This document shows, one piece after another, positions 1 through 57,417 of a stretch of DNA of 57,417 nucleotides (position 1 is its first letter; the number at the start of each line of letters is the position of its first letter). The position numbers and the translations under genes are program-made. The stretch lies in the NCBI GenBank assembly GCA_040220235.1, contig JAVJTO010000046.1, one strand, 5' to 3'. This DNA is from Coleofasciculus sp. B1-GNL1-01. Its GTDB lineage: Bacteria > Cyanobacteriota > Cyanobacteriia > Cyanobacteriales > Coleofasciculaceae. The notes below the pieces were generated by a model. It saw only the letters and a list, made by a program, of their open reading frames with translations, was not told where the DNA came from and did no database searches.

Positions 1-32
1 GTGGGGAGATTCAGGGGAAGGCGGAGACTGGG

Positions 33-2390
33 TTGAGTCAATCCCAGGGGTATGGGGTTCCCAGTCGGGAAGTACGGAATAAGATTCGGCGGAGTCTGTT
101 TGGCAATTTGGAACAGACGCCTGTGCAGATGCAAGAGGAGGAGGTGAGACTCAAGTCAGATGCGGGCGAAGGGGTGATACAGGAAGGGAATTCTCCACAA
201 GAACAGGAAGCTGAGTCGCAACAGGAAACTTCTCATAAGAAAAATGTGAGGCTAACAGATATCAGCACCAAGTTTTTAATGGATGTGGATGGGGATGGAG
301 AAATGGAGCAGAAACGCCTATTCTTTACAGGAGAAGGAGAGCAAGCGCATCTCATGCTCAATCCTGAGCCAATTCCATTTTTAGACTTCCTGAACACCCA
401 ACAAAGTATTAGCAGTGACCAAACAGTAAAAAAAATCGTTAATCACATAAGACAAGAAATAAAAAAGAATATAAGCCAGGAAAGGGGAAAAGAAATAGCC
501 AGCAAACTGCAAGAACTAGCCAATTATTTATCCAAAAATTATAATGTTAGAAGACCTCCATCTTTAGTATCGTTCGAGACAATAAAAATCAGTTATAACA
601 ACAAGATCAGCGAATACGTAACCAAATCACTGAAAGCTCAACCATTAAGTTCTAATCCCGGGAAAACGGTTGGTTCAGGTGTGCAGCAGCCGAAGACCGA
701 ATTGATGACCGAACTGCGGAAATGGGCGCCCTATGTGCGTGGTCATATGCTAAATGCGAAACTTCATGGACCAGGAGAGGATAAAAATTTAGTTCCAATA
801 TCGGTGCCATTTAACAAAAAAATGGAGACCGAAATAGAACACAAACTAAAGCAAGAAGTCCTCGGAAATAACAAGGTCGTTTCTTACACGATAGAACCCC
901 AAAATTGGGGGAAATATCCCGGGGCAAAAAATGCCAAGGCAAATAATGTCCAGAATATATTACCAGCAGAGTTTAAGGTAGAAATATATACAATGCGTCT
1001 AAAGAAACTAGGCGCGGATGGAAGCAAAGAAGAAAACTGGAAAAAAGATAAACAGCCAATACTTGATAAAGAATTCACACACGATCAACCAACACAAACC
1101 AACTTCAACTACGAAGAAGACCCAAAAAAAATATTACCGGGATATGGAGAAATGAAGAGTGGAGTCTTATATGAAAATCCCGTTCACCAGGGAAGATGGG
1201 TGGTGCAAGGAGAAATGCGTTGGCGTAGTTATAGGGGGACGGAACAAATAATATCCTACCCCGACCCCGTCATACTTACCGCCTCCCAGCAAAAGGGAAC
1301 GGCGACAATGGAACAAAATGGGAACGACCTAATAGTAAAATGCGATGACGCAGCCAAAAAGACAGTAAAAAACCATAAAAAAGAACGGATAAGTAATATA
1401 AATAATCTGAAGAAACGAACACAAGAAATAAGTGATTCCCTCAAAGATCAAGAAAACAAAACGGAGGTGATAAAAAAACGATTAGATAAAACTAAGACAA
1501 GCGTAAAGGAAATAAACGATATAGCAACCGGGAATGAAAAAGCGGACGAAGAGGATAAACTATATCAACTCCGACAACAAAATGAAACGATGCGAAACAA
1601 AGTGCAAGGACTCACGACTTCAATATCAAACCTCGAAAGCGAGATCAAGCAGTTTTGGGAGGAAATGGAAAGTTTGGTCAAAAAAAATATAAGCCAATTC
1701 TGGAATGAACAACAAAACCGGGAGGAACAGAACGAAAAAGAGTTGACCAAGAAGGATGAGCTGACTAATGAGATACAGGCAATTTTTTTCCAACTCCAAT
1801 CAGTCCAAACACAACTAAACCAACTAGAAAGACAAATAAAAGCAATGCCAAGGCAAATCCAGCAACCAAAGAGTAAAGCCAACGGACTAATAGGCATGGA
1901 CGATAACTATGGAAAAGAGGAACAAAAAGACCCAATGGAAATAGATGAAACAGACAACCAGCTAATAAAAATAGATATAGACGAAGAAAAATTTAGAAAC
2001 CTGCCAGAAATCGAATTCACTTACCACCAACAAAAAGCAGTTGGAGTTGGAAGTCGAACGGGAGACAGTAGCGGTGGAAAAATGAAACCGAGCAAAAGCA
2101 AAAGAAGATCGAAACCATATGAGCGAAACAGTACAATTTCTCATAAGGTGCGAAGCGCAGTAATTAACTATGTAACCCAAAAGGGAAACCAAGTTATATT
2201 AGAAAAAATCAATAAATCAAACAACGCTAATAAAATACAAGAATACAAAAACTATGTAGAATATCTAAAAAATGAAATTTCTAATGAAGGAGCTATAGAA
2301 CAATATAGCAAACAAGAACAAACAGAACTAACAAACGACCTCAAGACAAGGTTGGAAGATAAGGCAGAGGAGCTAAGCGGCAATAAATAA
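33..2390 (+). CDS. Large toxin-like protein with a DNA/RNA non-specific endonuclease (His-Me finger) domain and a long coiled coil; probably 5'-truncated by the window edge
   Basis: YVRGHMLNAKLHGPGEDKNLVPISVPFNKKME matches the RGH..(G)GP...NL.P....N endonuclease motif. The frame has no stop from base 3, so the gene may start upstream. Heptad-rich region at about aa 440-610. Confidence 0.65.
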   Translation: MSQSQGYGVPSREVRNKIRRSLFGNLEQTPVQMQEEEVRLKSDAGEGVIQEGNSPQEQEAESQQETSHKKNVRLTDISTKFLMDVDGDGEMEQKRLFFTGEGEQAHLMLNPEPIPFLDFLNTQQSISSDQTVKKIVNHIRQEIKKNISQERGKEIASKLQELANYLSKNYNVRRPPSLVSFETIKISYNNKISEYVTKSLKAQPLSSNPGKTVGSGVQQPKTELMTELRKWAPYVRGHMLNAKLHGPGEDKNLVPISVPFNKKMETEIEHKLKQEVLGNNKVVSYTIEPQNWGKYPGAKNAKANNVQNILPAEFKVEIYTMRLKKLGADGSKEENWKKDKQPILDKEFTHDQPTQTNFNYEEDPKKILPGYGEMKSGVLYENPVHQGRWVVQGEMRWRSYRGTEQIISYPDPVILTASQQKGTATMEQNGNDLIVKCDDAAKKTVKNHKKERISNINNLKKRTQEISDSLKDQENKTEVIKKRLDKTKTSVKEINDIATGNEKADEEDKLYQLRQQNETMRNKVQGLTTSISNLESEIKQFWEEMESLVKKNISQFWNEQQNREEQNEKELTKKDELTNEIQAIFFQLQSVQTQLNQLERQIKAMPRQIQQPKSKANGLIGMDDNYGKEEQKDPMEIDETDNQLIKIDIDEEKFRNLPEIEFTYHQQKAVGVGSRTGDSSGGKMKPSKSKRRSKPYERNSTISHKVRSAVINYVTQKGNQVILEKINKSNNANKIQEYKNYVEYLKNEISNEGAIEQYSKQEQTELTNDLKTRLEDKAEELSGNK

Positions 2391-2741
2391 TCACAAAGCA
2401 AAGTGAAATAGAAAAAAAGCAAAAGATCAACAAGGAAGGAATAGAAAGAGAATGAGCGAACCAATTTTAAAGTAATGAGAGCTTCAGCCAGTAGAGAATT
2501 GGCGTGGTCAACCAAAAATGTGAACATAGGCGGTAATCCCCCACACCTTGTCGCTTTGCTCCAATTCAAAATTCACGCATTCAAAGTTCAAAAGCTATTT
2601 TTGGTAGTTCTGCTTTCAAATCCGTCACAATGGCAAGATGACCCCGAATTTTCCCAATATGCTTTAATTAATGACTATGATTTGCCGTTCTAATTGAGGC
2701 GGGAAGAGGGGAACGGGAGATGGAGAGGAGGGATGCGATTT

Positions 2742-2870
2742 GCGATCGTCTCTTGAGTCAATTGTATCAATAATTGAGCGTACTTTTGTAAGAGGGCGCA
2801 CGTCGGTGCGCCCCTACAGGTGGACATATTTTTCCATGATGAAAGTATACCAGAAAAAAGGCGCGATCCC
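2742..2870. repeat. HIP1-bounded REP-containing dispersed repeat, copy 1
   Basis: AGGGCGCACGTCGGTGCGCCCCTACAGG hairpin followed by GGACATATTTTTCC...GTATACCAGAAAAAAGGCGCGATC; aligns with 3179-3355 and 3983-4130. Confidence 0.8.
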
Positions 2871-3180
2871 TCTTTAATGTTGAAGGGAGAAAGTGCGATC
2901 GCGTTTGGGTTGGGTTGAGGGGAGGAAGTGCGATCGCCTTTGGGTTAGGTTGAAGGGAAAAGTGTGATCGCGTGGTGGTAAGATTTGGGTGTGATGTGCG
3001 ATCGCGTGGTGATTCGGTTGAGCAGATGGGATGCGATCACGTAGTCTTTGGATTGGGGTTAGATGTGCGATCGCGTGTGAATTAGGTTGAAGAGAAGGGA
3101 TGCGATTCGCGGGGTGATAAGATTTTGGAATAGGGTGCGATCGCGTGATGATTGGGTTGAGCAGATGGGATGCGATTCGC
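2863..3180. repeat. HIP1-anchored degenerate tandem array, 10 units, 34-35 bp period
   Basis: GCGATCGC or a one-off variant at 2863, 2895, 2930, 2964, 2998, 3033, 3067, 3102, 3137 and 3172, separated by related G/T-rich spacers. Confidence 0.85.
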
Positions 3181-3355
3181 GATCATATATTGAGTTTAAT
3201 ATAACAATAATTGGGCGATACGTTTGACAAAGGGCGCAACTTGGAAATAGGGCGCACGTCATGTTGGTAAAGGGCGCACGTCATGTTGGTAAAGGGCGCA
3301 CGTCGGTGCGCCCCTACGGGCGGACACATTTTTCCATATTGAAAGTATACCCCAA
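3179..3355. repeat. HIP1-bounded REP-containing dispersed repeat, copy 2, with internal tandem AGGGCGCACGTCATGTTGGTAA units
   Basis: Direct alignment with copies 1 and 3; the left arm of the hairpin is tandemly reiterated. Confidence 0.8.
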
Positions 3356-3423
3356 AACCTAGGAAAAACCAACCCTTCCAATTCCGGCTAAAATAACCTC
3401 TTCTCAGGAATCGTGCCATCAAC

Positions 3424-3756
3424 TCACTGTTGCAAAATCTCCACTATCCGGGCAATTACTTGATCCATCTTTTCCAACTTGAGTTGACCCGCTTTATAGA
3501 GGATAATTTGTTTATCTGCCGTAAATAAACGATTAGGTCTGACATTACTACTCTGCCTCAGTCCTCCAGAACTAAAATCATCGGACGCAATGACAACAGC
3601 ATATTCATCCGTCACAGCCCGACTGGTAATTTGACACAGAATTAAATCATCCCCTGACAATACAGCAACAACTAAAGCCGGTCGTCTCTTCGCTTGAGTC
3701 AAATCTGAAAAGGGAAAAGGGACAACAACAACATCCCCTTTTACAAATCTTGCCAA
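3424..3756 (-). CDS. mazF: Type II toxin-antitoxin PemK/MazF-family endoribonuclease toxin
   Basis: KGDVVVVPFPFSDLTQAKRRPALVV signature; 110 aa; overlaps the upstream small gene. Confidence 0.9.
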   Translation of the reverse strand: MARFVKGDVVVVPFPFSDLTQAKRRPALVVAVLSGDDLILCQITSRAVTDEYAVVIASDDFSSGGLRQSSNVRPNRLFTADKQIILYKAGQLKLEKMDQVIARIVEILQQ

Positions 3757-3935
3757 GCGTCATCCTCCTCTGGCTTTAACCAGTCTTTTTGTAAAGAAGA
3801 TTCACTAACCTGATAGAGTTCTAATGTTTGGGATTTATCCTTAAGCTTCAGAAACCGGAGGAAATCCAGAACTTCTTGCAAAAGAAACTCTGGAGTTTGC
3901 TCTATTTCATGGATAATCAATTCTTTGATACTCAT
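3741..3935 (-). CDS. Putative cognate antitoxin (DUF2281-like)
   Basis: 64 aa, acidic; LLQEVLDFLRFLK and C-terminal SESSLQKDWLKPEEDDAWQDL are typical of partners of cyanobacterial PemK toxins; 16-nt overlap with the toxin. Confidence 0.8.
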   Translation of the reverse strand: MSIKELIIHEIEQTPEFLLQEVLDFLRFLKLKDKSQTLELYQVSESSLQKDWLKPEEDDAWQDL

Positions 3936-3982
3936 CGGTGGGTAGGGTAAGAGCTTGTCTATAGCGATTTGAGAGTGCGATC

Positions 3983-4130
3983 GTGATCGTCTATGAGGTC
4001 AATTATGTCATTGGGCGCAACGTTTGTGACAGGGCGCACGCCACGTTGGTAAAGGGCGCACCATCCGTGCGCCCCTACAGGCGGACAGATTTTTCCCTTG
4101 TAAATAATACCAGAAAAAAGGCGCGATCGC
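3983..4130. repeat. HIP1-bounded REP-containing dispersed repeat, copy 3
   Basis: AGGGCGCACCATCCGTGCGCCCCTACAGGCGGACAGATTTTTCC...ATACCAGAAAAAAGGCGCGATCGC. Confidence 0.8.
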
Positions 4131-4193
4131 ACGGGTTCATTCTTCCGTTTACTCTCTTCACTTTGGCGAATGTTTGAAGTTACTCCATAGCTA

Positions 4194-4306
4194 TATAGCA
4201 ATCCTATTTAGGTTGTGGCAAAATTCCATACTGAAAAATTTTCGGATTTCCATTTTTCTAATTTATGCTCTATTATATCTGTTGCGACCTATTTAGGGCT
4301 GCTATA
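4194..4306. mobile_element. MITE with TATAGCA...TGCTATA terminal inverted repeats
   Basis: Left end TATAGCAATCCTATTTAGGTTGTGGCA versus reverse complement of right end TATAGCAGCCCTAAATAGGTCGCAACA. Confidence 0.65.
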
Positions 4307-4721
4307 CATTTTTCAGTTTTGGCAAAAAGTAATATTTTCTATTCCCTTTAATTGCGCGATCGCGAAGCGTGTGCGAAGCAAGTATCGCACGCCGCACAAA
4401 AATCTTGTAACCCTTGCTGGGTGCTGATTTTGGCGGAGCATTTAAGGATTAAAAATAACCAACAGACTCTTGGAGCGTCACCCAGGTGATTATCATTCTC
4501 ATTCACTTATTCATTCTCAATAAGCCGGTCAATAAGTGACATTCTTTTTGAGGGGAAGAGGGGGGAAATGCTTTTTCTGCCAAGCTTTTGAGCTGCTTGT
4601 CACCCCTTCAGAGTTGGGTTTCCTTGCGTTTTCCCAACCTACTCGTTACTCGCTATACATCCCCACCCAAAAAGGGAAAATCATCTTAATCTTTCCCCTT
4701 TTTGCGGTACTTTTTCTGGAG

Positions 4722-5870
4722 TTACGGAAGCTGAGAAATTGCTGCCTGTTGATAATAGTGACTCAAAATCTGTTGATAGTTAACACCCTGTTGCGCTAAA
4801 TTATGCGCCCCCCATTGACTTAATCCTAATCCATGACCATAGCCGCGACCACTGACTTGAAAACTCCCCCCCATATTACTCACCGTAAACAGGGTGCTTT
4901 TCAGTCCCAGCGCCTTACGCATATCATTGCCACTGACACGCTTACTACCGCCTGTTCCCTTTACTCTCATGGTGACAACGCGCCCATGGGGAGTTGTCCG
5001 TTCTGGGGTCATAGAGGTGACGCGCCCAACCCCACCAATTCGGCGTCCTAATTCGCTACCGGAAAAGGTTTGAGTCCACTGAAAGACAGGCGATCCCACA
5101 TCATAATCGGGAACTCCTCGCAAATATGCCAGGGGTTTACTCCAAATATCTTCCACATTTTCTGTGTGTCCACCCGACGAGGAATGGAAAACGGATAGAA
5201 TCACATCACCGCCGTAGGTCAAAATCTGTCCGGCTGTGGCGTTGACAGCGGTATGAGTGCTTTCGGCTTCAGTGTCCATTCCCTTGTAAACTTGCCACTT
5301 GACCGTATCACCAACATCGTAGATGCTATTCCCTGATTCAGCTCGTTTATAGAGGGCGTAGGTACGAGCCGCAACCGCTTGGGCTTTGAGGGCTTCTTGG
5401 GGCCAACTCGGACTCATTTCGGAGCCAATCACGCTGTAGAGATATTGCTCGAAGTCAACATGATTAACCGCCGTTAATCGCCCCCCCTTCGCCACTAATC
5501 GAGTCCGCCCTCGATACCAGCGATCGCCTATCCAAACCAAACCATCCTCAGTGGGTTCAATCCACAGTGATCCCGAACTCCAGTTACCTAACTGAACCCC
5601 ACTTCCTCCAGATTGAGCATTAAACCCATTCATTGGCGCCAGTTCTCCCACAGGTTGACCCGCGCTATCGCGAACAATGGCTTTAGTTGAACTTCCCACC
5701 TTAACGCGACTGACGCCCTCTTCAATCGCCACCCGTAATTCGGTTAAAGCTTGGGCGGGACTGACTAAAATAATCCACAATAAAAAAGAGAGCCACCAAT
5801 GACGCCCTCCAGAGCGAATCATTAACTTGAGCATATTTACCACAGTGAAGGGAAAACGTCTAGATGTCAT
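4722..5870 (-). CDS. SpoIID/LytB domain protein (peptidoglycan lytic transglycosylase family)
   Basis: EQYLYSVIGSEM, EALKAQAVAARTYA and GRGYGHGLGLSQWGA motifs; N-terminal signal peptide. True start may be a few codons downstream. Confidence 0.92.
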   Translation of the reverse strand: MTSRRFPFTVVNMLKLMIRSGGRHWWLSFLLWIILVSPAQALTELRVAIEEGVSRVKVGSSTKAIVRDSAGQPVGELAPMNGFNAQSGGSGVQLGNWSSGSLWIEPTEDGLVWIGDRWYRGRTRLVAKGGRLTAVNHVDFEQYLYSVIGSEMSPSWPQEALKAQAVAARTYALYKRAESGNSIYDVGDTVKWQVYKGMDTEAESTHTAVNATAGQILTYGGDVILSVFHSSSGGHTENVEDIWSKPLAYLRGVPDYDVGSPVFQWTQTFSGSELGRRIGGVGRVTSMTPERTTPHGRVVTMRVKGTGGSKRVSGNDMRKALGLKSTLFTVSNMGGSFQVSGRGYGHGLGLSQWGAHNLAQQGVNYQQILSHYYQQAAISQLP

Positions 5871-6192
5871 CTGTAAAACTTCCTCATCCGAAGACTACTC
5901 TCGGTTTCATAATTAACAGAGATGGAAATGCCAATCTTGGTCGTCGCTAGATTATTCCGTTCCCGATACTGGAACCAAGAATCCGCACGCTGATTTTTGC
6001 TCTGGCTAAGATTGCATCCCTTAAAAAGATTGACAGGCATATTTTTAACATGTTTCTTGCTCATCGGCTAGTGCGGGGCGATCCCAGCGGTATAATCTCC
6101 TGTCGGGAAAATCTCTCCCATCCCATTTCCTATTGCCTAGAATCCTAGTCCCTAGTTCCTGTTCCCTAGTTCCTGTTCCCTATTTTCTAATC

Positions 6193-6855
6193 ATGGACAA
6201 ACCAAACGAGTTGATTCAAACTCCCCAGCCCCCTCTGGTTGAACCCAAGATTCTCCAGCAACTCTCGGAAGAAGTGGTGCTTTCACCCTCTTATTTAGTG
6301 TTAATGGGCATGGCGGGCATTTTATCCGCCATTGCCTTGTTGACCAATTCGATTCCAATTCTGATTGGTTCGATGATTATTGCCCCAGCGTTTCTACCGT
6401 TATCATTGGTCGCCTTTGCCCTAGTTGCAGGTCAACCTAGGCTAGCGCTACGGGGTTTCACTGTGGCTGTAATCGGACTATTCGTGGCGACAATTTCAGC
6501 CATGGCGACGGTATGGGTTTTCAACACCAGCGAAATTTTACCCTCTCATGACAATCTTCTGAATAAACCCCTACTAGAAGAACGGGTAGAACCGGGTTGG
6601 TATAGTGTTGTGGTGGCTTTAGCGGCGGGGGTGTCTGGGACAATTGCTTTAGTGAAACAGAAAGTCGATACATTAGTGGGAACGGTTGCAGCTTTGGCAT
6701 TAGTCCCTGCTGCTGCTGCTGCTGCGATCGCGTTTATGTCTCATGATCCACTTCGGGGGGTTGGTGGCTTAGAATTGCTGGCGATTAATGTTGGCTTGAT
6801 TATCTTGGCAGGTATGATTACGGTGCTGATGATCGGATCTGAACCGTCAAGTTAA
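6193..6855 (+). CDS. DUF389-family membrane protein
   Basis: Multi-TM; LIGSMIIAP and VGTVAALALVP motifs. ATG at 6193 preferred because the upstream extension is STRR repeat. Confidence 0.75.
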   Translation: MDKPNELIQTPQPPLVEPKILQQLSEEVVLSPSYLVLMGMAGILSAIALLTNSIPILIGSMIIAPAFLPLSLVAFALVAGQPRLALRGFTVAVIGLFVATISAMATVWVFNTSEILPSHDNLLNKPLLEERVEPGWYSVVVALAAGVSGTIALVKQKVDTLVGTVAALALVPAAAAAAIAFMSHDPLRGVGGLELLAINVGLIILAGMITVLMIGSEPSS

Positions 6856-6872
6856 CGTCAGGGATTAAGATA

Positions 6873-7445
6873 ATGCAGGCAATTGGGGAGATAATTAGCT
6901 GGGCATTGGGACTCGAAGCCTCAACACTCAATGTGTGGCAGATGGGATTACGGGCAGCCATTATCTATGGGGCGGCGCTGATCATGGTGCGGGTGATTGG
7001 CGATCGCCGCTTTATCGGTAAACACGCGGCGATGGATGTGCTGCTGGGTGTGATTCTGGGGTCTACCTTGAGTCGTGCGATTAATGGGGCTGCGCCCTAT
7101 TTTCCTACATTAGGCGCAGCGTTAGTTTTAGTGGGAATGCATGGGCTAGTGTCAGCACTGGCGTTTCATGTTGAGCGTCTTGATGTTTGGGTCAAAGGTA
7201 GACCCCGGACATTAATTCGTGAGGGTCAAGTGAATCGCAAGGCGATGCGAAAAAGTCATATTAGTGACAGAGATTTAGAGTCATCGTTGCGTCTCAAGGG
7301 AAAAATCACCGAACCCACGCAGGTGGAAATGGCTCGTCTAGAAAGCAATGGTGAAATCAGTGTCATGCCCAAACCTAAGCCACCGAGGGTGATCGAGGTG
7401 TCTGTGGAAGCGGGTGTGCAAACGGTGCGAATTGAGGTGGATTGA
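6873..7445 (+). CDS. DUF421 (YetF-like) membrane protein
   Basis: Three TM segments followed by GRPRTLIREG and ARLESNGEISV motifs. Confidence 0.85.
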   Translation: MQAIGEIISWALGLEASTLNVWQMGLRAAIIYGAALIMVRVIGDRRFIGKHAAMDVLLGVILGSTLSRAINGAAPYFPTLGAALVLVGMHGLVSALAFHVERLDVWVKGRPRTLIREGQVNRKAMRKSHISDRDLESSLRLKGKITEPTQVEMARLESNGEISVMPKPKPPRVIEVSVEAGVQTVRIEVD

Positions 7446-7458
7446 GCGCAGGGAAGAT

Positions 7459-7535
7459 GGGGAAGCAGAGGGAGCTGGGGAAGCAGAGGGAGCTGGGGAA
7501 GCAGAGGGAGCTGGGGAAGCAGAGGGAGCTGGGGG
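7459..7535. repeat. 18-bp tandem repeat (GGGGAAGCAGAGGGAGCT) x4
   Basis: Read directly from the sequence. Confidence 0.95.
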
Positions 7536-7547
7536 AGAGAATTTACA

Positions 7548-7610
7548 AATGACGAATGACCAATGACCAATGACCAATGACCAATGACCAATGACCAATG
7601 ACCAATGACA
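7548..7610. repeat. Heptamer STRR (AATGACC) x9, 7 exact
   Basis: Read directly; typical short tandemly repeated repetitive sequence of filamentous cyanobacteria. Confidence 0.95.
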
Positions 7611-7666
7611 AACTGTAACATGAATAGGGGAGTCTGTTTACCGAGAGAGGTTCAAGGATCAAGTTT

Positions 7667-8626
7667 GTGCAAATTACATTTTTAGGAACCAGTTCCGGAG
7701 TACCCACGCGATCGCGCAATGTGTCCAGTGTGACGTTGCGTCTCCCTCAACGGGCAGAGTTTTGGCTGTTTGACTGTGGTGAAGGCACTCAGCATCAGCT
7801 TTTACGCAGTGAACTCAAAACCAGTCAACTTCGCCGCATTTTCATCACCCATTTGCACGGTGACCATATCTTTGGCTTAATGGGACTACTGGCTAGCTGT
7901 GGTTTAGCAGGTAATGTTGATCGGGTTGATATTTATGGTCCTCCTGGTCTTAATGATTACTTAAAAGCGTGCGGCAAATACTCTCATACTCGTTTTTCAT
8001 TCCCCACTCAGGTACACACCGTTAGCCCCGGCATTATTTACGAGGATGAGGAATATACGGTCATCTGTGGAGCGCTTAAGCATCGTGTGACGGCGTTTGG
8101 ATATCGCATCGTTGAAAAAGATCGTCCGGGACGATTTGATGTGGAAAAAGCCAAGGCATTAAAGATTCCACCCGGACCAATTTATGGTCAACTTAAGCGG
8201 GGAGAAGCAGTCACTCTAGCCGATGGACGTAAAATTCAGGGCAAAGACTTGTGTGGAGAACCCGAAATTGGGCGTAAATTTGTTTACTGTACGGATACGG
8301 TTTATTGTGATGGAGCAGTAGACCTTGCTCAGGATGCTGATGTGTTAATTCATGAAGCAACGTTTGCTCATCAGGATTCTCAACTGGCATTTGAACGGTT
8401 ACATTCCACATCAACAATGGCAGCACAAGTGGCGTTAAGTGCTGGCGTTAAGCAGTTAATTATGACCCATTTTAGCCCGCGCTATGCACCCGGAAATAAC
8501 ATTGGGTTAGAGGATTTGCTTAAGGAAGCCCAAGCCATTTTTCCGAAGACCAAGTTGGCGTATGATTTTTTAACTTATGAAATACCCCGACGTCGTGCGC
8601 CGGAGTTGGTGGTAGAGGGGAGATGA
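7667..8626 (+). CDS. rnz: Ribonuclease Z
   Basis: [25 protein letters not shown], exosite GP-rich arm, HEATF, HST and THFSPRY motifs. Confidence 0.97.
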
Positions 8627-8635
8627 GGGGTGTGT

Positions 8636-8719
8636 GAGATTCTCGAAAGTCTTAATGGTAAGGCGCGGGAGTTGGAAGAGAAGATTGCAGAGAATATGGC
8701 GCAGTTATTGAACTTGTAG
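8636..8719 (+). pseudogene. Possible C-terminal remnant of a type I restriction-modification methyltransferase (HsdM)
   Basis: Translates EILESLNGKARELEEKIAENMAQLLNL*, resembling the HsdM C-terminal helix; recognised from memory only. Confidence 0.45.
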
Positions 8720-8727
8720 GAGGAACC

Positions 8728-8988
8728 ATGAATATTAGTTTAAAACCGGAACATGAAGAATTCATTAAATCTCAAGTGCTGAGTGGGAGATTTGCCAATC
8801 AGGAGCAAGTAATTGATATGGCTTTTCACTTGTTAAAAAAGCTTCAGGGTGAATATGAACAATGGATAGAGGAAACGCGCAATAAGATTGATATAGGGAT
8901 TGCAGAACTTGATCGAGGGGAAGGATTAGATGGGGACGCTGTTGTCGCGGGGATTTTAGAAAGATTTAAACAAGCACGTCAAGTTTAG
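8728..8988 (+). CDS. ParD-like ribbon-helix-helix antitoxin (orphan)
   Basis: MNISLKPEHEEFIKSQVLSGRFANQEQVI...IDIGIAELDRGEG pattern; AGGAGG RBS; no toxin ORF follows. Confidence 0.8.
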   Translation: MNISLKPEHEEFIKSQVLSGRFANQEQVIDMAFHLLKKLQGEYEQWIEETRNKIDIGIAELDRGEGLDGDAVVAGILERFKQARQV

Positions 8989-9137
8989 AATCCTTGTTTT
9001 CTGAGTCGGAGAAGAATGAGGCAAAGGGCAAGCTTTATGAGCTATTAAAACTGATAGTTTAGCAGAGTAAGTACGGAATATTCTATTCTTTAGCTATATG
9101 TATGTCCCAGTTTGAAGTGTCTTACTCAACTCATGGG

Positions 9138-10134
9138 TCAAGTCATATTATCGGGTGTTGAGTCAAATAACTTACCATCTTGTCGCCCTAGATACTCTTG
9201 AGCTACTTTCCGATTTGATTCTTCAAACTCTTTCATCAAATCAATTCGTTCCTGAGTTGTAAGTAATTCAGGGCTGATTAAGCTGTCAGGTAAATTGGAG
9301 ACCATACTGGAAATTGGATTGCCAGAGCTTAAAACTGTATGTTGATACAGCTTTTTTAACTTCCCTCGTGGTTGATGCAGCCTACCCTGATAAATTTCAT
9401 TTAAAAATCGCATAATTTTAATAAGCTTTATACTAGGTGTAATATTTTTATTTGGACTAGAAAAATTCAATTGAATCTCATTTAAATTAATCTCTACAGC
9501 CTTTAAAAAATCATTGCTCAATCCATCCTTTAAATTCGTTTTATCAAACACTCTAACTATTACATTTTCTTTGCCAAATAGCTTTTTCCAACGTTCCAGT
9601 AATTGATAATAGTCTCCAAAATTTCTGTTCTCTTCAATATATTTTATAGGACTATTCCAATAACGACACAATTTAATATATTCACAGTAAAATGACATAA
9701 AATAATCATCCTGTTTTCTTAGGTAAACTATCACTTTAGTTTCGTACCTTGACAGATGCTCTTTTAGTAGAGAAAGTCGATTATCATTAATCGTAGACAA
9801 ATCTTCTGCGCTAATTAAAACCTTGCTTAAATCAGACTTCTTTGTATTAATTTCTCTATGAAGATCCTCCCAATCACCAGCATTAGGATCGTAAGCCTTG
9901 CATTCTTTATCTAGTGCCCAAAATAAATTATGATGCCCTGACTGAAAACAGTTAAAGTTTGGATTTATAGTTATACCAGTTAAAGTTTGGATTTATAGTT
10001 ATACCAGAAGTAGGATAAAGTATGCCATGAGTTAATAGGTTTTCCTTATTTTTTAACAATAAATTTTGTAGGGAAGTCGTTCCAGTCTTCGGTGTACCAA
10101 TATGGAGATAAACTGTAGTCATACTTTTGGGCAT
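9138..10134 (-). pseudogene. P-loop sulfotransferase-like gene frameshifted by a 28-bp tandem duplication
   Basis: The N-terminal LHIGTPKTGTTSLQ ORF (9952-10134) and the C-terminal ORF (9138-9800; IVYLRKQDDY..S.Y) join into one 322-aa frame when one copy of 9949-9976/9977-10004 is removed. Confidence 0.85.
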
Positions 10135-10242
10135 TAAAGTTTATTTAAAAGGTAAATGAATAAATTTAGACGAGACTTTTACACATTGTTGCACTTGAGT
10201 AAGTTTTTTTTATTTTCTAACGAGTCTCCTCTAAATTGGCTA

Positions 10243-11250
10243 TCAATTCAAGCGATAACGAACCTTAGGAATCACCGAACGAATCCCAATACTTTTAACC
10301 TGCGCTCGCACCGCAAAAGGTAAACCACTCAAAGCTGGATGTCCCCTAACCAGCTTATACCACCATCCAACCCAACTTCTAGGCGGTTCTAACCAATCCT
10401 GTTGGGTCTCATTCAGTACATCTTTGTAACGACGAGCTACACAAGCATAGGGAGAAACTGATTGGTAAATCCGTTCCGAGTCTTTCGCCAACCAAGGCTT
10501 TACTCTCATTGCATGAATGACCGGAGGCATCCCGTGTATTAAACTCATGACTCGTTGAGCTACAGTATAACCTCGTAGGGTCAGGCATTGGGCAATATCT
10601 CGCCCGTATCTTAATAACTTAACCGGCATAGCCTGATAATGTTTAGCACCCAATAAAGCAATAAATAAACTGTCATCACCTTTAGCATGAATCGGTCGTT
10701 CATTCCCTGGACGAGTTTGCCAGTGCTGATAATTCGGGTCTCTGAGCATATCCCGCCAGTGTTCCAGAAAATTTCTGTGGGATTGCGTCACCCGCGAACA
10801 GCAACTTGATGGATCGCGTGGGAAGCTGCGCCCTGGTTCTAAACCCCATGGTATTGTGCGGTCATGAGTTTTAGAACCTCTCAGACCTGGAAGTTCAGAG
10901 GCGACCAGTACATCATCCGGTTGCTCAAGCAGCACTTTGGGCAAAGACCTAGACAGAATCATATCGCTGTCCATCCAAATTGCTCGACCATAGCCTTGGT
11001 CTAACGCCCAGAGTAATACATCCGGTTTCACATTATACCCCGTCGCCTCAGTTGGGACTTGCTTATGCAACGATACACGATGATCGCTAACCCAATTCTG
11101 CAAGTCAGCTGTAGCGTTAGGGGCAAAAACATGGATACTCGCTTCGGGAAAATTCGCTTCGAGACTTACGACAAGAAGCTTAACCCCAATCTCGTAGTTG
11201 GGTCTATTTTCATAGATCACTACCGCTGTATCACTATCCTGGTTTGACAT
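10243..11250 (-). CDS. Nucleotide-diphospho-sugar transferase (GT-A fold glycosyltransferase)
   Basis: VKPDVLLWAL...AIWMDSDMIL DxD motif. Confidence 0.75.
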   Translation of the reverse strand: MSNQDSDTAVVIYENRPNYEIGVKLLVVSLEANFPEASIHVFAPNATADLQNWVSDHRVSLHKQVPTEATGYNVKPDVLLWALDQGYGRAIWMDSDMILSRSLPKVLLEQPDDVLVASELPGLRGSKTHDRTIPWGLEPGRSFPRDPSSCCSRVTQSHRNFLEHWRDMLRDPNYQHWQTRPGNERPIHAKGDDSLFIALLGAKHYQAMPVKLLRYGRDIAQCLTLRGYTVAQRVMSLIHGMPPVIHAMRVKPWLAKDSERIYQSVSPYACVARRYKDVLNETQQDWLEPPRSWVGWWYKLVRGHPALSGLPFAVRAQVKSIGIRSVIPKVRYRLN

Positions 11251-11514
11251 GAGACTTGTCTTTTAAAGAAATTGGTGAGAAAAACCGCAGTTATAAAATT
11301 TAGCTTATGGTACTCCATTACAGGATGATAAACAAGTCCTAATTCTAAGCGATCGCGTCAATTCGTTACCCAAGACTCAACCCCCGATAAGGCGGTAGAA
11401 GACCAAAACGCCCCTAATCTAGACTATTGGTAGGATACTCGTCCTGCCATTCCCAACTAGCAAGGGCGTTGGGTTACGCGCCCTGTTCAACGCATTAAAG
11501 CCAAGGATCAAGTC

Positions 11515-11576
11515 GGGGCGGGTTTAGTCACATCTGGGTAAGGTCAGAAACTCTAGTAGTAAAACCCGCCCCTACA
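11515..11576. repeat. REPIN-like inverted repeat GGGGCGGGTTT-N~37-AAACCCGCCCCTACA
   Basis: One of seven copies in the window. Confidence 0.85.
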
Positions 11577-11603
11577 CACTCAAAACGCCCCACCTGTGAA
11601 GAT

Positions 11604-12716
11604 TTACCACATCATTACGGCTGTTTCTCCAGCGCGATCGCTATAGTAGAGACGGATACGTAATACATATCGACGCCCCCGAAATAACCTGACCTTAATC
11701 TCGGCATTATAGTCTTCGCCACTATCGTCATCCCCGGTAAGATAGCGAAGTTCACCATTGACCTCTTCAAATAGAATCATAACGGTATCCGATATACCAA
11801 AGGTGCGAATCGTATAGGATCGTGTCGCATCAGGTTCAATACGGAAGTTCATCTGTTCCCCAGGTGTGAGGGTTAAGGGAACTGATTGAAAGGGTTTTAG
11901 TTCGGTGTAATCTTTCTCGTCTAAGAGTGGATAAAACTGCTTGATCCACGTTTTATCCCGTTCTGATAACCCAGGTGCTGGAGTTAAACCATTCCGATAT
12001 TTTGGTGGTTCTTTAATTAAACCCGCACCAAAGGGATAGTGCATAATTGAGTCGGGGTCCCAGTTTGACCCTTGCACCGTATCCGGGTTAATTTTACGAA
12101 TGATATTGTAATAGGTGGTGTCCCGATCCCAATTATTCGGAGGTTCTGCGAGTGCAGCGTAAACGGCTTCTTCATCCCACACAATTCCAGCATTAGGGTT
12201 TTGGTGTTCGTGGGGAAATCCTAGAGTATGACCAATCTCATGTATGGCGGTGTCAATTTCTCCAGGATAGCGGGTTAAATCCCAACCAAAATTCATTGTC
12301 CGCTCATCTCGTCCAATATTGAGAACATCTCTGCCAACATAAGACCAAGCGCCATCTCCACGCTGGAAGCCAATCCGGATTTCGGCTTCGTCTGGTGAGT
12401 TCACTTCCTTGAATTCCAGTCCAATACCCACCTGCTTCCAGACATCAAAGGCTTTACGGACAACATTTTTTTCGGTCTCAGTCGTTGTCCAATAGGTTGG
12501 CTGATCGAAGAAATAATAATGTAAGATTGTGCCGTTCACCCATTTCTTATCCAGAAATTGGATCAGATTGGCACGATTGCGATCTACAATCCTTGACAAG
12601 TCACGCGGGGCAACTTCAGGGAGTGAGCAATAAGAATAGTTCCCTCCTTGATCAGCCAATATGGATGCCGCTGATTGCTCTTGTTCATTGAATGGGTTGG
12701 TATTTGATTGAACCAT
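11604..12716 (-). CDS. Metzincin (M12/astacin-like) zinc metallopeptidase with a C-terminal PPC-like domain
   Basis: HEIGHTLGFPHEH zinc motif, SIMHY Met-turn and C-terminal DT...LF...DDDSG domain. Confidence 0.88.
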   Translation of the reverse strand: MVQSNTNPFNEQEQSAASILADQGGNYSYCSLPEVAPRDLSRIVDRNRANLIQFLDKKWVNGTILHYYFFDQPTYWTTTETEKNVVRKAFDVWKQVGIGLEFKEVNSPDEAEIRIGFQRGDGAWSYVGRDVLNIGRDERTMNFGWDLTRYPGEIDTAIHEIGHTLGFPHEHQNPNAGIVWDEEAVYAALAEPPNNWDRDTTYYNIIRKINPDTVQGSNWDPDSIMHYPFGAGLIKEPPKYRNGLTPAPGLSERDKTWIKQFYPLLDEKDYTELKPFQSVPLTLTPGEQMNFRIEPDATRSYTIRTFGISDTVMILFEEVNGELRYLTGDDDSGEDYNAEIKVRLFRGRRYVLRIRLYYSDRAGETAVMMW

Positions 12717-12922
12717 CAGAGTTCTCCTAATTTAGTAATTTGTCAAAACACTGATTTCACGGATTTCTTGGGGAGATAGAGGTGGGGAGGTGAGAGCTTA
12801 TTGACACTGATTACACAGAGAATTTAGTTCTCTCATCAAAACAAAATAGGATGATTGGGATTTTAAGCGTCATTGGTCTTATGTCATTTGCTTCCCCATC
12901 TCCCCTATCTCCCCTATCTCCC

Positions 12923-13924
12923 TCATCTCCCCCCGCTCTTCTCTAATAAAGAACGAGTCTCTTGGGTGTCCATGCGGGGACCGAAACTCGTCACCAATTT
13001 TGCTGCCGCTTTAGATCCTAACTCTCCGGCTTGAGCATAACTCATACCATGAGTCAGTCCGTAAAGAACTGCCCCTGCATACATATCTCCGGCGCCAACA
13101 GTGTCAACTGCTTTAACAGGTAATGCATCAATCTCAATTATCTCTTGTCCATCAAAGATTACCGATCCTTTCGGTCCACGGGTAATCGCAAACCCCTTAG
13201 CTAACCCTTTCAAGTAATCAACAGCAACCGTGAGATCCTCAGTGTCCGCCATTTTTAGGGCTTCACTTTCATTGGCAAAGAGGAAATCCACCCCTGAACC
13301 GATGATTTCGAGCAATCCATCTTTAAAGAACTTCACCATATTGAGATCAGACAGAGATAGGGCGATTTTTTGACCTGCGGCTTTGGCAAGATCTCTGGCT
13401 TGAATCGCCGCCGCTTTGCTAGCAGCACCCGTGACCAAATACCCTTCAATATAGGTATATTTGGACTGTGCGATCGCGTCGGGGACTAATTCTGCTTCTG
13501 AGAAGCTCGCCGAAATTCCCAGGAACGTATTCATGGTGCGATCGGCATCCGGCGTGACAAACACTAAGCATTTACCCGTAATTCCAGCTTCGGGGGCATG
13601 GTATTGCAGGTTTGTGTCAACATTAAAGCGGAGCAAATCCCCCAGGTAAACCTGTCCATCTTCATCATTAGCGACTTTACACGAATAGAAGGCTTTACCC
13701 CCAAACTGGCTCAGGGCAATCATTGTATTGGCAGCCGATCCCCCACCGCCGCGCTTCATTGATTGACCCTCTAAGCGTTTCAGAATCTGGTATTGATGAT
13801 CTTCTTCAATTAAAGTCATCACCCCTTTATCAATGCCCAGTTCCTGGAGTAACTCTGGGGAAACTTCCAATTCAATGTCCAGTAGGGCATTACCGAGACC
13901 ATATACATCGTATTGTTGAGTCAT
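12923..13924 (-). CDS. PfkB-family carbohydrate/adenosine kinase
   Basis: GLGNALLD, GGSAANT, FANESEA and DTVGAGD motifs. Confidence 0.92.
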   Translation of the reverse strand: MTQQYDVYGLGNALLDIELEVSPELLQELGIDKGVMTLIEEDHQYQILKRLEGQSMKRGGGGSAANTMIALSQFGGKAFYSCKVANDEDGQVYLGDLLRFNVDTNLQYHAPEAGITGKCLVFVTPDADRTMNTFLGISASFSEAELVPDAIAQSKYTYIEGYLVTGAASKAAAIQARDLAKAAGQKIALSLSDLNMVKFFKDGLLEIIGSGVDFLFANESEALKMADTEDLTVAVDYLKGLAKGFAITRGPKGSVIFDGQEIIEIDALPVKAVDTVGAGDMYAGAVLYGLTHGMSYAQAGELGSKAAAKLVTSFGPRMDTQETRSLLEKSGGR

Positions 13925-14593
13925 GTTAATTCGTGGCTAGATCCCTCGTCCATACTGGGTATGGGTTTCCCAGGAAAGCCAAGCTCCTAATTATCGTCCT
14001 GTTCAATCCAACTGCTATCCTATAGTGCCATCCGTTACTACTCAAGTGTGAGTCATGAACTGGATTTGATATAGCAGCTCTCTTGACAGGTGAGGACATT
14101 CTTTACTCATCTCTCGCTCTACGCAAGCCTTACAAGTGAAGGCACTCTTGATTATGACACGTAATGTTCAATGATAGTCTTCTTCCAACAGAGGGGTTTA
14201 GCTTTGTTTACCTTACACAGCCAATCCGCTTATTTATTTGAGATTAAATCTATTAAAATAAGGGGGTTTGGGCTTCCATTTCAGTAAGCCTCCATTATTT
14301 ATTTGCCAAGAACTCAAGTTCTTGGCTAAAAGCTCAAGTCGGTTAAAACCGACTCAATTTCGTTTCCAGTCGTTAAACACCAAAGTCCAATTACTTCTCT
14401 AGCTGCTTGACCTTAAAATTCAGCAAGGTGACAAAGCCCTCAACTTGACAGTTTAATTCTTCCAATCGCCACTATTTGGGGTTACGTCGGCATGTAGAAA
14501 AACGGTTACAAGATTTTGCCTAAAGTTCTTGCCGACTATTCTAGATCATCGGTTGGTGTAACGAGAACTAGCGGTTACAAAAAGCCAAAACTC

Positions 14594-14664
14594 TGTAGGG
14601 GCGGGTTTAGGGAATCAATTCAGCTAGTCACCGATTAATGAACAACAAAACCCGCCCTCCCTAC
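14594..14664. repeat. REPIN-like inverted repeat
   Basis: TGTAGGGGCGGGTTT...AAACCCGCCC. Confidence 0.8.
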
Positions 14665-14996
14665 CGATAACTGAACAATAAAATCCGCCCTTATTCAATT
14701 TAACCGCATGGTGGAGGCAGAATATTAATGGGCGACTGATTAAAGGGTTGAGAAACGAAACTCAATGCCATCGTTAGCCGATTGGGTAACGCTTACGCTC
14801 TACCACGCTAGAGCCGTTTGTTCTCCCGAATGAGCTGAATCTTCCTTCAAAAGGAGGATTCTTTAGCCTAACTCTCTAGTATATAACCCTAATAGGGTAA
14901 TCCGATGGTGCGATCGCGCTGACCTCTAACCCCCCTTGGCACAATCCCCAAATTCGTTACCCACTCTAAGTTAGGTTAATCACAATCAAACCAATC

Positions 14997-17693
14997 ATGG
15001 CGGATCTTCCCAACCAACCGTGGACAATTTCATCAGCAGATTTATTTAAGAAACTGGATGTCTCCGAGGATGACGGACTCTCTGATGCCGAGGTACAGCA
15101 GCGACGGGAACAGTATGGCGCCAACCGTCTGCAAGAAGCCCAGCGTCGAGGACCCTTACAAATCCTGATCGAACAGTTCAAAAGTCTGGTGATTGGGATT
15201 CTCGCCATTGCCGCCATTCTATCCTTTGCCTTTGCTCAATGGATTGAGGGAGTTGCCATTGTTTTTGCCATCTTAGTTAATGCCGCTATTGGCTTTTTCA
15301 TGGAATATCAAGCTGTGCGTTCCATGGAAGCCTTGCAAAACCTGAGTAGTTCTAAAGCCAAAGTGCGTCGCCAAGGACAGATGCAAGAGATTGACGCGGA
15401 AAACTTGGTACCTGGAGACATGGTACTCCTAGAAAGCGGCGATCTGGTTCCGGCGGATCTGCGCCTAACGGACTCCTCGAAAATGCAGGTGAATGAGTCG
15501 TCCCTGACGGGGGAATCGGTTCCAGTTACCAAAACCACAGAACCCATCGAAGGGGAAGTGGAACTTGCCGATCGCACGAATATGCTATTTAAAGGTACCG
15601 CCCTAACTCGCGGTTCCGGGGAAGGGGTGGTTGTAGCCACAGGAATGCAGACCGAATTAGGTCACATTTCTGAGTTAGCCCAAGAAGCGGGAACCGAGGA
15701 ACGTACTCCCCTAGAAAAACGGCTGAATCAACTGGGACGCCGTTTGATTTGGGTCACCCTGATTATTGTCGTCCTGATTGCCATTTCTGGCATTATCGTG
15801 GGCAAGGATATTCGCCTGATGGTAGAAACAGCCGTCGCCCTGGCTGTCGCCGCGATTCCCGAAGGACTACCGATTGTGGCAACGATTGCCCTAGCGCGGG
15901 GGATGTGGCGCATGGCAAAACGTAATGCCCTAATTAATAAACTGGCGGCGGTGGAAACCCTAGGGGCGACAAGCGTTATTTGTACCGATAAAACCGGAAC
16001 CTTAACCGAAAACCGGATGACGGTGAGTCATGTTGTCCTCGACTCCGGTGATATTGAAATTAGTGGGGAGGGATTAGAACCCGAAGGAGAGTTCACCCAA
16101 GACGATGAAACCCTGAAGCCCTTAGAGCATGATAGTCTCCGTCCTGCCTTAGAAGTTGGCGTCTTATGTAATAATGCAGCATTACAACCGGAGGACTCCA
16201 ATGAAAGCCGAGTTGTCGGTGATCCGATGGAAGTGGCGCTGCTGATTGCTGGGGCAAAAGCCGGACTTGAGCGCGAAAAATTATTAGAAGAGATGCCCGA
16301 AGTGCGGGAAGAGGCATTCGATCCCGACACTAAAATGATGGCGACGCTGCACAAAAGTAATGGTGATTATCGCTTTGCCGTCAAAGGCGCACCGGAATCG
16401 GTCTTAGAGGTGTGTACTCAGATTTTAACGCCAGACGGTGAACAAGAACTTCGCGATCGCGACTCCTGGAAGCAACGCAGTAATGATCTAGCCGCGCAAG
16501 GGTTACGGATTCTGGCATTGGCACAAAAAAGGGTGAATAGTGAAGAGGCTAAACCCTACGAAAATCTAACCTTTTTAGGTGTGGTGGGCTTACTTGATCC
16601 GCCTCGCCAAGAGGTACGGGCGGCAATTGATGAATGTCAAGACGCGGGAATTCGAGTCATTATGGTAACCGGTGATCAACCCGTCACCGCCCGGAATATT
16701 GGCATCGCTGTAGGCTTAACTGATGATGAACAAGCGGATGTGGTGCAGGGGAAAGACCTAAAAAGCCCCGATGAATCGTCTTCTGAGGAACGTCAGCGTT
16801 TAGTCAAAACCCCGATTTTTGCCCGGGTATCTCCCGAACAAAAGTTAAACCTGATTGCCTTGCATCAAGACACTGGGGCAATTGTGGCAATGACGGGGGA
16901 TGGGGTCAACGACGCCCCCGCCCTGCAAAAAGCCGATATCGGTGTGGCTATGGGACAACGAGGCACCCAGGTGGCAAAAGAAGCAGCAGATATGGTGCTG
17001 CAAGATGACGCCTTTTCCACGATTGTCGCGGCGGTGGAACAGGGTCGAGCGATTTTTAACAATATTCGCAAATTCACGATTTATCTACTATCCGGGAATG
17101 TCGGTCAAATTATGGCAGTTACCGCCACCTCGTTAGTCAATGCGCCCTTACCCATCTTGCCCCTACAAATCTTATATCTGAATATCATTAATGATGTCTT
17201 CCCCGCCCTGGCGCTGGGTGTGGGTGAAGGATCTCCCACCCTGATGGAACAACCCCCCCGTGATCCCAAGGAGTCGATTATCAGCAAGCGTCACTGGTTG
17301 GCGATCGCGGGATATGGTTTAATCATTGCAGCGCCTGTGCTGGGTTCCTTTTACCTGGCATTCAACTGGCTAGGACTGGAAAAAAATCAGGCTGTTACCA
17401 TTTCCTTTCTCACCATCGCCTTTTCCCGACTCTGGCACGTCTTCAATATGCGCGATCGCGGATCAGGGGTGCTAGTTAACGAAGTCACCCGCAATAAGTA
17501 CGTCTGGGGCGCCCTCATCCTTTGTACTGGATTACTCGCCATTGCCATTTATCTGCCCATCCTCTCTGATATCCTGCAAACTCATGCCCCTAGCCTTCAG
17601 GGTTGGTTACTCATCCTGGGAATGAGTTTAGTTCCCTTAGTCCTTGGGCAAATTGCCAAATTAATCGCGGATCGAACGACAAATGACAAATGA
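14997..17693 (+). CDS. Cation-transporting P-type ATPase (type II, Ca2+/Na+/K+-like)
   Basis: LTGES, IPEGL, DKTGTLT, KGAPE, MVTGD and GDGVNDAPAL motifs. Confidence 0.95.
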   Translation: MADLPNQPWTISSADLFKKLDVSEDDGLSDAEVQQRREQYGANRLQEAQRRGPLQILIEQFKSLVIGILAIAAILSFAFAQWIEGVAIVFAILVNAAIGFFMEYQAVRSMEALQNLSSSKAKVRRQGQMQEIDAENLVPGDMVLLESGDLVPADLRLTDSSKMQVNESSLTGESVPVTKTTEPIEGEVELADRTNMLFKGTALTRGSGEGVVVATGMQTELGHISELAQEAGTEERTPLEKRLNQLGRRLIWVTLIIVVLIAISGIIVGKDIRLMVETAVALAVAAIPEGLPIVATIALARGMWRMAKRNALINKLAAVETLGATSVICTDKTGTLTENRMTVSHVVLDSGDIEISGEGLEPEGEFTQDDETLKPLEHDSLRPALEVGVLCNNAALQPEDSNESRVVGDPMEVALLIAGAKAGLEREKLLEEMPEVREEAFDPDTKMMATLHKSNGDYRFAVKGAPESVLEVCTQILTPDGEQELRDRDSWKQRSNDLAAQGLRILALAQKRVNSEEAKPYENLTFLGVVGLLDPPRQEVRAAIDECQDAGIRVIMVTGDQPVTARNIGIAVGLTDDEQADVVQGKDLKSPDESSSEERQRLVKTPIFARVSPEQKLNLIALHQDTGAIVAMTGDGVNDAPALQKADIGVAMGQRGTQVAKEAADMVLQDDAFSTIVAAVEQGRAIFNNIRKFTIYLLSGNVGQIMAVTATSLVNAPLPILPLQILYLNIINDVFPALALGVGEGSPTLMEQPPRDPKESIISKRHWLAIAGYGLIIAAPVLGSFYLAFNWLGLEKNQAVTISFLTIAFSRLWHVFNMRDRGSGVLVNEVTRNKYVWGALILCTGLLAIAIYLPILSDILQTHAPSLQGWLLILGMSLVPLVLGQIAKLIADRTTNDK

Positions 17694-17942
17694 CGAATGA
17701 CGAATGACGTAGCTTGCTTCTCGCGCCGCGAGTATGACGAATAAAATATGCCTCTTGAGGTAGATGCCAGCCCTAACGCTGCTATCCTAGGTTAAAGTGT
17801 TAACCCAGAACCTGAAAAATCCTCAAAATAATCTGAAATTCATACAAATCGTTTTTCTGTCTTTACTGGATCATTCACATAAAACTGGGAAATCAGGACA
17901 TTCAAAGTCCTTAACCATGACCTGAAACACAAGGAGAAAACT

Positions 17943-18395
17943 ATGGCTGACAATACAGCTTTCTTAGAAAAAGTCAAAAAGCAGGGTTCCTTAGAAGACA
18001 TTTACGACGCCCGTGATATCACTGAAGTAGTGTTCCGCACCATGCGCGACTTAATGAACACAGACGCTTCAGATCGGGTCGAATCAGAATTGCGTCAAAA
18101 CGATGGATCTGTACCGACTCCAGCCGAAGAACAGCAAAAAGAAATTGCCGATCTGTGGAAAGATACTAATCCAATTGTCAGCTTCCTGAGTCGGATTCGT
18201 CCCCCTCTCGAATTTGATGCGGATACCTTCTTGTTTAGAATCCGTCAAGAAGCCAGCTTACCCAAAGGAGTCAGCCCAGAAACGGTGGTTAAAGCCATCT
18301 TTTCTGCCACAAAAGACGAGTTATCTGAGGAACGAGTCAAAGAAATTGCTGAGTTTTTACCGTCTAAAATTCAACAAATGTGGCAGCAAGCGTAG
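17943..18395 (+). CDS. DUF2267-family protein
   Basis: FLEKVK...ARDITEVVFRTMRD...VKAIFSATKDEL...IAEFLP..IQQMW pattern; AGGAG RBS. Confidence 0.8.
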   Translation: MADNTAFLEKVKKQGSLEDIYDARDITEVVFRTMRDLMNTDASDRVESELRQNDGSVPTPAEEQQKEIADLWKDTNPIVSFLSRIRPPLEFDADTFLFRIRQEASLPKGVSPETVVKAIFSATKDELSEERVKEIAEFLPSKIQQMWQQA

Positions 18396-18435
18396 TTAGT
18401 CATTCGTCTTATGTCATTTGTCCTTTGTTTGAATC

Positions 18436-18498
18436 TGTAGGGGCGGGTTTTACCGATAACGCTGCGGTTAAAACCACTAACTGACCTAAACCCGCCCC
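18436..18498. repeat. REPIN-like inverted repeat between convergent genes
   Basis: TGTAGGGGCGGGTTT...AAACCCGCCCC. Confidence 0.85.
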
Positions 18499-18589
18499 GA
18501 CCAAGTCCGAATAATTTTGAATACTTAATACCTAATCTTATGGGGTAAGGTTTCTGAGGTCTGCGATCGCACGCTTTGAAATGCCGCAA

Positions 18590-19798
18590 TTATCGTCGCA
18601 CATCGGTGACACGCCAACTCAGCTTGAGATTAAGCCAAAAATTCCATGCCGTAACCGCCGCGATCGCCATTAACTTAGCCACATATTCATTGATGCCAAA
18701 GACATTAAACAATAAATTCACCAGCAAAACATTGAGAATGAGTCCAACTAAACAGATCACATTGAACTTCAAAAATCGTTTTAACCGCTTACGCCATCCC
18801 CGTTGATGTTGAGAAATATCGCTAAACGTCCATAAATCATTCCACAAGAAATTGTTGACAATCGCGACTTCGGTTGACAGAATCGCACTGCGGGTTAGTC
18901 CCAACTCTACATGCTCTCGCAGCAGATAAAAAATCGTCATATCCACAAACACGCCACTGAAGCCGACTACACCGAAGCGAATGAATCGACCAATGTGTCC
19001 TAGGGATAAACGCAAGCGCAGTAAGTGTTGCAAATACTCGACATACTGTTTCCATGTCACCTTACTTTCACCCGCTTGACGCTCTTGAAACACATAACCG
19101 ACTTCTCCAATCCAAGAGACTTTCCCCCGACCCAAGACTTCAATTAAAATTTTGTACCCCAGAGGATTCAGAGGGCGACCAATTAAACATTGGCGGCGCA
19201 CCATAAAATAACCACTCATGGGGTCAGAAACACGCCCAATGACCCCCGGTAAAAGAATTAAGCCAATCGTCTGAGCGCCACGGGATAAAAGTCGGCGGAT
19301 AAAACTCCAATCACTCACACCACCGCCTTCAACATGGCGGCTAGCAACGGCTAAATCAGCACCGCGTTGGATCTCACTCCATAGCTGCCATAACAGTTTT
19401 GGGGGATGCTGGAGATCGGCATCAATCACACCCAAAACCTCTCCCCGCGCCACTTGCCACCCTCGGATCACGGCGGTAGACAGTCCCCGTTCCTCAATCC
19501 GCCGCATCACTCGTAGCTGCGGATAATCCGCCGTGAGTTCCTGTGCCACTTTCCAGGTGTCGTCCGGACTATTGTCATCCACGATAATCAGTTCATACTC
19601 CCCCGCCAATTGTGAATCGAGTAATCGGCTCAATTGTTCGACAATCTGGGGAATATTCTTGGCTTCTTTAAACGTGGGGATAATCAGAGAAAATCGCAGG
19701 GGAGGTGCTTCGGTTGTCCCTAAGACAGTGGTTATATCCGGAACCACAAAGGAACCGGACGGAACAGGGATCAGGGAATTCGGGGGATTGACATTCAT
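18590..19798 (-). CDS. GT2 polyprenol-phosphate mannosyltransferase-like (DPM1) protein fused to a GtrA domain
   Basis: IIVDDNSPDDT, VIDADLQHPP and SDPMSGYF motifs; C-terminal FIRFGVVG...NNFLWNDLWTF GtrA helices. Confidence 0.92.
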   Translation of the reverse strand: MNVNPPNSLIPVPSGSFVVPDITTVLGTTEAPPLRFSLIIPTFKEAKNIPQIVEQLSRLLDSQLAGEYELIIVDDNSPDDTWKVAQELTADYPQLRVMRRIEERGLSTAVIRGWQVARGEVLGVIDADLQHPPKLLWQLWSEIQRGADLAVASRHVEGGGVSDWSFIRRLLSRGAQTIGLILLPGVIGRVSDPMSGYFMVRRQCLIGRPLNPLGYKILIEVLGRGKVSWIGEVGYVFQERQAGESKVTWKQYVEYLQHLLRLRLSLGHIGRFIRFGVVGFSGVFVDMTIFYLLREHVELGLTRSAILSTEVAIVNNFLWNDLWTFSDISQHQRGWRKRLKRFLKFNVICLVGLILNVLLVNLLFNVFGINEYVAKLMAIAAVTAWNFWLNLKLSWRVTDVRR

Positions 19799-19928
19799 TA
19801 GCTGTTTTTTAGGTTTGATTTAAGCAGCTTGATTGCATTTGGTGAAGCGAGTATGAGGTAGCTTGCTTCTTTTCAGGAGCGAGTATAACAAATGACATAA
19901 GACATAAGACATAAGACGATCAAAGCCG

Positions 19929-21653
19929 TTAACGTTCATCGTTCTCACCGACTGATTGAGAACGTTGATAGAGGTGAACCGTGAATTGGTCTATATCCAT
20001 TGTTCCCACCAGTGGCTGGGTTTTGACCAACTCATATTCAGAGGTTAAAGTGGTTTGGATGTTTTGTTGAAACTGGAGTTTTTCTGCCTGGGTTTCAGGT
20101 TCTGACCAAACGGGATCGCCGCTATCTAACCAGAGTACACGCGGAAAGTTGCCCGTTTGAGTATCCAAGGTTGTCTCTAATGCTGGAGCCAGTTTCGCGG
20201 GGGATTGCGCCAGTAAGGTTACGGGCAAATCGGGGGGAATATAATAGGCTAAACGGAGGACGTGACCCCAAGCCTGGGAATTCATGGCGATTAAGGTAGG
20301 AGTGGTGGGTTCTTGCTCGATGAAGTCAGCGATTTGATGGAACATTCGGCGATCGCGTAATGTGAAATCCCCGATACTGATCACTAGATAGAACCCTAAC
20401 ACTATCGCAGCAGCGAGGGGTCGCCATTTTCCCATTGTCCGCTCAATCCAGGCGGCGATTAAGAGCAAGCATCCGGGTAAAATAAAGATCATCGATCGCC
20501 CCCAGCCAAAGCCAACGGTAAACTGACCCTTGACAATATCCACCATTAACGCCAGGACAAGGGGAAAAATCCCCAACAGTAACGCCACACCCAAAACCGT
20601 GTAGTGATGCTGACGCCACAGTCTGATACTACAGACAACCAGGAGTGCGATCGCGCCTATCCCAGCGATGGTAGCACTGACCAGGGGCAAACTGGTCACC
20701 CAATCCCCCAACACTAAATGAATGCCTAGGGTTTGCGTCACTCCTTCGAGGTGTTTTCCTACCGTTTCTATCCAGGTTTGAGTCCCGCCAAACCGCTCTA
20801 AATCAGCATTCCGTAGCTGTTGTCGGGTTCCCCATAATACCCAAGGAATCATTAATATGATCCCCGCCGCAAATCGTAGTCCATGTTGCCACCAATGTTG
20901 CCGATCTAACCATAAGACTAAGACAGCTAGAGCGACGATAAAAAAGGCAAAGTAATAAAAGGTGAGAAACCCGGCGGTAATGGAACCAATGAAGACTAGA
21001 TTCCATAAGAGTTTAGTATAGAAACTTGATCCCTCATCATCCTTGTATTCTTTATCGGGAACCGTTAGCCTTTTGGGTTCAATCAATTCCAGCGCCGCCC
21101 AAGCACTAAGAATCACCCACAACAATAGTGGACCATACATGCGGACATTGAGCGAGTGAAAGAGATAATAAGCATTAGTGCCTAAAAGAGCCGCCAATAG
21201 CAAACCACCTTGATGACCCAGCAAACGACGACCTAAACCGTAAGCGCTACCGATTGCACCGATACTGAACAGAACGTTCAAACTGCGTGTCGCGGCTACC
21301 CCATTACCGAACAGTCGTAACCAAAGATGTTGACCCAGAAAAAATAGAGGCGGATGGGGTTCACCAGCTAATCCTTGGAGCAACTTTTTTAGAGTGGCTG
21401 GGATAGCACCGATACCGTTTTCTACGGGTAAACTTAGTAACGCTGTATACTCGGCTAAGGTAACAGGCAACTCCTTCGGCGTGGAATAGGACGTTTTTTG
21501 ACCTGTAGACAGCAGCAGGGACAACACCTCGTCGTACCAAAATTCTCGGCTACTTAAGTTGACGAGTCTTAACAGTACTGCGATCGCGATCGCGATCAGT
21601 AATGCCCAAGAAAATGTCCGGGAGAGTTTAGAGAGGGGAAAACTTCGGCTCAT
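19929..21653 (-). CDS. GT-C membrane glycosyltransferase (GT39/ArnT-like)
   Basis: FWYDE, HPPLFF and RMY motifs, many TM helices; co-oriented upstream of the DPM1-GtrA gene. Confidence 0.85.
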   Translation of the reverse strand: MSRSFPLSKLSRTFSWALLIAIAIAVLLRLVNLSSREFWYDEVLSLLLSTGQKTSYSTPKELPVTLAEYTALLSLPVENGIGAIPATLKKLLQGLAGEPHPPLFFLGQHLWLRLFGNGVAATRSLNVLFSIGAIGSAYGLGRRLLGHQGGLLLAALLGTNAYYLFHSLNVRMYGPLLLWVILSAWAALELIEPKRLTVPDKEYKDDEGSSFYTKLLWNLVFIGSITAGFLTFYYFAFFIVALAVLVLWLDRQHWWQHGLRFAAGIILMIPWVLWGTRQQLRNADLERFGGTQTWIETVGKHLEGVTQTLGIHLVLGDWVTSLPLVSATIAGIGAIALLVVCSIRLWRQHHYTVLGVALLLGIFPLVLALMVDIVKGQFTVGFGWGRSMIFILPGCLLLIAAWIERTMGKWRPLAAAIVLGFYLVISIGDFTLRDRRMFHQIADFIEQEPTTPTLIAMNSQAWGHVLRLAYYIPPDLPVTLLAQSPAKLAPALETTLDTQTGNFPRVLWLDSGDPVWSEPETQAEKLQFQQNIQTTLTSEYELVKTQPLVGTMDIDQFTVHLYQRSQSVGENDER

Positions 21654-21966
21654 CAGAGAGGGCGATAGACACAAGAGTAGGTTCTTTGCCAGTTTAATCG
21701 ATTATTTGGCGGTATTTTTCTTTCGCTACATTAATCTTGACGAAAAAGGCGGGAGTGCAATCCATCCTCCCAGAGAGTTTATCGTGCGATCGCCCTTTCC
21801 CCTAGCTGACTTTTCACGGGAAGTCTTGAAACCGACTTGGTAGGGGAATGAGTGATACCGACGTTGCGTTCAAAGATAGCAGATAGAGTAGATGGGGTGA
21901 GAGGGTGAGAGGGTGAGGGGGAGATAGGGAGAAAAAGAAAGTTCTACATTAGACTGCAACTTGGTA

Positions 21967-22097
21967 TAAGTCCTTGGACATAAATTCTCTCTGCTGTACT
22001 CAGAAAGGTTGACAACCGTCAAATCCTTACTGTTCCTTGTTTACCCTGCCCTGTTCCTTAATCTCAACCTTCAAGTTTCATTATGTACAACTACTTA
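21967..22097. mobile_element. IS630-type MITE (TAAGT...ACTTA ends)
   Basis: Left end TAAGTCCTTGGACATAAAT versus reverse complement of right end TAAGTAGTTGTACATAAT; internal CTGTTCC(T/C)TAATCTCAACC shared with 49072-49218. Confidence 0.6.
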
Positions 22098-22173
22098 GGA
22101 TCGTTATAATCAGGGATGAAGTTGATCACTCATTTTGCTGATTAACCGACATAAAATGACCGAGTAAAATAGT

Positions 22174-23361
22174 ATGAAGGAAATGATCAAAAAATTATCG
22201 CAATTGCTGGCTTTAGGATTAGCTATCAGTTTAAATCCTTTCTCATTTCCTACTTTTAGACAGGCGGCGCTATCTCAATCAACTAATGAATTTAGAACCT
22301 TTATGGATTGGTGTCTCAATCAAGAGAAGCTCTCAAGAGGCGCTAAACATACTGTTCAGACTTTGCTCCGGTATGTCGAAACTAATGATTGTCAGCAAGC
22401 CGCTCAAGAAATCGCGATAATTTATGATCTCAATCTCGGCAGTAATAAAATAACAGATATCAGCCCCCTCTCCGGACTTAACAATCTTGCTGAACTTGAC
22501 CTCGGTAGTAATCAAATCAGAGATATCAGCCCTCTCTCGGAACTCACCAATCTTGCTGAACTTGACCTCGGTAGCAATCAAATTAGAGATATCAGCCCCC
22601 TCTCCGGACTCACCAATCTTGCTAAACTCGACCTCAGTGAGAATCAAATAACCGACATAAGCCCTCTCGCCGGACTCACCAATCTTGCTGAACTTGACCT
22701 TAGTTTCAATAAAATAACAAACATCAGCCCCCTCTCCAGACTCACCAATCTTGCTGAACTCGACCTCAGTGAGAATCAAATAAGAGATCTACGCCCCCTC
22801 GCCGGACTTACCAATCTTGCTGAACTCGATCTCAGGGGTAATAAAATAACAGATATAAGCCCTTTCTCCCGACTTGCCAATCTTGCTGAACTTGATCTCA
22901 GTGAGAATCAAATAAGAGATATAAGTCCTCTCTCCCGACTCACCAATCTTTCTGAACTCTACCTCTGGGATAATCAAATAAGAGATCTAAGCTCTCTTTC
23001 CGGACTTGCTAATCTTTCTGTACTTGACCTCAGTGAGAATCAAATAACTGATCTAAATTTCCCCTCCGGACTCACCAATCTTTCTCAACTCAACCTCAGT
23101 GGTAATCAAATAACAGATATAGATTCCCTCTCTAGATTTACCAATCTCTCTTCCCTCAATCTCCGTGATAATCAAATAACAGACATCAGCCCCATCGCCG
23201 AACTCACCAATCTTTCTTACCTCAATCTCCGGAATAATCAAATAACAGATGTAAGTTCCCTATCTGGACTGAACAATCTTTCTGGACTATCCCTAATGGG
23301 TAATCCACTTGCTGAATTAAAGTGTCCTGTAGAGCCAGAATCTATTTGTATCTTTAGATAA
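22174..23361 (+). CDS. Secreted internalin-type leucine-rich repeat protein, 13 full 22-aa repeats
   Basis: L..LDL..NQI.DISPL..LTN repeats (66-bp DNA units), signal peptide, Cys-containing N- and C-caps. Confidence 0.92.
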   Translation: MKEMIKKLSQLLALGLAISLNPFSFPTFRQAALSQSTNEFRTFMDWCLNQEKLSRGAKHTVQTLLRYVETNDCQQAAQEIAIIYDLNLGSNKITDISPLSGLNNLAELDLGSNQIRDISPLSELTNLAELDLGSNQIRDISPLSGLTNLAKLDLSENQITDISPLAGLTNLAELDLSFNKITNISPLSRLTNLAELDLSENQIRDLRPLAGLTNLAELDLRGNKITDISPFSRLANLAELDLSENQIRDISPLSRLTNLSELYLWDNQIRDLSSLSGLANLSVLDLSENQITDLNFPSGLTNLSQLNLSGNQITDIDSLSRFTNLSSLNLRDNQITDISPIAELTNLSYLNLRNNQITDVSSLSGLNNLSGLSLMGNPLAELKCPVEPESICIFR

Positions 23362-23366
23362 TCAAT

Positions 23367-23434
23367 TGTAGGGGCGGGTTTAGCCCGTTTAATATTGGAA
23401 TCCTACCGATAACCTCTCAACAAAACCCACCCCT
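23367..23434. repeat. REPIN-like inverted repeat
   Basis: TGTAGGGGCGGGTTT...AAACCCACCCCT just after the LRR stop codon. Confidence 0.8.
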
Positions 23435-23455
23435 CGTCATAAAAGGGCGGTATAA

Positions 23456-23469
23456 GTAGCGAATGTTAC
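23456..23469. promoter_or_regulatory. Possible NtcA box upstream of pckA
   Basis: GTA-GCGAATGT-TAC fits GTA-N8-TAC, but there is no clear -10 box at the canonical distance; may be chance. Confidence 0.2.
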
Positions 23470-23862
23470 CATTTGGCAGGATTTTGGATCGAGCCTTTGT
23501 TCAGTGGCGATAGCGTTGTTGCCGTTAAGTTTATCAACCATGATAAACCGAGGAACATTGATCTGTTCCGACAATAGTGCATTATACTTGTTGTCAGCAT
23601 AATATATTCCCGATAATTAGCCAAGCTTAATTGTCATTAAACGTTGACATTTGCCCCATTTAAGCTTGACAAATTTTATGGTTTAAGCAACAAGAATACT
23701 GATGCTCATTTTTATTTACAAAAAATAAAGAAAAAATATTAACTAATTTAAATAATTGTGAATTCGTAAAATACAACACGATTTTTCTGATACAAATAAA
23801 CCTAGGAAATATTTCTTATGGCAAACGCAAGTTCACGCTTATAGAGTGTAGAAGGTGCTGAT

Positions 23863-25530
23863 ATGAACGAAAATACTTACGAATTGGAATCCGAACTTAA
23901 AACCTTGAACCACGTCTATCAGACATTATCTGAAGTCAATCCTCAGATGAATGATGAGAGTTATGGACTAGAATCTCTGGGATTACGGAACCTTGGTCAT
24001 CTGTATCACAATCTCCCGGTTCCCCAGCTTATTGAAGAAGCCCTAAAACGGCATGAAGGCGTTCTCGCTGCCAATGGCGCTCTTTGTGTAGAAACAGGCA
24101 AATACACCGGACGTTCTCCGGCGGATAAATTCATCGTTGATGAGCCGGGGCTGCATGAGGAAGTGAACTGGAATAAAGTCAATGTTCCCATATCACAGGA
24201 AAAATTTGACTTACTTTATAAACAGATGTTGGCTTATTTGCAAGGCAGGGATCTGTTTATCTTTGATGGATATGTCGGCGTTGATCCGCAATATCGCCTG
24301 GGTGTACGAGTTATTAACGAACTCGCCTCGCAAAATTTGTTTGCTCATCAAATGTTCCTCCGCCCAACTCCAGAGGAACTGACTTCCCATAACCGCGAAT
24401 TAACCATCATTGCAATTCCTGGTTTACAGGGAGACCCCGAGATTAATGGTATCCATAGTGAAGCCTTTATTGTCGTCAGCTTTGCCAAACGGCTGGTTTT
24501 GATTGGCGGTTCGCGCTATGCCGGTGAAATCAAAAAATCGGCATTCTCATTCATGAATTATCTGATGACCAAGCGCGATGTTCTGCCTATGCATTGTTCC
24601 GCCAATATGGACAAAAAAGGGAACACCGCGTTATTCTTTGGGCTTTCAGGGACAGGGAAAACCACCTTATCCGCTGATCCGACACGGCATCTAATTGGGG
24701 ATGACGAACATGGATGGTCAGAACGGGGTATCTTCAACTTTGAAGGAGGTTGTTACGCCAAAACCATTCGGCTGTCGCGGACGAATGAACCCCAGATTTG
24801 GTCAGCGATTCGCTTCGGGTCAATGATGGAAAACGTGATTCTCGACCCAGCAACCCGCATTCCTAATTATGATGATGGTCGCCTCACGGAAAATACACGA
24901 GTCGCTTATCCGGTCGATTATATTCCTAATTGTGTCATTCCGGGTATTGGCGGTCATCCCGGAACCGTTATTTTCCTCACCGCAGATGCCTTTGGTGTAT
25001 TACCACCGATTACTAAGCTGACCAATAATCAGGCAATTTTCCACTTCATGTCGGGTTACACCAGCAAACTCGCGGGTACAGAACGGGGAATTACTGAACC
25101 TCAAGCCACCTTTTCTGCTTGTTTCGGTCAACCGTTCCTTCCCCTATCGCCAACTGTCTACGGCGAGATGTTATTTGAACGACTGGTTAAATATGATGCC
25201 AATGTCTATTTAGTGAATACTGGGTGGACAGGTGGACCTTACGGCGTTGGCACACGTATCCGGATTCAAGACAGTCGCGCCATGGTTGCAGCGGCGTTGA
25301 GTGGGGAGTTGGAACAGGTACAATACTATCACCATCCCATCTTCAAAATCTTAGTGCCAAAATCAGTTCCCGGTGTTGACAGCAGCATTCTCAATCCCCA
25401 AAATACCTGGAGTGATCCCCAAGCCTACGAGACACAAGCGAAGGATTTGGCGAAACGATTTGTGGAAAACTTTAAGAAGTTTCCCAATGCGCCGCGTGAA
25501 GTGAAGGAAGCCGCACCTGTTTTTGAGTAA
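23863..25530 (+). CDS. pckA: Phosphoenolpyruvate carboxykinase (ATP)
   Basis: TGRSPADKF, YAGEIKK, MHCSAN, GLSGTGKTT, IGDDEHGW, NFEGGCYAK and ENTR motifs. Confidence 0.97.
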   Translation: MNENTYELESELKTLNHVYQTLSEVNPQMNDESYGLESLGLRNLGHLYHNLPVPQLIEEALKRHEGVLAANGALCVETGKYTGRSPADKFIVDEPGLHEEVNWNKVNVPISQEKFDLLYKQMLAYLQGRDLFIFDGYVGVDPQYRLGVRVINELASQNLFAHQMFLRPTPEELTSHNRELTIIAIPGLQGDPEINGIHSEAFIVVSFAKRLVLIGGSRYAGEIKKSAFSFMNYLMTKRDVLPMHCSANMDKKGNTALFFGLSGTGKTTLSADPTRHLIGDDEHGWSERGIFNFEGGCYAKTIRLSRTNEPQIWSAIRFGSMMENVILDPATRIPNYDDGRLTENTRVAYPVDYIPNCVIPGIGGHPGTVIFLTADAFGVLPPITKLTNNQAIFHFMSGYTSKLAGTERGITEPQATFSACFGQPFLPLSPTVYGEMLFERLVKYDANVYLVNTGWTGGPYGVGTRIRIQDSRAMVAAALSGELEQVQYYHHPIFKILVPKSVPGVDSSILNPQNTWSDPQAYETQAKDLAKRFVENFKKFPNAPREVKEAAPVFE

Positions 25531-25692
25531 CTGTTCCCAGTTTTTGCCGCAACACCCTTTACTTTAGGGTTGTTGTGGACAAGAACTTGAACGGGTAAGG
25601 GTACATAACTGTTATTGGTGTCAATTGAAGCAAACCCATTATCCATGGTGTGGAGACGTAGCCTGCTACGTCTCTACATTTATAGTTAGGTC

Positions 25693-25757
25693 TGTAGGGG
25701 CGGGTTTTACCGATAACGTTTTGGAAAAAACCGACAACTGTACTAAACCCGCCCCTA
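25693..25757. repeat. REPIN-like inverted repeat, preceded by a GAGACG-type REP palindrome at 25649-25678
   Basis: TGTAGGGGCGGGTTT...AAACCCGCCCCTA. Confidence 0.85.
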
Positions 25758-26022
25758 ATAGGGGAAGTATGTAGAGATGCAATAGTCTTCCAGAGTTGAG
25801 GAAACCCAAGCGTGAGAGATCGCTGGGCACATAGAAGGACTAGACTACACTAGACTATCATAAAAAATTGGCTTGGGAAATCTTTCTTGCCCAGAATAGA
25901 AAAGTCTCAAGGTTGACTCATGAATTGACTTTCACCTTTCATCCCTATTCCTTATCTTTCATCTGAGGACAGAAAAATGAGAGCCGAATTCTTTATATCT
26001 CTCAACCCTCAAAACTTCGGGT

Positions 26023-26083
26023 GGGGCGGGTTTAGTCACATCAGGGCGGCAAAAAAACGATAATCGTGAAACCCGCCCCTACA
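26023..26083. repeat. REPIN-like inverted repeat
   Basis: GGGGCGGGTTTAGTCACATC...AAACCCGCCCCTACA; first 20 nt identical to the 11515 copy. Confidence 0.85.
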
Positions 26084-26099
26084 AAAACGCTTTCATCCC

Positions 26100-27074
26100 T
26101 CATCCCTTGAGCAAAGCTTCAAAGGACTCATTTCCCCGTAGATTGTCAAAATCTGAGTCAGTTTGGGCTAAGGTGAGATATTCACTCGGATTTAAGCGAA
26201 TCGCTGCTTGTAAACTCGCGATCGCACTCTCCTGATTTCCCAGTAAGGCATAGCAACAGGCTTGGTTGTACCAGGCGTATTCGTCTTCTGGATCTGAGGC
26301 TAATGCTTGGTCATAACTCGCCACGGCTTCGGCATATCGAGCCAGTTTTCGCAGCAGTTCCCCTCGCTGATACCAACTCCAGGGGTCAGTGGGTTTGATG
26401 TCCAACGCCCGATCATAGCTAGCCAAGGCGTCTTCTAAGCGTCCCCATCGGCGCAGGGAATCTCCCCGTCGATACCACGCCCAATAATCATCAGGTCGAG
26501 TTTCTAAGGCTTTTTCGTAGCTGGTAATTGCCTCTCCATACCGTGCCAAATGCCGCTGGGCGTCACCTAAGCGATACCAACTCCAGTAATCGGTTGGTCG
26601 AAGCTTCAGGGCTTCCTCAAAGGAGGTAATCGCTTCCTTGTACCAATCCAAATCTTCTAGGGCGACCCGTCCCCGATTGTACCAAGCCCAATAGTCATCG
26701 GGTCGAGTATCCAGGGCGTGATCGTAACTGGCGATCGCGTCTTCGTAGCGTTGTAATTCTCGCAGTACCTGGGCGCGTTGACACCAACTCCAGTAATCGG
26801 TGGGCTTTTCGGCTAACGCTTGGTCATAACTGCTTAACGCTTCCGAGTAATGTCCCAATGCATCTAAAACATCGGCTCGCCAGTACAGCGCCCAAAAATC
26901 ATGGGGCTTGTAGTCTAAAGCCCGATTATAGCTGGTCAGGGCATCTTCATAGCGCCCCTCATCGCGCAATCCATGCCCTTGATTTAACCAATCTCTATAG
27001 CTATCAGGTCTGCACTCTAGCACTCTGTAGATAGTATGGGCAGGTGTCTGCCTCATCGATAATGTTGTACTCAT
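26100..27074 (-). CDS. Tetratricopeptide repeat protein
   Basis: About 8 repeats of ~34 aa (EA..SYD.AL...P.DYW.W..RG) and a C-terminal AWYNQACCYAL...A.TDSDFD cap. Confidence 0.92.
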   Translation of the reverse strand: MSTTLSMRQTPAHTIYRVLECRPDSYRDWLNQGHGLRDEGRYEDALTSYNRALDYKPHDFWALYWRADVLDALGHYSEALSSYDQALAEKPTDYWSWCQRAQVLRELQRYEDAIASYDHALDTRPDDYWAWYNRGRVALEDLDWYKEAITSFEEALKLRPTDYWSWYRLGDAQRHLARYGEAITSYEKALETRPDDYWAWYRRGDSLRRWGRLEDALASYDRALDIKPTDPWSWYQRGELLRKLARYAEAVASYDQALASDPEDEYAWYNQACCYALLGNQESAIASLQAAIRLNPSEYLTLAQTDSDFDNLRGNESFEALLKG

Positions 27075-27174
27075 AGTTTAGTCTTGAAATTATGTAACGG
27101 ATAGTGAAGTGGTGACTAATAATCAATGACATAAGACATAAGACTAATGACCACTGACATAAGACAAATAGCTC

Positions 27175-28392
27175 ATGTTACCCACACCACTGCTAATTTA
27201 TCGACAAAATGGAGAAGAAATCATCCCCAAGCGGTTGCCGATTAACCCACGAACCTGTGATATCGCCACGGATTTAATCACCTGTTTCCGGGAGGCGGTG
27301 GGTCATACCCAAGGTGAACTCAATAGCCAGCTTTCTGAATTAGAAGGAGATAGTCCTGATTATCGCCTTAAACGGGGACTAGCACATCTGCTCAAAAATA
27401 ATTTCAGCACCTTTGAAATTGTTAGTCCCCTAGAACCGAAAGAACTGCGACAACGGGTTTTTACCCTATCTGCTCAATCCCTCCCCTGTCGCGCTGCTAC
27501 GGAAGCTACGCTAGAAACCCTCAGTAGTACGCTTACTCAAGAATTACACCAAGAGGTGCTACCGTCGCAAATTCGCACGGGGCTTTATGCGGATTTGCCG
27601 GAAAATCGGATTCTCACCCAGTTTGATGATCCCGCGCCGGAAGCCTTGCTGCATCGTTACAACTTATCTCAAGTCCAAGGGATTTTCTACAAAGCCTCTG
27701 AGATGATTCTCAATGCTCATCGGAATGTACCGGGGGAATATAAATTACTGTTTCGTTATTTAAAGTTATTTGGCTTAATGACCTATATCGAAGGCGATGC
27801 CGATCACGGGTTTACGATTACTATAGATGGACCTGCCAGTTTATTTAAAACCAGTACCCGCTATGGACTCGCGATCGCGAAACTAATTCCGGCTCTACTC
27901 CATGTTACCCGTTGGAGTCTCAAAGCCACGTTACAGATGCGTGATCCCTACACGGGAACGTGGAAAACTGGACGATTTTGCCTCAATGATAAGTGTGGGT
28001 TGGTGACTCATTATCCCCCTGGTAAGCCTTACGACAGTATGATTGAGGCATCCTTTGCCAACCGTTGGGACTCGCTGAAAACAGAGTGGATACTGGAACG
28101 AGAAGTAGATTTGGTTCCGATTCCGGGGGGTGTGATGATTCCGGATTTTCGGTTGGTGCATCCCGATGGGCGAGATATGTTATTAGAAATTGTTGGGTTT
28201 TGGCGTCCCGACTATCTGCAAAAGAAATTTTCTCAAGTTCGGCGGGCGGCTTGTGATAATTTAATTTTGGCAATTTCTGAGCGACTCAATTTGGATAAAG
28301 CTGGGGTTAAGCTTGAACGTGTACCTGCTCAAATTATTTGGTTTAAAGATAAATTATCACCCAAGGCGGTACTAGAGGTATTAGATCAATGA
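27175..28392 (+). CDS. DUF790-family (Bax1-like) PD-(D/E)XK nuclease
   Basis: LLHRYNLSQVQG, IDGPASLF..STRYG, YDSMIE..F and MIPDF...LLEIVGFW motifs. Confidence 0.85.
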   Translation: MLPTPLLIYRQNGEEIIPKRLPINPRTCDIATDLITCFREAVGHTQGELNSQLSELEGDSPDYRLKRGLAHLLKNNFSTFEIVSPLEPKELRQRVFTLSAQSLPCRAATEATLETLSSTLTQELHQEVLPSQIRTGLYADLPENRILTQFDDPAPEALLHRYNLSQVQGIFYKASEMILNAHRNVPGEYKLLFRYLKLFGLMTYIEGDADHGFTITIDGPASLFKTSTRYGLAIAKLIPALLHVTRWSLKATLQMRDPYTGTWKTGRFCLNDKCGLVTHYPPGKPYDSMIEASFANRWDSLKTEWILEREVDLVPIPGGVMIPDFRLVHPDGRDMLLEIVGFWRPDYLQKKFSQVRRAACDNLILAISERLNLDKAGVKLERVPAQIIWFKDKLSPKAVLEVLDQ

Positions 28393-28486
28393 ACGGTGAT
28401 CACCGTAGGGGCGCACCGACGTGCGCCCCAGTATGCAAGGCTTGCGCCCCAGTATGGTTCCTGGGTACAGCGTCATGGTTCCAGGG

Positions 28487-28597
28487 TATAGCAACCGCCA
28501 AGGCGGTTAGACAGATCATTGATGTAGAGAGACGGCATGGCGCGTCTCTACCCATGGAAATCGGGAATGTCCCTATATCTGGAAAAGAATGATTATA
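28487..28597. mobile_element. Degenerate TATAGCA-type MITE carrying a GTAGAGA REP palindrome (28524-28551)
   Basis: Left end TATAGCAACCGCCAAGGCGGTTAG matches the TIR of 44056-44149; right end degenerate. Confidence 0.5.
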
Positions 28598-28848
28598 ATG
28601 AGTTGAAAGCGAGGAAAATTTCACACCCAAGTTAGCTGCTTGGGGACAGCAAGAAGGAAAAATTAAGAACAACGGGTGCATGGATACCTACTAAATGTTT
28701 ATAACCTAATACATTCACGGCGTTAATGCAGACAAGTTCAGGATCATCAGGAGTGCCATACCGATTTGAGGCGGATGCTGATAGCCTCAATTATCCAGTT
28801 CTATCACTACAGAACAGATAGGTTGATTGTTTACTAATAAGTAAGTTT

Positions 28849-31800
28849 ATGGCTCTGATGAACGTAAATATGATGAGTATGCGGTTGTGTTTGGTTAGTG
28901 GGTTAGTGATTAAGCTGGGCGTTGGTATCTTTTTCAACCCAGTGTCGGCTCAGATTATCCCAGATGCTACCTTGGGGAGTGAAGGATCTCGCTTTATCGA
29001 AAGTGTAGAGTTTGATCGGATTGAGGGTGGAGCAGCGCGAGGGGTCAATTTGTTCCACAGCTTTACTGAGTTTAACGTATTAGACGGACAACAGGTTTAT
29101 TTTGCTAATCCTGGCGGGATTGAGACTATCCTGAGCCGGGTGACAGGGGGGAATGGTTCGGATATTTTCGGAACGTTGGGGGTATTGGGAAATGCGAATT
29201 TATTTTTAGTTAATCCCAATGGGATTGTGTTTGGACCGAATGCGCGGCTGGATGTGGCGGGTTCGTTTGTGGCTTCGACGGGAAATGGGTTTAATTTCTC
29301 GGATGGGAGTAGTTTTAGTGCGACGAATCCCGAAGCGCCGCCGTTGTTGACGATGAATGTTACTCCGGGGTTGCAGTATGGAGCGAGTCAGCCTCAAGCT
29401 GAGATTATTAATCAGGGAAATTTAAGGGTAGGGCAAGATCTTACTTTAGTCGGGAATCGTCTCAGGTTATCGGGTCAGCTAGAAGCGGGGAGGGATTTAA
29501 CCCTGTTGGCAACGGATACGGTAGAGATTCGAGATAGTGTGAGTAATCCGTTCATTGCTAAGGCGAGTGGTGAATTGATTGTGCAGGGGAATGAGACAGT
29601 TGATATTTTTGCCTTGAATCATCCCGATAGTGGGTTGTTTTCCGGTGGGGATATGGTGCTGCGTTCCGCTAATCCTGTAGGTGGCGATGCTCATTACTGG
29701 AGTGGGGGGAGTTTTCGGATTGAGCAGTTGGATAGTAGTCTGGGGAATTTGTCAAGTCCTAATGATCCGGTGATTCGGGCGAGTGGGGATGTTAGTTTTG
29801 ATAGTTATGAGGGGGCTTCCTTACATATTTTTGCGGGTGGTAGCGTCACGGTTGAAGATAATATCACGATTAATGATGTGGACGCTGAGAATGGAATTGT
29901 AGAGACAGTTACTCTCTCTGATGGGACAACTGTGGAAGTTGATGGTAAGAATGAACCGACGCTGGATATTCGCGCGGGAACAATTGCGTTTGGGACTCCT
30001 GGAAATCCTGACAATGTTAACGTTAATAATCCTCCAGGTATTAACGGAACTGGGACAAGCGCGGATATTAACATTGGCAATATTAATATCAACGAGTCCG
30101 ATGGTCTCGTCTTATTAACTAATCAGTACAACCCCAATACCTTACCTGGAAATATTACCGTTGATTCAATTAGTACCAGTAGTTCTTCAGGGAATAGCGG
30201 CTCAATATGGATCGACTCTCGCGGCGATATTACACTCAACAAATCGATAGATTCCTCTATAGAGGAATCTATCGATAACGCCCTTGATAGTGAACTTTTC
30301 CTATTCGACAGCAAGGGTAACTTACTGACGGAAAATGATGATTCTTCGACGGCATTAGGTGAAGGGGGAAGCACTAGCGGTTTAGACTCTTATATTGATT
30401 ACACCTTCAATCAAAATGGAGAATATATTATTGGAGTGGGACAATTTCCATCAGAGGGCACGCAAGGGGGAGAAATGCCAATATCAGGTACTCCACTCAC
30501 AGGAAATTCAAAGTATACTCTCCAGGTTTCGATTGAAAATCATGCTCAAGGTTCAGGCGGCAGTTTAACAGAAAGTGAGCCAAATAACTCTATCCAAGAA
30601 GCACAGAAACTAGATTCATCCTTTTTACTCCAAGAGAATCCAAATGTTGAGTCATCTGATACAATTCCCCATGTATCCATTGATGGTACTGGAGATAATA
30701 CGTTTGACTACTACTCCTTTGAAGTTAAAACACCAGGGAGTCGAGGGATTTTCGATATTGACGACGACAACACTAGCGGTGGGAATGCTGGAAATATTAC
30801 CATTAATGCAGCGGGTTCTGTCTTGCTTAAGGGGAGTAGCATTTCCGCTTCTTCGTCGCGTAGAGTAGGCAACGGTGGTAATATTGCGATCGCAGCAGGT
30901 AACTCTGTCCGCTTAACAGAGGGAGCCACCTTAGAAGCTCAAACCAATGGTAGCGGAAATGCTGGAAGCGTTGTAGTGCAAGCACTGAACGGGGGTTCCG
31001 TTTCTTTAGAGAACAGCCGAATTTCAACATCTGTGCAAAAAGGGGCAAGTGGTGATGGTGACAATATTCGGATTGAAGCTGGGTCAGTCTCTTTAAGCGA
31101 TAAGGCTTCTATAGAAGCTATAAATAACGGTTCTGGCGTTGGCGGTAACATAGACATTACCGCTAACACTGAGTCAGTTAACTTAACTGATAACGCTCAA
31201 ATCAATGCTAGTACTTTCGGTCAGGGAAAAGGAGGCAGCGTAACTATAAGGGCAATAAGCGGTTCCGTTGCGATCGCGAACAGCAGCAACATTAGCACCA
31301 CTGTAGAATTAGGCGCAACTGGGTCTGGTGGCAGCATCAACATTACAGCAGGAGCGGTTTCACTGACAGGAGGTTCTCGACTCGAAGCGCAAACTCGCGG
31401 ACAAGGAAATGCTGGCGATATCCAAATCAGTGCCTCAGATAAGGTGGAAATCTCCGGCACGAGTCAATTTGGACTATCGAGCGGATTGTTAACCTCTACT
31501 GAAACTGCAAATAGCGGTGAGGGCGGTAGTATTTCCGTTAGGGGACTGCCAAACGATCCGTTGGATATCTTGCGCGTATCTAACGGGGGCTTCTTAAGTT
31601 CTCGAACGAACAGCATATCTACTGGTGGCAGTATAACCGTTAATGTCAATCAACTGGAAGTGATGAATGGCGGACAACTCATCACCTCTGCCTTCAGCAG
31701 TGGAGACGCTGGTAATATTACGGTTAATGCCGCTCAAAGCGTCCTCCTCTCCGGCAGTAATCCTAACTTTAAGGAGATTGGCGACAATATAACCGCAAAA

Positions 31801-33114
31801 GGTCGCGGTACGGTTGGCGAACAAGAGGGTAATGATTCAATTGATAAAGCCCAAGTTATCCCATTGGACAACTTCTCGCTGCAAGATAATGATGACATTG
31901 AATTCTCTAAGGATATTCCCCACATCTCTATCTCTGGCACTGGTGACGGCACCTTCGACTACTACTCCCTTGAAGTTAAAACACCAGGGAGTCGGGGGAT
32001 TTTCGATATTGACAACACTAGCGTTGATACTGAACTGTTCCTCTTCGACGAGTCAAGAAATTTGCTAGCAGAAAATGATGATTCTTTAACCTCATCGGGT
32101 GGAGGTGGCAGTAGCAGTGGGCTTGAATCGTATATCAGTTATACGTTTGCAACGCCTGCTACCTACATCCTCGGTGTTGGCAGATTCAATTCGGAAGCTA
32201 ACAATCGCACCATCGAAGGTGAGCCTCTAAAGGCAGGGGATAGCTATACACTCCAGCTATCGCTCGACAATCGCAATGTTAATCCTAATCAAAGCCCAAA
32301 CAGTGGTCTATTTGCTCAGTCTCAAGGAACAGGACAGGCAGGAAGTATAGAAATTACCGCCAACCAAGTCTTGCTCGACAACCAGGGAGAACTTAACGCT
32401 CGCTCCAAATCAGGTACAGGTGGCAACATTAACCTACAGGTAAACGATGTATTGTTGATGCGTAACAACAGCCTGATATCTGCCACAGCAGGTAATAACG
32501 GCGATGGCGGCAACATTAATATTAATGCTGGATTTATTGTTGCTGTTCCTTCCGAAAATAGCGACATCATAGCCAACGCCTTTCAGGGAAGTGGGGGACA
32601 AATCAACATCCAAGCCAATCGTGTATTTGGTTTCAATCTGCGGCGAGAACGGCTTTCTGTGGAAACTCTTCGTAACAATCGCACTAACGACATTAGCGCT
32701 AGTTCTGAATCGGGTCCTCAAGGAAACATTAACATCCAAGCTCTTACCACCGACCCCAGCCAGGAACTAATCGAACTCCCCACCGACACCGCCGCCCCCC
32801 AACTCGACCAAACCTGCTCCCCAACCGGAAGCGGTAAGAATGAATTTACCGTAACTGGACGCGACGGACTCCCCCCTAGCCCCACCGATATTCTCACCCC
32901 AGAACAACCGCTAGCCGACTTAGGCACACCCATCAATAACACCGCCACCCAGCCAACCCCAACCCCAACTCCCCCCGCTTCCCCCAAACCCATCGTAGAA
33001 GCCCAAGGCTGGATTATTGACGAACAAGGTAACATTACCCTCGTCGCCAATGTCCCAACCGCCAATTCCCAGGGAGCATGGCAACCTCAAGTATCCTGTC
33101 AGGGAGGGCGCTAA
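28849..33114 (+). CDS. Filamentous haemagglutinin-family (TpsA-like) exoprotein with two inserted PPC/DVUA0089-like modules
   Basis: Signal peptide ending AQIIPD; NLFHSFTEFN...ILSRVTGG...NLFLVNPNGIVFG haemagglutination-activity domain; G.AG.I.I.A beta-helix repeats; cyanobacterial C-terminus TGR.GLPP.P...EAQGW. Confidence 0.92.
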   Translation: MALMNVNMMSMRLCLVSGLVIKLGVGIFFNPVSAQIIPDATLGSEGSRFIESVEFDRIEGGAARGVNLFHSFTEFNVLDGQQVYFANPGGIETILSRVTGGNGSDIFGTLGVLGNANLFLVNPNGIVFGPNARLDVAGSFVASTGNGFNFSDGSSFSATNPEAPPLLTMNVTPGLQYGASQPQAEIINQGNLRVGQDLTLVGNRLRLSGQLEAGRDLTLLATDTVEIRDSVSNPFIAKASGELIVQGNETVDIFALNHPDSGLFSGGDMVLRSANPVGGDAHYWSGGSFRIEQLDSSLGNLSSPNDPVIRASGDVSFDSYEGASLHIFAGGSVTVEDNITINDVDAENGIVETVTLSDGTTVEVDGKNEPTLDIRAGTIAFGTPGNPDNVNVNNPPGINGTGTSADINIGNININESDGLVLLTNQYNPNTLPGNITVDSISTSSSSGNSGSIWIDSRGDITLNKSIDSSIEESIDNALDSELFLFDSKGNLLTENDDSSTALGEGGSTSGLDSYIDYTFNQNGEYIIGVGQFPSEGTQGGEMPISGTPLTGNSKYTLQVSIENHAQGSGGSLTESEPNNSIQEAQKLDSSFLLQENPNVESSDTIPHVSIDGTGDNTFDYYSFEVKTPGSRGIFDIDDDNTSGGNAGNITINAAGSVLLKGSSISASSSRRVGNGGNIAIAAGNSVRLTEGATLEAQTNGSGNAGSVVVQALNGGSVSLENSRISTSVQKGASGDGDNIRIEAGSVSLSDKASIEAINNGSGVGGNIDITANTESVNLTDNAQINASTFGQGKGGSVTIRAISGSVAIANSSNISTTVELGATGSGGSINITAGAVSLTGGSRLEAQTRGQGNAGDIQISASDKVEISGTSQFGLSSGLLTSTETANSGEGGSISVRGLPNDPLDILRVSNGGFLSSRTNSISTGGSITVNVNQLEVMNGGQLITSAFSSGDAGNITVNAAQSVLLSGSNPNFKEIGDNITAKGRGTVGEQEGNDSIDKAQVIPLDNFSLQDNDDIEFSKDIPHISISGTGDGTFDYYSLEVKTPGSRGIFDIDNTSVDTELFLFDESRNLLAENDDSLTSSGGGGSSSGLESYISYTFATPATYILGVGRFNSEANNRTIEGEPLKAGDSYTLQLSLDNRNVNPNQSPNSGLFAQSQGTGQAGSIEITANQVLLDNQGELNARSKSGTGGNINLQVNDVLLMRNNSLISATAGNNGDGGNININAGFIVAVPSENSDIIANAFQGSGGQINIQANRVFGFNLRRERLSVETLRNNRTNDISASSESGPQGNINIQALTTDPSQELIELPTDTAAPQLDQTCSPTGSGKNEFTVTGRDGLPPSPTDILTPEQPLADLGTPINNTATQPTPTPTPPASPKPIVEAQGWIIDEQGNITLVANVPTANSQGAWQPQVSCQGGR

Positions 33115-33144
33115 TGTAGAGACGCGCCATGGCGCGTCTCTACA
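33115..33144. repeat. Perfect 30-bp REP palindrome TGTAGAGACGCGCCATGGCGCGTCTCTACA
   Basis: Read directly; related copies at 25649, 28524, 42218 and 45943. Confidence 0.95.
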
Positions 33145-33196
33145 GGATAGGCAGTTAGAATAGACGCCAACCAACCTGCAAAACCCGACAAAACCC

Positions 33197-33421
33197 ATGA
33201 ATTACCAAGACATCATCACCTTAGAATCGGGAAAACGTGGCGGTAAGCCCTGCATTCGAGGGATGCGAATCACCGTCTACGATATTTTAGAATACCTCGC
33301 ATCCGACATGAGTCAAGAGGAAATTCTAGAAGACTTTCCCTATCTGACTCAAACCGACATCCTCGCTTGTCTTTGGTTTGCTGCTCAACGCGAACGCCTT
33401 ACCGTTACCGTTCAACGGTGA
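33197..33421 (+). CDS. DUF433-family antitoxin
   Basis: GKRGGKPCIRGMRITVYDILEYLA...EEILEDFPYLT..DI.ACL signature. Confidence 0.92.
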   Translation: MNYQDIITLESGKRGGKPCIRGMRITVYDILEYLASDMSQEEILEDFPYLTQTDILACLWFAAQRERLTVTVQR

Positions 33422-33458
33422 AACGTCTCCTGTTCGATGGAAGGCAACTTGATATAAA

Positions 33459-36209
33459 ATGTCCAAATTCAAACCAACCCGCCGCCCAAAACTGCACAAA
33501 CTCCTGTGCTACGTTGGCATGGGTCTCAGTCTCACCCTGCTGAGATTCTACCTAGACTGGACACCCGCTACCGCCATTGTCCCCCAGACAGACACACTGA
33601 CACCCAATACAACTCATTTAACCTCTCCCCCAGCATCCCTGATTCCCCCCAACCCCCCTCGTTCCCTTGACTCACGGGATCTGGAAAACCTCTCTCCTGC
33701 AAGGAGAGAGGCTTTGAATCCTCCCCCCTTCCCTACCTCCAACAACGCCCTCACCCTCTTCCAACAAGGCAAAACCTACTATCAAGCTGGACAATTTGCC
33801 GCCGCCCTAGACGCTTGGCAACAAGCCGCTAATGCCTACCAAACTCAAGGAGAACCCCTCAACCAGGCAATGACATTCAGCAACCTGGCACTCGCCTATC
33901 AGGAATTGGCAGAATGGAATCAAGCCAATCACGCCATGGCTCAAAGCTTCGCCCTCCTAGACACCCTCCCCGCCAATACCCCAGAACATCTCCGGGTTCA
34001 GGCACAAGCCTTCAACACCCAAGGCACCCTGCAACTGGCTCAAGGACAACCCGAAGCCGCCCTGAAAACCTGGCAGCACGCCAGCCAACTCTACCGCCAA
34101 ATCCCCGACGAACCGGGCATCATTCGCAGCCAAATTAACCAAGCCCTCGCCCTGCGAGCCTTAGGGCTATACCGTCGCGCCCGCAACACCCTAGTGCAAC
34201 TCGAAACCACCTTACCAACCCAACCCAACAATCCTCTCAAAGCCGCCACTTACGCCAACTTAGGCAACCTACACCGCTCCCTCGGACATCCCCAAGACGC
34301 CCAAGAAACACTCCAGAAAAGCCTGGATATCGCCCGCACCCTCAACTCCCCCGCCGATATCAGCGCCGCCTTACTCGGCTTAGGCAACACCGCTCGTTCC
34401 CAAGACCAGAATGAGCAAGCCATCGACTACTATCAACAAGCCGCCGCCAGCGCCATTTCCCCCAATGCACAATTTGAAGCATCTGTCAATCAACTCGACC
34501 TACTCCTGGAAACCAACCAAAGGCAACCCGCCACTACCTTAATCCCCCAACTCCAGGAACTCGCCCAAAACCTACCCACCACTCGCCCCGCCATCTATGC
34601 CCAAATCCACTTTGCCCAAACCCTCACCCACCATCAAACCCAACTGAAATCCACCCTATCTGCCCAAGAAATCGCCCAGATTCTCGCCCACGCCCAACAG
34701 CAGGCACAATATCTCAACGACACCGTAGCCGAATCCTATGCCCTCGGCTACCTGGGACACCTCTACGAAACCGCTCAACAATGGCAGGACGCCGAAACCC
34801 TCACCCGACAAGCCTTGGCACAGGCAAAAAACACCCCAGAAGTCGCCTATCACTGGCAGTGGCAACTGGGACGACTCTTAAAAGCACAGCATCAACTCCA
34901 AGCCGCCACCAACGCCTACACCAGCGCCTATAAAACCCTGAAACTCCTGCGAGGAGACTTGGTTGCTGCCAACCCCGATATCAAATTTACGTTCCGAGAC
35001 GAAGTTGAACCCGTCTATCGGGATCTCGTAGACTTACTCCTGTCCGGAACCAGCGAACCTAGCCAAGATAACCTGAAACAAGCCCGTGAGGTGATGGAGA
35101 CATTACAGGTGGCAGAACTAGAAAACTTCTTTCAATCCGCCTGTTTGGATTCAACGGTACAAGTTGACCAAGTAGTCGATGAAAAAGACCCAACGGCTGC
35201 CATTATTTACCCGATTGTACTGGAAGACCGCATCGAAGTCATCCTCAAGTTACCGGACGAAGCCAATCTGATTCATTATCGCTCCCCTGACTTTGACTTA
35301 TCCCGGAAAAAGGTGGAAACCACTGTAAAACGATTCCGCAGCAATCTCCAAGATCCTTTCACCCACCCAGCTATCAAAGAGGATGGGCAAACCCTCTACA
35401 ACTGGTTAATCAAACCAGCACGCCCTTACCTGGAACGCCATGGGATTAAAACCCTAATTTTTGTCCTGGATGAACCCCTGCGGAACATTCCCATGGCAGC
35501 GCTTTACGACGGGGAAAAATATCTGGTTCAAACCTATGCCACTGCCCTATTAATGGGGCTAGAAGTGCGGGATTCCCATCGGCTAGAGCGAAACCGGATG
35601 GATGTACTCGCCGCCAGTCTAACTGAACCGCCGCCACAGGTGGGTAACTTCGCCACGTTAGTCAATGCCAATCCCGAGTTAGACAAAATCAAAGCCGCAG
35701 GCATTCCCGTTACCTTCATCCGAGACGAAGATTTCACCGAAACCGCATTAGAACAACGCCTAGAGCGCTCTCATTTCGACATCGTACACCTAGCCACTCA
35801 CGGTCAATTTGGCGACAAACCAGAAGACACCTTTATTCTCGCCGCTGACACGAAGATCCTCTTAAACCAATTCAGCCAATTATTTCGCCGCCAACAGTCC
35901 ACCACAACCCAAGGGATTGAACTCCTCCTGCTCAGTGCCTGCCGCACCGCCACAGGCAGCAATCGAGCCGTACTGGGAATTGCCGGAGCCGCGATTCAGG
36001 CAGGAACAAAAAGTGCGATCGCGTCTCTCTGGAGTTTGGATGATCTCTCCAGTGTTACCTTCACCGAAGCCTTCTACCAACACTTAGGACAACCGGGAGT
36101 GTCTCGCGCCGAAGCCCTACGACGAGCGCAGCAGGCGATGTTACAAGATGCCAACTACCAAGCCCCCCTCTTCTGGGCTGCCTATGTCTTAGTGGGCAGT
36201 TGGTTTTGA
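33459..36209 (+). CDS. TPR-CHAT domain protein (caspase-like C14-clan protease), probably exported
   Basis: N-terminal signal-like segment, many TPRs, and CHAT motifs LRNIPMAAL, HLATHG (His), LLLSAC (Cys), ASLWS and WAAYVLVG.W. Confidence 0.93.
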   Translation: MSKFKPTRRPKLHKLLCYVGMGLSLTLLRFYLDWTPATAIVPQTDTLTPNTTHLTSPPASLIPPNPPRSLDSRDLENLSPARREALNPPPFPTSNNALTLFQQGKTYYQAGQFAAALDAWQQAANAYQTQGEPLNQAMTFSNLALAYQELAEWNQANHAMAQSFALLDTLPANTPEHLRVQAQAFNTQGTLQLAQGQPEAALKTWQHASQLYRQIPDEPGIIRSQINQALALRALGLYRRARNTLVQLETTLPTQPNNPLKAATYANLGNLHRSLGHPQDAQETLQKSLDIARTLNSPADISAALLGLGNTARSQDQNEQAIDYYQQAAASAISPNAQFEASVNQLDLLLETNQRQPATTLIPQLQELAQNLPTTRPAIYAQIHFAQTLTHHQTQLKSTLSAQEIAQILAHAQQQAQYLNDTVAESYALGYLGHLYETAQQWQDAETLTRQALAQAKNTPEVAYHWQWQLGRLLKAQHQLQAATNAYTSAYKTLKLLRGDLVAANPDIKFTFRDEVEPVYRDLVDLLLSGTSEPSQDNLKQAREVMETLQVAELENFFQSACLDSTVQVDQVVDEKDPTAAIIYPIVLEDRIEVILKLPDEANLIHYRSPDFDLSRKKVETTVKRFRSNLQDPFTHPAIKEDGQTLYNWLIKPARPYLERHGIKTLIFVLDEPLRNIPMAALYDGEKYLVQTYATALLMGLEVRDSHRLERNRMDVLAASLTEPPPQVGNFATLVNANPELDKIKAAGIPVTFIRDEDFTETALEQRLERSHFDIVHLATHGQFGDKPEDTFILAADTKILLNQFSQLFRRQQSTTTQGIELLLLSACRTATGSNRAVLGIAGAAIQAGTKSAIASLWSLDDLSSVTFTEAFYQHLGQPGVSRAEALRRAQQAMLQDANYQAPLFWAAYVLVGSWF

Positions 36210-36235
36210 GTGATGAGCCTTAGGTTCGGTGATCG

Positions 36236-36496
36236 CTATTTTGAGCCTAATAGCTTGTCATATTCCGCGTGTGTTCCGATCCAAAACCAAACTAGATCAT
36301 TATCCTGCTTGACTGCAATCGCTCTGTAGTTTAAACCGACTCTAACCGACCAAAACCGACCAACTTTCTTCAAATGTAGTGAGGGATATCGAGGATCTTG
36401 TTTGAGCAGCTTGTAACATCTATCGGCAAGGTCTTGGATGTCAGCGGGTAGCTGTCGATAATAATACCAAAAATCGGGGGTGGCGCGGTGTTTCAC
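36236..36496 (-). CDS. RelE/ParE-superfamily toxin
   Basis: FW..Y.QLP..IQ..A...Y.LL..DPRYPSLHLKKV...WSVRVGLNYRA...WFWIGTHAEYD; 4-nt overlap with the upstream gene. Confidence 0.85.
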   Translation of the reverse strand: MKHRATPDFWYYYRQLPADIQDLADRCYKLLKQDPRYPSLHLKKVGRFWSVRVGLNYRAIAVKQDNDLVWFWIGTHAEYDKLLGSK

Positions 36497-36699
36497 AAAT
36501 CAGTACATTTTCCTTTTCGTAAATCTTGTAAGGCTTTGTCGGCTAGTGCATCGAGCCTACCCGCCGCAACATCTGTCTCAAATTGCCGATCCCAATTGAT
36601 TGCATCAAATTCAGCAAACCAAGTCCTAAATTTTACCAGATCTTCATCCGAAAGCTGACTGATCGCCAGTTCAATTTTCCTTAAGTCACTCTTAGTCAT
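36493..36699 (-). CDS. Putative cognate antitoxin
   Basis: 68 aa; IE.AI.QLS.E....FR.WF.EFD...WDRQ.E.D...GRLD pattern; translationally coupled to the toxin. Confidence 0.8.
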   Translation of the reverse strand: MTKSDLRKIELAISQLSDEDLVKFRTWFAEFDAINWDRQFETDVAAGRLDALADKALQDLRKGKCTDL

Positions 36700-36789
36700 A
36701 AGCCCTATTTTTTTATAAATCTTCTTAAATTATAGGGGTTGCCACTAAGGTTAGGACATCGTGAACGGCTGAAATCGAACTCAGGTTAA

Positions 36790-37560
36790 CTAATCCGAGC
36801 TTGTTTCTGCTAAAGGATTAAGTTGAGTGACAGCCGCATCAGCAACGCCTTCTAGCTTAAAATAGCCCAACAAACTCATCCAAGGCTCTGCATGGACAGA
36901 GCGATGCCAAGCTAACTGCGTCAGCGCTTCCTGAGAAATACCATGGTCTAAATACGCCCGATATTGCTCAGATTCAGGTAAAGTTTCTAACTGCCGAACC
37001 AATTCAGAACTCGCTTCCACCCGTTCCACCCAACCACTAACCCATGGGTTTCTTGAGCGTTCCTGCTCATCGCATAGGACTTGGAAAAACCAATTGTACC
37101 GTTTGCCCACTTCTAAAGGCGGTTCAGTCTCCGGCAATTTCACGCTAACAATCCCCGGCGCATCTGGTAACGCCATCGTTTGGTCGAGGACAAGCCGTTG
37201 ATTTTCATCAAATAGCACGAATCTTGCTTTTGTAATCGTCTCCGAATGATCCAAAGGTAGGTAAAACCAAAGAGTAGGATAGGCAGAAACAGTTGTCCCC
37301 AAATTGTCCGCCGAAACTAGAGCCGTTAACGGCTGGCTAGTCACAGAGACACAGAATTCATCCCGCATCGCTGTACCCCGGGCTCGCCCCGAAGCCCTCC
37401 CTTGTTTGCGCTCCCGGCGAAACAAATTCACAATCCGCTCTCCCACCGATTGCGCCTGGGCTGGGGGATTGTCGAAGGGTAGCACCGACAGGAACAGCAC
37501 TGTACTTAAGGTCAAAATCAGGACGCTTTTGCGATCGCGTGATAACCAGCTCATCTCCAT
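36790..37560 (-). CDS. DUF928 domain protein (secreted/periplasmic)
   Basis: Signal peptide; LTALV....GTTVSAYPTLWFYLP...PGIVSV.LP....PLEVGK.YNW.F...C...V.GWVERV signature. Confidence 0.88.
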   Translation of the reverse strand: MEMSWLSRDRKSVLILTLSTVLFLSVLPFDNPPAQAQSVGERIVNLFRRERKQGRASGRARGTAMRDEFCVSVTSQPLTALVSADNLGTTVSAYPTLWFYLPLDHSETITKARFVLFDENQRLVLDQTMALPDAPGIVSVKLPETEPPLEVGKRYNWFFQVLCDEQERSRNPWVSGWVERVEASSELVRQLETLPESEQYRAYLDHGISQEALTQLAWHRSVHAEPWMSLLGYFKLEGVADAAVTQLNPLAETSSD

Positions 37561-37584
37561 TAACTCCTAACTCTGCATTGATGT

Positions 37585-40500
37585 CTAAGCTTGTCGCCGC
37601 CGATAGGTCAGATAACCCACACCGCCTCCAGTCACCACGATGGCAATCGCCGACGGTACCAACGGCACCCAAACGCCTTGGCTGACCAGAATCAGGTAGC
37701 ATAAACCATACAAACCGACCACTGTACCCACAGCACCAGCAGCCCCTTGCGCCAACGAGCGAGAACAGAACCAGATAACCAAACCTCCAACGGTAGACCA
37801 GCCAAAAATCCACAATGTTTCGCCCCAAAGCGGTAACCACCAAATTAAAGGACGCTGATCTAATACCGCACTGATAAGTTGGCTTGCCATCTGAGCTTGC
37901 ACCATCACTCCCGGCATATTACCGTAAGGAGTATTCCAAAGGTCAGCCCTTATATCTGCCGTGTCCGTGTAACCAATAATCACAATCCGGTCTTGAATGT
38001 CTGCGGCAGATACCTTGCCATTGAGAACATCTTCTAGGCTAACCGTTGGCGCAAACTTGTTGGGGTCACCTTGGTGGGCGCGGTAATTGAGTAAAGTTTG
38101 ATAACTTTCTAGTTGATCATTTCTACCTAGGTAAGGACTACCATTTCCCCAAAGTTCCGGGATTGCCGTCTCGCCAAACTGCATATCTCGCACATAGTAC
38201 CCTTCACTATTGAGGGGAGAGGTATAAGAAATCCCTTCTGCTTCCAGATACTTACGAGCCAGAACTAAGTTCAATGCCTCTGGCGTGTTGCAAAACCTTG
38301 GGTCGGGTTCCTGCAAGAGCAAGTGACGGCGCAACATCATCTCACCATCCTCAGAGGCATCATTAAATCCAATACGCTCCATCGGAACTTCACTGGGGGG
38401 AGGAATACCCGGTCTCGGATTGCCCTGTTCATCGTCATAACTCGCTTTACAAAGCGCAATCAGGTTCTGCGTTTGCCGGAAACGTTTCGCTAACTCTGGC
38501 TGTGCCTGAAAATCTCGGTAAAAATCTAAGCCAATCAGTCGGGGTTGATGTGCCGATAACTTAGCTAAAACCTCATCTAAAGCTTTGTCAGGGATTGTGC
38601 CAATTCCCGGCTGATAACGCCCCTCAATTATGTCTTGCCGGAGTGCCTCACTACTGGCAGCATCCACCTCGACGATTAAAAAACGCTGATCTTGAGGTTC
38701 ACTGGGACGTAACCGCATTAACTGATCATAGACTCTCAGTTCAGCCGACTCCATCCCACCCAAAAACCGAGCCACAACCACCAGCACCGAAACGAAAGCA
38801 CTCGTCAACACCACCGAACGCCGCTTAATTTTGCGATAGGGCAGTTCTCGGCTAGCTTTAATATAGTCTAGTTGTAGCGCCGTGGGCTTCGGTTGCTTGT
38901 CGGCTGATTCCTGTAACCATTGCTTAGAGGCGACTAAATCTTTCCCTCGCAGCAAAAAGCTATCATCCTGTCCCTTTTGTGTCCACTCCATCGCCTTCAC
39001 CAGCAGCCGAGTGTGAGTGCGTGTATAGTCCGGATCACTATCTAGCGTCCGGATTAATTCGCCAAAATTGGGTAAAAATTCACCGCCGTGTTTACGGAAA
39101 TCAATCCAGTGGGCGTTCTCTAAAGCCAAGGGAAGTTCGGCTGTGGCTGTTTCTTGATGCAAGATGGCAACCGTTCGTTTATTCAGCGTCTGGGCATAAG
39201 CTAACTCCTTAGCCACATCAGCATCGTTAACAAAAGGAAGAGAAATCACCGCGACAATTGTATTAGCTCGTTCAATACCCTTAACCCGTTCAATACCCTG
39301 ATCAATGACTAGCTGCAAGGCAATGCTGTCACTTCCTGAAGCTCTATCCTGGGGCAAGTCCGCTTGGGTAGAAATACTTTCCTGGTCAAACCACGTCGTT
39401 TTACCCTGCATCTGCAACGCATCATTCAGCTTACGCACAAAGTCTGAGTCAGCATCAGAATAGGAAATAAACACATCATGGGACACTTCCGGCGGCTGTC
39501 GCAGACTTTCAGTGATAAATTCTTCGTGCCAAGCTGTTGGCTGATGTTGAGTCCTCTTTTTCGCCACCTGCAACCAAGCTTCAGCACGGCGCAGATTATA
39601 CCCCCGCAGTAAAATACTGGGGTTGCGGTTCTGCTGCTGCCACTTGAGCGCCTTAGCTAAGAAAATCTTATGCTCGTGGTAGTATACTGCCTCGTGATCC
39701 AGTATGTTGATCAGTTGGCTTTCATCAAGACGGTAATCTTCTTCGTGTAGATTATCAGTCAGATCAATATAATGTAACGAGCGCAATTCTGGCGGGATTT
39801 GCTCCGGCTCAACAGGACTCACCAGCACAGGGATAATCCGCTTATTCAGCGCTAAAGCATAGTTTAATTCTTGCTGACAGTAGGTGGAGTTCAAGGAGTC
39901 AGGTGAGAGCAAATAGACTAAGTTATCTGCTTGGGCTACACCCTGCTTAATCGCTGCCTCAAAGGTTTCCCCTGTTTGAATATCAGCGGTATTCGTCCAA
40001 ACTGTAAATCCTGCACGCCACAGACTGGTGCGAATCTGCCGCATCACTGCCTCATTTTCGTAGGCATAGGAGAGGAACACCTGAGTCATCAGGTTATAAG
40101 CATTTTTGATACTTTCGCTGATAAACTCACAGTGTAAATCTGTGGGAGTACAGGGGGGCTGCTCGTCTTTAAAGCGCACCTTCAGCCATGCTTCGGCTTG
40201 CTTTCGTTCCTCACCAATGAGTAAATCTTGTGATCTCTTGTGCTGCCGTTCCCAGGCTAGGGCTTTATCTAAGAAATACGTGTGCTGATGTACGTAATCC
40301 TTGTGCCTTGCGAATAGTTCTAGTAATCCGGAGAACGACTGCTCAAAGTCGTCAATTCCCTCACGAAAATACACCCAATTAATTTTGCCAATTGCCGGAT
40401 GCATATTGGGAAAGCTGGAATGCAGTCCCTTTGCTTGGTAAGCATCCCAGTCAGCATCCGTTCCTTGGGGATTCCGTTGTTGCCAGGTATCACGACTAAT

Positions 40501-40803
40501 CTGTTCGACGTGCAGCAACGGGATAATCCGCTTGTGGTACTTAATTGCCAGTTCGATTTCTTTACGGCAGTAGGCGGAGTTGATCGAATGGGGAGCAATG
40601 ATGAACAGGAAGTTATCCGCCTTCTCAATCCCATCATCAATTTGGTTTTGAAAATCTACGCCCAGAGGAATATTTTCAAAGTCAAACCAAATTTTTAAGC
40701 CGTACTCAGTCAGGTGTTGATAGAGCTTTATGGCAAAGGCTTTACTATCGGCTCTTCCATAGGAAATAAAGCCATTGTCAAAGCCGGGACGCGGTTCATA
40801 CAT
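37585..40803 (-). CDS. Triple-TIR / CHASE2 membrane protein
   Basis: Three TIR units (FISYGRAD..SAYCRKEI; FLSYAYEN..STYCQQEL; FISYSDAD..DVAKEL); TM at about aa 663-682; CHASE2 (ELRVYDQLMRLRP, IGLDFYRD, IGFND, RIVIIG, PGVMVQAQM.SQL); three C-terminal TMs. Confidence 0.9.
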   Translation of the reverse strand: MYEPRPGFDNGFISYGRADSKAFAIKLYQHLTEYGLKIWFDFENIPLGVDFQNQIDDGIEKADNFLFIIAPHSINSAYCRKEIELAIKYHKRIIPLLHVEQISRDTWQQRNPQGTDADWDAYQAKGLHSSFPNMHPAIGKINWVYFREGIDDFEQSFSGLLELFARHKDYVHQHTYFLDKALAWERQHKRSQDLLIGEERKQAEAWLKVRFKDEQPPCTPTDLHCEFISESIKNAYNLMTQVFLSYAYENEAVMRQIRTSLWRAGFTVWTNTADIQTGETFEAAIKQGVAQADNLVYLLSPDSLNSTYCQQELNYALALNKRIIPVLVSPVEPEQIPPELRSLHYIDLTDNLHEEDYRLDESQLINILDHEAVYYHEHKIFLAKALKWQQQNRNPSILLRGYNLRRAEAWLQVAKKRTQHQPTAWHEEFITESLRQPPEVSHDVFISYSDADSDFVRKLNDALQMQGKTTWFDQESISTQADLPQDRASGSDSIALQLVIDQGIERVKGIERANTIVAVISLPFVNDADVAKELAYAQTLNKRTVAILHQETATAELPLALENAHWIDFRKHGGEFLPNFGELIRTLDSDPDYTRTHTRLLVKAMEWTQKGQDDSFLLRGKDLVASKQWLQESADKQPKPTALQLDYIKASRELPYRKIKRRSVVLTSAFVSVLVVVARFLGGMESAELRVYDQLMRLRPSEPQDQRFLIVEVDAASSEALRQDIIEGRYQPGIGTIPDKALDEVLAKLSAHQPRLIGLDFYRDFQAQPELAKRFRQTQNLIALCKASYDDEQGNPRPGIPPPSEVPMERIGFNDASEDGEMMLRRHLLLQEPDPRFCNTPEALNLVLARKYLEAEGISYTSPLNSEGYYVRDMQFGETAIPELWGNGSPYLGRNDQLESYQTLLNYRAHQGDPNKFAPTVSLEDVLNGKVSAADIQDRIVIIGYTDTADIRADLWNTPYGNMPGVMVQAQMASQLISAVLDQRPLIWWLPLWGETLWIFGWSTVGGLVIWFCSRSLAQGAAGAVGTVVGLYGLCYLILVSQGVWVPLVPSAIAIVVTGGGVGYLTYRRRQA

Positions 40804-41026
40804 CTAACTTGAGATAGATTTATTTCTAATATCCACAACTATAACAAAAGAACCTGAATGCGACTCGAACAGCGATCGCGAATTAGGGCTTGCTGTCAAA
40901 ACCTGAAACCTTATCGTTGGTTTTATGTAACGAAGACACTCGGATATCAAGACTTACCCAGGCTTTCCCGTTGAACCATTTGTAGGGGTACGACAGGGGT
41001 ACGACATGTCGTACCCCTACCGTCTT

Positions 41027-41890
41027 TTAAGCGGCGCTAATGGTTGCATGGAGAGAGGGGTGTTCATGTTCAACCACAAACACATTGGCATAAAGGTTCG
41101 CCACAATTTGCTTACCCTCTAGCGTCAACTCTAAGTAGCGCAATGAGTCCTTAATGTAGGGATACACCCCACTCCAGTAAAACTTGGAATAGTTTTGGCG
41201 CAAATCCCCTGGATGGCTATAGCCTAAGGCTTTATTCACACCCGTTTCTTCAAACTCGTAGTACAAGGCACTAATTTTTTTCAAGTAGCGCGGATCACTG
41301 AGTTGACCAATTAAATCGGCAGACCTTACTAAACCGGGACAGTTACTTGTGTCTAGGTGATCTTGATCACTGGGTACGGGAAAACGAGTGAGTTCAATAT
41401 TCCGCTTAATTTCTTCAGCGTCAATCAGTAAATTGCCACCAAACCGTTCTTCAATAAACAGCTTACCGCGATCAACGTGATAGGGGGTGAGGCTGGCATC
41501 TGTCGCCCCTGGTGGTAAACTCACCTTGTCCCCATCTACGCCTGTGGCATAGCGGTTTTCACTTAAGCGGTCTTGTCGGCAGACTCCTTTAACGTAACCA
41601 ATATCATGGCAGAGTAAGGAGATAATCGCATGCATCCAGTCTTCACAGGAAATGCCTCCTTCACGGATATGTTTACCGCGCAGAATTTCCTGTCCGACTA
41701 AGGTGACTAAAATGGTGTGTTCAACATTGTGGTAGAGAGCGTCACTATTGGCAATATTTTCTAATGCCATGCCGCCCGCCCAGCCGATAATGTCAGCGTA
41801 GTCAGACTTCCAGCCACCGTAAGTTCGGCTGTAGCCTTCCCGAATCCGATCCACAAAGTTGTCGATGAGTATTTGGGTTGTGTCAAACAT
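41027..41890 (-). CDS. HD-domain metal-dependent phosphohydrolase (cyanobacterial Npun_R2479-like)
   Basis: YHNVEHT, LLCHDIGY, YHVDRG and ADLIGQL motifs. Confidence 0.88.
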   Translation of the reverse strand: MFDTTQILIDNFVDRIREGYSRTYGGWKSDYADIIGWAGGMALENIANSDALYHNVEHTILVTLVGQEILRGKHIREGGISCEDWMHAIISLLCHDIGYVKGVCRQDRLSENRYATGVDGDKVSLPPGATDASLTPYHVDRGKLFIEERFGGNLLIDAEEIKRNIELTRFPVPSDQDHLDTSNCPGLVRSADLIGQLSDPRYLKKISALYYEFEETGVNKALGYSHPGDLRQNYSKFYWSGVYPYIKDSLRYLELTLEGKQIVANLYANVFVVEHEHPSLHATISAA

Positions 41891-42299
41891 GGAGGGTTAC
41901 CTCAAGGGGACTGGTTAGGACAATCGAAGTTTATGAGTTAGTAGTTGACTATAATGATAAATCTCTCTGAGAGTTGAGTAATCCTATCCTTTGCCATTAA
42001 TCCGTCTTGGCTCAAAAGCGGTGATTTTCACGCCTAGGACAGGTATAGCGAAAAATTCTCAAACTCGATACTTCTAATGTAATAAAAATAGCGAAAAAGG
42101 TTGTGATGACGTTTTTTCGCTCAACGTGATGCTTTGAGGCAACCCGTGTGAGGCGGATCACCTGATTGCAATTAGCCAAAGATGTGCTTTGGGAGCAGGG
42201 GAAGATGGGGAGCAATTTAGAGACGTGCCATGGCGCGTCTGGAAGCTGGGGGAGTAGGGAAAGTACAGGCACCGGAAATTAAAGTTTATCTGAATAGTA

Positions 42300-42509
42300 T
42301 TAGCCAAACACCTCTGCTTCAATACCATGCCACCACTCACCCAGATTCATCAAATCCTGATGAATCTCAGCTAGCTCACGAGTATAGGCATCTGGTGTCA
42401 TGGTTGTTTTACGCTCTTGGAGTTTTCGTAAACGCAATTGCACTAACAGCCAAGGCTTGGCAATCCCGTCTGTCGCTTCAATGTATTGGGCTAAGTCTTT
42501 ACTGTTCAT
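42300..42509 (-). CDS. Small conserved-looking hypothetical protein
   Basis: 69-aa helical ORF with ATG, protein-like composition, downstream of the sodB terminator. Confidence 0.65.
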   Translation of the reverse strand: MNSKDLAQYIEATDGIAKPWLLVQLRLRKLQERKTTMTPDAYTRELAEIHQDLMNLGEWWHGIEAEVFG

Positions 42510-42551
42510 TTTCTGTATAGGCGCGATCGCACATCAAGGACTCAAACTACC

Positions 42552-42586
42552 AAAAGCCCCGTCTGATATCCAGATCAGGCGGGGCT
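42552..42586 (-). terminator. Rho-independent terminator of sodB
   Basis: Minus strand AGCCCCGCCTGAT-loop-ATCAGACGGGGCT followed by a short T run. Confidence 0.75.
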
Positions 42587-42625
42587 AGTCACTGTTACTG
42601 ACGTGACAACTTCACTGGATTATCC

Positions 42626-43225
42626 TTAAGCGGCAGCCATTTGCTGATTCACAAAGTCCCAGTTAATCAGATTGTTGAGAAACGCTTCCACAAAATCAGG
42701 ACGCTTGTTTTGATAATCAAGATAGTAGGCGTGTTCCCACACATCACAGGTTAACAACGGCGTCATTCCCAAAGCAATGGGGTTGACAGCATTGGCAGTG
42801 TTAACTACTTTGAGCGTGCCATTATCGAGGACTAGCCACGCCCAGCCACTACCAAATTGGCTTGTAGCGGCGTTCTTGAATTCTTCCTTGAACTTATCGT
42901 AGCCGCCTAAATCAGAGTTGATTTTGTCAGCGACTGCACCACTGGGCGCACCGCCACCACCTGACTTCATGGAGTTCCAGAAGAAGGTGTGGTTCCAAGC
43001 TTGGGCAGCATTATTGAAAAGCCCTGACTTGGACGAATCATTGTAGCTAGCCTTAATGACTTCCTCGATGGACTTGTCACCCATACCAGCGGATTGGGAC
43101 ATGTCGTTGAATTTAGTGACGTACTTCGCGTGGTGCTTGTCGTGATGAAACTCTAGCGTTTTAGCTGAGATGTAAGGCTCCAGCGCGTTGTAAGCGTAAG
43201 GTAAATCAGGAAGTGCGTAGGCCAT
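42626..43225 (-). CDS. sodB: Fe superoxide dismutase
   Basis: HHDKHH, FNNAAQAWNH (Fe-type Gln), QFGSGWAW and DVWEHAYY motifs. Confidence 0.95.
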   Translation of the reverse strand: MAYALPDLPYAYNALEPYISAKTLEFHHDKHHAKYVTKFNDMSQSAGMGDKSIEEVIKASYNDSSKSGLFNNAAQAWNHTFFWNSMKSGGGGAPSGAVADKINSDLGGYDKFKEEFKNAATSQFGSGWAWLVLDNGTLKVVNTANAVNPIALGMTPLLTCDVWEHAYYLDYQNKRPDFVEAFLNNLINWDFVNQQMAAA

Positions 43226-43473
43226 ATTGTGTTCTATCCTCTCAAATACTGTGTTCTAGCTTAAAACGAACCGAGACTTTAGATGTATTCCTTAGGTTAA
43301 GTATTACTATATCAAGGGATTAACGCTTGTTGTAATAACTATTAACAATAGCATTGTTTCTGTGAGGGGTAGCCATCGCCTTAAGTCTATGATTAGGTTT
43401 GGGATATTCTACCCGTGGCGAAACAGGTTAGACGCGATCGCGCCTCTAGCCCGGTTGAGTCAAAGGGGGACAG

Positions 43474-43971
43474 TTAGCGGTTTTCCTGGACAATCGCTTG
43501 CACAATATCAATGGCATCGGCTGGGGTGGCTGCTACAAAAACTGTCTCCGGCGACAGGCTGGTAAAAAACTGTTGACTTTCGTGATGGTCGGACAATAAT
43601 ACCACAGGTTTACCACCCTTGAGGGCAAGAGCGATTTCAGAGGCGGTTCCTGCACCAATACCACAAGCAATCACTACATCACTGGAGAGAACGTTAATAT
43701 TATTTCGTCCACTTCCCATATCTGTCGCGATCGCAATATCCACAGCATCGGACATATTCTGAGTATCGCTGCTGGGTAAGATGCCCACGGTTAAGCCATT
43801 TGCTGCTTTTGCACCTTGACTTGCTGCATTCATTACTCCAGCATTTCTACCACCTGTCAGCAGTACCCATCCCTGCTGGGCGATACGTTGTCCCAATTCA
43901 TAAGCTCGTTCTAAGTCGGTGGCGGTAGCCCCTTTACCGGGTCCCATCACGCCGACAACAATTTTTCTCAT
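43474..43971 (-). CDS. TIGR00725-family SLOG/LOG-like protein
   Basis: VGVMGPG, LLTGG..GVM.AAS.GA, RNNINV and GAGTASE motifs; ATG at 43971 chosen because the longer ORF runs through a MITE. Confidence 0.85.
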   Translation of the reverse strand: MRKIVVGVMGPGKGATATDLERAYELGQRIAQQGWVLLTGGRNAGVMNAASQGAKAANGLTVGILPSSDTQNMSDAVDIAIATDMGSGRNNINVLSSDVVIACGIGAGTASEIALALKGGKPVVLLSDHHESQQFFTSLSPETVFVAATPADAIDIVQAIVQENR

Positions 43972-44055
43972 GGGTAGAAAGTATAGTTGGCTGAATACTG
44001 GAGTTATATCATTTTGGATTGTTTGTGTAACACAATGTCCTGCTCTAATTAGGGT

Positions 44056-44149
44056 TATAGCAGTCGCTAGGGTCATTAGGACATAAAATGAATGCCGTGT
44101 ATTTTTTTGAGGCAAGTTTAGTGTCCTAACCGTTGTGGCGGTTGCTATA
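44056..44149. mobile_element. 94-bp MITE with 28-bp imperfect TIRs
   Basis: TATAGCAGTCGCTAGGGTCATTAGGACA versus reverse complement of right end TATAGCAACCGCCACAACGGTTAGGACA. Confidence 0.7.
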
Positions 44150-44169
44150 TTTCCGTTATCGGTGAGAAA

Positions 44170-44233
44170 GGGCGGGTTTTGTTGTTCCGTTATCGGTGCA
44201 TAGATGACTTTAGTCCCTAAACCCGCCCCTACA
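44170..44233. repeat. REPIN-like inverted repeat
   Basis: GGGCGGGTTT...AAACCCGCCCCTACA. Confidence 0.85.
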
Positions 44234-44913
44234 GTAATGTTTTAACAACAGAGTTCATGAATTACGCGATCGCAACTTTACCTCCAATTCTGGTAGTTTG
44301 ACAAAAAAAAGCGATCGCCCTCTCTTGTTGAACAAGAATTAAAAGCGATCGCGCATTCTTATCTATCAGTGGCGTTGATTAAATAAAGACCCTTATCAAA
44401 CACGTCACTTGAATTTGAAAATGCACCCTAACATCCATCTGCTATCACTAAAGTTTCACTTACCACTATCTGTTCGTGTCGAGCTATTTTGTTCAACGAA
44501 TTGCTCCACTCAAACAGATTTTGCCGTTCTACAAAACTTTGTCTAGATTAAAAACACAAAGTTTGAACAACCTAACGGCTTGTTGGGTAAATGCGCCCTA
44601 TCTAAATATCGTCAACATCAATCGTCCACAGCAATGGAATTTTTTCTGCTTGTAAAAGTAAATTCCCTTGCTGTAATACATCCAAGTAACCTTCTTTAGA
44701 AGGAATATTAACTATGGTAGAAAAGGATACAATAATTGTCAACGATTTCGTAATACACTGTATTATTTCTTCGATTAAGTCGTCAGGACATGGACAAAGC
44801 AACAGGAAACGGGGAATAGAGAACAGTCAGAAGTTGACAATTGTTAATATTTCTTAATGTTTTATATCTAAAGACTGACCGATTTTTTCCAGATAGTCGG
44901 GGCAATTCATGAA

Positions 44914-45882
44914 TCACCCCGACTCATCGTATTTCTCGTGAGACTCCACCCTCAGCGAAGCAGGGTGGAGAGGGATAGAGGTCAAACCGCGCCGCTCGAT
45001 GCGGTGAGGTTTGAAGGGTCCAGTTGCCGGCACGACAATTAACCCCGTGCTTCGCTGCAACAACTGGACTTTTTTGACCCTAAATTGTCCTAAACGTTTC
45101 CAGTTAATATCACTAACCAAAACCAGTTTACCGGTGTCTCCAGAACACCAACCGATGTAAGTTTTTCCAGCTTTTTCGGCTATAAGTTTGTCACCTTTTC
45201 TAAACCCATGACGGGTGACTGTGCCGCCATACTTACGCCGTAGTCCACCTTTAGAGGGAACACATAGATGCAATTGTCTACGACTAACGGGTGGTCTACG
45301 GATTACCGCAAACGGCGCGGGGGTAACTTGAACATCACCTATCCAGCTACCATGTTTAGCATGATCGGAATGCCATTCCTGCCATTGAATGAACTCGAAC
45401 GCGGCTAAGGTTACACCGTCAACGGCATGGGTTGCAGGCGTCTGATGGCCCTTGTTCTTTTTGTCTTTGGCTAATCCTAACCATTGCCTAAGTTGACTGG
45501 TTCCGTTACCATCTCTCTGCCATCCTTTATGGGTGATAATAGGGGCTAACTCAGATAACCAAGTTAGCATTTGTCTCTGACCTACCATGACTGGAGAAAA
45601 GCCAACGCCAGACCGAGCCGATTGACGTCCGCTAGTCTTGTCTACATCCGCCATAACTAATTCATAATGGATGGCACTAATTGGGAATAGCTTGAACAAC
45701 TCTTTGACTACCCGTAACTACTGAGTATTTTCTTCCGTTTCAAATGTTAGCTGAATAGCAAAACATTCTAAGTACTTATACAATACTTTGGCTTTACCTT
45801 CTTTAAGCCAACGTCTAGCACGGCTAGGTTTTGTGGGCATTAATGGCTTACCCGATTTCGATAAAACTGGTACTCGCAACAT
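44914..45882 (-). pseudogene. isrB: IsrB (RRXRR/PLMP, HNH-less IscB relative) with internal deletion and in-frame stop
   Basis: ATG 45882 reads MLRVPVLSKSGKPLMPTKPSRARRWLKEGKA...TQ* (TAG at 45718-45720) and continues in frame as LRVVKELFKLFPISAIHYE...THAVDG...RRQLH. RuvC-I GIDPG and the Arg-rich bridge helix are missing; no HNH domain. Confidence 0.85.
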
Positions 45883-46124
45883 GGTGATAAACCTCCGAGT
45901 AAGAGTGTGTAGTCCCTTCCCGCCATCTCAGTTAAGATGTCTTGTACAGACGCGCCATGGCGCGTCTCTAACAACAACCCGACAAAAGGTTTTAGAGGTA
46001 ATCCGGACTAGGGAAGTATCCGGATGTCTGTACCAAACTGAGACTCTACGCGGTATTCAACGGTTTAAAATGCAATTTGTCTTGCAATCCCCACGCTCCA
46101 CGTCAGTAGCGTGGGGTTGTTGAA
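44920..46124 (-). mobile_element. Non-autonomous IS200/IS605-superfamily OMEGA element
   Basis: Subterminal hairpins at 46089-46116 and 44944-44970 (CTCCACCCT/AGGGTGGAG) enclose the omegaRNA and isrB; no tnpA. Confidence 0.7.
45883..46124 (-). ncRNA. Putative omegaRNA (HEARO-like) scaffold of the IsrB element
   Basis: About 240-nt leader starting TCAACAACCCCACGCT..AGCGTGGGG (9-bp stem) with GTTGAATA and TCCGGATACTTCCCTAGTCCGGA elements typical of IscB/IsrB leaders; boundaries approximate. Confidence 0.7.
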
Positions 46125-46315
46125 TATATGGAGTAATTGGGACGAACGTTGACACCTAAGCTGTTTGGTATTTCAACCTTAATGTCAATAATGGCGAAAT
46201 CCTTGTAGGGCGTTTAGCGAAGCCATGCCGCAGGCTTTAGCGAAGCCATGCCGCAGGCTTTGCATCTTGCTCGCTACCTATTCCCAATTTAAATGCGTGA
46301 CCGCTTAGTCTCCCA

Positions 46316-47326
<1,011 letters not shown>

Positions 47327-47708
47327 TCATCCCACTGATCTACCGATTTTACATTTCAGTAGATCCAGTTGATCAAAAAAGTTTCCGATGGATTGGGTAG
47401 AGAGGCAGAGGTGAAATTTGTGACCTCGCTCACCAAAGGGATTCTGTCTAGTCACGCTTACGTTTCATTGAAATTACTTATCCAGACCATACAGTATCAC
47501 CCATCTTCTCGCCAATCATCACCTGGGTTGTGTTACCCAATGCCTAGATCTTTTCTTTACAATTCAATATATTTGTTAAAAGAAGTTTAGAAAATCCGTG
47601 ACTTGTCGTTAATTAATAATTATCGGAAGATTAATAATGACTTATTACCAACTCTCTCATAACCAATCTCGGAACGGAGATAAATTGTCGTTAAAACTAC
47701 GGTACAAA

Positions 47709-47825
47709 ATGTTCAACTCAAAAACTGAGGATAAGTTTGAGGCGTGGATTACACAAATAGAAGACGACTGGAACGATGAAATCGCTGCCTGTCTTCAGGG
47801 TCAATTTCCCGATTGGCGTAGCTAA
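47709..47825 (+). CDS. Possible small protein (38 aa)
   Basis: MFNSKTEDKFEAWITQIEDDWNDEIAACLQGQFPDWRS; amphipathic and protein-like, but no family recognised. Confidence 0.3.
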   Translation: MFNSKTEDKFEAWITQIEDDWNDEIAACLQGQFPDWRS

Positions 47826-48193
47826 TCAGGAGTTGTCTTCGGCACGGTGAGATTAATGAATAAACCTAGGGTATGAGGCGATAAGTGCAGGTATCGAGAA
47901 TGCCGGAATCCTTCCAGCTAACGGAATTCCGCAATCCTGTTAAAAGATAGTGAAGCCTGAAAAAAATACCCTAAACTTATCTCAAACTAATCTTAAGAGC
48001 TAGGCTATAGAACTCAAGCTATGCCTATTCAACTTAGTTAGATATCTAAGAAAACCCGAGCGTGAGAGAGCGCTGGGTTGAGAAAAATGAGATGGTAGGT
48101 ATTTATTAGAATAACACAAACTGCAACGGCATTGAGACGGCGGTGCCTCGGCATCCTCTGGAATGGGGCAAGTTCCATAACATTATCAGTTCT

Positions 48194-48982
48194 TTAGAAT
48201 TGATTGATGCGAACGTCCAAATCCTTTTTAACTACCAGCAGGCTATTGGTTGGGCAACTGTGCCAATTCCCCGCAAATAAGGGTTCAGAGGCAATGAGGA
48301 CAGCGTTAGAGTAATTGAGTTCATCCCTTACCCAGTATAGGGTGGGCGCACTGCTACCCGATGCGTAGCGACTAGCAGCGAGGCTATGCCCATCACTGAT
48401 AATCACATTGGCAGAAAAGTTGACGTGGTAGGATTCGGCTAATGTTGTCAACTGGATCAGGGTTTGGGATAAGGCTTTCTCTAAGGAAGCATCGGGAATC
48501 GTTTGCACTTCATTGACAAGGAGGGCAAAAATATGCTCAGAATCAGTCGTACCGTGAATTGACTGGTAAATTTCATCACTCAGGCGATCGCGAATCGGTC
48601 GATAGAGCGTTTGACGGAACCGTTCGATAAAACCATTGTGAATGAATAAGATGCGATCGCGACGAAAGGGTTGACAGTTTCCCATGTCTAAAGCTTGACC
48701 GGGCGTCGCACTACGAACATACGCCAGTACACAGTCGGATTGCACATAACGGCTCAATTCCGGTAGATTCGTATCGTTCCAGATGGGTAGCGTATTTTTG
48801 TAGGTAAATGGATTAACATCCTGGGTGGAGTGATACCAGCCAATGCCCAATCCATCCGCATTGACAACCCCCGATGTCATCTCCTGGGGTAAGTAACTCT
48901 GGACAACCAGAGAACGTTCAGGTTTATACAAAAGGTGATTGAGTTGGACAGGGGAACCCAGGTAGCCCAGTAATCGGCACAT
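48194..48982 (-). CDS. egtC: Ergothioneine biosynthesis amidohydrolase EgtC (class II glutamine amidotransferase fold)
   Basis: N-terminal MCRLLGY, SLVVQSY.P.EM..G.VNADG.GIGWY, PIWND.N, VRSAT, HNG and GTTDSE motifs. Confidence 0.85.
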   Translation of the reverse strand: MCRLLGYLGSPVQLNHLLYKPERSLVVQSYLPQEMTSGVVNADGLGIGWYHSTQDVNPFTYKNTLPIWNDTNLPELSRYVQSDCVLAYVRSATPGQALDMGNCQPFRRDRILFIHNGFIERFRQTLYRPIRDRLSDEIYQSIHGTTDSEHIFALLVNEVQTIPDASLEKALSQTLIQLTTLAESYHVNFSANVIISDGHSLAASRYASGSSAPTLYWVRDELNYSNAVLIASEPLFAGNWHSCPTNSLLVVKKDLDVRINQF

Positions 48983-49071
48983 GCTTATCTTCCATTGAAT
49001 CCAATTGCATTTTAGGCTGAAGTGATAACTTTAGTGTAGTCTGCCAATTTAACAGTTATTGAACTTTGCAC

Positions 49072-49218
49072 TAAATACCTGGACATCAATTTGGTTAAAG
49101 ATTATACAAACTCATAAGTCCTTTGCTGCTTCCTGTTCCCTGTTACACACCGAGCGAAGCCGAGGTGTTCCCTGTTCCCTAATCTCAACCATCCACTTTA
49201 ATTTTGTCTGACTCCTGA
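49072..49218. mobile_element. Degenerate IS630-type MITE, second copy
   Basis: Similar to 21967-22097 at both ends and internally; its right end abuts the ATG at 49218. Confidence 0.5.
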
Positions 49219-49859
49219 TGAACTATATTATTAACAATCCTGAAGATATTATTCAATTAACGCTCGAACATCTTCAGATGACGAGTTTAGCCGTACTGAT
49301 TGCTGTGGCGATCGCGCTTCCCTTATCAGTACTGATCACGCGCTACCGTTGGCTGAATATCCCCATTTTAGGAATTCTGGGTATCCTCTACACCATACCC
49401 AGTTTGGCGCTAATTATTCTGCTTGTACCACTTTTGGGCTTGAATCGTCAATCGGTAGTAGTAGCGATGATTCTCTATACCCAAGTGATTCTGGTGCGAA
49501 ATTTTTTAGTCGCTTTACAATCGATTGATCCGAAAATTTTAGAAGCCGCACGCGGGATGGGAATGAATGCTTGGCAACGCTGGTGGTGGGTACAAGTTCC
49601 CCTAATTTTACCCATTGGTATAGCCGGAATCCGTTTGGCAACCATTGTCGCGATCGCGATCTCCACAATTGGTGCTAAATTTGGGGCGGGAGGATTAGGA
49701 ATTCTCCTTTTTGATGGGGTTTCTCAGAGTCGCTACGATAAAATTTGGGCGGGGGCAATTACTGTGGCGATTTTGGCGTTTGCTTTAAATGGTATCTTGC
49801 TAGGATTACAGTGGTTATCTAATCCGCAACGAAAAATCAAGCTGATGAGTGATGGTTGA
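49218..49859 (+). CDS. ABC transporter permease, OpuBB/ProW (quaternary amine) family
   Basis: EHLQMT, YTIPSLAL, EAARGMGM (EAA motif) and GAGGLG. Confidence 0.9.
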   Translation: MNYIINNPEDIIQLTLEHLQMTSLAVLIAVAIALPLSVLITRYRWLNIPILGILGILYTIPSLALIILLVPLLGLNRQSVVVAMILYTQVILVRNFLVALQSIDPKILEAARGMGMNAWQRWWWVQVPLILPIGIAGIRLATIVAIAISTIGAKFGAGGLGILLFDGVSQSRYDKIWAGAITVAILAFALNGILLGLQWLSNPQRKIKLMSDG

Positions 49860-49982
49860 TTGGGGATTGGTACTGTTTAAAACCCGTAGCGAGCAAGATG
49901 CTCGTACTTCTCCAATTTATGATCAGCTAGGGGGAGCATCTCGCTTCCTGCTATTCCGAATGGGTTTACCGAATAGGTGGCT

Positions 49983-50627
49983 TTACACCCTGTGGAAAGA
50001 TGTTAATCGTTGTAGAGTACTCAAACCCACCTCTGCGACTAATGCCAATATTGCCACCGGAATGGCACCAACTAATAGAATACTTTGATCATAAAGTGCA
50101 AATCCCAACACGATAAAACTGCCCAATCCCCCTGCACCAATAAAAGCAGCTAGAGTCGCACTGGCAATCACCTCGACTGTCGCGGTTTTAATCCCAGCAA
50201 TGATCACGGGTAAGACTAAGGGGATTTCGATTTGTTGCAGAATTTGCCGGGGAGACATCCCCATCCCTTTTGCGGCTTCGATGATAGTGGGTTCAATATT
50301 GCGAAAGGCGACATCTGTGCTGATCAAAATTGGTGGTAGTGCTAAAAGCGTCAACGCTACCGCCGCCGATTTGAAGCTAAGCCCCAAATAGGGAATGGCA
50401 ACAAATAAAATAGCTAAACTGGGAATAACTCGTAAGCCATTGACAGTATTAATCAAGACAGTTGAGGCGGTTCGCGATCGCGCACTCAGCAGCCCTAACG
50501 GTAAACCCAGCACTAAGCTGATTGTCAGTGGCACGAGTACCAATAGCAGATGTTGCCCTAGGGCTTCCCTAAAGTTGTCTGGATGACTAGCAATATAATT
50601 TAGGACTTCAGTAAATTTCTGAAACAT
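49983..50627 (-). CDS. ABC transporter permease, OpuBB/ProW family
   Basis: QHLLLV, RVIPSLAIL, EAAKGMGM and ATLAAFIGAGGLG motifs. Confidence 0.9.
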   Translation of the reverse strand: MFQKFTEVLNYIASHPDNFREALGQHLLLVLVPLTISLVLGLPLGLLSARSRTASTVLINTVNGLRVIPSLAILFVAIPYLGLSFKSAAVALTLLALPPILISTDVAFRNIEPTIIEAAKGMGMSPRQILQQIEIPLVLPVIIAGIKTATVEVIASATLAAFIGAGGLGSFIVLGFALYDQSILLVGAIPVAILALVAEVGLSTLQRLTSFHRV

Positions 50628-50924
50628 TTGAGTTTTTCAGCCATTAACGTTTATCATACAGTCATTCTGCCAGTGCCAGTGGCTGTAGTGATCAGGCTAT
50701 CTGCCCCAGTGTTTATCCCTACAACCCGGATTTTACTTGGTTTTCATGCTTTCATGTCAAGTTTTTCATCTTTCCCTGCACTATAGATCCTACGCTTACG
50801 GAATTCGGAAAAATCTTGGACAAGAAACTGAGATGTTCCGACGTTGGTGTTTCAGCAGGATGTCTAGATAAATTTTGAGGCATCTGTTGACATTTCGGTT
50901 ATTGTCAATTGTCGGAGCCAACTC

Positions 50925-51563
50925 ATGAGTATAAAAGTCATTGTTTTTGATTTTGATGGCACTTTAGCGGATACTTTCAACGCGATCGTCCGGATCGCGA
51001 ATCGTTTAGCGGACGACTTTGGATATAAACCGTTAATGCCATCAGATATTGAGAGAGTTAGAAATTTAAGCGCTCGCCAGATTATTAAAGAATCAGGAGT
51101 TCCATTATTCAAGATTCCTTTTTTGCTGAAGCGGATTCAATCAGAATTGCATCAGGATATTGAATTTTTAAAGCCTGTTGCTGGAATCCCTGATTTGTTA
51201 AAGGAGTTGAAGAATCAAGGGAAAATTATCGGTATCTTAACTTCAAACAGCGAAGAGAATGTTAGAGAATTCTTGAAAATACATGGTTTAGACTGTTTTT
51301 TTAGTTTTGTTTGTTCAGAACCTTCAATTTTTGGTAAATCACGCGCTTTAATAAACTTGATTAAATATCACTACTTTCAATCTAACTCTCTTATGTATAT
51401 AGGAGATGAAACGCGAGATATCTCCGCAGCTAAGAAGATTGACATGAAGGTGATAGCCGTAACTTGGGGATTTAATTCGTTCAGTGTATTAAACCAATAC
51501 AATCCTGATTTTTTAGCTGACCATCCTCCTGATGTATTGAATATTATCGCACAATTGGATTAA
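50925..51563 (+). CDS. HAD-superfamily hydrolase (phosphoglycolate phosphatase-like)
   Basis: FDFDGTLADT, ILTSN, YIGDETRD and VTWGF motifs. Confidence 0.9.
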   Translation: MSIKVIVFDFDGTLADTFNAIVRIANRLADDFGYKPLMPSDIERVRNLSARQIIKESGVPLFKIPFLLKRIQSELHQDIEFLKPVAGIPDLLKELKNQGKIIGILTSNSEENVREFLKIHGLDCFFSFVCSEPSIFGKSRALINLIKYHYFQSNSLMYIGDETRDISAAKKIDMKVIAVTWGFNSFSVLNQYNPDFLADHPPDVLNIIAQLD

Positions 51564-51581
51564 GTTTATATGGAAAAAGGG

Positions 51582-51623
51582 AATAGGCAATAGGCAATAA
51601 GCAATAGGCAATAGGCAATAGCA
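51582..51623. repeat. Heptamer STRR (AATAGGC) x6
   Basis: Read directly from the sequence. Confidence 0.9.
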
Positions 51624-52050
51624 GGAGAGAGATGCGTCGGTTTTTTGTGTCAGGAGAAACTGGTATTGGATTTCATGAATGAGCAAGAAAACACTATATC
51701 TGGATCTCCCCATCTACTCTATCTGCTACCTTTGAACACAACTTGGTATGAATTCCTGGCGGGTTAACGCTGTCACTTAGCGAGCGAGACGATCGCACTA
51801 CGGTTTCCTCGTGTCTTGGAGCCTTTGTCCTCTGCCTTGTCCCCGATCAAAACAGGGGGAGTTGATCTCGATTGAGTATAGATACGCGATCGCGCTGCTT
51901 GACACATCGGCAATGAAGCCAAGAAACAGTATTAGCTGAAATGCTTTAACAAAAGGGGTTTCAGCATTTTTTATGCCGAGAAATTACAGGTATAGCTGGA
52001 AAACCAAAGGCGTAACAGCGGATGCTCTCAAAAAAATTTTGCCAGAGGAC

Positions 52051-52080
52051 TTGCCAAATCATCCCTTTAGTGGGTAAGAT
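52051..52080 (+). promoter_or_regulatory. Likely sigma70 promoter of tRNA-Asn
   Basis: TTGCCA-N18-TAAGAT, 30 nt upstream of the tRNA, with an A-tract upstream. Confidence 0.55.
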
Positions 52081-52110
52081 TAGTAATCGTGGCAAGCGTT
52101 GAAGTCATGA

Positions 52111-52182
<72 letters not shown>

Positions 52183-52263
52183 TTAACAAATAAATTATTG
52201 TAGATGCTCAACACCAAGCTTGTTGCTCGGCGTTGAGAAAGATAGAAGGAGGAAGATAGAAGT

Positions 52264-53367
52264 TCAATCCCCTCTGTCATAAAGGATTTGGGCTAATTCA
52301 TTCCGTAATAAGGCTTCTTGCTGAGTTTCGCCGATCGCATTGGCGAGAGCGATCGCTTGTTCGTAAAATTGCTTCGCTTTCACTACATTGCCTCTGGCGA
52401 GGTAAAATTCGGCAAATAACCGTAGTGTAACGAGTTCTCTGCTTAAGCTTTCCTGTTCTTGGGCTAAGGCGAGATGCTGATTCAGGTATCGAATCGCCAG
52501 CAAATCTGGACCAATGATGCTATAGGATTTCGCCAATCCCCGCAGGGCGCGAAACTGATTGGAAATATCCTGGCTATCTTGTGCCAGTTGTAAGGTATAG
52601 CGATAGGAGCCAATTGCATCTTTGTAGGAGGCGATCGCGAAATAGGCATCGCCTAAATTATTACGGGTATTGGCTTCTCCCAAGGGATCACCCAAGCGCC
52701 GCCGCAAGGTTATCGCCGCTTTATACTGTTTAATCGCCTCTAAATAATCACCCCCACTAGCGGCGACTAAACCCAGGTTGCTTAAACTAAGTCCTTCCCC
52801 TTCGCGATCGCCCACCGTGCGAGCAATGGTTAGGGCTTCAGTAAAGCTTTCTTGAGCGGCGTCGAGATTGTTTGATTGCAGCAGCACCGTACCGACGTTA
52901 TTCAAGGCATAAATTTGTCCCTGAAAATCTTGGAGGAAACGAGCAACCCCTAACCGACGGCGCAGAGACTCTTCGGCTTGGGAAAAGCGTCCTAAATCAG
53001 CATAAGTCAGACCGATATAATTGTAAGCTAAGCCCTGCCCTTCAAAATCGCCAATTTTTTGATAAAGATCCAACGCCTGTTGCCAATAGGCGATCGCTTT
53101 TTGCAAATTTTCTTGACGCTTTGCCTCGCCTCCTAACCGCAGAAGTACATCCGCCTCATTTCTAGCTTCCCGTTGAAGGCTCCTATTCAAGGGAATCGTC
53201 AATTGCTCTTGTAAGTCAAAACCCTCGGTGCTTCGACTGCGCTCAGCCACCATGTCATTGGAGACGGTTTGACTTTGAGCCGGGTTACTCGCCAGCAGTA
53301 CCGCCCCAGAAATCAGAGCCATCGCTGTGCGACGAATCACCTTCACCGAGAGATATCCTCTGTTCAT
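52264..53367 (-). CDS. Secreted TPR protein
   Basis: Signal peptide ending AQS; ~40-aa repeats such as GD..GE...L.NLG. Confidence 0.88.
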   Translation of the reverse strand: MNRGYLSVKVIRRTAMALISGAVLLASNPAQSQTVSNDMVAERSRSTEGFDLQEQLTIPLNRSLQREARNEADVLLRLGGEAKRQENLQKAIAYWQQALDLYQKIGDFEGQGLAYNYIGLTYADLGRFSQAEESLRRRLGVARFLQDFQGQIYALNNVGTVLLQSNNLDAAQESFTEALTIARTVGDREGEGLSLSNLGLVAASGGDYLEAIKQYKAAITLRRRLGDPLGEANTRNNLGDAYFAIASYKDAIGSYRYTLQLAQDSQDISNQFRALRGLAKSYSIIGPDLLAIRYLNQHLALAQEQESLSRELVTLRLFAEFYLARGNVVKAKQFYEQAIALANAIGETQQEALLRNELAQILYDRGD

Positions 53368-53412
53368 GATCGGGAGATTTTTTGATCGGGATAAAGAATT
53401 TCTAACTTTAGT

Positions 53413-54072
53413 TTAAACGGGGACAGCGTTGGATTCGGACTTGCCATCGGCATGATCCGCCGCTTCCTGTAAGTAAATCTCGCGAATATCATCGGGTAAG
53501 TTTGCCTCTAATAGCTGATACCCTTGCTGGAGTTGACGTCTAACTTGAGCGGGTGCGATCGCTTCGCCTTCGGCTTGTAAATAAGCGGCGATGCGGGTTT
53601 CACTCCACTTAAAGGTTAACGCCATGATGATGATTAACCGCATGAGCGCAGGTAACTGCTCTAATGCCGCCTCCAGGTAACACCATAATGGCGGTGGTGC
53701 GGCTTGCAGGGTATAGTGAATAGACTCCACTGGGGGTAACTCCGCTTGATTGATGCAGACGGCTGTCATGTTAATCAGCCAGCTTTGGAAGGTATTGGAC
53801 TCACTCGCCGCCTCTTTGATGAAATCCATTCCCCGCAATTCATAGAAAATATGACGCCAAGTAAGGGCAAAGAGGTAGTCAGCTTGCACAGGCGATCGCG
53901 CCGAATGACGAATTAAGGTATAGACAATCGGACTATAGCGGCAAAAAATCGCCGTGAAATACTTTCCCTGTTCCGGATAGCGCTGAAACAGAGTCACCAG
54001 TTCGCGATCGCTGTAGTGAAACAGGGATTTGACTAGCGGATGGTTGGATTCAGAAAAATGTGGAATATGCAC
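53413..54072 (-). CDS. Sigma-70 (ECF)-like protein conserved in cyanobacteria
   Basis: SDRELV..F, IFCRYSPIVY, FQSWL and LEAALEQLP..MRLII resemble sigma regions 2 and 4. Confidence 0.65.
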   Translation of the reverse strand: MHIPHFSESNHPLVKSLFHYSDRELVTLFQRYPEQGKYFTAIFCRYSPIVYTLIRHSARSPVQADYLFALTWRHIFYELRGMDFIKEAASESNTFQSWLINMTAVCINQAELPPVESIHYTLQAAPPPLWCYLEAALEQLPALMRLIIIMALTFKWSETRIAAYLQAEGEAIAPAQVRRQLQQGYQLLEANLPDDIREIYLQEAADHADGKSESNAVPV

Positions 54073-54361
54073 AGTCTTTACGTTCTAGCTAGAATTCCGA
54101 ATGCGCGGCGTTAACGCTCAAGCAGATGCCTCCCCAATGCAGGTGTTCTCCCTTTGGTTAAGGATTTAACGGTGAGTTGCTGACGCCTATCATCCTTAGT
54201 ATGTATCTTGTACACCCCAAAGGATTAGCATAGCGCGTTGAGCTTAGCTAAAATTAGTAACATCTAGTAACATCTATAGGACATCAGATGGTATTCATCA
54301 TAAACCTGTAACAGGACAACCGATTCGTCAAACTTAAATCAACTCAACATAGCTTGTCAGA

Positions 54362-54958
54362 ATGATTCTATCAGTTGATATTATTGCCTTTCGACTACCG
54401 CTCCTGCCTTTGGGTGCTTTTTTACCGTCTCTGCCATTAGATAGCCTTTTTTCCACCCAAGGCATTATGGTTATGCTCTTGGCAGCTTACGCGGTGGCGA
54501 TGTGGATGTTTCTCACCAGTGCGCCAAAAGTACATACCATTATGGTGTCTGATTTGGAGGTGGCACGGCAGTTTTACGAAGGCTTGCTGGAATTGTCCGC
54601 AGCGGAAGTTCCCTTACATTACTACTACAACTATGAGCAAACCCTAGGTGCAACTGGGATCGATCCCCTCTATCTATCCACCAATACCGGAACCACGAGT
54701 GCGACTCAACTCCAAGGAACCGAGGGACTTTGGTATCAGCTTAAAAAAAATACCCAACTCCATGTCATTTCCGGTGCCAGCTATGGGAATAAAAATCGAC
54801 ACCGCCATGTCTGCTTTGATCATGATTGCTTAGAACAAGTGTTGATGCGGGTACAAATGCGACGCCTCAAGTATAAGGTTCGCGCTCAAAAACCGTTGAA
54901 TTTTTTAGTCAAGGATTTAGAGGGGCGCGTTATTGAAATGGCAGAAGTCTCGAATTAA
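54362..54958 (+). CDS. Glyoxalase/VOC-like domain membrane-anchored protein
   Basis: HTIMVSDLEVARQFYEGLL, HVCF and FLVKDLEGRVIEM motifs; N-terminal TM. Confidence 0.8.
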   Translation: MILSVDIIAFRLPLLPLGAFLPSLPLDSLFSTQGIMVMLLAAYAVAMWMFLTSAPKVHTIMVSDLEVARQFYEGLLELSAAEVPLHYYYNYEQTLGATGIDPLYLSTNTGTTSATQLQGTEGLWYQLKKNTQLHVISGASYGNKNRHRHVCFDHDCLEQVLMRVQMRRLKYKVRAQKPLNFLVKDLEGRVIEMAEVSN

Positions 54959-54964
54959 GGCATG

Positions 54965-55196
54965 TTGACACTCCCCGGTCTCGCATACGCGGGGATTCTG
55001 CTGACAGAGTAGATTGTGGTAATTCCCACAATCTAACTCTCGCTACGGTAGTCAAACACCGTCTACCCAGTCGGTTTAGGTCAATGCCTAACTTTCTGGC
55101 TACTTTTCTTAAAATATTGGCACTGCCATTTAAATCGGCATTTACAATCGAGCCATTCCTATTACGATACAAACCACGCTTTACTCGTCTTCCTGG
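54965..55196 (-). mobile_element. tnpB: 3' remnant of tnpB plus IS200/IS605 right end
   Basis: GRRVKRGLYR...NADLNGSANILRK (RuvC-III), then the hairpin TCCCCG..CGGGGA and terminal TGTCAA. Confidence 0.85.
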
Positions 55197-55221
55197 TTAG
55201 GGTCGAGGGGAGTATTACTAC

Positions 55222-56606
55222 TGGACTTTTATCGCCTTTAACCTTTACAAAAGTGGTGCTACTGCTGCTAAATTCCTTATGTAAAAGTAACCGCAGGGGT
55301 TCGCGTCCCCTGTTCTTGGTTGCGAATACCCAGTTGTTGCCATTTATGGTTGTCCAGTATTTGGTATGACCATCGTTGATGTTTCCACAACGACGTTTTG
55401 CCCATCTACGAAGTTTCAGGTATGTTAGGTGGTCTTGTTTGGATAGTTCTCCAAATGTTTGGGCATCGGAGTTTGAGAAGTAAGAAGTCCATCCCCTTAT
55501 TACAGGGTTAAGGTCTTTAATCAGAGCCGCTTGGGGTGAAGACCTGTGTTTTCTGATGATTCTTCCGACCTGTTCCTGATGTGCCTTACTCGCCTTCTTT
55601 GATGGGGTGATGAGTGTATTGAAACCCAATATCCTACCTTGAGCGTTTCTGTTGCTCCGATATTTACCAGCCGGGTATTGCTGGATGTGATGACCTAGAA
55701 AGTCAAATCCAGCGAATCCATCCTCACTTAACTCCCGGTGGAGCGTATGAGTTAGCCTCGTCTTTTCAGGTTTTAATTCCAGACCAATGCCAGCTAACCA
55801 TTCCGATATTATGTCTCGGCATCTTTGGACAACGGACTTATCCTGATGAAGGACAACGAAATCGTCGGCGTATCGAATTAGATTAGGTGTTTTAAAATTA
55901 GTTCCCTTTTTATGGAACCAAGTTTCCCTCATGGTATGAGACATTTCGGGAAATTCTTTTCTAATTCGCTCTTCCAATCCGTGGAGGGCAATGTTAGCCA
56001 ATAGCGGGGAAAGAGCATCTTTAAATGGTTGATGCAATCGAAACACTTGGCTATGTCAGCATCTAGTACATACTTCGCCTTTGAGTGTAGACAGTTCTTA
56101 ATCTGTCTAATTGCATCGTGGCTTGACCTCCCTGGTCTAAAACCGTAGGAGTTAGGCTCGAATACCGCTTCCCACTCCGGTTCTAGTGCCGTCTTGATGA
56201 CTGCTTGTAAGGCTCGGTCGTACATTGTGGGTATTCCTAATGGTCGCTTCTCATCTTTTCCAGGTTTTGGTATCCATATCCTACGAGTGGGATAGGATTT
56301 TCCGGTTAATTTGAGTTGACTTGCTAGCTCAGAACGTGCTGCTGGGGACAGGGATTTTATTCCGTCCACTCCTGCCGTTTTCTTGCCAGTATTATCTTGT
56401 GTTACCCGTCGTACCGATAAGACCTTATTAGACCAAGACCTCATCAGCGTCTTTTGGAGTTTACGAACTCGCTTGACATCTCCGCGACGTGAAGCAGCGT
56501 AGATTCGCTTTTGTAACTTAAAGACATACCGTTCGGCTGTGTGCCAATTGATAGCCTTCCATCCCTCAGTATTCTGTTGTGAATCTGATTTAGGCTTATA
56601 CATCAC
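55222..56606 (-). pseudogene. ltrA: Group II intron reverse transcriptase/maturase, frameshifted and truncated
   Basis: RT0 VRRVTQDN.GKKTAGVDG, RPLGIPT..DRA.Q, SYGFRPGRS, DADIAKCFD, SPLLANIAL, RYADD, GFDFLG and domain X LNPVIRGW. The GTPQGG region is deleted near 56020, and the ORF is cut after VKVKGDKSP. Confidence 0.9.
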
Positions 56607-56811
56607 TACTCCTGACTCTAGCTAGAACACATTGCGGTTCACGTCTGCATATCCTGGCAGTTACGCCATCCCTTTTCAGGCATTACCCGTTATTTCGGGT
56701 TAGGCATTTTGCTTCTTGAACCATCCCTCCTTATCCGTTGCATCTGGCTCGACTGCCTACCTTATCAATCGACCTCGATAAGGAGCGCAGGAAAGGTTAC
56801 TTCGTTCCTAC
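56607..56811 (-). ncRNA. Partial group II intron ribozyme (3' part of domain I to domain IV)
   Basis: Lies directly upstream of the RT ORF; contains GGAACGAAGTAACC and a CCCG-AAATAA-CGGG stem; no GTGCG 5' end or domain V/VI visible. Confidence 0.55.
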
Positions 56812-57046
56812 TAAGTAGTCGGACAAAAGAAAACGGCACTGTATGAAGTTTTGTAATCCTTGTTGGACATCGGTTGTGGAGAAAGACAATCTGGAGGAAA
56901 GGGGGGTGCGATCGCGTCCAGTCTAGGGGTAATTCTCCCCTCCTGGTCGGAAGGCTCTGTCTTACTATGGGATAAGGCTTGGCGCTATAGTCTAGTACAT
57001 CGGTATGGGAAAACTTACGGTTAATGTCTAAAAGGCGGATTTCCCA

Positions 57047-57417
57047 TCAACTTAAGTTTTTAATTTTTGACGGAAATCTAAATCTTTCTACCTTTAATCC
57101 TCGGTTTTTTTGTCGGCATTCAATTGCCCCTATTACCGCCTTAATCAAGTCATATTCATCCTCAAACATAGCAGCTGCTAATTCATCTTCTTTGACTCTT
57201 TGCCACTCCGGTTCAATAAGATTTAGTTCCGGTGAATAACTGGGCAATAAGAATATCAATAGCCCGAGTTCCGCCCATTTCTCATAATGGCTTTTCGTGA
57301 GTTTACTTATGTGTATAGAGCCTTGGTCTTGAACGACTACTGTCAATTTTCCGGTTTTTTCCCATCTTTCTTTAGCTTGAGTCGCTTGCCAATCCATTAA
57401 TTTTATATAACTCTCAC
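57047..57417 (-). mobile_element. IS630-family transposase, C-terminal part (runs off the window)
   Basis: VVVQDQGSIH and LPSYSPELNLIEPEW DDE motifs. Confidence 0.9.

Follow-up and report, generated by a model that had tools for sequence, protein, structure and literature searches.

What might a filamentous-hemagglutinin-like exoprotein, a caspase-like protease, a DUF928 protein and a TIR-bearing CHASE2 receptor be doing side by side? Such a set lies in a 57,417-nt stretch of DNA from Coleofasciculus sp. B1-GNL1-01 (hereafter, the window), and the original prediction read it as a proteolytic relay at the cell surface, in which a CHAT protease senses or cleaves the exoprotein, DUF928 serves as adaptor and the receptor ends in a TIR output. 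Our analysis partly supports this interpretation: the linkage of the genes is conserved, while the make-up of the core, the role of DUF928 and the end point of the relay are altered. Our best reading, to which we give a probability of about 40%, is a Thoeris-like alarm that would be triggered at the envelope by an Arg-ended peptide of DUF928.

An ORF and domain check found all four genes at the predicted places and on the predicted strands (Table 1). They are not contiguous: a DUF433 gene splits TpsA from CHAT, and a ParE-like toxin with its putative antitoxin splits CHAT from DUF928. Contigs of all four RNA-library runs join position 33112 to 33458, so that CHAT begins straight after the TpsA stop, and a Uma2 gene takes the place of the ParE-like pair in the near relative L037. 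As near relatives lack them or have other genes in their place, we reject both the DUF433 gene (a strain-specific insertion) and the ParE-like pair (likewise an insertion) as parts of the system. A LOG-family gene at 43474-44115, considered as a SLOG partner, was also rejected, as it corresponds to TIGR00725 and is a neighbour in close relatives only. The locus sits amid housekeeping genes at a site that is fixed in close relatives, and is not in a defence island. The RNA-library runs cover all 30 bins, intergenic DNA included, but being contigs they are not readable as transcription; their low depth over the TpsA centre (31463-32676) agrees with variability there without proving it. A repeat search found nothing structured besides a PPC-like duplication in TpsA and one common palindrome.

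Table 1. Features of the locus, with positions counted in the window and residues in the respective protein.
Feature	Position	Strand	Details
TpsA/FHA-like exoprotein	28849..33114	+	1421 aa; Pfam TPS, TIGR01901
PPC-like insert 1 of TpsA (residues 478-639)	30280..30765	+	circular permutation of insert 2
PPC-like insert 2 of TpsA (residues 991-1141)	31819..32271	+	Pfam and BLAST vs insert 1
TpsA C-terminal domain	32815..33099	+	Cys1323 and Cys1417 around FTVTGRDGLP (Arg1338)
DUF433 gene between TpsA and CHAT	33197..33421	+	Pfam DUF433 E 8e-24
TPR-CHAT (clan CD) protease, predicted exported	33459..36209	+	916 aa; dyad His781/Cys828
ParE-like toxin, between CHAT and DUF928	36236-36496	-	Pfam ParE_like E 3e-8
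68-aa putative antitoxin beside ParE-like toxin	36493-36699	-	ORF
DUF928 protein	36790..37560	-	256 aa; Pfam DUF928, E 6e-48
DUF928 residues 51-67 (...GRASGRARGTAMR66-D)	37360..37410	-	candidate ligand peptide with a candidate site of CHAT cleavage
TIR x3 - TM - CHASE2 - 3 TM receptor	37585..40803	-	1072 aa; TIR_2 and CHASE2 domains
CHASE2 periplasmic sensor domain (residues 673-1008)	37780..38787	-	Pfam E 2e-59
TIR module 3, degenerate	38842..39483	-	Glu533 kept; Glu in 62/78
TIR module 2	39496..40089	-	Glu312; Glu in 73/78
TIR module 1 (TIR and helical spacer)	40096..40773	-	Glu82; best conserved module

The grouping is not due to chance, since the same set (TpsA, TPR-CHAT, DUF928 and CHASE2) recurs as a module in 12 copies in this genome and again around relatives of the receptor. 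The outputs of the 12 modules differ, comprising cyclase, AAA_35, SpoIIE and TIR; the output swapping for which a neighbourhood survey had been proposed is thus borne out for the paralogous loci of this genome. Linkage in relatives, whose absence would have counted against the original prediction, is evident too: among 36 loci with a TIR3-CHASE2 receptor, many of which end early at contig ends, 31 contain DUF928, 25 CHAT, 21 TpsA and 16 TpsB, with all three of DUF928, CHAT and TpsA present in 16. In 40 control loci, which carry the same TIR block and no CHASE2, the corresponding counts are 1, 4, 2 and 1. Loci L082, L085 and L090 run TpsA-TpsB-CHAT-receptor-DUF928-LSDAT-SLATT on one strand, with only 13-45 nt between DUF928 and LSDAT, and intact single-strand versions of the module are found in cultured Nostoc, Anabaena and Calothrix strains.

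Phylogenies divide this module. All 33 DUF928 and all 37 CHASE2 rows from TIR loci are set apart by a branch (SH-aLRT 99) from every paralogue of this genome, and 22 of 23 CHAT rows group likewise. The TpsAs of TIR loci do not group, with three changes relative to the receptor. Judged from the linkage and these trees, the TIR version of the module is a conserved lineage whose core unit is CHAT, DUF928 and the receptor; TpsA is the loose part, because it does not form a TIR-locus group and even near relatives differ in having another centre in its place. Of the four components first proposed, three are co-inherited and the exoprotein is only loosely tied to them.

TpsA opens with a hydrophobic, clearly signal-like N-terminus (by hydropathy) and a TPS secretion domain (residues 34-290, E 3e-48; PF05860 at 165 bits against a cut-off of 33.5, with TIGR01901 also matching), features that by sequence mark it as a TpsA-type (type Vb) exoprotein. 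A predicted beta-helix with a hypervariable centre and a conserved C-terminal domain follow; identity to the L038 protein is 88-96% over residues 1-400, 19-31% over ~496-1218 and 95% near 1312-1411. BLAST aligns its two PPC-like inserts in two segments (identities of 54% and 61%) whose order is swapped, the Pfam PPC match (E 5e-5) lying just below the cut-off. Cys1323 and Cys1417 are the only cysteines of the mature chain, and the surrounding C...TGRGG(L/I)P...C domain is kept in most TPS-only paralogues and in the TIR-locus TpsAs listed. By analogy with CdrA and HMW1, this domain is a candidate periplasmic hook, and it is also a candidate alternative cleavage site. As first noted, the window holds no TpsB/ShlB partner; a profile search found no match on its entire contig and eight on other contigs of the genome. 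The C-terminus of TpsA is conserved and its centre variable, no toxin or pre-toxin Pfam match is present, and the next gene is DUF433, not an immunity gene; we hence reject a CDI (CdiA/CdiB/CdiI) identity. Kin recognition by CDI, one possible form of the recognition proposed at the outset, is unsupported because there is neither a C-terminal toxin nor an immunity gene.

In the protease, TPR repeats precede the CHAT domain (residues 641-914; E 3e-54, PF12770 at 185 bits). Its His/Cys dyad is intact, as had been proposed, in HLATHG and LSAC, and of the 24 CHAT ORFs taken from TIR loci, 23 have both motifs. The exoprotein, CHAT and DUF928 had all been credited with signal-like N-termini; by hydropathy those of TpsA and DUF928 are clear, but that of CHAT in the window is weak (12-residue maximum of 1.68, against 2.2-3.8 in most full-length orthologues). 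The CHAT of TIR loci is predicted to be a periplasmic protease and may, by analogy to HetF only, cleave with Arg at P1. Sequence searches returned no solved relative of CHAT (TPR matches only), DUF928 or CHASE2.

DUF928 was first assigned an adaptor role, but its architecture is better read otherwise. A signal peptide (to about AQA36) and a short helix lead into a flexible Gly/Arg segment ahead of an Ig-like and helical body, and the predicted model, with an overall pLDDT of 85.7, falls below 50 over residues 51-67. The TIR-clade consensus here is SGRSRGGAxR, with R66 at least 90% conserved. Because this conserved, disordered Gly/Arg segment ends in Arg, we would sooner read DUF928 as the precursor of a peptide, or as a substrate, than as a simple adaptor. 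The DUF928 encoded on contig C71 repeats the Arg-ended segment in tandem, and a small-residue-rich Arg-x(1-5)-Cys motif fits only 20 of 29 DUF928 paralogues.

Perhaps the protease acts on the exoprotein instead: CHAT would cut the Cys-bounded C-terminal domain of TpsA at TGR(D/G)G and shed the filament, with CHASE2 reading the fragment and DUF928 serving as co-receptor or inhibitor. The retention of this domain in TPS-only paralogues and TIR-locus TpsAs is in keeping with such a release, as are the adjacency of TpsA and CHAT without CHASE2 on contigs C47 (twice), C82 and C142, the many TPS-CHAT fusions and the direct TpsA-CHAT junction in the RNA-library contigs. We nevertheless judge it unlikely as the principal mechanism, given that TpsA is the component least tied to the receptor and DUF928 the most, and that the tandem repeats of the C71 protein would go unexplained. 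Adhesin release and a DUF928 peptide could both hold.

The receptor carries three TIR modules, all N-terminal, which adds to the original prediction, followed by a transmembrane helix (662-684), CHASE2 and three C-terminal helices that leave hardly any tail. In the predicted model these helices span residues 661-680, 992-1012, 1017-1042 and 1048-1071, placing CHASE2 (PF05226, 202 bits) between one N-side and three C-side helices. This receptor family is widespread in cyanobacteria, with matches mostly in filamentous genera where named. Of 78 CHASE2 proteins with three TIRs, 76 have the catalytic glutamate of module 1 and two are gapped there; module 3 of the window has an insertion of about 19 residues (pLDDT <50) and has lost the SPxSxxSPYC motif. 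Module 1 has Cat1, TcpB/BtpA-type TIRs, SARM1 and AbTir as its nearest solved sequences, and the TIR fold of the model matches SARM1, AbTir and SPARTA TIRs in Foldseek, where the whole receptor retrieves TIR-type chains almost exclusively. A derivation of the inter-TIR spacer from STAND ATPases found no support: within this genome the spacer is confined to its five TIR-module proteins, and an Atlas search returned only TIR clusters, under 0.9. Each TIR has the catalytic glutamate expected of a Thoeris TIR (E82, E312 and E533), yet the curated ThsB/ThcB model is not passed (NF058526 at 84 bits against a cut-off of 220), and PADLOC ThsB matches span single TIRs only.

The TIR receptor is confirmed, but the relay probably does not end there, as had been supposed: gene linkage suggests that an LSDAT-type SLOG and a SLATT protein, in this family often fused to an endolysin, travel with the TIR family. 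No such effector gene shares an operon with the TIR gene in the window; one LSDAT-SLATT-GH19 pair of the genome lies on contig C138 (C138:3903-6324). Its LSDAT (PF18171, 240 bits) matches TRPM2 MHR1/2 (E 9e-8), with M215 and R358 identical, Trp at Y295 and R302 not kept, and the Met, Trp and Arg of this TRPM2-like site are each present in 17 of 17 LSDAT homologues. The SLATT protein scores 97 bits against NF033634 (cut-off 41) and matches endolysins; of the two SLATT helices expected, hydropathy finds only one. Across relatives, at least one of LSDAT and SLATT is present at 17 of the 36 receptor loci and at 11 of the 40 TIR3 controls; the other 19 receptor loci have neither within the available DNA. 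By genome, LSDAT is present in 9/9 with the TIR family versus 22/251 overall and, in a wider set, in 38/47 with the family and 32/254 without, figures that overstate independence because the genomes are related. Of the 38 genomes having both, 12 have LSDAT and the TIR gene less than 5 kb apart; LSDAT is a neighbour of CHASE2 and of WD40 versions alike, and so follows the TIR block, not the sensor. Given the 9 TIR-family genomes without an LSDAT match and the 32 LSDAT genomes without the family, LSDAT may answer another enzyme. A 1060-aa SLATT/TPR-S gene beside LSDAT on contig C138 is a candidate for this role.

These same exceptions, along with the unlinked position of LSDAT and SLATT in this genome, would also fit a TIR block that is itself the effector (through bulk NAD+ depletion or dormancy) or a scaffold, LSDAT and SLATT forming a separate signalling system. 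Cat1, SARM1 and AbTir, among its nearest solved sequences, are NAD-depleting, and three or five tandem TIRs could self-assemble. The recurrent proximity of LSDAT to TIR genes of both sensor types argues otherwise, and we doubt that the TIRs act alone.

Another explanation, which we consider quite improbable, dispenses with DUF928 proteolysis: an MtxA-like periplasmic partner would offer CHASE2 a ligand that is small or derived from the surface, with TpsA-CHAT as a separate secretion unit frequently located close by. MtxA is the best fold match of the DUF928 model (PDB 4Z29; Z 8.9, next 6.9; rmsd 3.7, 143 aligned, 13% identity), and pairs of DUF928 and CHASE2 without CHAT exist on contigs C83 and C102:205298, while 11 of 36 TIR loci have no CHAT in the available DNA. 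A loose neighbourhood, however, would not give the separate group that TIR-locus CHATs form across genera. Most improbable is that the chain serves development, through a programmed lysis of individual cells by which filaments break (necridia, hormogonium release): the fixed chromosomal site, the wall hydrolases as effectors and the mostly filamentous genera would suit this, but the patchy range (47/301 genomes of the order), an orthologue broken in 3/4 same-genus genomes that have it and a hypervariable TpsA mean that a conflict system fits better than a core developmental one.

In the favoured Thoeris-like alarm, TpsA would be exported by a TpsB encoded elsewhere and act as a variable antenna, its state reaching the TPR arm of CHAT by way of the conserved, Cys-bounded C-terminus. 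The predicted periplasmic CHAT would then cut DUF928 after the conserved Arg66, releasing a Gly/Arg peptide that would bind CHASE2 and bring the TIRs together; these would likely turn NAD+ into an ADP-ribose-type signal. The TRPM2-like LSDAT is predicted to read this signal, whereupon a SLATT pore fused to an endolysin would open and the attacked cell of the filament would be sacrificed. A more ambitious and somewhat unlikely extension is a counterpart of the Toll pathway, running from polymorphic filament through caspase-like protease, DUF928 peptide hormone, TIR, ADP-ribose signal and LSDAT to a SLATT pore that sets its own endolysin free, by which one cell would lyse itself on an outside cue; under that extension the DUF928 peptide could be the missing CHASE2 ligand, and LSDAT could resemble an ancestor of the TRPM2 sensor domain in free-standing form. 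The bacterial TIR signalling systems described so far are, to our knowledge, interpreted as detecting phage within the cell, whereas the cue here would come from outside, via a protease step and a membrane receptor. The analysis offers named, testable candidates for three open questions, namely the CHASE2 ligand, the roles of DUF928 and exported CHAT, and what a TRPM-type SLOG senses; furthermore, 12 paralogous modules with different outputs in one genome provide built-in cognate and non-cognate controls.

Our literature search found no paper on the TpsA-CHAT-DUF928-TIR-CHASE2 unit and none pairing DUF928 with CHAT, nor any combining CHASE2, CHAT domain, hemagglutinin and cyanobacteria. DUF928 is mentioned in passing in one paper, and the one paper with both CHASE2 and TIR domain names CHASE2 only as a caspase fusion partner. 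Burroughs and colleagues are said to have named LSDAT and SLATT in 2015, and may already describe TIR-LSDAT-SLATT neighbourhoods.

Several known systems resemble parts of the proposed chain. In Pseudomonas, the TpsA protein CdrA, exported with CdrB, has a C-terminal cysteine pair and is shed by the periplasmic protease LapG; the cysteine pair and a periplasmic protease recur here, but LapG is of another protease class and controlled from inside, whereas the flow here appears to be outside-in. HetF, which we take to be a CHAT-type protease by family, is similarly cyanobacterial and cuts after Arg, but is a divisome protease with a cell-division substrate, is not exported and has no CHASE2 link. 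In Anabaena PCC 7120, it is described as cutting its substrate, PatU3, after Arg117 (PMC9457339). MtxA of magnetotactic bacteria is likewise an exported Ig-like and helical protein encoded beside a CHASE2 receptor, its gene preceding a CHASE2 cyclase gene, with no phenotype or ligand known (PMC4439547); it differs in having no sequence-level match to DUF928 and no TIR output. In the NsrA - CyaK/CyaD1/CyaD2 - Clr system of Sinorhizobium meliloti, CHASE2 receptors are likewise switched on by a protein signal perceived at the outer membrane (PMC13001267), although the output is a cyclase, the sensor a beta-barrel, and TpsA, CHAT, DUF928 and TIR are not described there. TRPM2 MHR1/2 is the human ADPR-binding domain (10.64898/2026.03.30.715250, PMC13143021); LSDAT is a homologue that retains M215 and R358 and has an aromatic residue in the place of Y295, but stands alone with no channel and does not keep R302. 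Finally, in Thoeris, TIR proteins signal to SLOG in type I, several TIR proteins accompany a SLOG effector in type III, and a TIR signals to the SLATT protein ThsH by cADPR in type VII (section 8 of bioRxiv 10.64898/2025.12.03.692087), a preprint whose main text contains neither 'CHASE' nor 'WD40'. The present system shares with Thoeris the TIR catalytic glutamate, linked SLOG and SLATT genes and weak ThsB profile matches, and departs from it in its stand-alone TRPM-type LSDAT as SLOG, its often endolysin-fused SLATT, and its three tandem TIRs on a four-helix receptor with a periplasmic CHASE2 domain, with CHAT, DUF928 and TpsA genes upstream.

All four genes named in the original prediction, encoding an FHA-like exoprotein (TpsA), a TPR-CHAT protease, a DUF928 protein and a TIR-CHASE2 receptor, are present at the window locus as described, on contig C46 of a complete, cyanobacterial 8.66 Mb assembly and with housekeeping genes on both flanks. 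Contigs from four public runs join position 33112 to 33458, and TpsA thus directly precedes CHAT in related strains. The receptor, whose nearest named relatives in the genome scan are Coleofasciculus records (93-94% identity), is built as TIR-TIR-TIR, a single membrane helix, CHASE2, three membrane helices and nearly no tail; its output is therefore N-terminal. Its structure model has a mean pLDDT of 83, and domain packing is unreliable at a pTM of 0.45.

Features of the window and of other loci in the source genome
Feature	Position	Strand	Remark
Endonuclea_NS_2 ORF	33-2390		785 aa, non-specific endonuclease match (E 4e-7), coiled-coil region
Metalloprotease	11604-12716		astacin/matrixin-like
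LRR protein	22174-23361		internalin-like
Palindromic repeat, 30 nt	28522-28551, 33114-33143		one copy each side of TpsA gene
TpsA	28849-33114	+	
PPC-like inserts	30280-30765, 31819-32271		centre of TpsA; related to each other by circular permutation
DUF433 gene	33197-33421		small insertion; breaks up four-gene cluster
TPR-CHAT	33459-36209	+	
ParE-like toxin pair	36236-36699		small insertion; breaks up four-gene cluster
DUF928	36790-37560	-	
TIR3-CHASE2 receptor	37585-40803	-	
Group II intron reverse transcriptase/maturase	55162-56606		two ORFs instead of one
DUF928 paralogue	L005:2529-3878 (C71:101029-102378)		tandem Gly-rich peptides ending Arg-Gly; adjoins CHASE2-SpoIIE receptor
DUF928 x4 in tandem	L031 (C50:21698-25765)		6-kb surroundings free of CHASE2, CHAT and TpsA genes
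TIR x3-WD40 paralogue	L113:6494-10624 (C167)		62% identity over TIR block; convergent with exported-type TPR-CHAT and TpsA-like gene
SLATT_1 + TPR-S/MAP3K_TRAF_bd protein	L118:409-3591 (C138)		1060 aa; immediately precedes the LSDAT and SLATT-GH19 genes

A protein search with the receptor returned 1222 relatives, the best 120 of which were examined together with the window protein and its one paralogue; CHASE2 is present in 115 of these 122, with three TIR modules in 78 proteins, five in 35 and six in 2. From 397 matches in the genome scan, 76 loci were kept: 36 TIR3-CHASE2 loci and 40 controls with the same TIR block without CHASE2, mostly with WD40 (two controls, L039 and L040, each carry a disrupted orthologue of the receptor gene in the window). 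Using neighbour profiles made from the source genome's paralogues, the predicted linkage was recovered in relatives: TIR3-CHASE2 loci contain DUF928 (31/36), CHAT (25/36), TpsA (21/36), TpsB (16/36) and DUF928, CHAT and TpsA together (16/36), as against 1/40, 4/40, 2/40, 1/40 and 1/40 in controls. Where flanks are wide, DUF928 is found in 17/19 and CHAT in 14/19. Two of the five loci lacking DUF928 stop less than 300 nt from the receptor, two have divergent CHASE2 domains, and in the fifth TPS-CHAT fusions and a TPR protein take the place of DUF928. Four genomes of the same genus have a TIR1 match at 94% or above. The receptor is intact only in G471; in the others the open frame runs to 696, 697 and 334 residues, and G333 has a deletion of residues 696-920. 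This fits a costly gene that decays rapidly, or else errors of assembly. At L142 and L143 the orthologue is broken at the identical residue (695-696), by an internal deletion in one genome and by foreign-looking sequence near a contig end in the other.

The source genome itself holds 30 DUF928, 26 CHASE2, 72 CHAT, 47 TPS and 8 ShlB matches. At a gene spacing below 6 kb, eleven clusters combine a TPS-only exoprotein with CHAT, DUF928 and CHASE2 (C17, C29, C44, C46, C70, C71, C88, C108, C123, C134, C164), and a twelfth, on C109, has a TPS-CHAT fusion in place of the separate exoprotein; a TpsB gene is present in two (C44, C164). Swapping of the CHASE2 output among loci, proposed originally as a check, is indeed seen across these twelve modules: a scan of the 25 CHASE2 proteins other than the window's gave a cyclase (C29, C109, C134, C164), PAS with cyclase (C70), AAA_35 with cyclase (C17), AAA_35 (C88, C108), SpoIIE (C71) or no recognised output (C44, C123), next to TIR in the window. 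In the sister modules on C44 and C123 (L003, L009), the C-terminal part of the receptors, ~300 residues, is without a Pfam match.

Trees took in all source-genome paralogues and excluded CHAT domains below 230 residues; for DUF928 and CHASE2, the window and L140 were among the TIR-locus rows and L066 was dropped for its short domain. TIR-locus rows fall on one side of a branch for DUF928 (33/33, SH-aLRT 99), CHASE2 (37/37, SH-aLRT 99) and CHAT (22/23, the exception being L047), whereas the TpsA N-terminal tree needs three changes for the TIR loci, and the window TpsA joins only 3/17 TIR-locus TpsAs by its N-terminus and 4/19 by its C-terminus before other paralogues come in. L038 has a receptor 93% identical to the window's; its TpsA and that of the window match at 88-96% identity up to residue 400, at 19-31% between residues ~496 and 1218, and at 95% close to the C-terminus. 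Because CHAT, DUF928 and receptor group by TIR locus and TpsA does not, we consider these three the core, and very probably one functional unit; of the four-component system originally proposed, these three are co-inherited, but TpsA would be an exchangeable antenna. PPC-like inserts similar to those of the window TpsA occur in only two further TpsAs of the source genome (C134, C29), and also in L037.

We propose, with a probability of roughly 0.4 and with every step inferred, that an outside cue would act on TpsA and free the TPR-CHAT protease; this may then cut DUF928 after Arg66, a candidate site at the end of its Gly/Arg segment, and the peptide would bind CHASE2. TIR modules 1 and 2 would in turn make an ADPR-type signal, LSDAT (a TRPM2-like SLOG protein) would read it, and a SLATT-endolysin (SLATT being a predicted pore protein) would lyse the cell. 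Alternatively, the substrate could be the exoprotein, with CHAT shedding TpsA; we regard this as unlikely.

On the output side of the proposed lysis pathway, the catalytic Glu is kept in 76/78, 73/78 and 62/78 of modules 1, 2 and 3, respectively (three-TIR CHASE2 proteins from the best 120 relatives and the two added); module 3 of the window receptor has an insertion and has partly lost its motif. Clustering of unlabelled neighbours gave DUF4231/SLATT, at 25 loci, and LSDAT_prok, at 18, as the top two families. SLATT proteins often carry a fused lysozyme, GH19 or C39 domain, and one more neighbour has an endolysin match. LSDAT or SLATT is found at 17/36 receptor and 11/40 control loci, and the link thus follows the TIR block whatever the sensor. 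TpsA, SLATT and every gene between them share a strand at L082, L085 and L090. LSDAT is present in 9/9 genomes with this TIR family vs 22/251 overall in a phylum sample, and in 38/47 genomes with vs 32/254 without the family in an order sample, leaving 9 TIR-family genomes without LSDAT and 32 LSDAT genomes without the family; these counts are descriptive and carry no test, since the two samples and the 76-locus set overlap and the genomes are related. Where order-sample genomes have both, LSDAT lies less than 5 kb from the TIR gene in 12/38. Two three-TIR proteins are encoded in the source genome: the window receptor and the WD40 form on C167, the latter likely a cytoplasmic sensor that feeds into the same effector. 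The genome's one LSDAT, followed by SLATT-GH19, is on C138, unlinked to the window locus. Possibly, the 1060-aa protein upstream of that pair is another signal source or a second effector; a 786-aa TPR-S relative takes its position at L131. Several of 20 regions examined have LSDAT-SLATT with no TIR gene nearby, and at L121, L127 and L128 such pairs adjoin genes for NAD synthase or for NAD(P)HX repair, with similar-sized genes at L133 and L135. Aligned to TRPM2 MHR1/2 (roles of residues after 10.64898/2026.03.30.715250; TRPM2 numbers counted off the printed alignment), LSDAT keeps M215 (M88) and R358 (R196); Trp143 stands at the Y295 position, and R302 is missing. That the TIR block instead acts directly as an NADase or as a scaffold we regard as unlikely, to the same degree as TpsA shedding.

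Signal production by the TIR block is, in our proposal, triggered by a DUF928 peptide. The modelled DUF928 has a signal peptide, a short helix, residues 51-67 with pLDDT below 50, and a well-predicted Ig-like and helical body, whose top fold match is MtxA (Z 8.9; runner-up 6.9), the gene for which stands 5' of a CHASE2 cyclase (PMC4439547). The segment reads SGRSRGGAxR-x(2-3)-C in TIR loci; a looser motif, Arg shortly before Cys, is found in 20/29 DUF928 paralogues, and the C71 paralogue has an Arg-ended peptide in tandem repeats. HetF is reported to cleave after Arg (PMC9457339). A DUF928 that serves uncut as co-receptor seems improbable, and a developmental role for the system is more improbable still.

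The TpsA/CHAT/DUF928/TIR-CHASE2 unit is real, conserved and absent from the literature searched, in which no paper on it was found; Burroughs 2015 and the supplements of the Thoeris preprint, outside that search, may list TIR-LSDAT-SLATT neighbourhoods. On its output side the window system resembles Thoeris (10.64898/2025.12.03.692087), but operon structure and curated models place it outside Thoeris; on its input side it resembles NsrA-CyaK (PMC13001267).

Follow-up and report, generated by a model that had tools for sequence, protein, structure and literature searches.

Background

In the accessible portions of the literature, bacterial TIR signalling systems are operon-encoded and anti-phage, and none is described with a membrane receptor whose sensor lies outside the cell. 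In the Thoeris systems, type I uses a SIR2-SLOG effector, type III combines several TIRs with a SLOG effector, and type VII, consisting of TIR and SLATT proteins, uses cADPR, according to the accessible part of the source, whose main text contains neither CHASE nor WD40 (Yirmiya et al., bioRxiv 10.64898/2025.12.03.692087). CHASE2 sensors are known with other outputs. As far as the accessible parts of these reports go, the S. meliloti CHASE2 cyclases CyaD1, CyaD2 and CyaK, with NsrA, answer a protein signal that reaches them through an envelope protein (PMC13001267), L. boryana Dgc2 is a CHASE2 receptor (PMC10581220), and caspase-CHASE2 fusions have been described (PMC2853523, PMC8195603). In magnetotactic bacteria, the gene for MtxA (PDB 4z29) adjoins a CHASE2-adenylate cyclase gene; deletion of mtxA had no phenotype under standard conditions, and binding of MtxA to CHASE2 is not reported in the accessible part of that paper (PMC4439547). 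Among animal proteins, Toll, TLR and IL-1R receptors join an ectodomain across the membrane to a cytoplasmic TIR (PMC7075850), and TRPM2 MHR1/2 is reported to bind ADPR (PMC13143021), each as given in the excerpts available. The combination of TIR, TM helix and CHASE2 appears in the accessible literature only as a neighbour label in one paper's supplement, without discussion.

A TIR-CHASE2 receptor in Coleofasciculus

The window, the whole stretch of 57,417 nucleotides that was analysed, comes from the mat-forming cyanobacterium Coleofasciculus sp. B1-GNL1-01 and encodes such a protein together with the following features:

28849..33114, plus strand: two-partner-secretion (TPS, filamentous-haemagglutinin-type) exoprotein, cassette member
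33459..36209, plus strand: TPR-CHAT caspase-like protease gene, cassette member, His/Cys motifs intact (HLATHG, LSAC)
36790..37560, minus strand: DUF928 gene, 24 bp downstream of the receptor gene on the same strand
37585..40803, minus strand: (TIR-arm)x3-TM-CHASE2-3TM receptor gene, ORF of 1072 aa, no internal stop
40309..40779, minus strand: TIR1, residues ~9-165, the most conserved unit, with catalytic-position Glu82 (codon 40558-40560)
40099..40305, minus strand: helical arm 1, residues 167-235 (arm profile)
39697..40086, minus strand: TIR2, residues ~240-369, with Glu312
39490..39690, minus strand: helical arm 2, residues 372-438 (arm profile)
39040..39477, minus strand: TIR3, residues ~443-588, with Glu533, divergent in the host copy
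38839..39036, minus strand: helical arm 3, residues 590-655 (arm profile), followed by a basic stretch and TM1
38758..38817, minus strand: TM1, residues ~663-682, inside to outside (hydropathy and charge)
37834..38754, minus strand: CHASE2 extracytoplasmic domain, residues ~684-990 (Pfam and topology)
37606..37830, minus strand: three C-terminal TM helices, residues ~992-1066, then a short basic cytoplasmic tail (model and hydropathy)

The preliminary description had read this gene as three TIR domains, a TM helix, CHASE2 and three further TM helices ending in a basic tail, and the ORF, Pfam, an AF2 model and hydropathy all bear this out. TIR_2 is matched over several stretches (E 1.1e-69, 233 bits against a cut-off of 28), and CHASE2 over residues 673-1008 (E 2.1e-59, 201.6 bits against 26.3), between one N-terminal and three C-terminal TM helices, as in other CHASE2 receptors. 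The model (mean pLDDT 84.4, pTM 0.46) contains three flavodoxin-like TIR folds that match Hydra TRR-2 (Z 18.6), MyD88 (17.1) and SARM1 (17.0; Foldseek, VIA-align); the CHASE2 part had no structural match among the matches listed in these whole-model searches. Family-mean hydropathy and the positive-inside rule served to assign the topology, in place of a dedicated predictor. No TM helix was found in residues 1-650 by family-mean hydropathy; the mean count of Lys and Arg falls from 5.2 before TM1 to 0.2 after it and, towards the C terminus, is 1.7 and 0.2 in loops 2-3 and 3-4 and 2.4 in the tail. The predicted placement of the TIRs in the cytoplasm and of the CHASE2 sensor outside is thus supported, with the TIRs as the sole recognisable output.

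The term “Toll-like receptor topology”, used in the same description, survives only as a loose analogy. In both cases an ectodomain is linked through the membrane to cytoplasmic TIR, and the cassette of the host also encodes a protease that is secreted and a small protein that is exported, in analogy to Spaetzle of the Toll pathway. However, whereas a Toll-like receptor crosses the membrane once, with an N-terminal LRR and a single C-terminal TIR, the host protein has the reverse orientation, with several N-terminal TIRs that keep a conserved catalytic Glu, four TM helices, and neither an LRR match nor an Ig ectodomain. The CHASE2 receptors of S. meliloti and L. boryana and the caspase-CHASE2 fusions share its ectodomain and TM pattern but feed a cyclase, kinase or protease instead of a TIR array.

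The DUF928-CHAT-TPS cassette

The receptor gene belongs to a recurrent CHASE2-DUF928-CHAT/TPR-TPS cassette that the preliminary description missed, along with the wider receptor family; its observation is confirmed and its interpretation is supported in part. DUF928 adjoins 22 of the 29 TIR-CHASE2 clusters and none of the 46 TIR-WD40 clusters, that is, it tracks the CHASE2 half of the receptor. It is a candidate periplasmic partner of CHASE2. The DUF928 protein has a signal-peptide-like N terminus and a predicted Ig-like sandwich with additional helices; the best match of the model is the C-terminal domain of MtxA (Foldseek rank 1, Z 8.8, rmsd 3.7, 143 aligned), a modest Z at only 13-15% identity. 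As with mtxA in the accessible part of its description, the DUF928 gene adjoins a CHASE2 receptor gene. The ESM Atlas returned DUF928 clusters only. The N terminus of the TPR-CHAT protein is hydrophobic.

Other neighbours were considered as cassette members and set aside: the upstream HD gene (Npun_R2479) is linked in Coleofasciculus loci only, the SLOG cluster4 gene (43474-44115) was left out likewise, and a ParE-like pair occupies a variable slot. The scanned neighbours in the window include no known defence genes.

A patchy family that co-occurs with LSDAT

The proposed search for the TIR-CHASE2 architecture across genomes found it conserved in cyanobacteria, with a patchy distribution. The TIR block occurs in 59 of the 401 genomes, with 1 to 7 TIR-arm units, and behind the TM helix it is swapped among CHASE2, WD40, Cache, FGE-sulfatase, TPR and other C-terminal domains. 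In the tree, the CHASE2 forms make up well-supported clades of their own. Among viral contigs, 13 pattern matches yielded no relative.

LSDAT, the TRPM-type SLOG domain, is encoded in 107 of the 401 genomes, namely, in 59/59 with the TIR block versus 48/342 of the others. The family-stratified expectation for the overlap is 35.2 of 57. Among the 241 genomes bearing nSTAND1, LSDAT is found in 55/55 with the block versus 44/186 without it; the link stands in every size class and at the genus level (33/33 versus 20/80), and five genera contain both double-positive and double-negative members. LSDAT tracks the TIR half of the receptor. Counting against a messenger in the CHASE2 form, the signal comes mostly from the WD40 forms, although all 18 sampled genomes with a confirmed TIR-CHASE2 gene have LSDAT. 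The significance of this co-occurrence is overstated because the genomes are kin, and part of the effect is general defence-gene richness given that SAVED, the control family, is enriched too (8/59 block genomes versus 11/342 others).

Physical linkage is less regular. An LSDAT, SLATT, TPR-S or patatin gene lies within 6 kb of 5/29 TIR-CHASE2 and 13/46 TIR-WD40 clusters, in some cases directly beside the receptor (L042, L101, L112, L167). In genomes that lack the block, a single TIR-arm gene adjoins LSDAT in 5 of 20 loci, and none was found within 5 kb in the other 15. Neither LSDAT nor SLATT was observed next to the host receptor gene; the host LSDAT/SLATT/TPR-S locus is on a separate contig (C138), and its LSDAT matches the TRPM8 and TRPM2 N termini (E 5e-10 to 9e-8).

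We lean, with some reserve, towards the reading that the TIR array, chiefly TIR1, makes a Thoeris-like, NAD+-derived messenger that is receptor-gated and read in trans. The co-occurrence of the TIR block with SLOG, SLATT, TPR-S and patatin genes, which are often its neighbours, speaks for signalling rather than a bulk loss of NAD+. Counting against a messenger are the presence of effector genes near only 5 of the 29 CHASE2-form clusters and the 48 genomes that have LSDAT without the block. Alternatively, the receptor might be a direct effector that drains bulk NAD+ and kills or arrests the cell without any messenger, LSDAT co-occurring for other reasons. This is unlikely, because it leaves unexplained both the complete co-occurrence with LSDAT and the many independent loci in which a TIR gene stands beside LSDAT, SLATT, patatin or TPR-S. 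In its favour, the host receptor has a row of three TIRs that look catalytic, its sequence matches the NAD+-consuming TIRs Cat1, AbTir, SARM1 and TIR-APAZ as well as the PADLOC TIR-SAVED and TIR-APAZ models, and its locus holds no effector gene.

Like Thoeris, the putative messenger system combines catalytic-type TIR with SLOG-family and SLATT genes (compare the accessible part of bioRxiv 10.64898/2025.12.03.692087), but here several TIRs are strung together on a receptor that spans the membrane and bears a sensor on its outer side, the SLOG partner is LSDAT, of the TRPM type, and effector genes are usually unlinked. Instead of the directly adjacent effector gene of Thoeris, the host receptor is flanked by DUF928 and the HD protein; its best NCBIfam match, type III ThcB4, scores 84.1 bits, below the equivalog cut-off of 220. 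PF18185 (SIR2-SLOG, STALD) had no match in the host genome, and the controls gave no match either. The receptor lacks a SAVED, STING or cNMP-binding domain by Pfam, and the host genome has no SAVED match, so that the protein is not a TIR effector of the CBASS or Pycsar type, which pairs such a domain with a cyclase gene.

TIR active sites and helical arms

The CRKEI, CQQEL and VAKEL motifs place Glu82, Glu312 and Glu533 in one common profile column, and each falls at the position on helix alpha-C where enzymatic TIRs have their conserved Glu. The claim that every TIR keeps this residue holds for the host copy; across 76 full-length relatives, it is invariant in TIR1 only (76/76, versus 71/76 in TIR2 and 61/76 in TIR3). 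In TIR1 of these relatives, FISYGR-DS, W-x-D and Glu82 are nearly invariant. No other region of the protein is as well conserved as TIR1, where 62% of the columns reach 90% conservation or more, versus 25% in CHASE2. These alignments support the view that the TIR1 active site is under strong selection.

The three TIRs of the host receptor are non-equivalent. TIR2 has W-T-N where TIR1 and TIR3 have W-F-D, and TIR3 lacks the near-invariant P522 (73/76 relatives) and C530 (69/76) and carries an insertion (474-501) modelled at pLDDT below 50. This divergence would suit a CHASE2 form that is a weak or partly inactive tuner, modulating WD40 forms by mixed TIR assembly, or a relic that decays after fusion. 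Whereas 54/54 WD40 forms keep the Glu in every one of their three units, TIR1, TIR2 and TIR3 of the CHASE2 forms have it in 30/30, 27/30 and 20/30, a more frequent loss in TIR2 and TIR3 that also counts against a messenger; furthermore, the close relatives L003, L004 and L005 are cut off near residue 696 or interrupted, and the host encodes a TIR3-WD40 paralogue (contig C167). However, the invariant Glu of TIR1 and its rank as the best conserved region, the well-supported clades, and several sampled genomes (for example, G020, G446 and G580) in which the CHASE2 form is the only block match among the scored candidates make a tuner or relic distinctly improbable.

The TIR domains of TLRs are adaptors. 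A scaffold in the TLR/MyD88 sense, with TIRs that only nucleate assemblies with other TIR proteins, of which the host has several more, is least probable of all. Non-enzymatic TIRs (TRR-2, MyD88, IL-1RAcP) are among the top structural matches, but a fold match cannot tell enzymes from scaffolds, and the invariant Glu, the beta-A motif and the association with SLOG and TPR-S genes, which are nucleotide-sensing, argue for catalysis.

The same helical linker had been noticed after each TIR, and this proved correct: the three score 93-104 bits with an arm profile derived from the families under study, while 20 shuffled ORF sets reach no more than 15.6 bits, and by this measure they qualify as true repeats. 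Arm 1 is probably related to the segment that follows the NTPase in cyanobacterial STAND receptors (nSTAND1/AAA_35, arm, TM helix, WD40 or CHASE2), which have the pre-TM helical arm and the ectodomain repertoire in common with the TIR-block family. This homology would follow from hhalign (75%, E 2.5e-5) and from the fact that 10 of the next 13 hits are STAND proteins at the same position; hit by hit, the likeness is not significant (best 15.7 bits, shuffled maximum 15.6). Unlike those receptors, the host protein has no NTPase switch (no Walker A motif and no NTPase Pfam match, as would mark STAND/Avs), and TIR joins the arm directly in a repeated unit. An ESM Atlas search with the arm found TIR-family clusters only, under 0.8.

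A putative outside-to-inside pathway

Together, the receptor family and LSDAT suggest a putative immune-like pathway that signals from outside to inside. In the messenger reading, an envelope cue, relayed by DUF928 and possibly originating from the CHAT protease or the TPS exoprotein, would cluster or reorient the receptor; the arms might couple clustering to TIR assembly, part of which the tandem TIRs might pre-load. The cytoplasmic TIRs, chiefly TIR1, would then cleave NAD+ to an ADP-ribose-derived messenger read by the genome's LSDAT protein with SLATT and TPR-S partners, and the product might open a SLATT membrane pore or activate a lipase, with death or dormancy of one filament cell or a graded ion signal as the outcome. 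Such a pathway might serve defence against phages or predators, or else signalling at the envelope or on contact. Also counting against a messenger, there is no relative on viral contigs and no known defence gene among the scanned neighbours, and the sister CHASE2 receptors of the host mostly feed cyclases, kinases and phosphatases.

In its fullest and rather doubtful form, this pathway would equip filamentous cyanobacteria with complete immune signalling at the cell surface, assembled from components that are separate in animals: a secreted caspase-like protease and the exported Ig-like DUF928 would trigger a TIR receptor with interchangeable ectodomains, and an ADPR-type messenger would act on a stand-alone homologue of the TRPM2 sensor to open a SLATT pore. 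The linked bacterial LSDAT, homologous to the TRPM N terminus, resembles MHR1/2 of TRPM2 but stands alone; if there is a channel, a distinct SLATT protein would form it.

Such a receptor family would extend TIR messengers to envelope sensing in multicellular bacteria, and bacterial LSDAT would gain a candidate upstream enzyme and ligand. NAD+ products would offer a direct readout for finding CHASE2 ligands, and DUF928 would gain a testable role. Tests are feasible because strains with relatives are in culture among the Nostocales (Trichormus variabilis ATCC 29413, NIES-23).

Scans at the receptor locus returned promoters and terminators at chance level (6 versus 6.8 and 4 versus 4.8) and no repeat tied to the receptor gene. 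In 3 of 4 runs of the RNA libraries, the locus is covered by contigs from relatives, which is no evidence of expression because these contigs give neither strand nor level and cover intergenic stretches too. Of the 23 CHASE2 proteins of the host, 9 share the common layout of an N-terminal output followed by CHASE2 and three TM helices, with CHAT, AAA_35 STAND or cyclase as the output.

Architecture and conservation of the receptor

The receptor is encoded in the window by the following gene:

37585-40803, minus strand, receptor ORF, 1072 aa

Pfam matches to TIR_2 (233 bits) and CHASE2 (residues 673-1008) bear out the TIR-TIR-TIR-TM-CHASE2-3xTM layout proposed in the preliminary description, as does an AF2 model built from a 40-sequence alignment (pLDDT 84.4, pTM 0.46), in which TIR fold and helical arm alternate three times ahead of TM1, CHASE2 and three TMs; because the pTM is only 0.46, the domain positions in this model are unreliable. 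Judging by charge bias and by hydropathy averaged over the family, the TIRs and the C tail are predicted to lie in the cytoplasm and CHASE2 outside the membrane, in agreement with the original proposal. The feature is real and conserved, but “Toll-like receptor” is a loose analogy, and the protein is not a TLR by the membership tests run. Such tests also ruled out a STAND protein and an operonic Thoeris system.

The protein search yielded 1226 matches among 8000 scored candidates. Among the best 120 of these, together with the query, 78 combine three TIR-arm units with CHASE2, 36 have five units, one has six, and 6 contain WD40 repeats instead. Where organism names are given among the matches listed, all are cyanobacterial, and relatives at 90-95% identity are Coleofasciculus records. 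In public records, relatives are annotated as “TIR domain-containing protein” or, in other entries, “possible Sensor with Chase2 domain”; one relative, BAB77941.1, is presumably from Nostoc PCC 7120. In an alignment of 76 three-unit TIR-CHASE2 proteins, with 2 N-terminally cut ones left out, TIR1 is the most conserved region. The catalytic-position Glu, which all three TIRs of the window copy keep, is invariant across the aligned proteins in TIR1 (Glu82, 76/76) but not in TIR2 (Glu312, 71/76) or TIR3 (Glu533, 61/76). Compared to this alignment, TIR3 of the window copy contains an insertion and lacks a Pro and a Cys that are nearly invariant. The distribution of the receptor is patchy, with the full-length form found in 5 of the 301 genomes of a phylum sample in which only two candidates per genome were scored. 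In three close Coleofasciculus relatives (L003, 10001-12091; L004, 7521-10062; L005, 10001-12426), the receptor is shortened or broken, either ending near residue 696, just past TM1, or being interrupted by another ORF after ~334 residues.

The TIR block and its sensors

The host genome encodes one paralog and two further genes in which TIR-arm units are joined to WD40 repeats:

contig C167, 21494-25624, TIR3-arm-WD40 gene adjoining a CHAT gene (L057)
contig C21, 249-5779, two tandem single TIR-arm-WD40 genes adjoining a short DUF928 gene (L058)

With our own profiles, the best 150 TIR-block representatives (50% identity) split into 93 with WD40, 17 with CHASE2 and 40 with neither; among the 30 of these 40 that have long tails, Pfam matches include Cache, FGE-sulfatase, TPR, WG-repeat, pentapeptide and divergent propeller domains. 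At four loci (L165, L166, L175 and L177), a TIR triplet is joined to TM-Cache-like-TM sensors, with no second output. In 57 of 59 WD40 forms, a TM-like segment separates the arm from WD40. On a FastTree phylogeny of 71 dereplicated blocks, there are 7 sensor changes, compared to a minimum of 19 over 500 label shuffles; related blocks thus share sensors, yet swaps recurred, and we draw no direction of change from this tree. The Glu is present in all three units of 54/54 WD40 forms, whereas among the three-unit CHASE2 forms, it is found in 30/30, 27/30 and 20/30 for TIR1, TIR2 and TIR3, respectively.

The arm is probably the counterpart of the helical stretch that follows the NTPase in AAA_35 and nSTAND1 receptors (75% and E 2.5e-5 by hhalign). 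Single arm-STAND matches fall inside the shuffled range, yet 10 of the next 13 are STAND proteins matched at the same position.

CHASE2, DUF928 and the recurrent cassette

The host genome contains 23 CHASE2, 28 DUF928, 56 CHAT and 48 TPS (two-partner secretion) matches. DUF928 lies within 6 kb of 16 of the 23 CHASE2 genes, often accompanied by CHAT-TPR and TPS genes. According to Pfam, nine CHASE2 proteins have an N-terminal output (3 CHAT; 4 AAA_35, one also with a cyclase; 1 cyclase; and the TIR array), 10/23 have a C-terminal output and 4/23 have none. Therefore, the TIR array is one of several outputs on a recurrent cassette. This CHASE2-DUF928-CHAT/TPR-TPS gene set repeats on many host contigs and in the window (28849-40803), with cyclase, caspase-like CHAT, STAND NTPase, SpoIIE phosphatase or TIR as the output. 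At one locus (L055, 3113-12743), the cluster around a CHAT-nSTAND1-CHASE2 receptor includes DUF928, a CHAT protein and a gene resembling peptidase C25.

We compared the neighborhoods of 123 tandem-TIR genes (89 clusters at 90% identity, 14 of them cut or of other type), including 20 loci chosen by ORF length to enrich CHASE2 forms and many with short flanks. DUF928 was found within 6 kb in 22/29 TIR-CHASE2 clusters (18/21 with long flanks) vs 0/46 TIR-WD40 clusters. The DUF928 model (pLDDT 83.4) is an Ig-like sandwich with helices, and a search of 48,161 chains places the C-terminal domain of MtxA first (Z 8.8, rmsd 3.7, 143 aligned; next Z 7.0), as does Foldseek (rank 1). A CHASE2-adenylate cyclase gene comes after mtxA (PMC4439547), so that both genes are near a CHASE2 gene, and DUF928 may bind CHASE2. 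The window DUF928, CHAT-TPR and TPS proteins have hydrophobic N termini, and the His/Cys motifs of the CHAT protein are intact.

In the portions of the sources covered, the only mention of DUF928 concerns a WD40-CHASE2-DUF928 cluster (PMC5587647), and the main text of Kaur et al. 2021 names CHASE2 only for caspase (EACC2) fusions. The supplement of Kaur et al., however, contains the neighbor label “TIR+TM+CHASE2+CHASE2+TM+TM+TM” in Alkalinema and Stenomitos, as well as an operon from Fischerella that resembles the cassette and combines caspase-CHASE2 with “TM+beta_rich+TPRs” and “TPRs+CASPASE”. The preliminary description knew of no characterized example; judging from this label, the architecture was already tabulated, although we found no discussion of it in the literature searched.

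LSDAT and the output side

Genes beside tandem-TIR genes include LSDAT_prok, DUF4231/SLATT, TPR-S and patatin (Pfam), at least one of these lying within 6 kb in 5/29 TIR-CHASE2 and 13/46 TIR-WD40 clusters. LSDAT (a TRPM-type SLOG domain) and SLATT were reportedly defined by Burroughs et al. 2015, who are said to have linked the two and may already show TIR neighbors. In a class-wide sample of 401 genomes, 59 have the TIR block and 107 have LSDAT, which is present in 59/59 block genomes vs 48/342 others (family-stratified expectation, 35.2/57). The association is present in every size class, among nSTAND1-bearing genomes (n=241; 55/55 with the block vs 44/186 without) and among genera (33/33 vs 20/80), and the 59 include all 18 genomes with a confirmed TIR-CHASE2 gene. 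The control, SAVED (8/59 vs 11/342), is enriched with the block but far from universal. The host LSDAT, which matches the N termini of TRPM8/TRPM2, is in the middle of one locus:

contig C138, 409-6324, SLATT+TPR-S gene (1060 aa), stand-alone LSDAT, SLATT-GH19 fusion (L086)

No PADLOC model fits the LSDAT or SLATT-GH19 gene there. The 48 genomes that have LSDAT but no block supplied 20 LSDAT loci, with SLATT near 11 and a single TIR-arm gene near 5; among 20 loci from block-positive genomes, SLATT is near 3 and a TIR-arm-WD40 gene near 3, the SLATT counts being too low because the profile was narrow.

A possible signaling route

Most likely, the receptor works like a Thoeris signal generator set under a transmembrane sensor, although it is not operonic. 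An envelope cue, perhaps generated by the CHAT protease or the TPS exoprotein and passed on by DUF928, would rearrange the receptor; the arms would let the tandem TIRs assemble; and the TIRs, TIR1 above all, would turn NAD+ into an ADPR-derived messenger read by LSDAT together with SLATT/TPR-S/patatin. The analysis shows the architecture, its conservation and the genomic links to DUF928 and LSDAT. We lean slightly towards this route, all biochemical steps of which we infer from type I, III and VII Thoeris systems (Yirmiya et al., bioRxiv 10.64898/2025.12.03.692087), the TIR-DrHyd-SLOG clade (PMC9503650) and the ADPR-binding MHR1/2 of TRPM2 (PMC13143021), in the portions covered. Against the link to LSDAT, the sampled genomes are kin, so that the counts are not independent, TIR is absent beside most LSDAT loci, and the receptor has no effector neighbor.

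Bulk NAD+ depletion appears unlikely, as it would not explain the presence of LSDAT in all 59 block genomes. Less probable still, the receptor might tune the WD40 forms or be a relic, a reading with which the Glu losses in TIR2 and TIR3 and the broken Coleofasciculus copies would fit better than the invariant Glu82. A pure scaffold is improbable given that same residue.

The messenger route may serve defense, but no viral relative was found in the viral contigs searched, and CHASE2 receptors elsewhere govern symbiosis or motility (PMC13001267, PMC10581220). The literature covered on LSDAT, TIR, SLATT, SLOG, WD40 and cyanobacteria yielded no account of the TIR-block receptor family, including the portions covered of PMC2853523, PMC7075850, PMC7159879, PMC6459960 and bioRxiv 10.1101/2023.05.26.542521 and the supplements of PMC7159879 and PMC7075850; the supplementary tables of Yirmiya et al. 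may list such loci.

Other genes in the window

33-2390, plus strand, 785-aa ORF, weak DNA/RNA non-specific endonuclease match and coiled coil
36236-36699, minus strand, ParE-like toxin (85 aa) and overlapping upstream 68-aa ORF
41027-41890, minus strand, Npun_R2479-family HD protein, directly upstream of the receptor
43474-44115, minus strand, SLOG cluster4 gene, 2.7 kb upstream of the receptor

The HD protein and SLOG genes are near the receptor in Coleofasciculus loci. The ParE-like gene and its partner form a toxin-antitoxin-like pair; in relatives, this slot is occupied by a Uma2 gene or lacks any ORF that reaches 110 aa. The region of the 785-aa ORF shows a very strong A skew (0.4). At 44137-44234, RNA-library contigs from many other places pile up very deep on a short repeat region, which may be a small RNA or a dispersed repeat.
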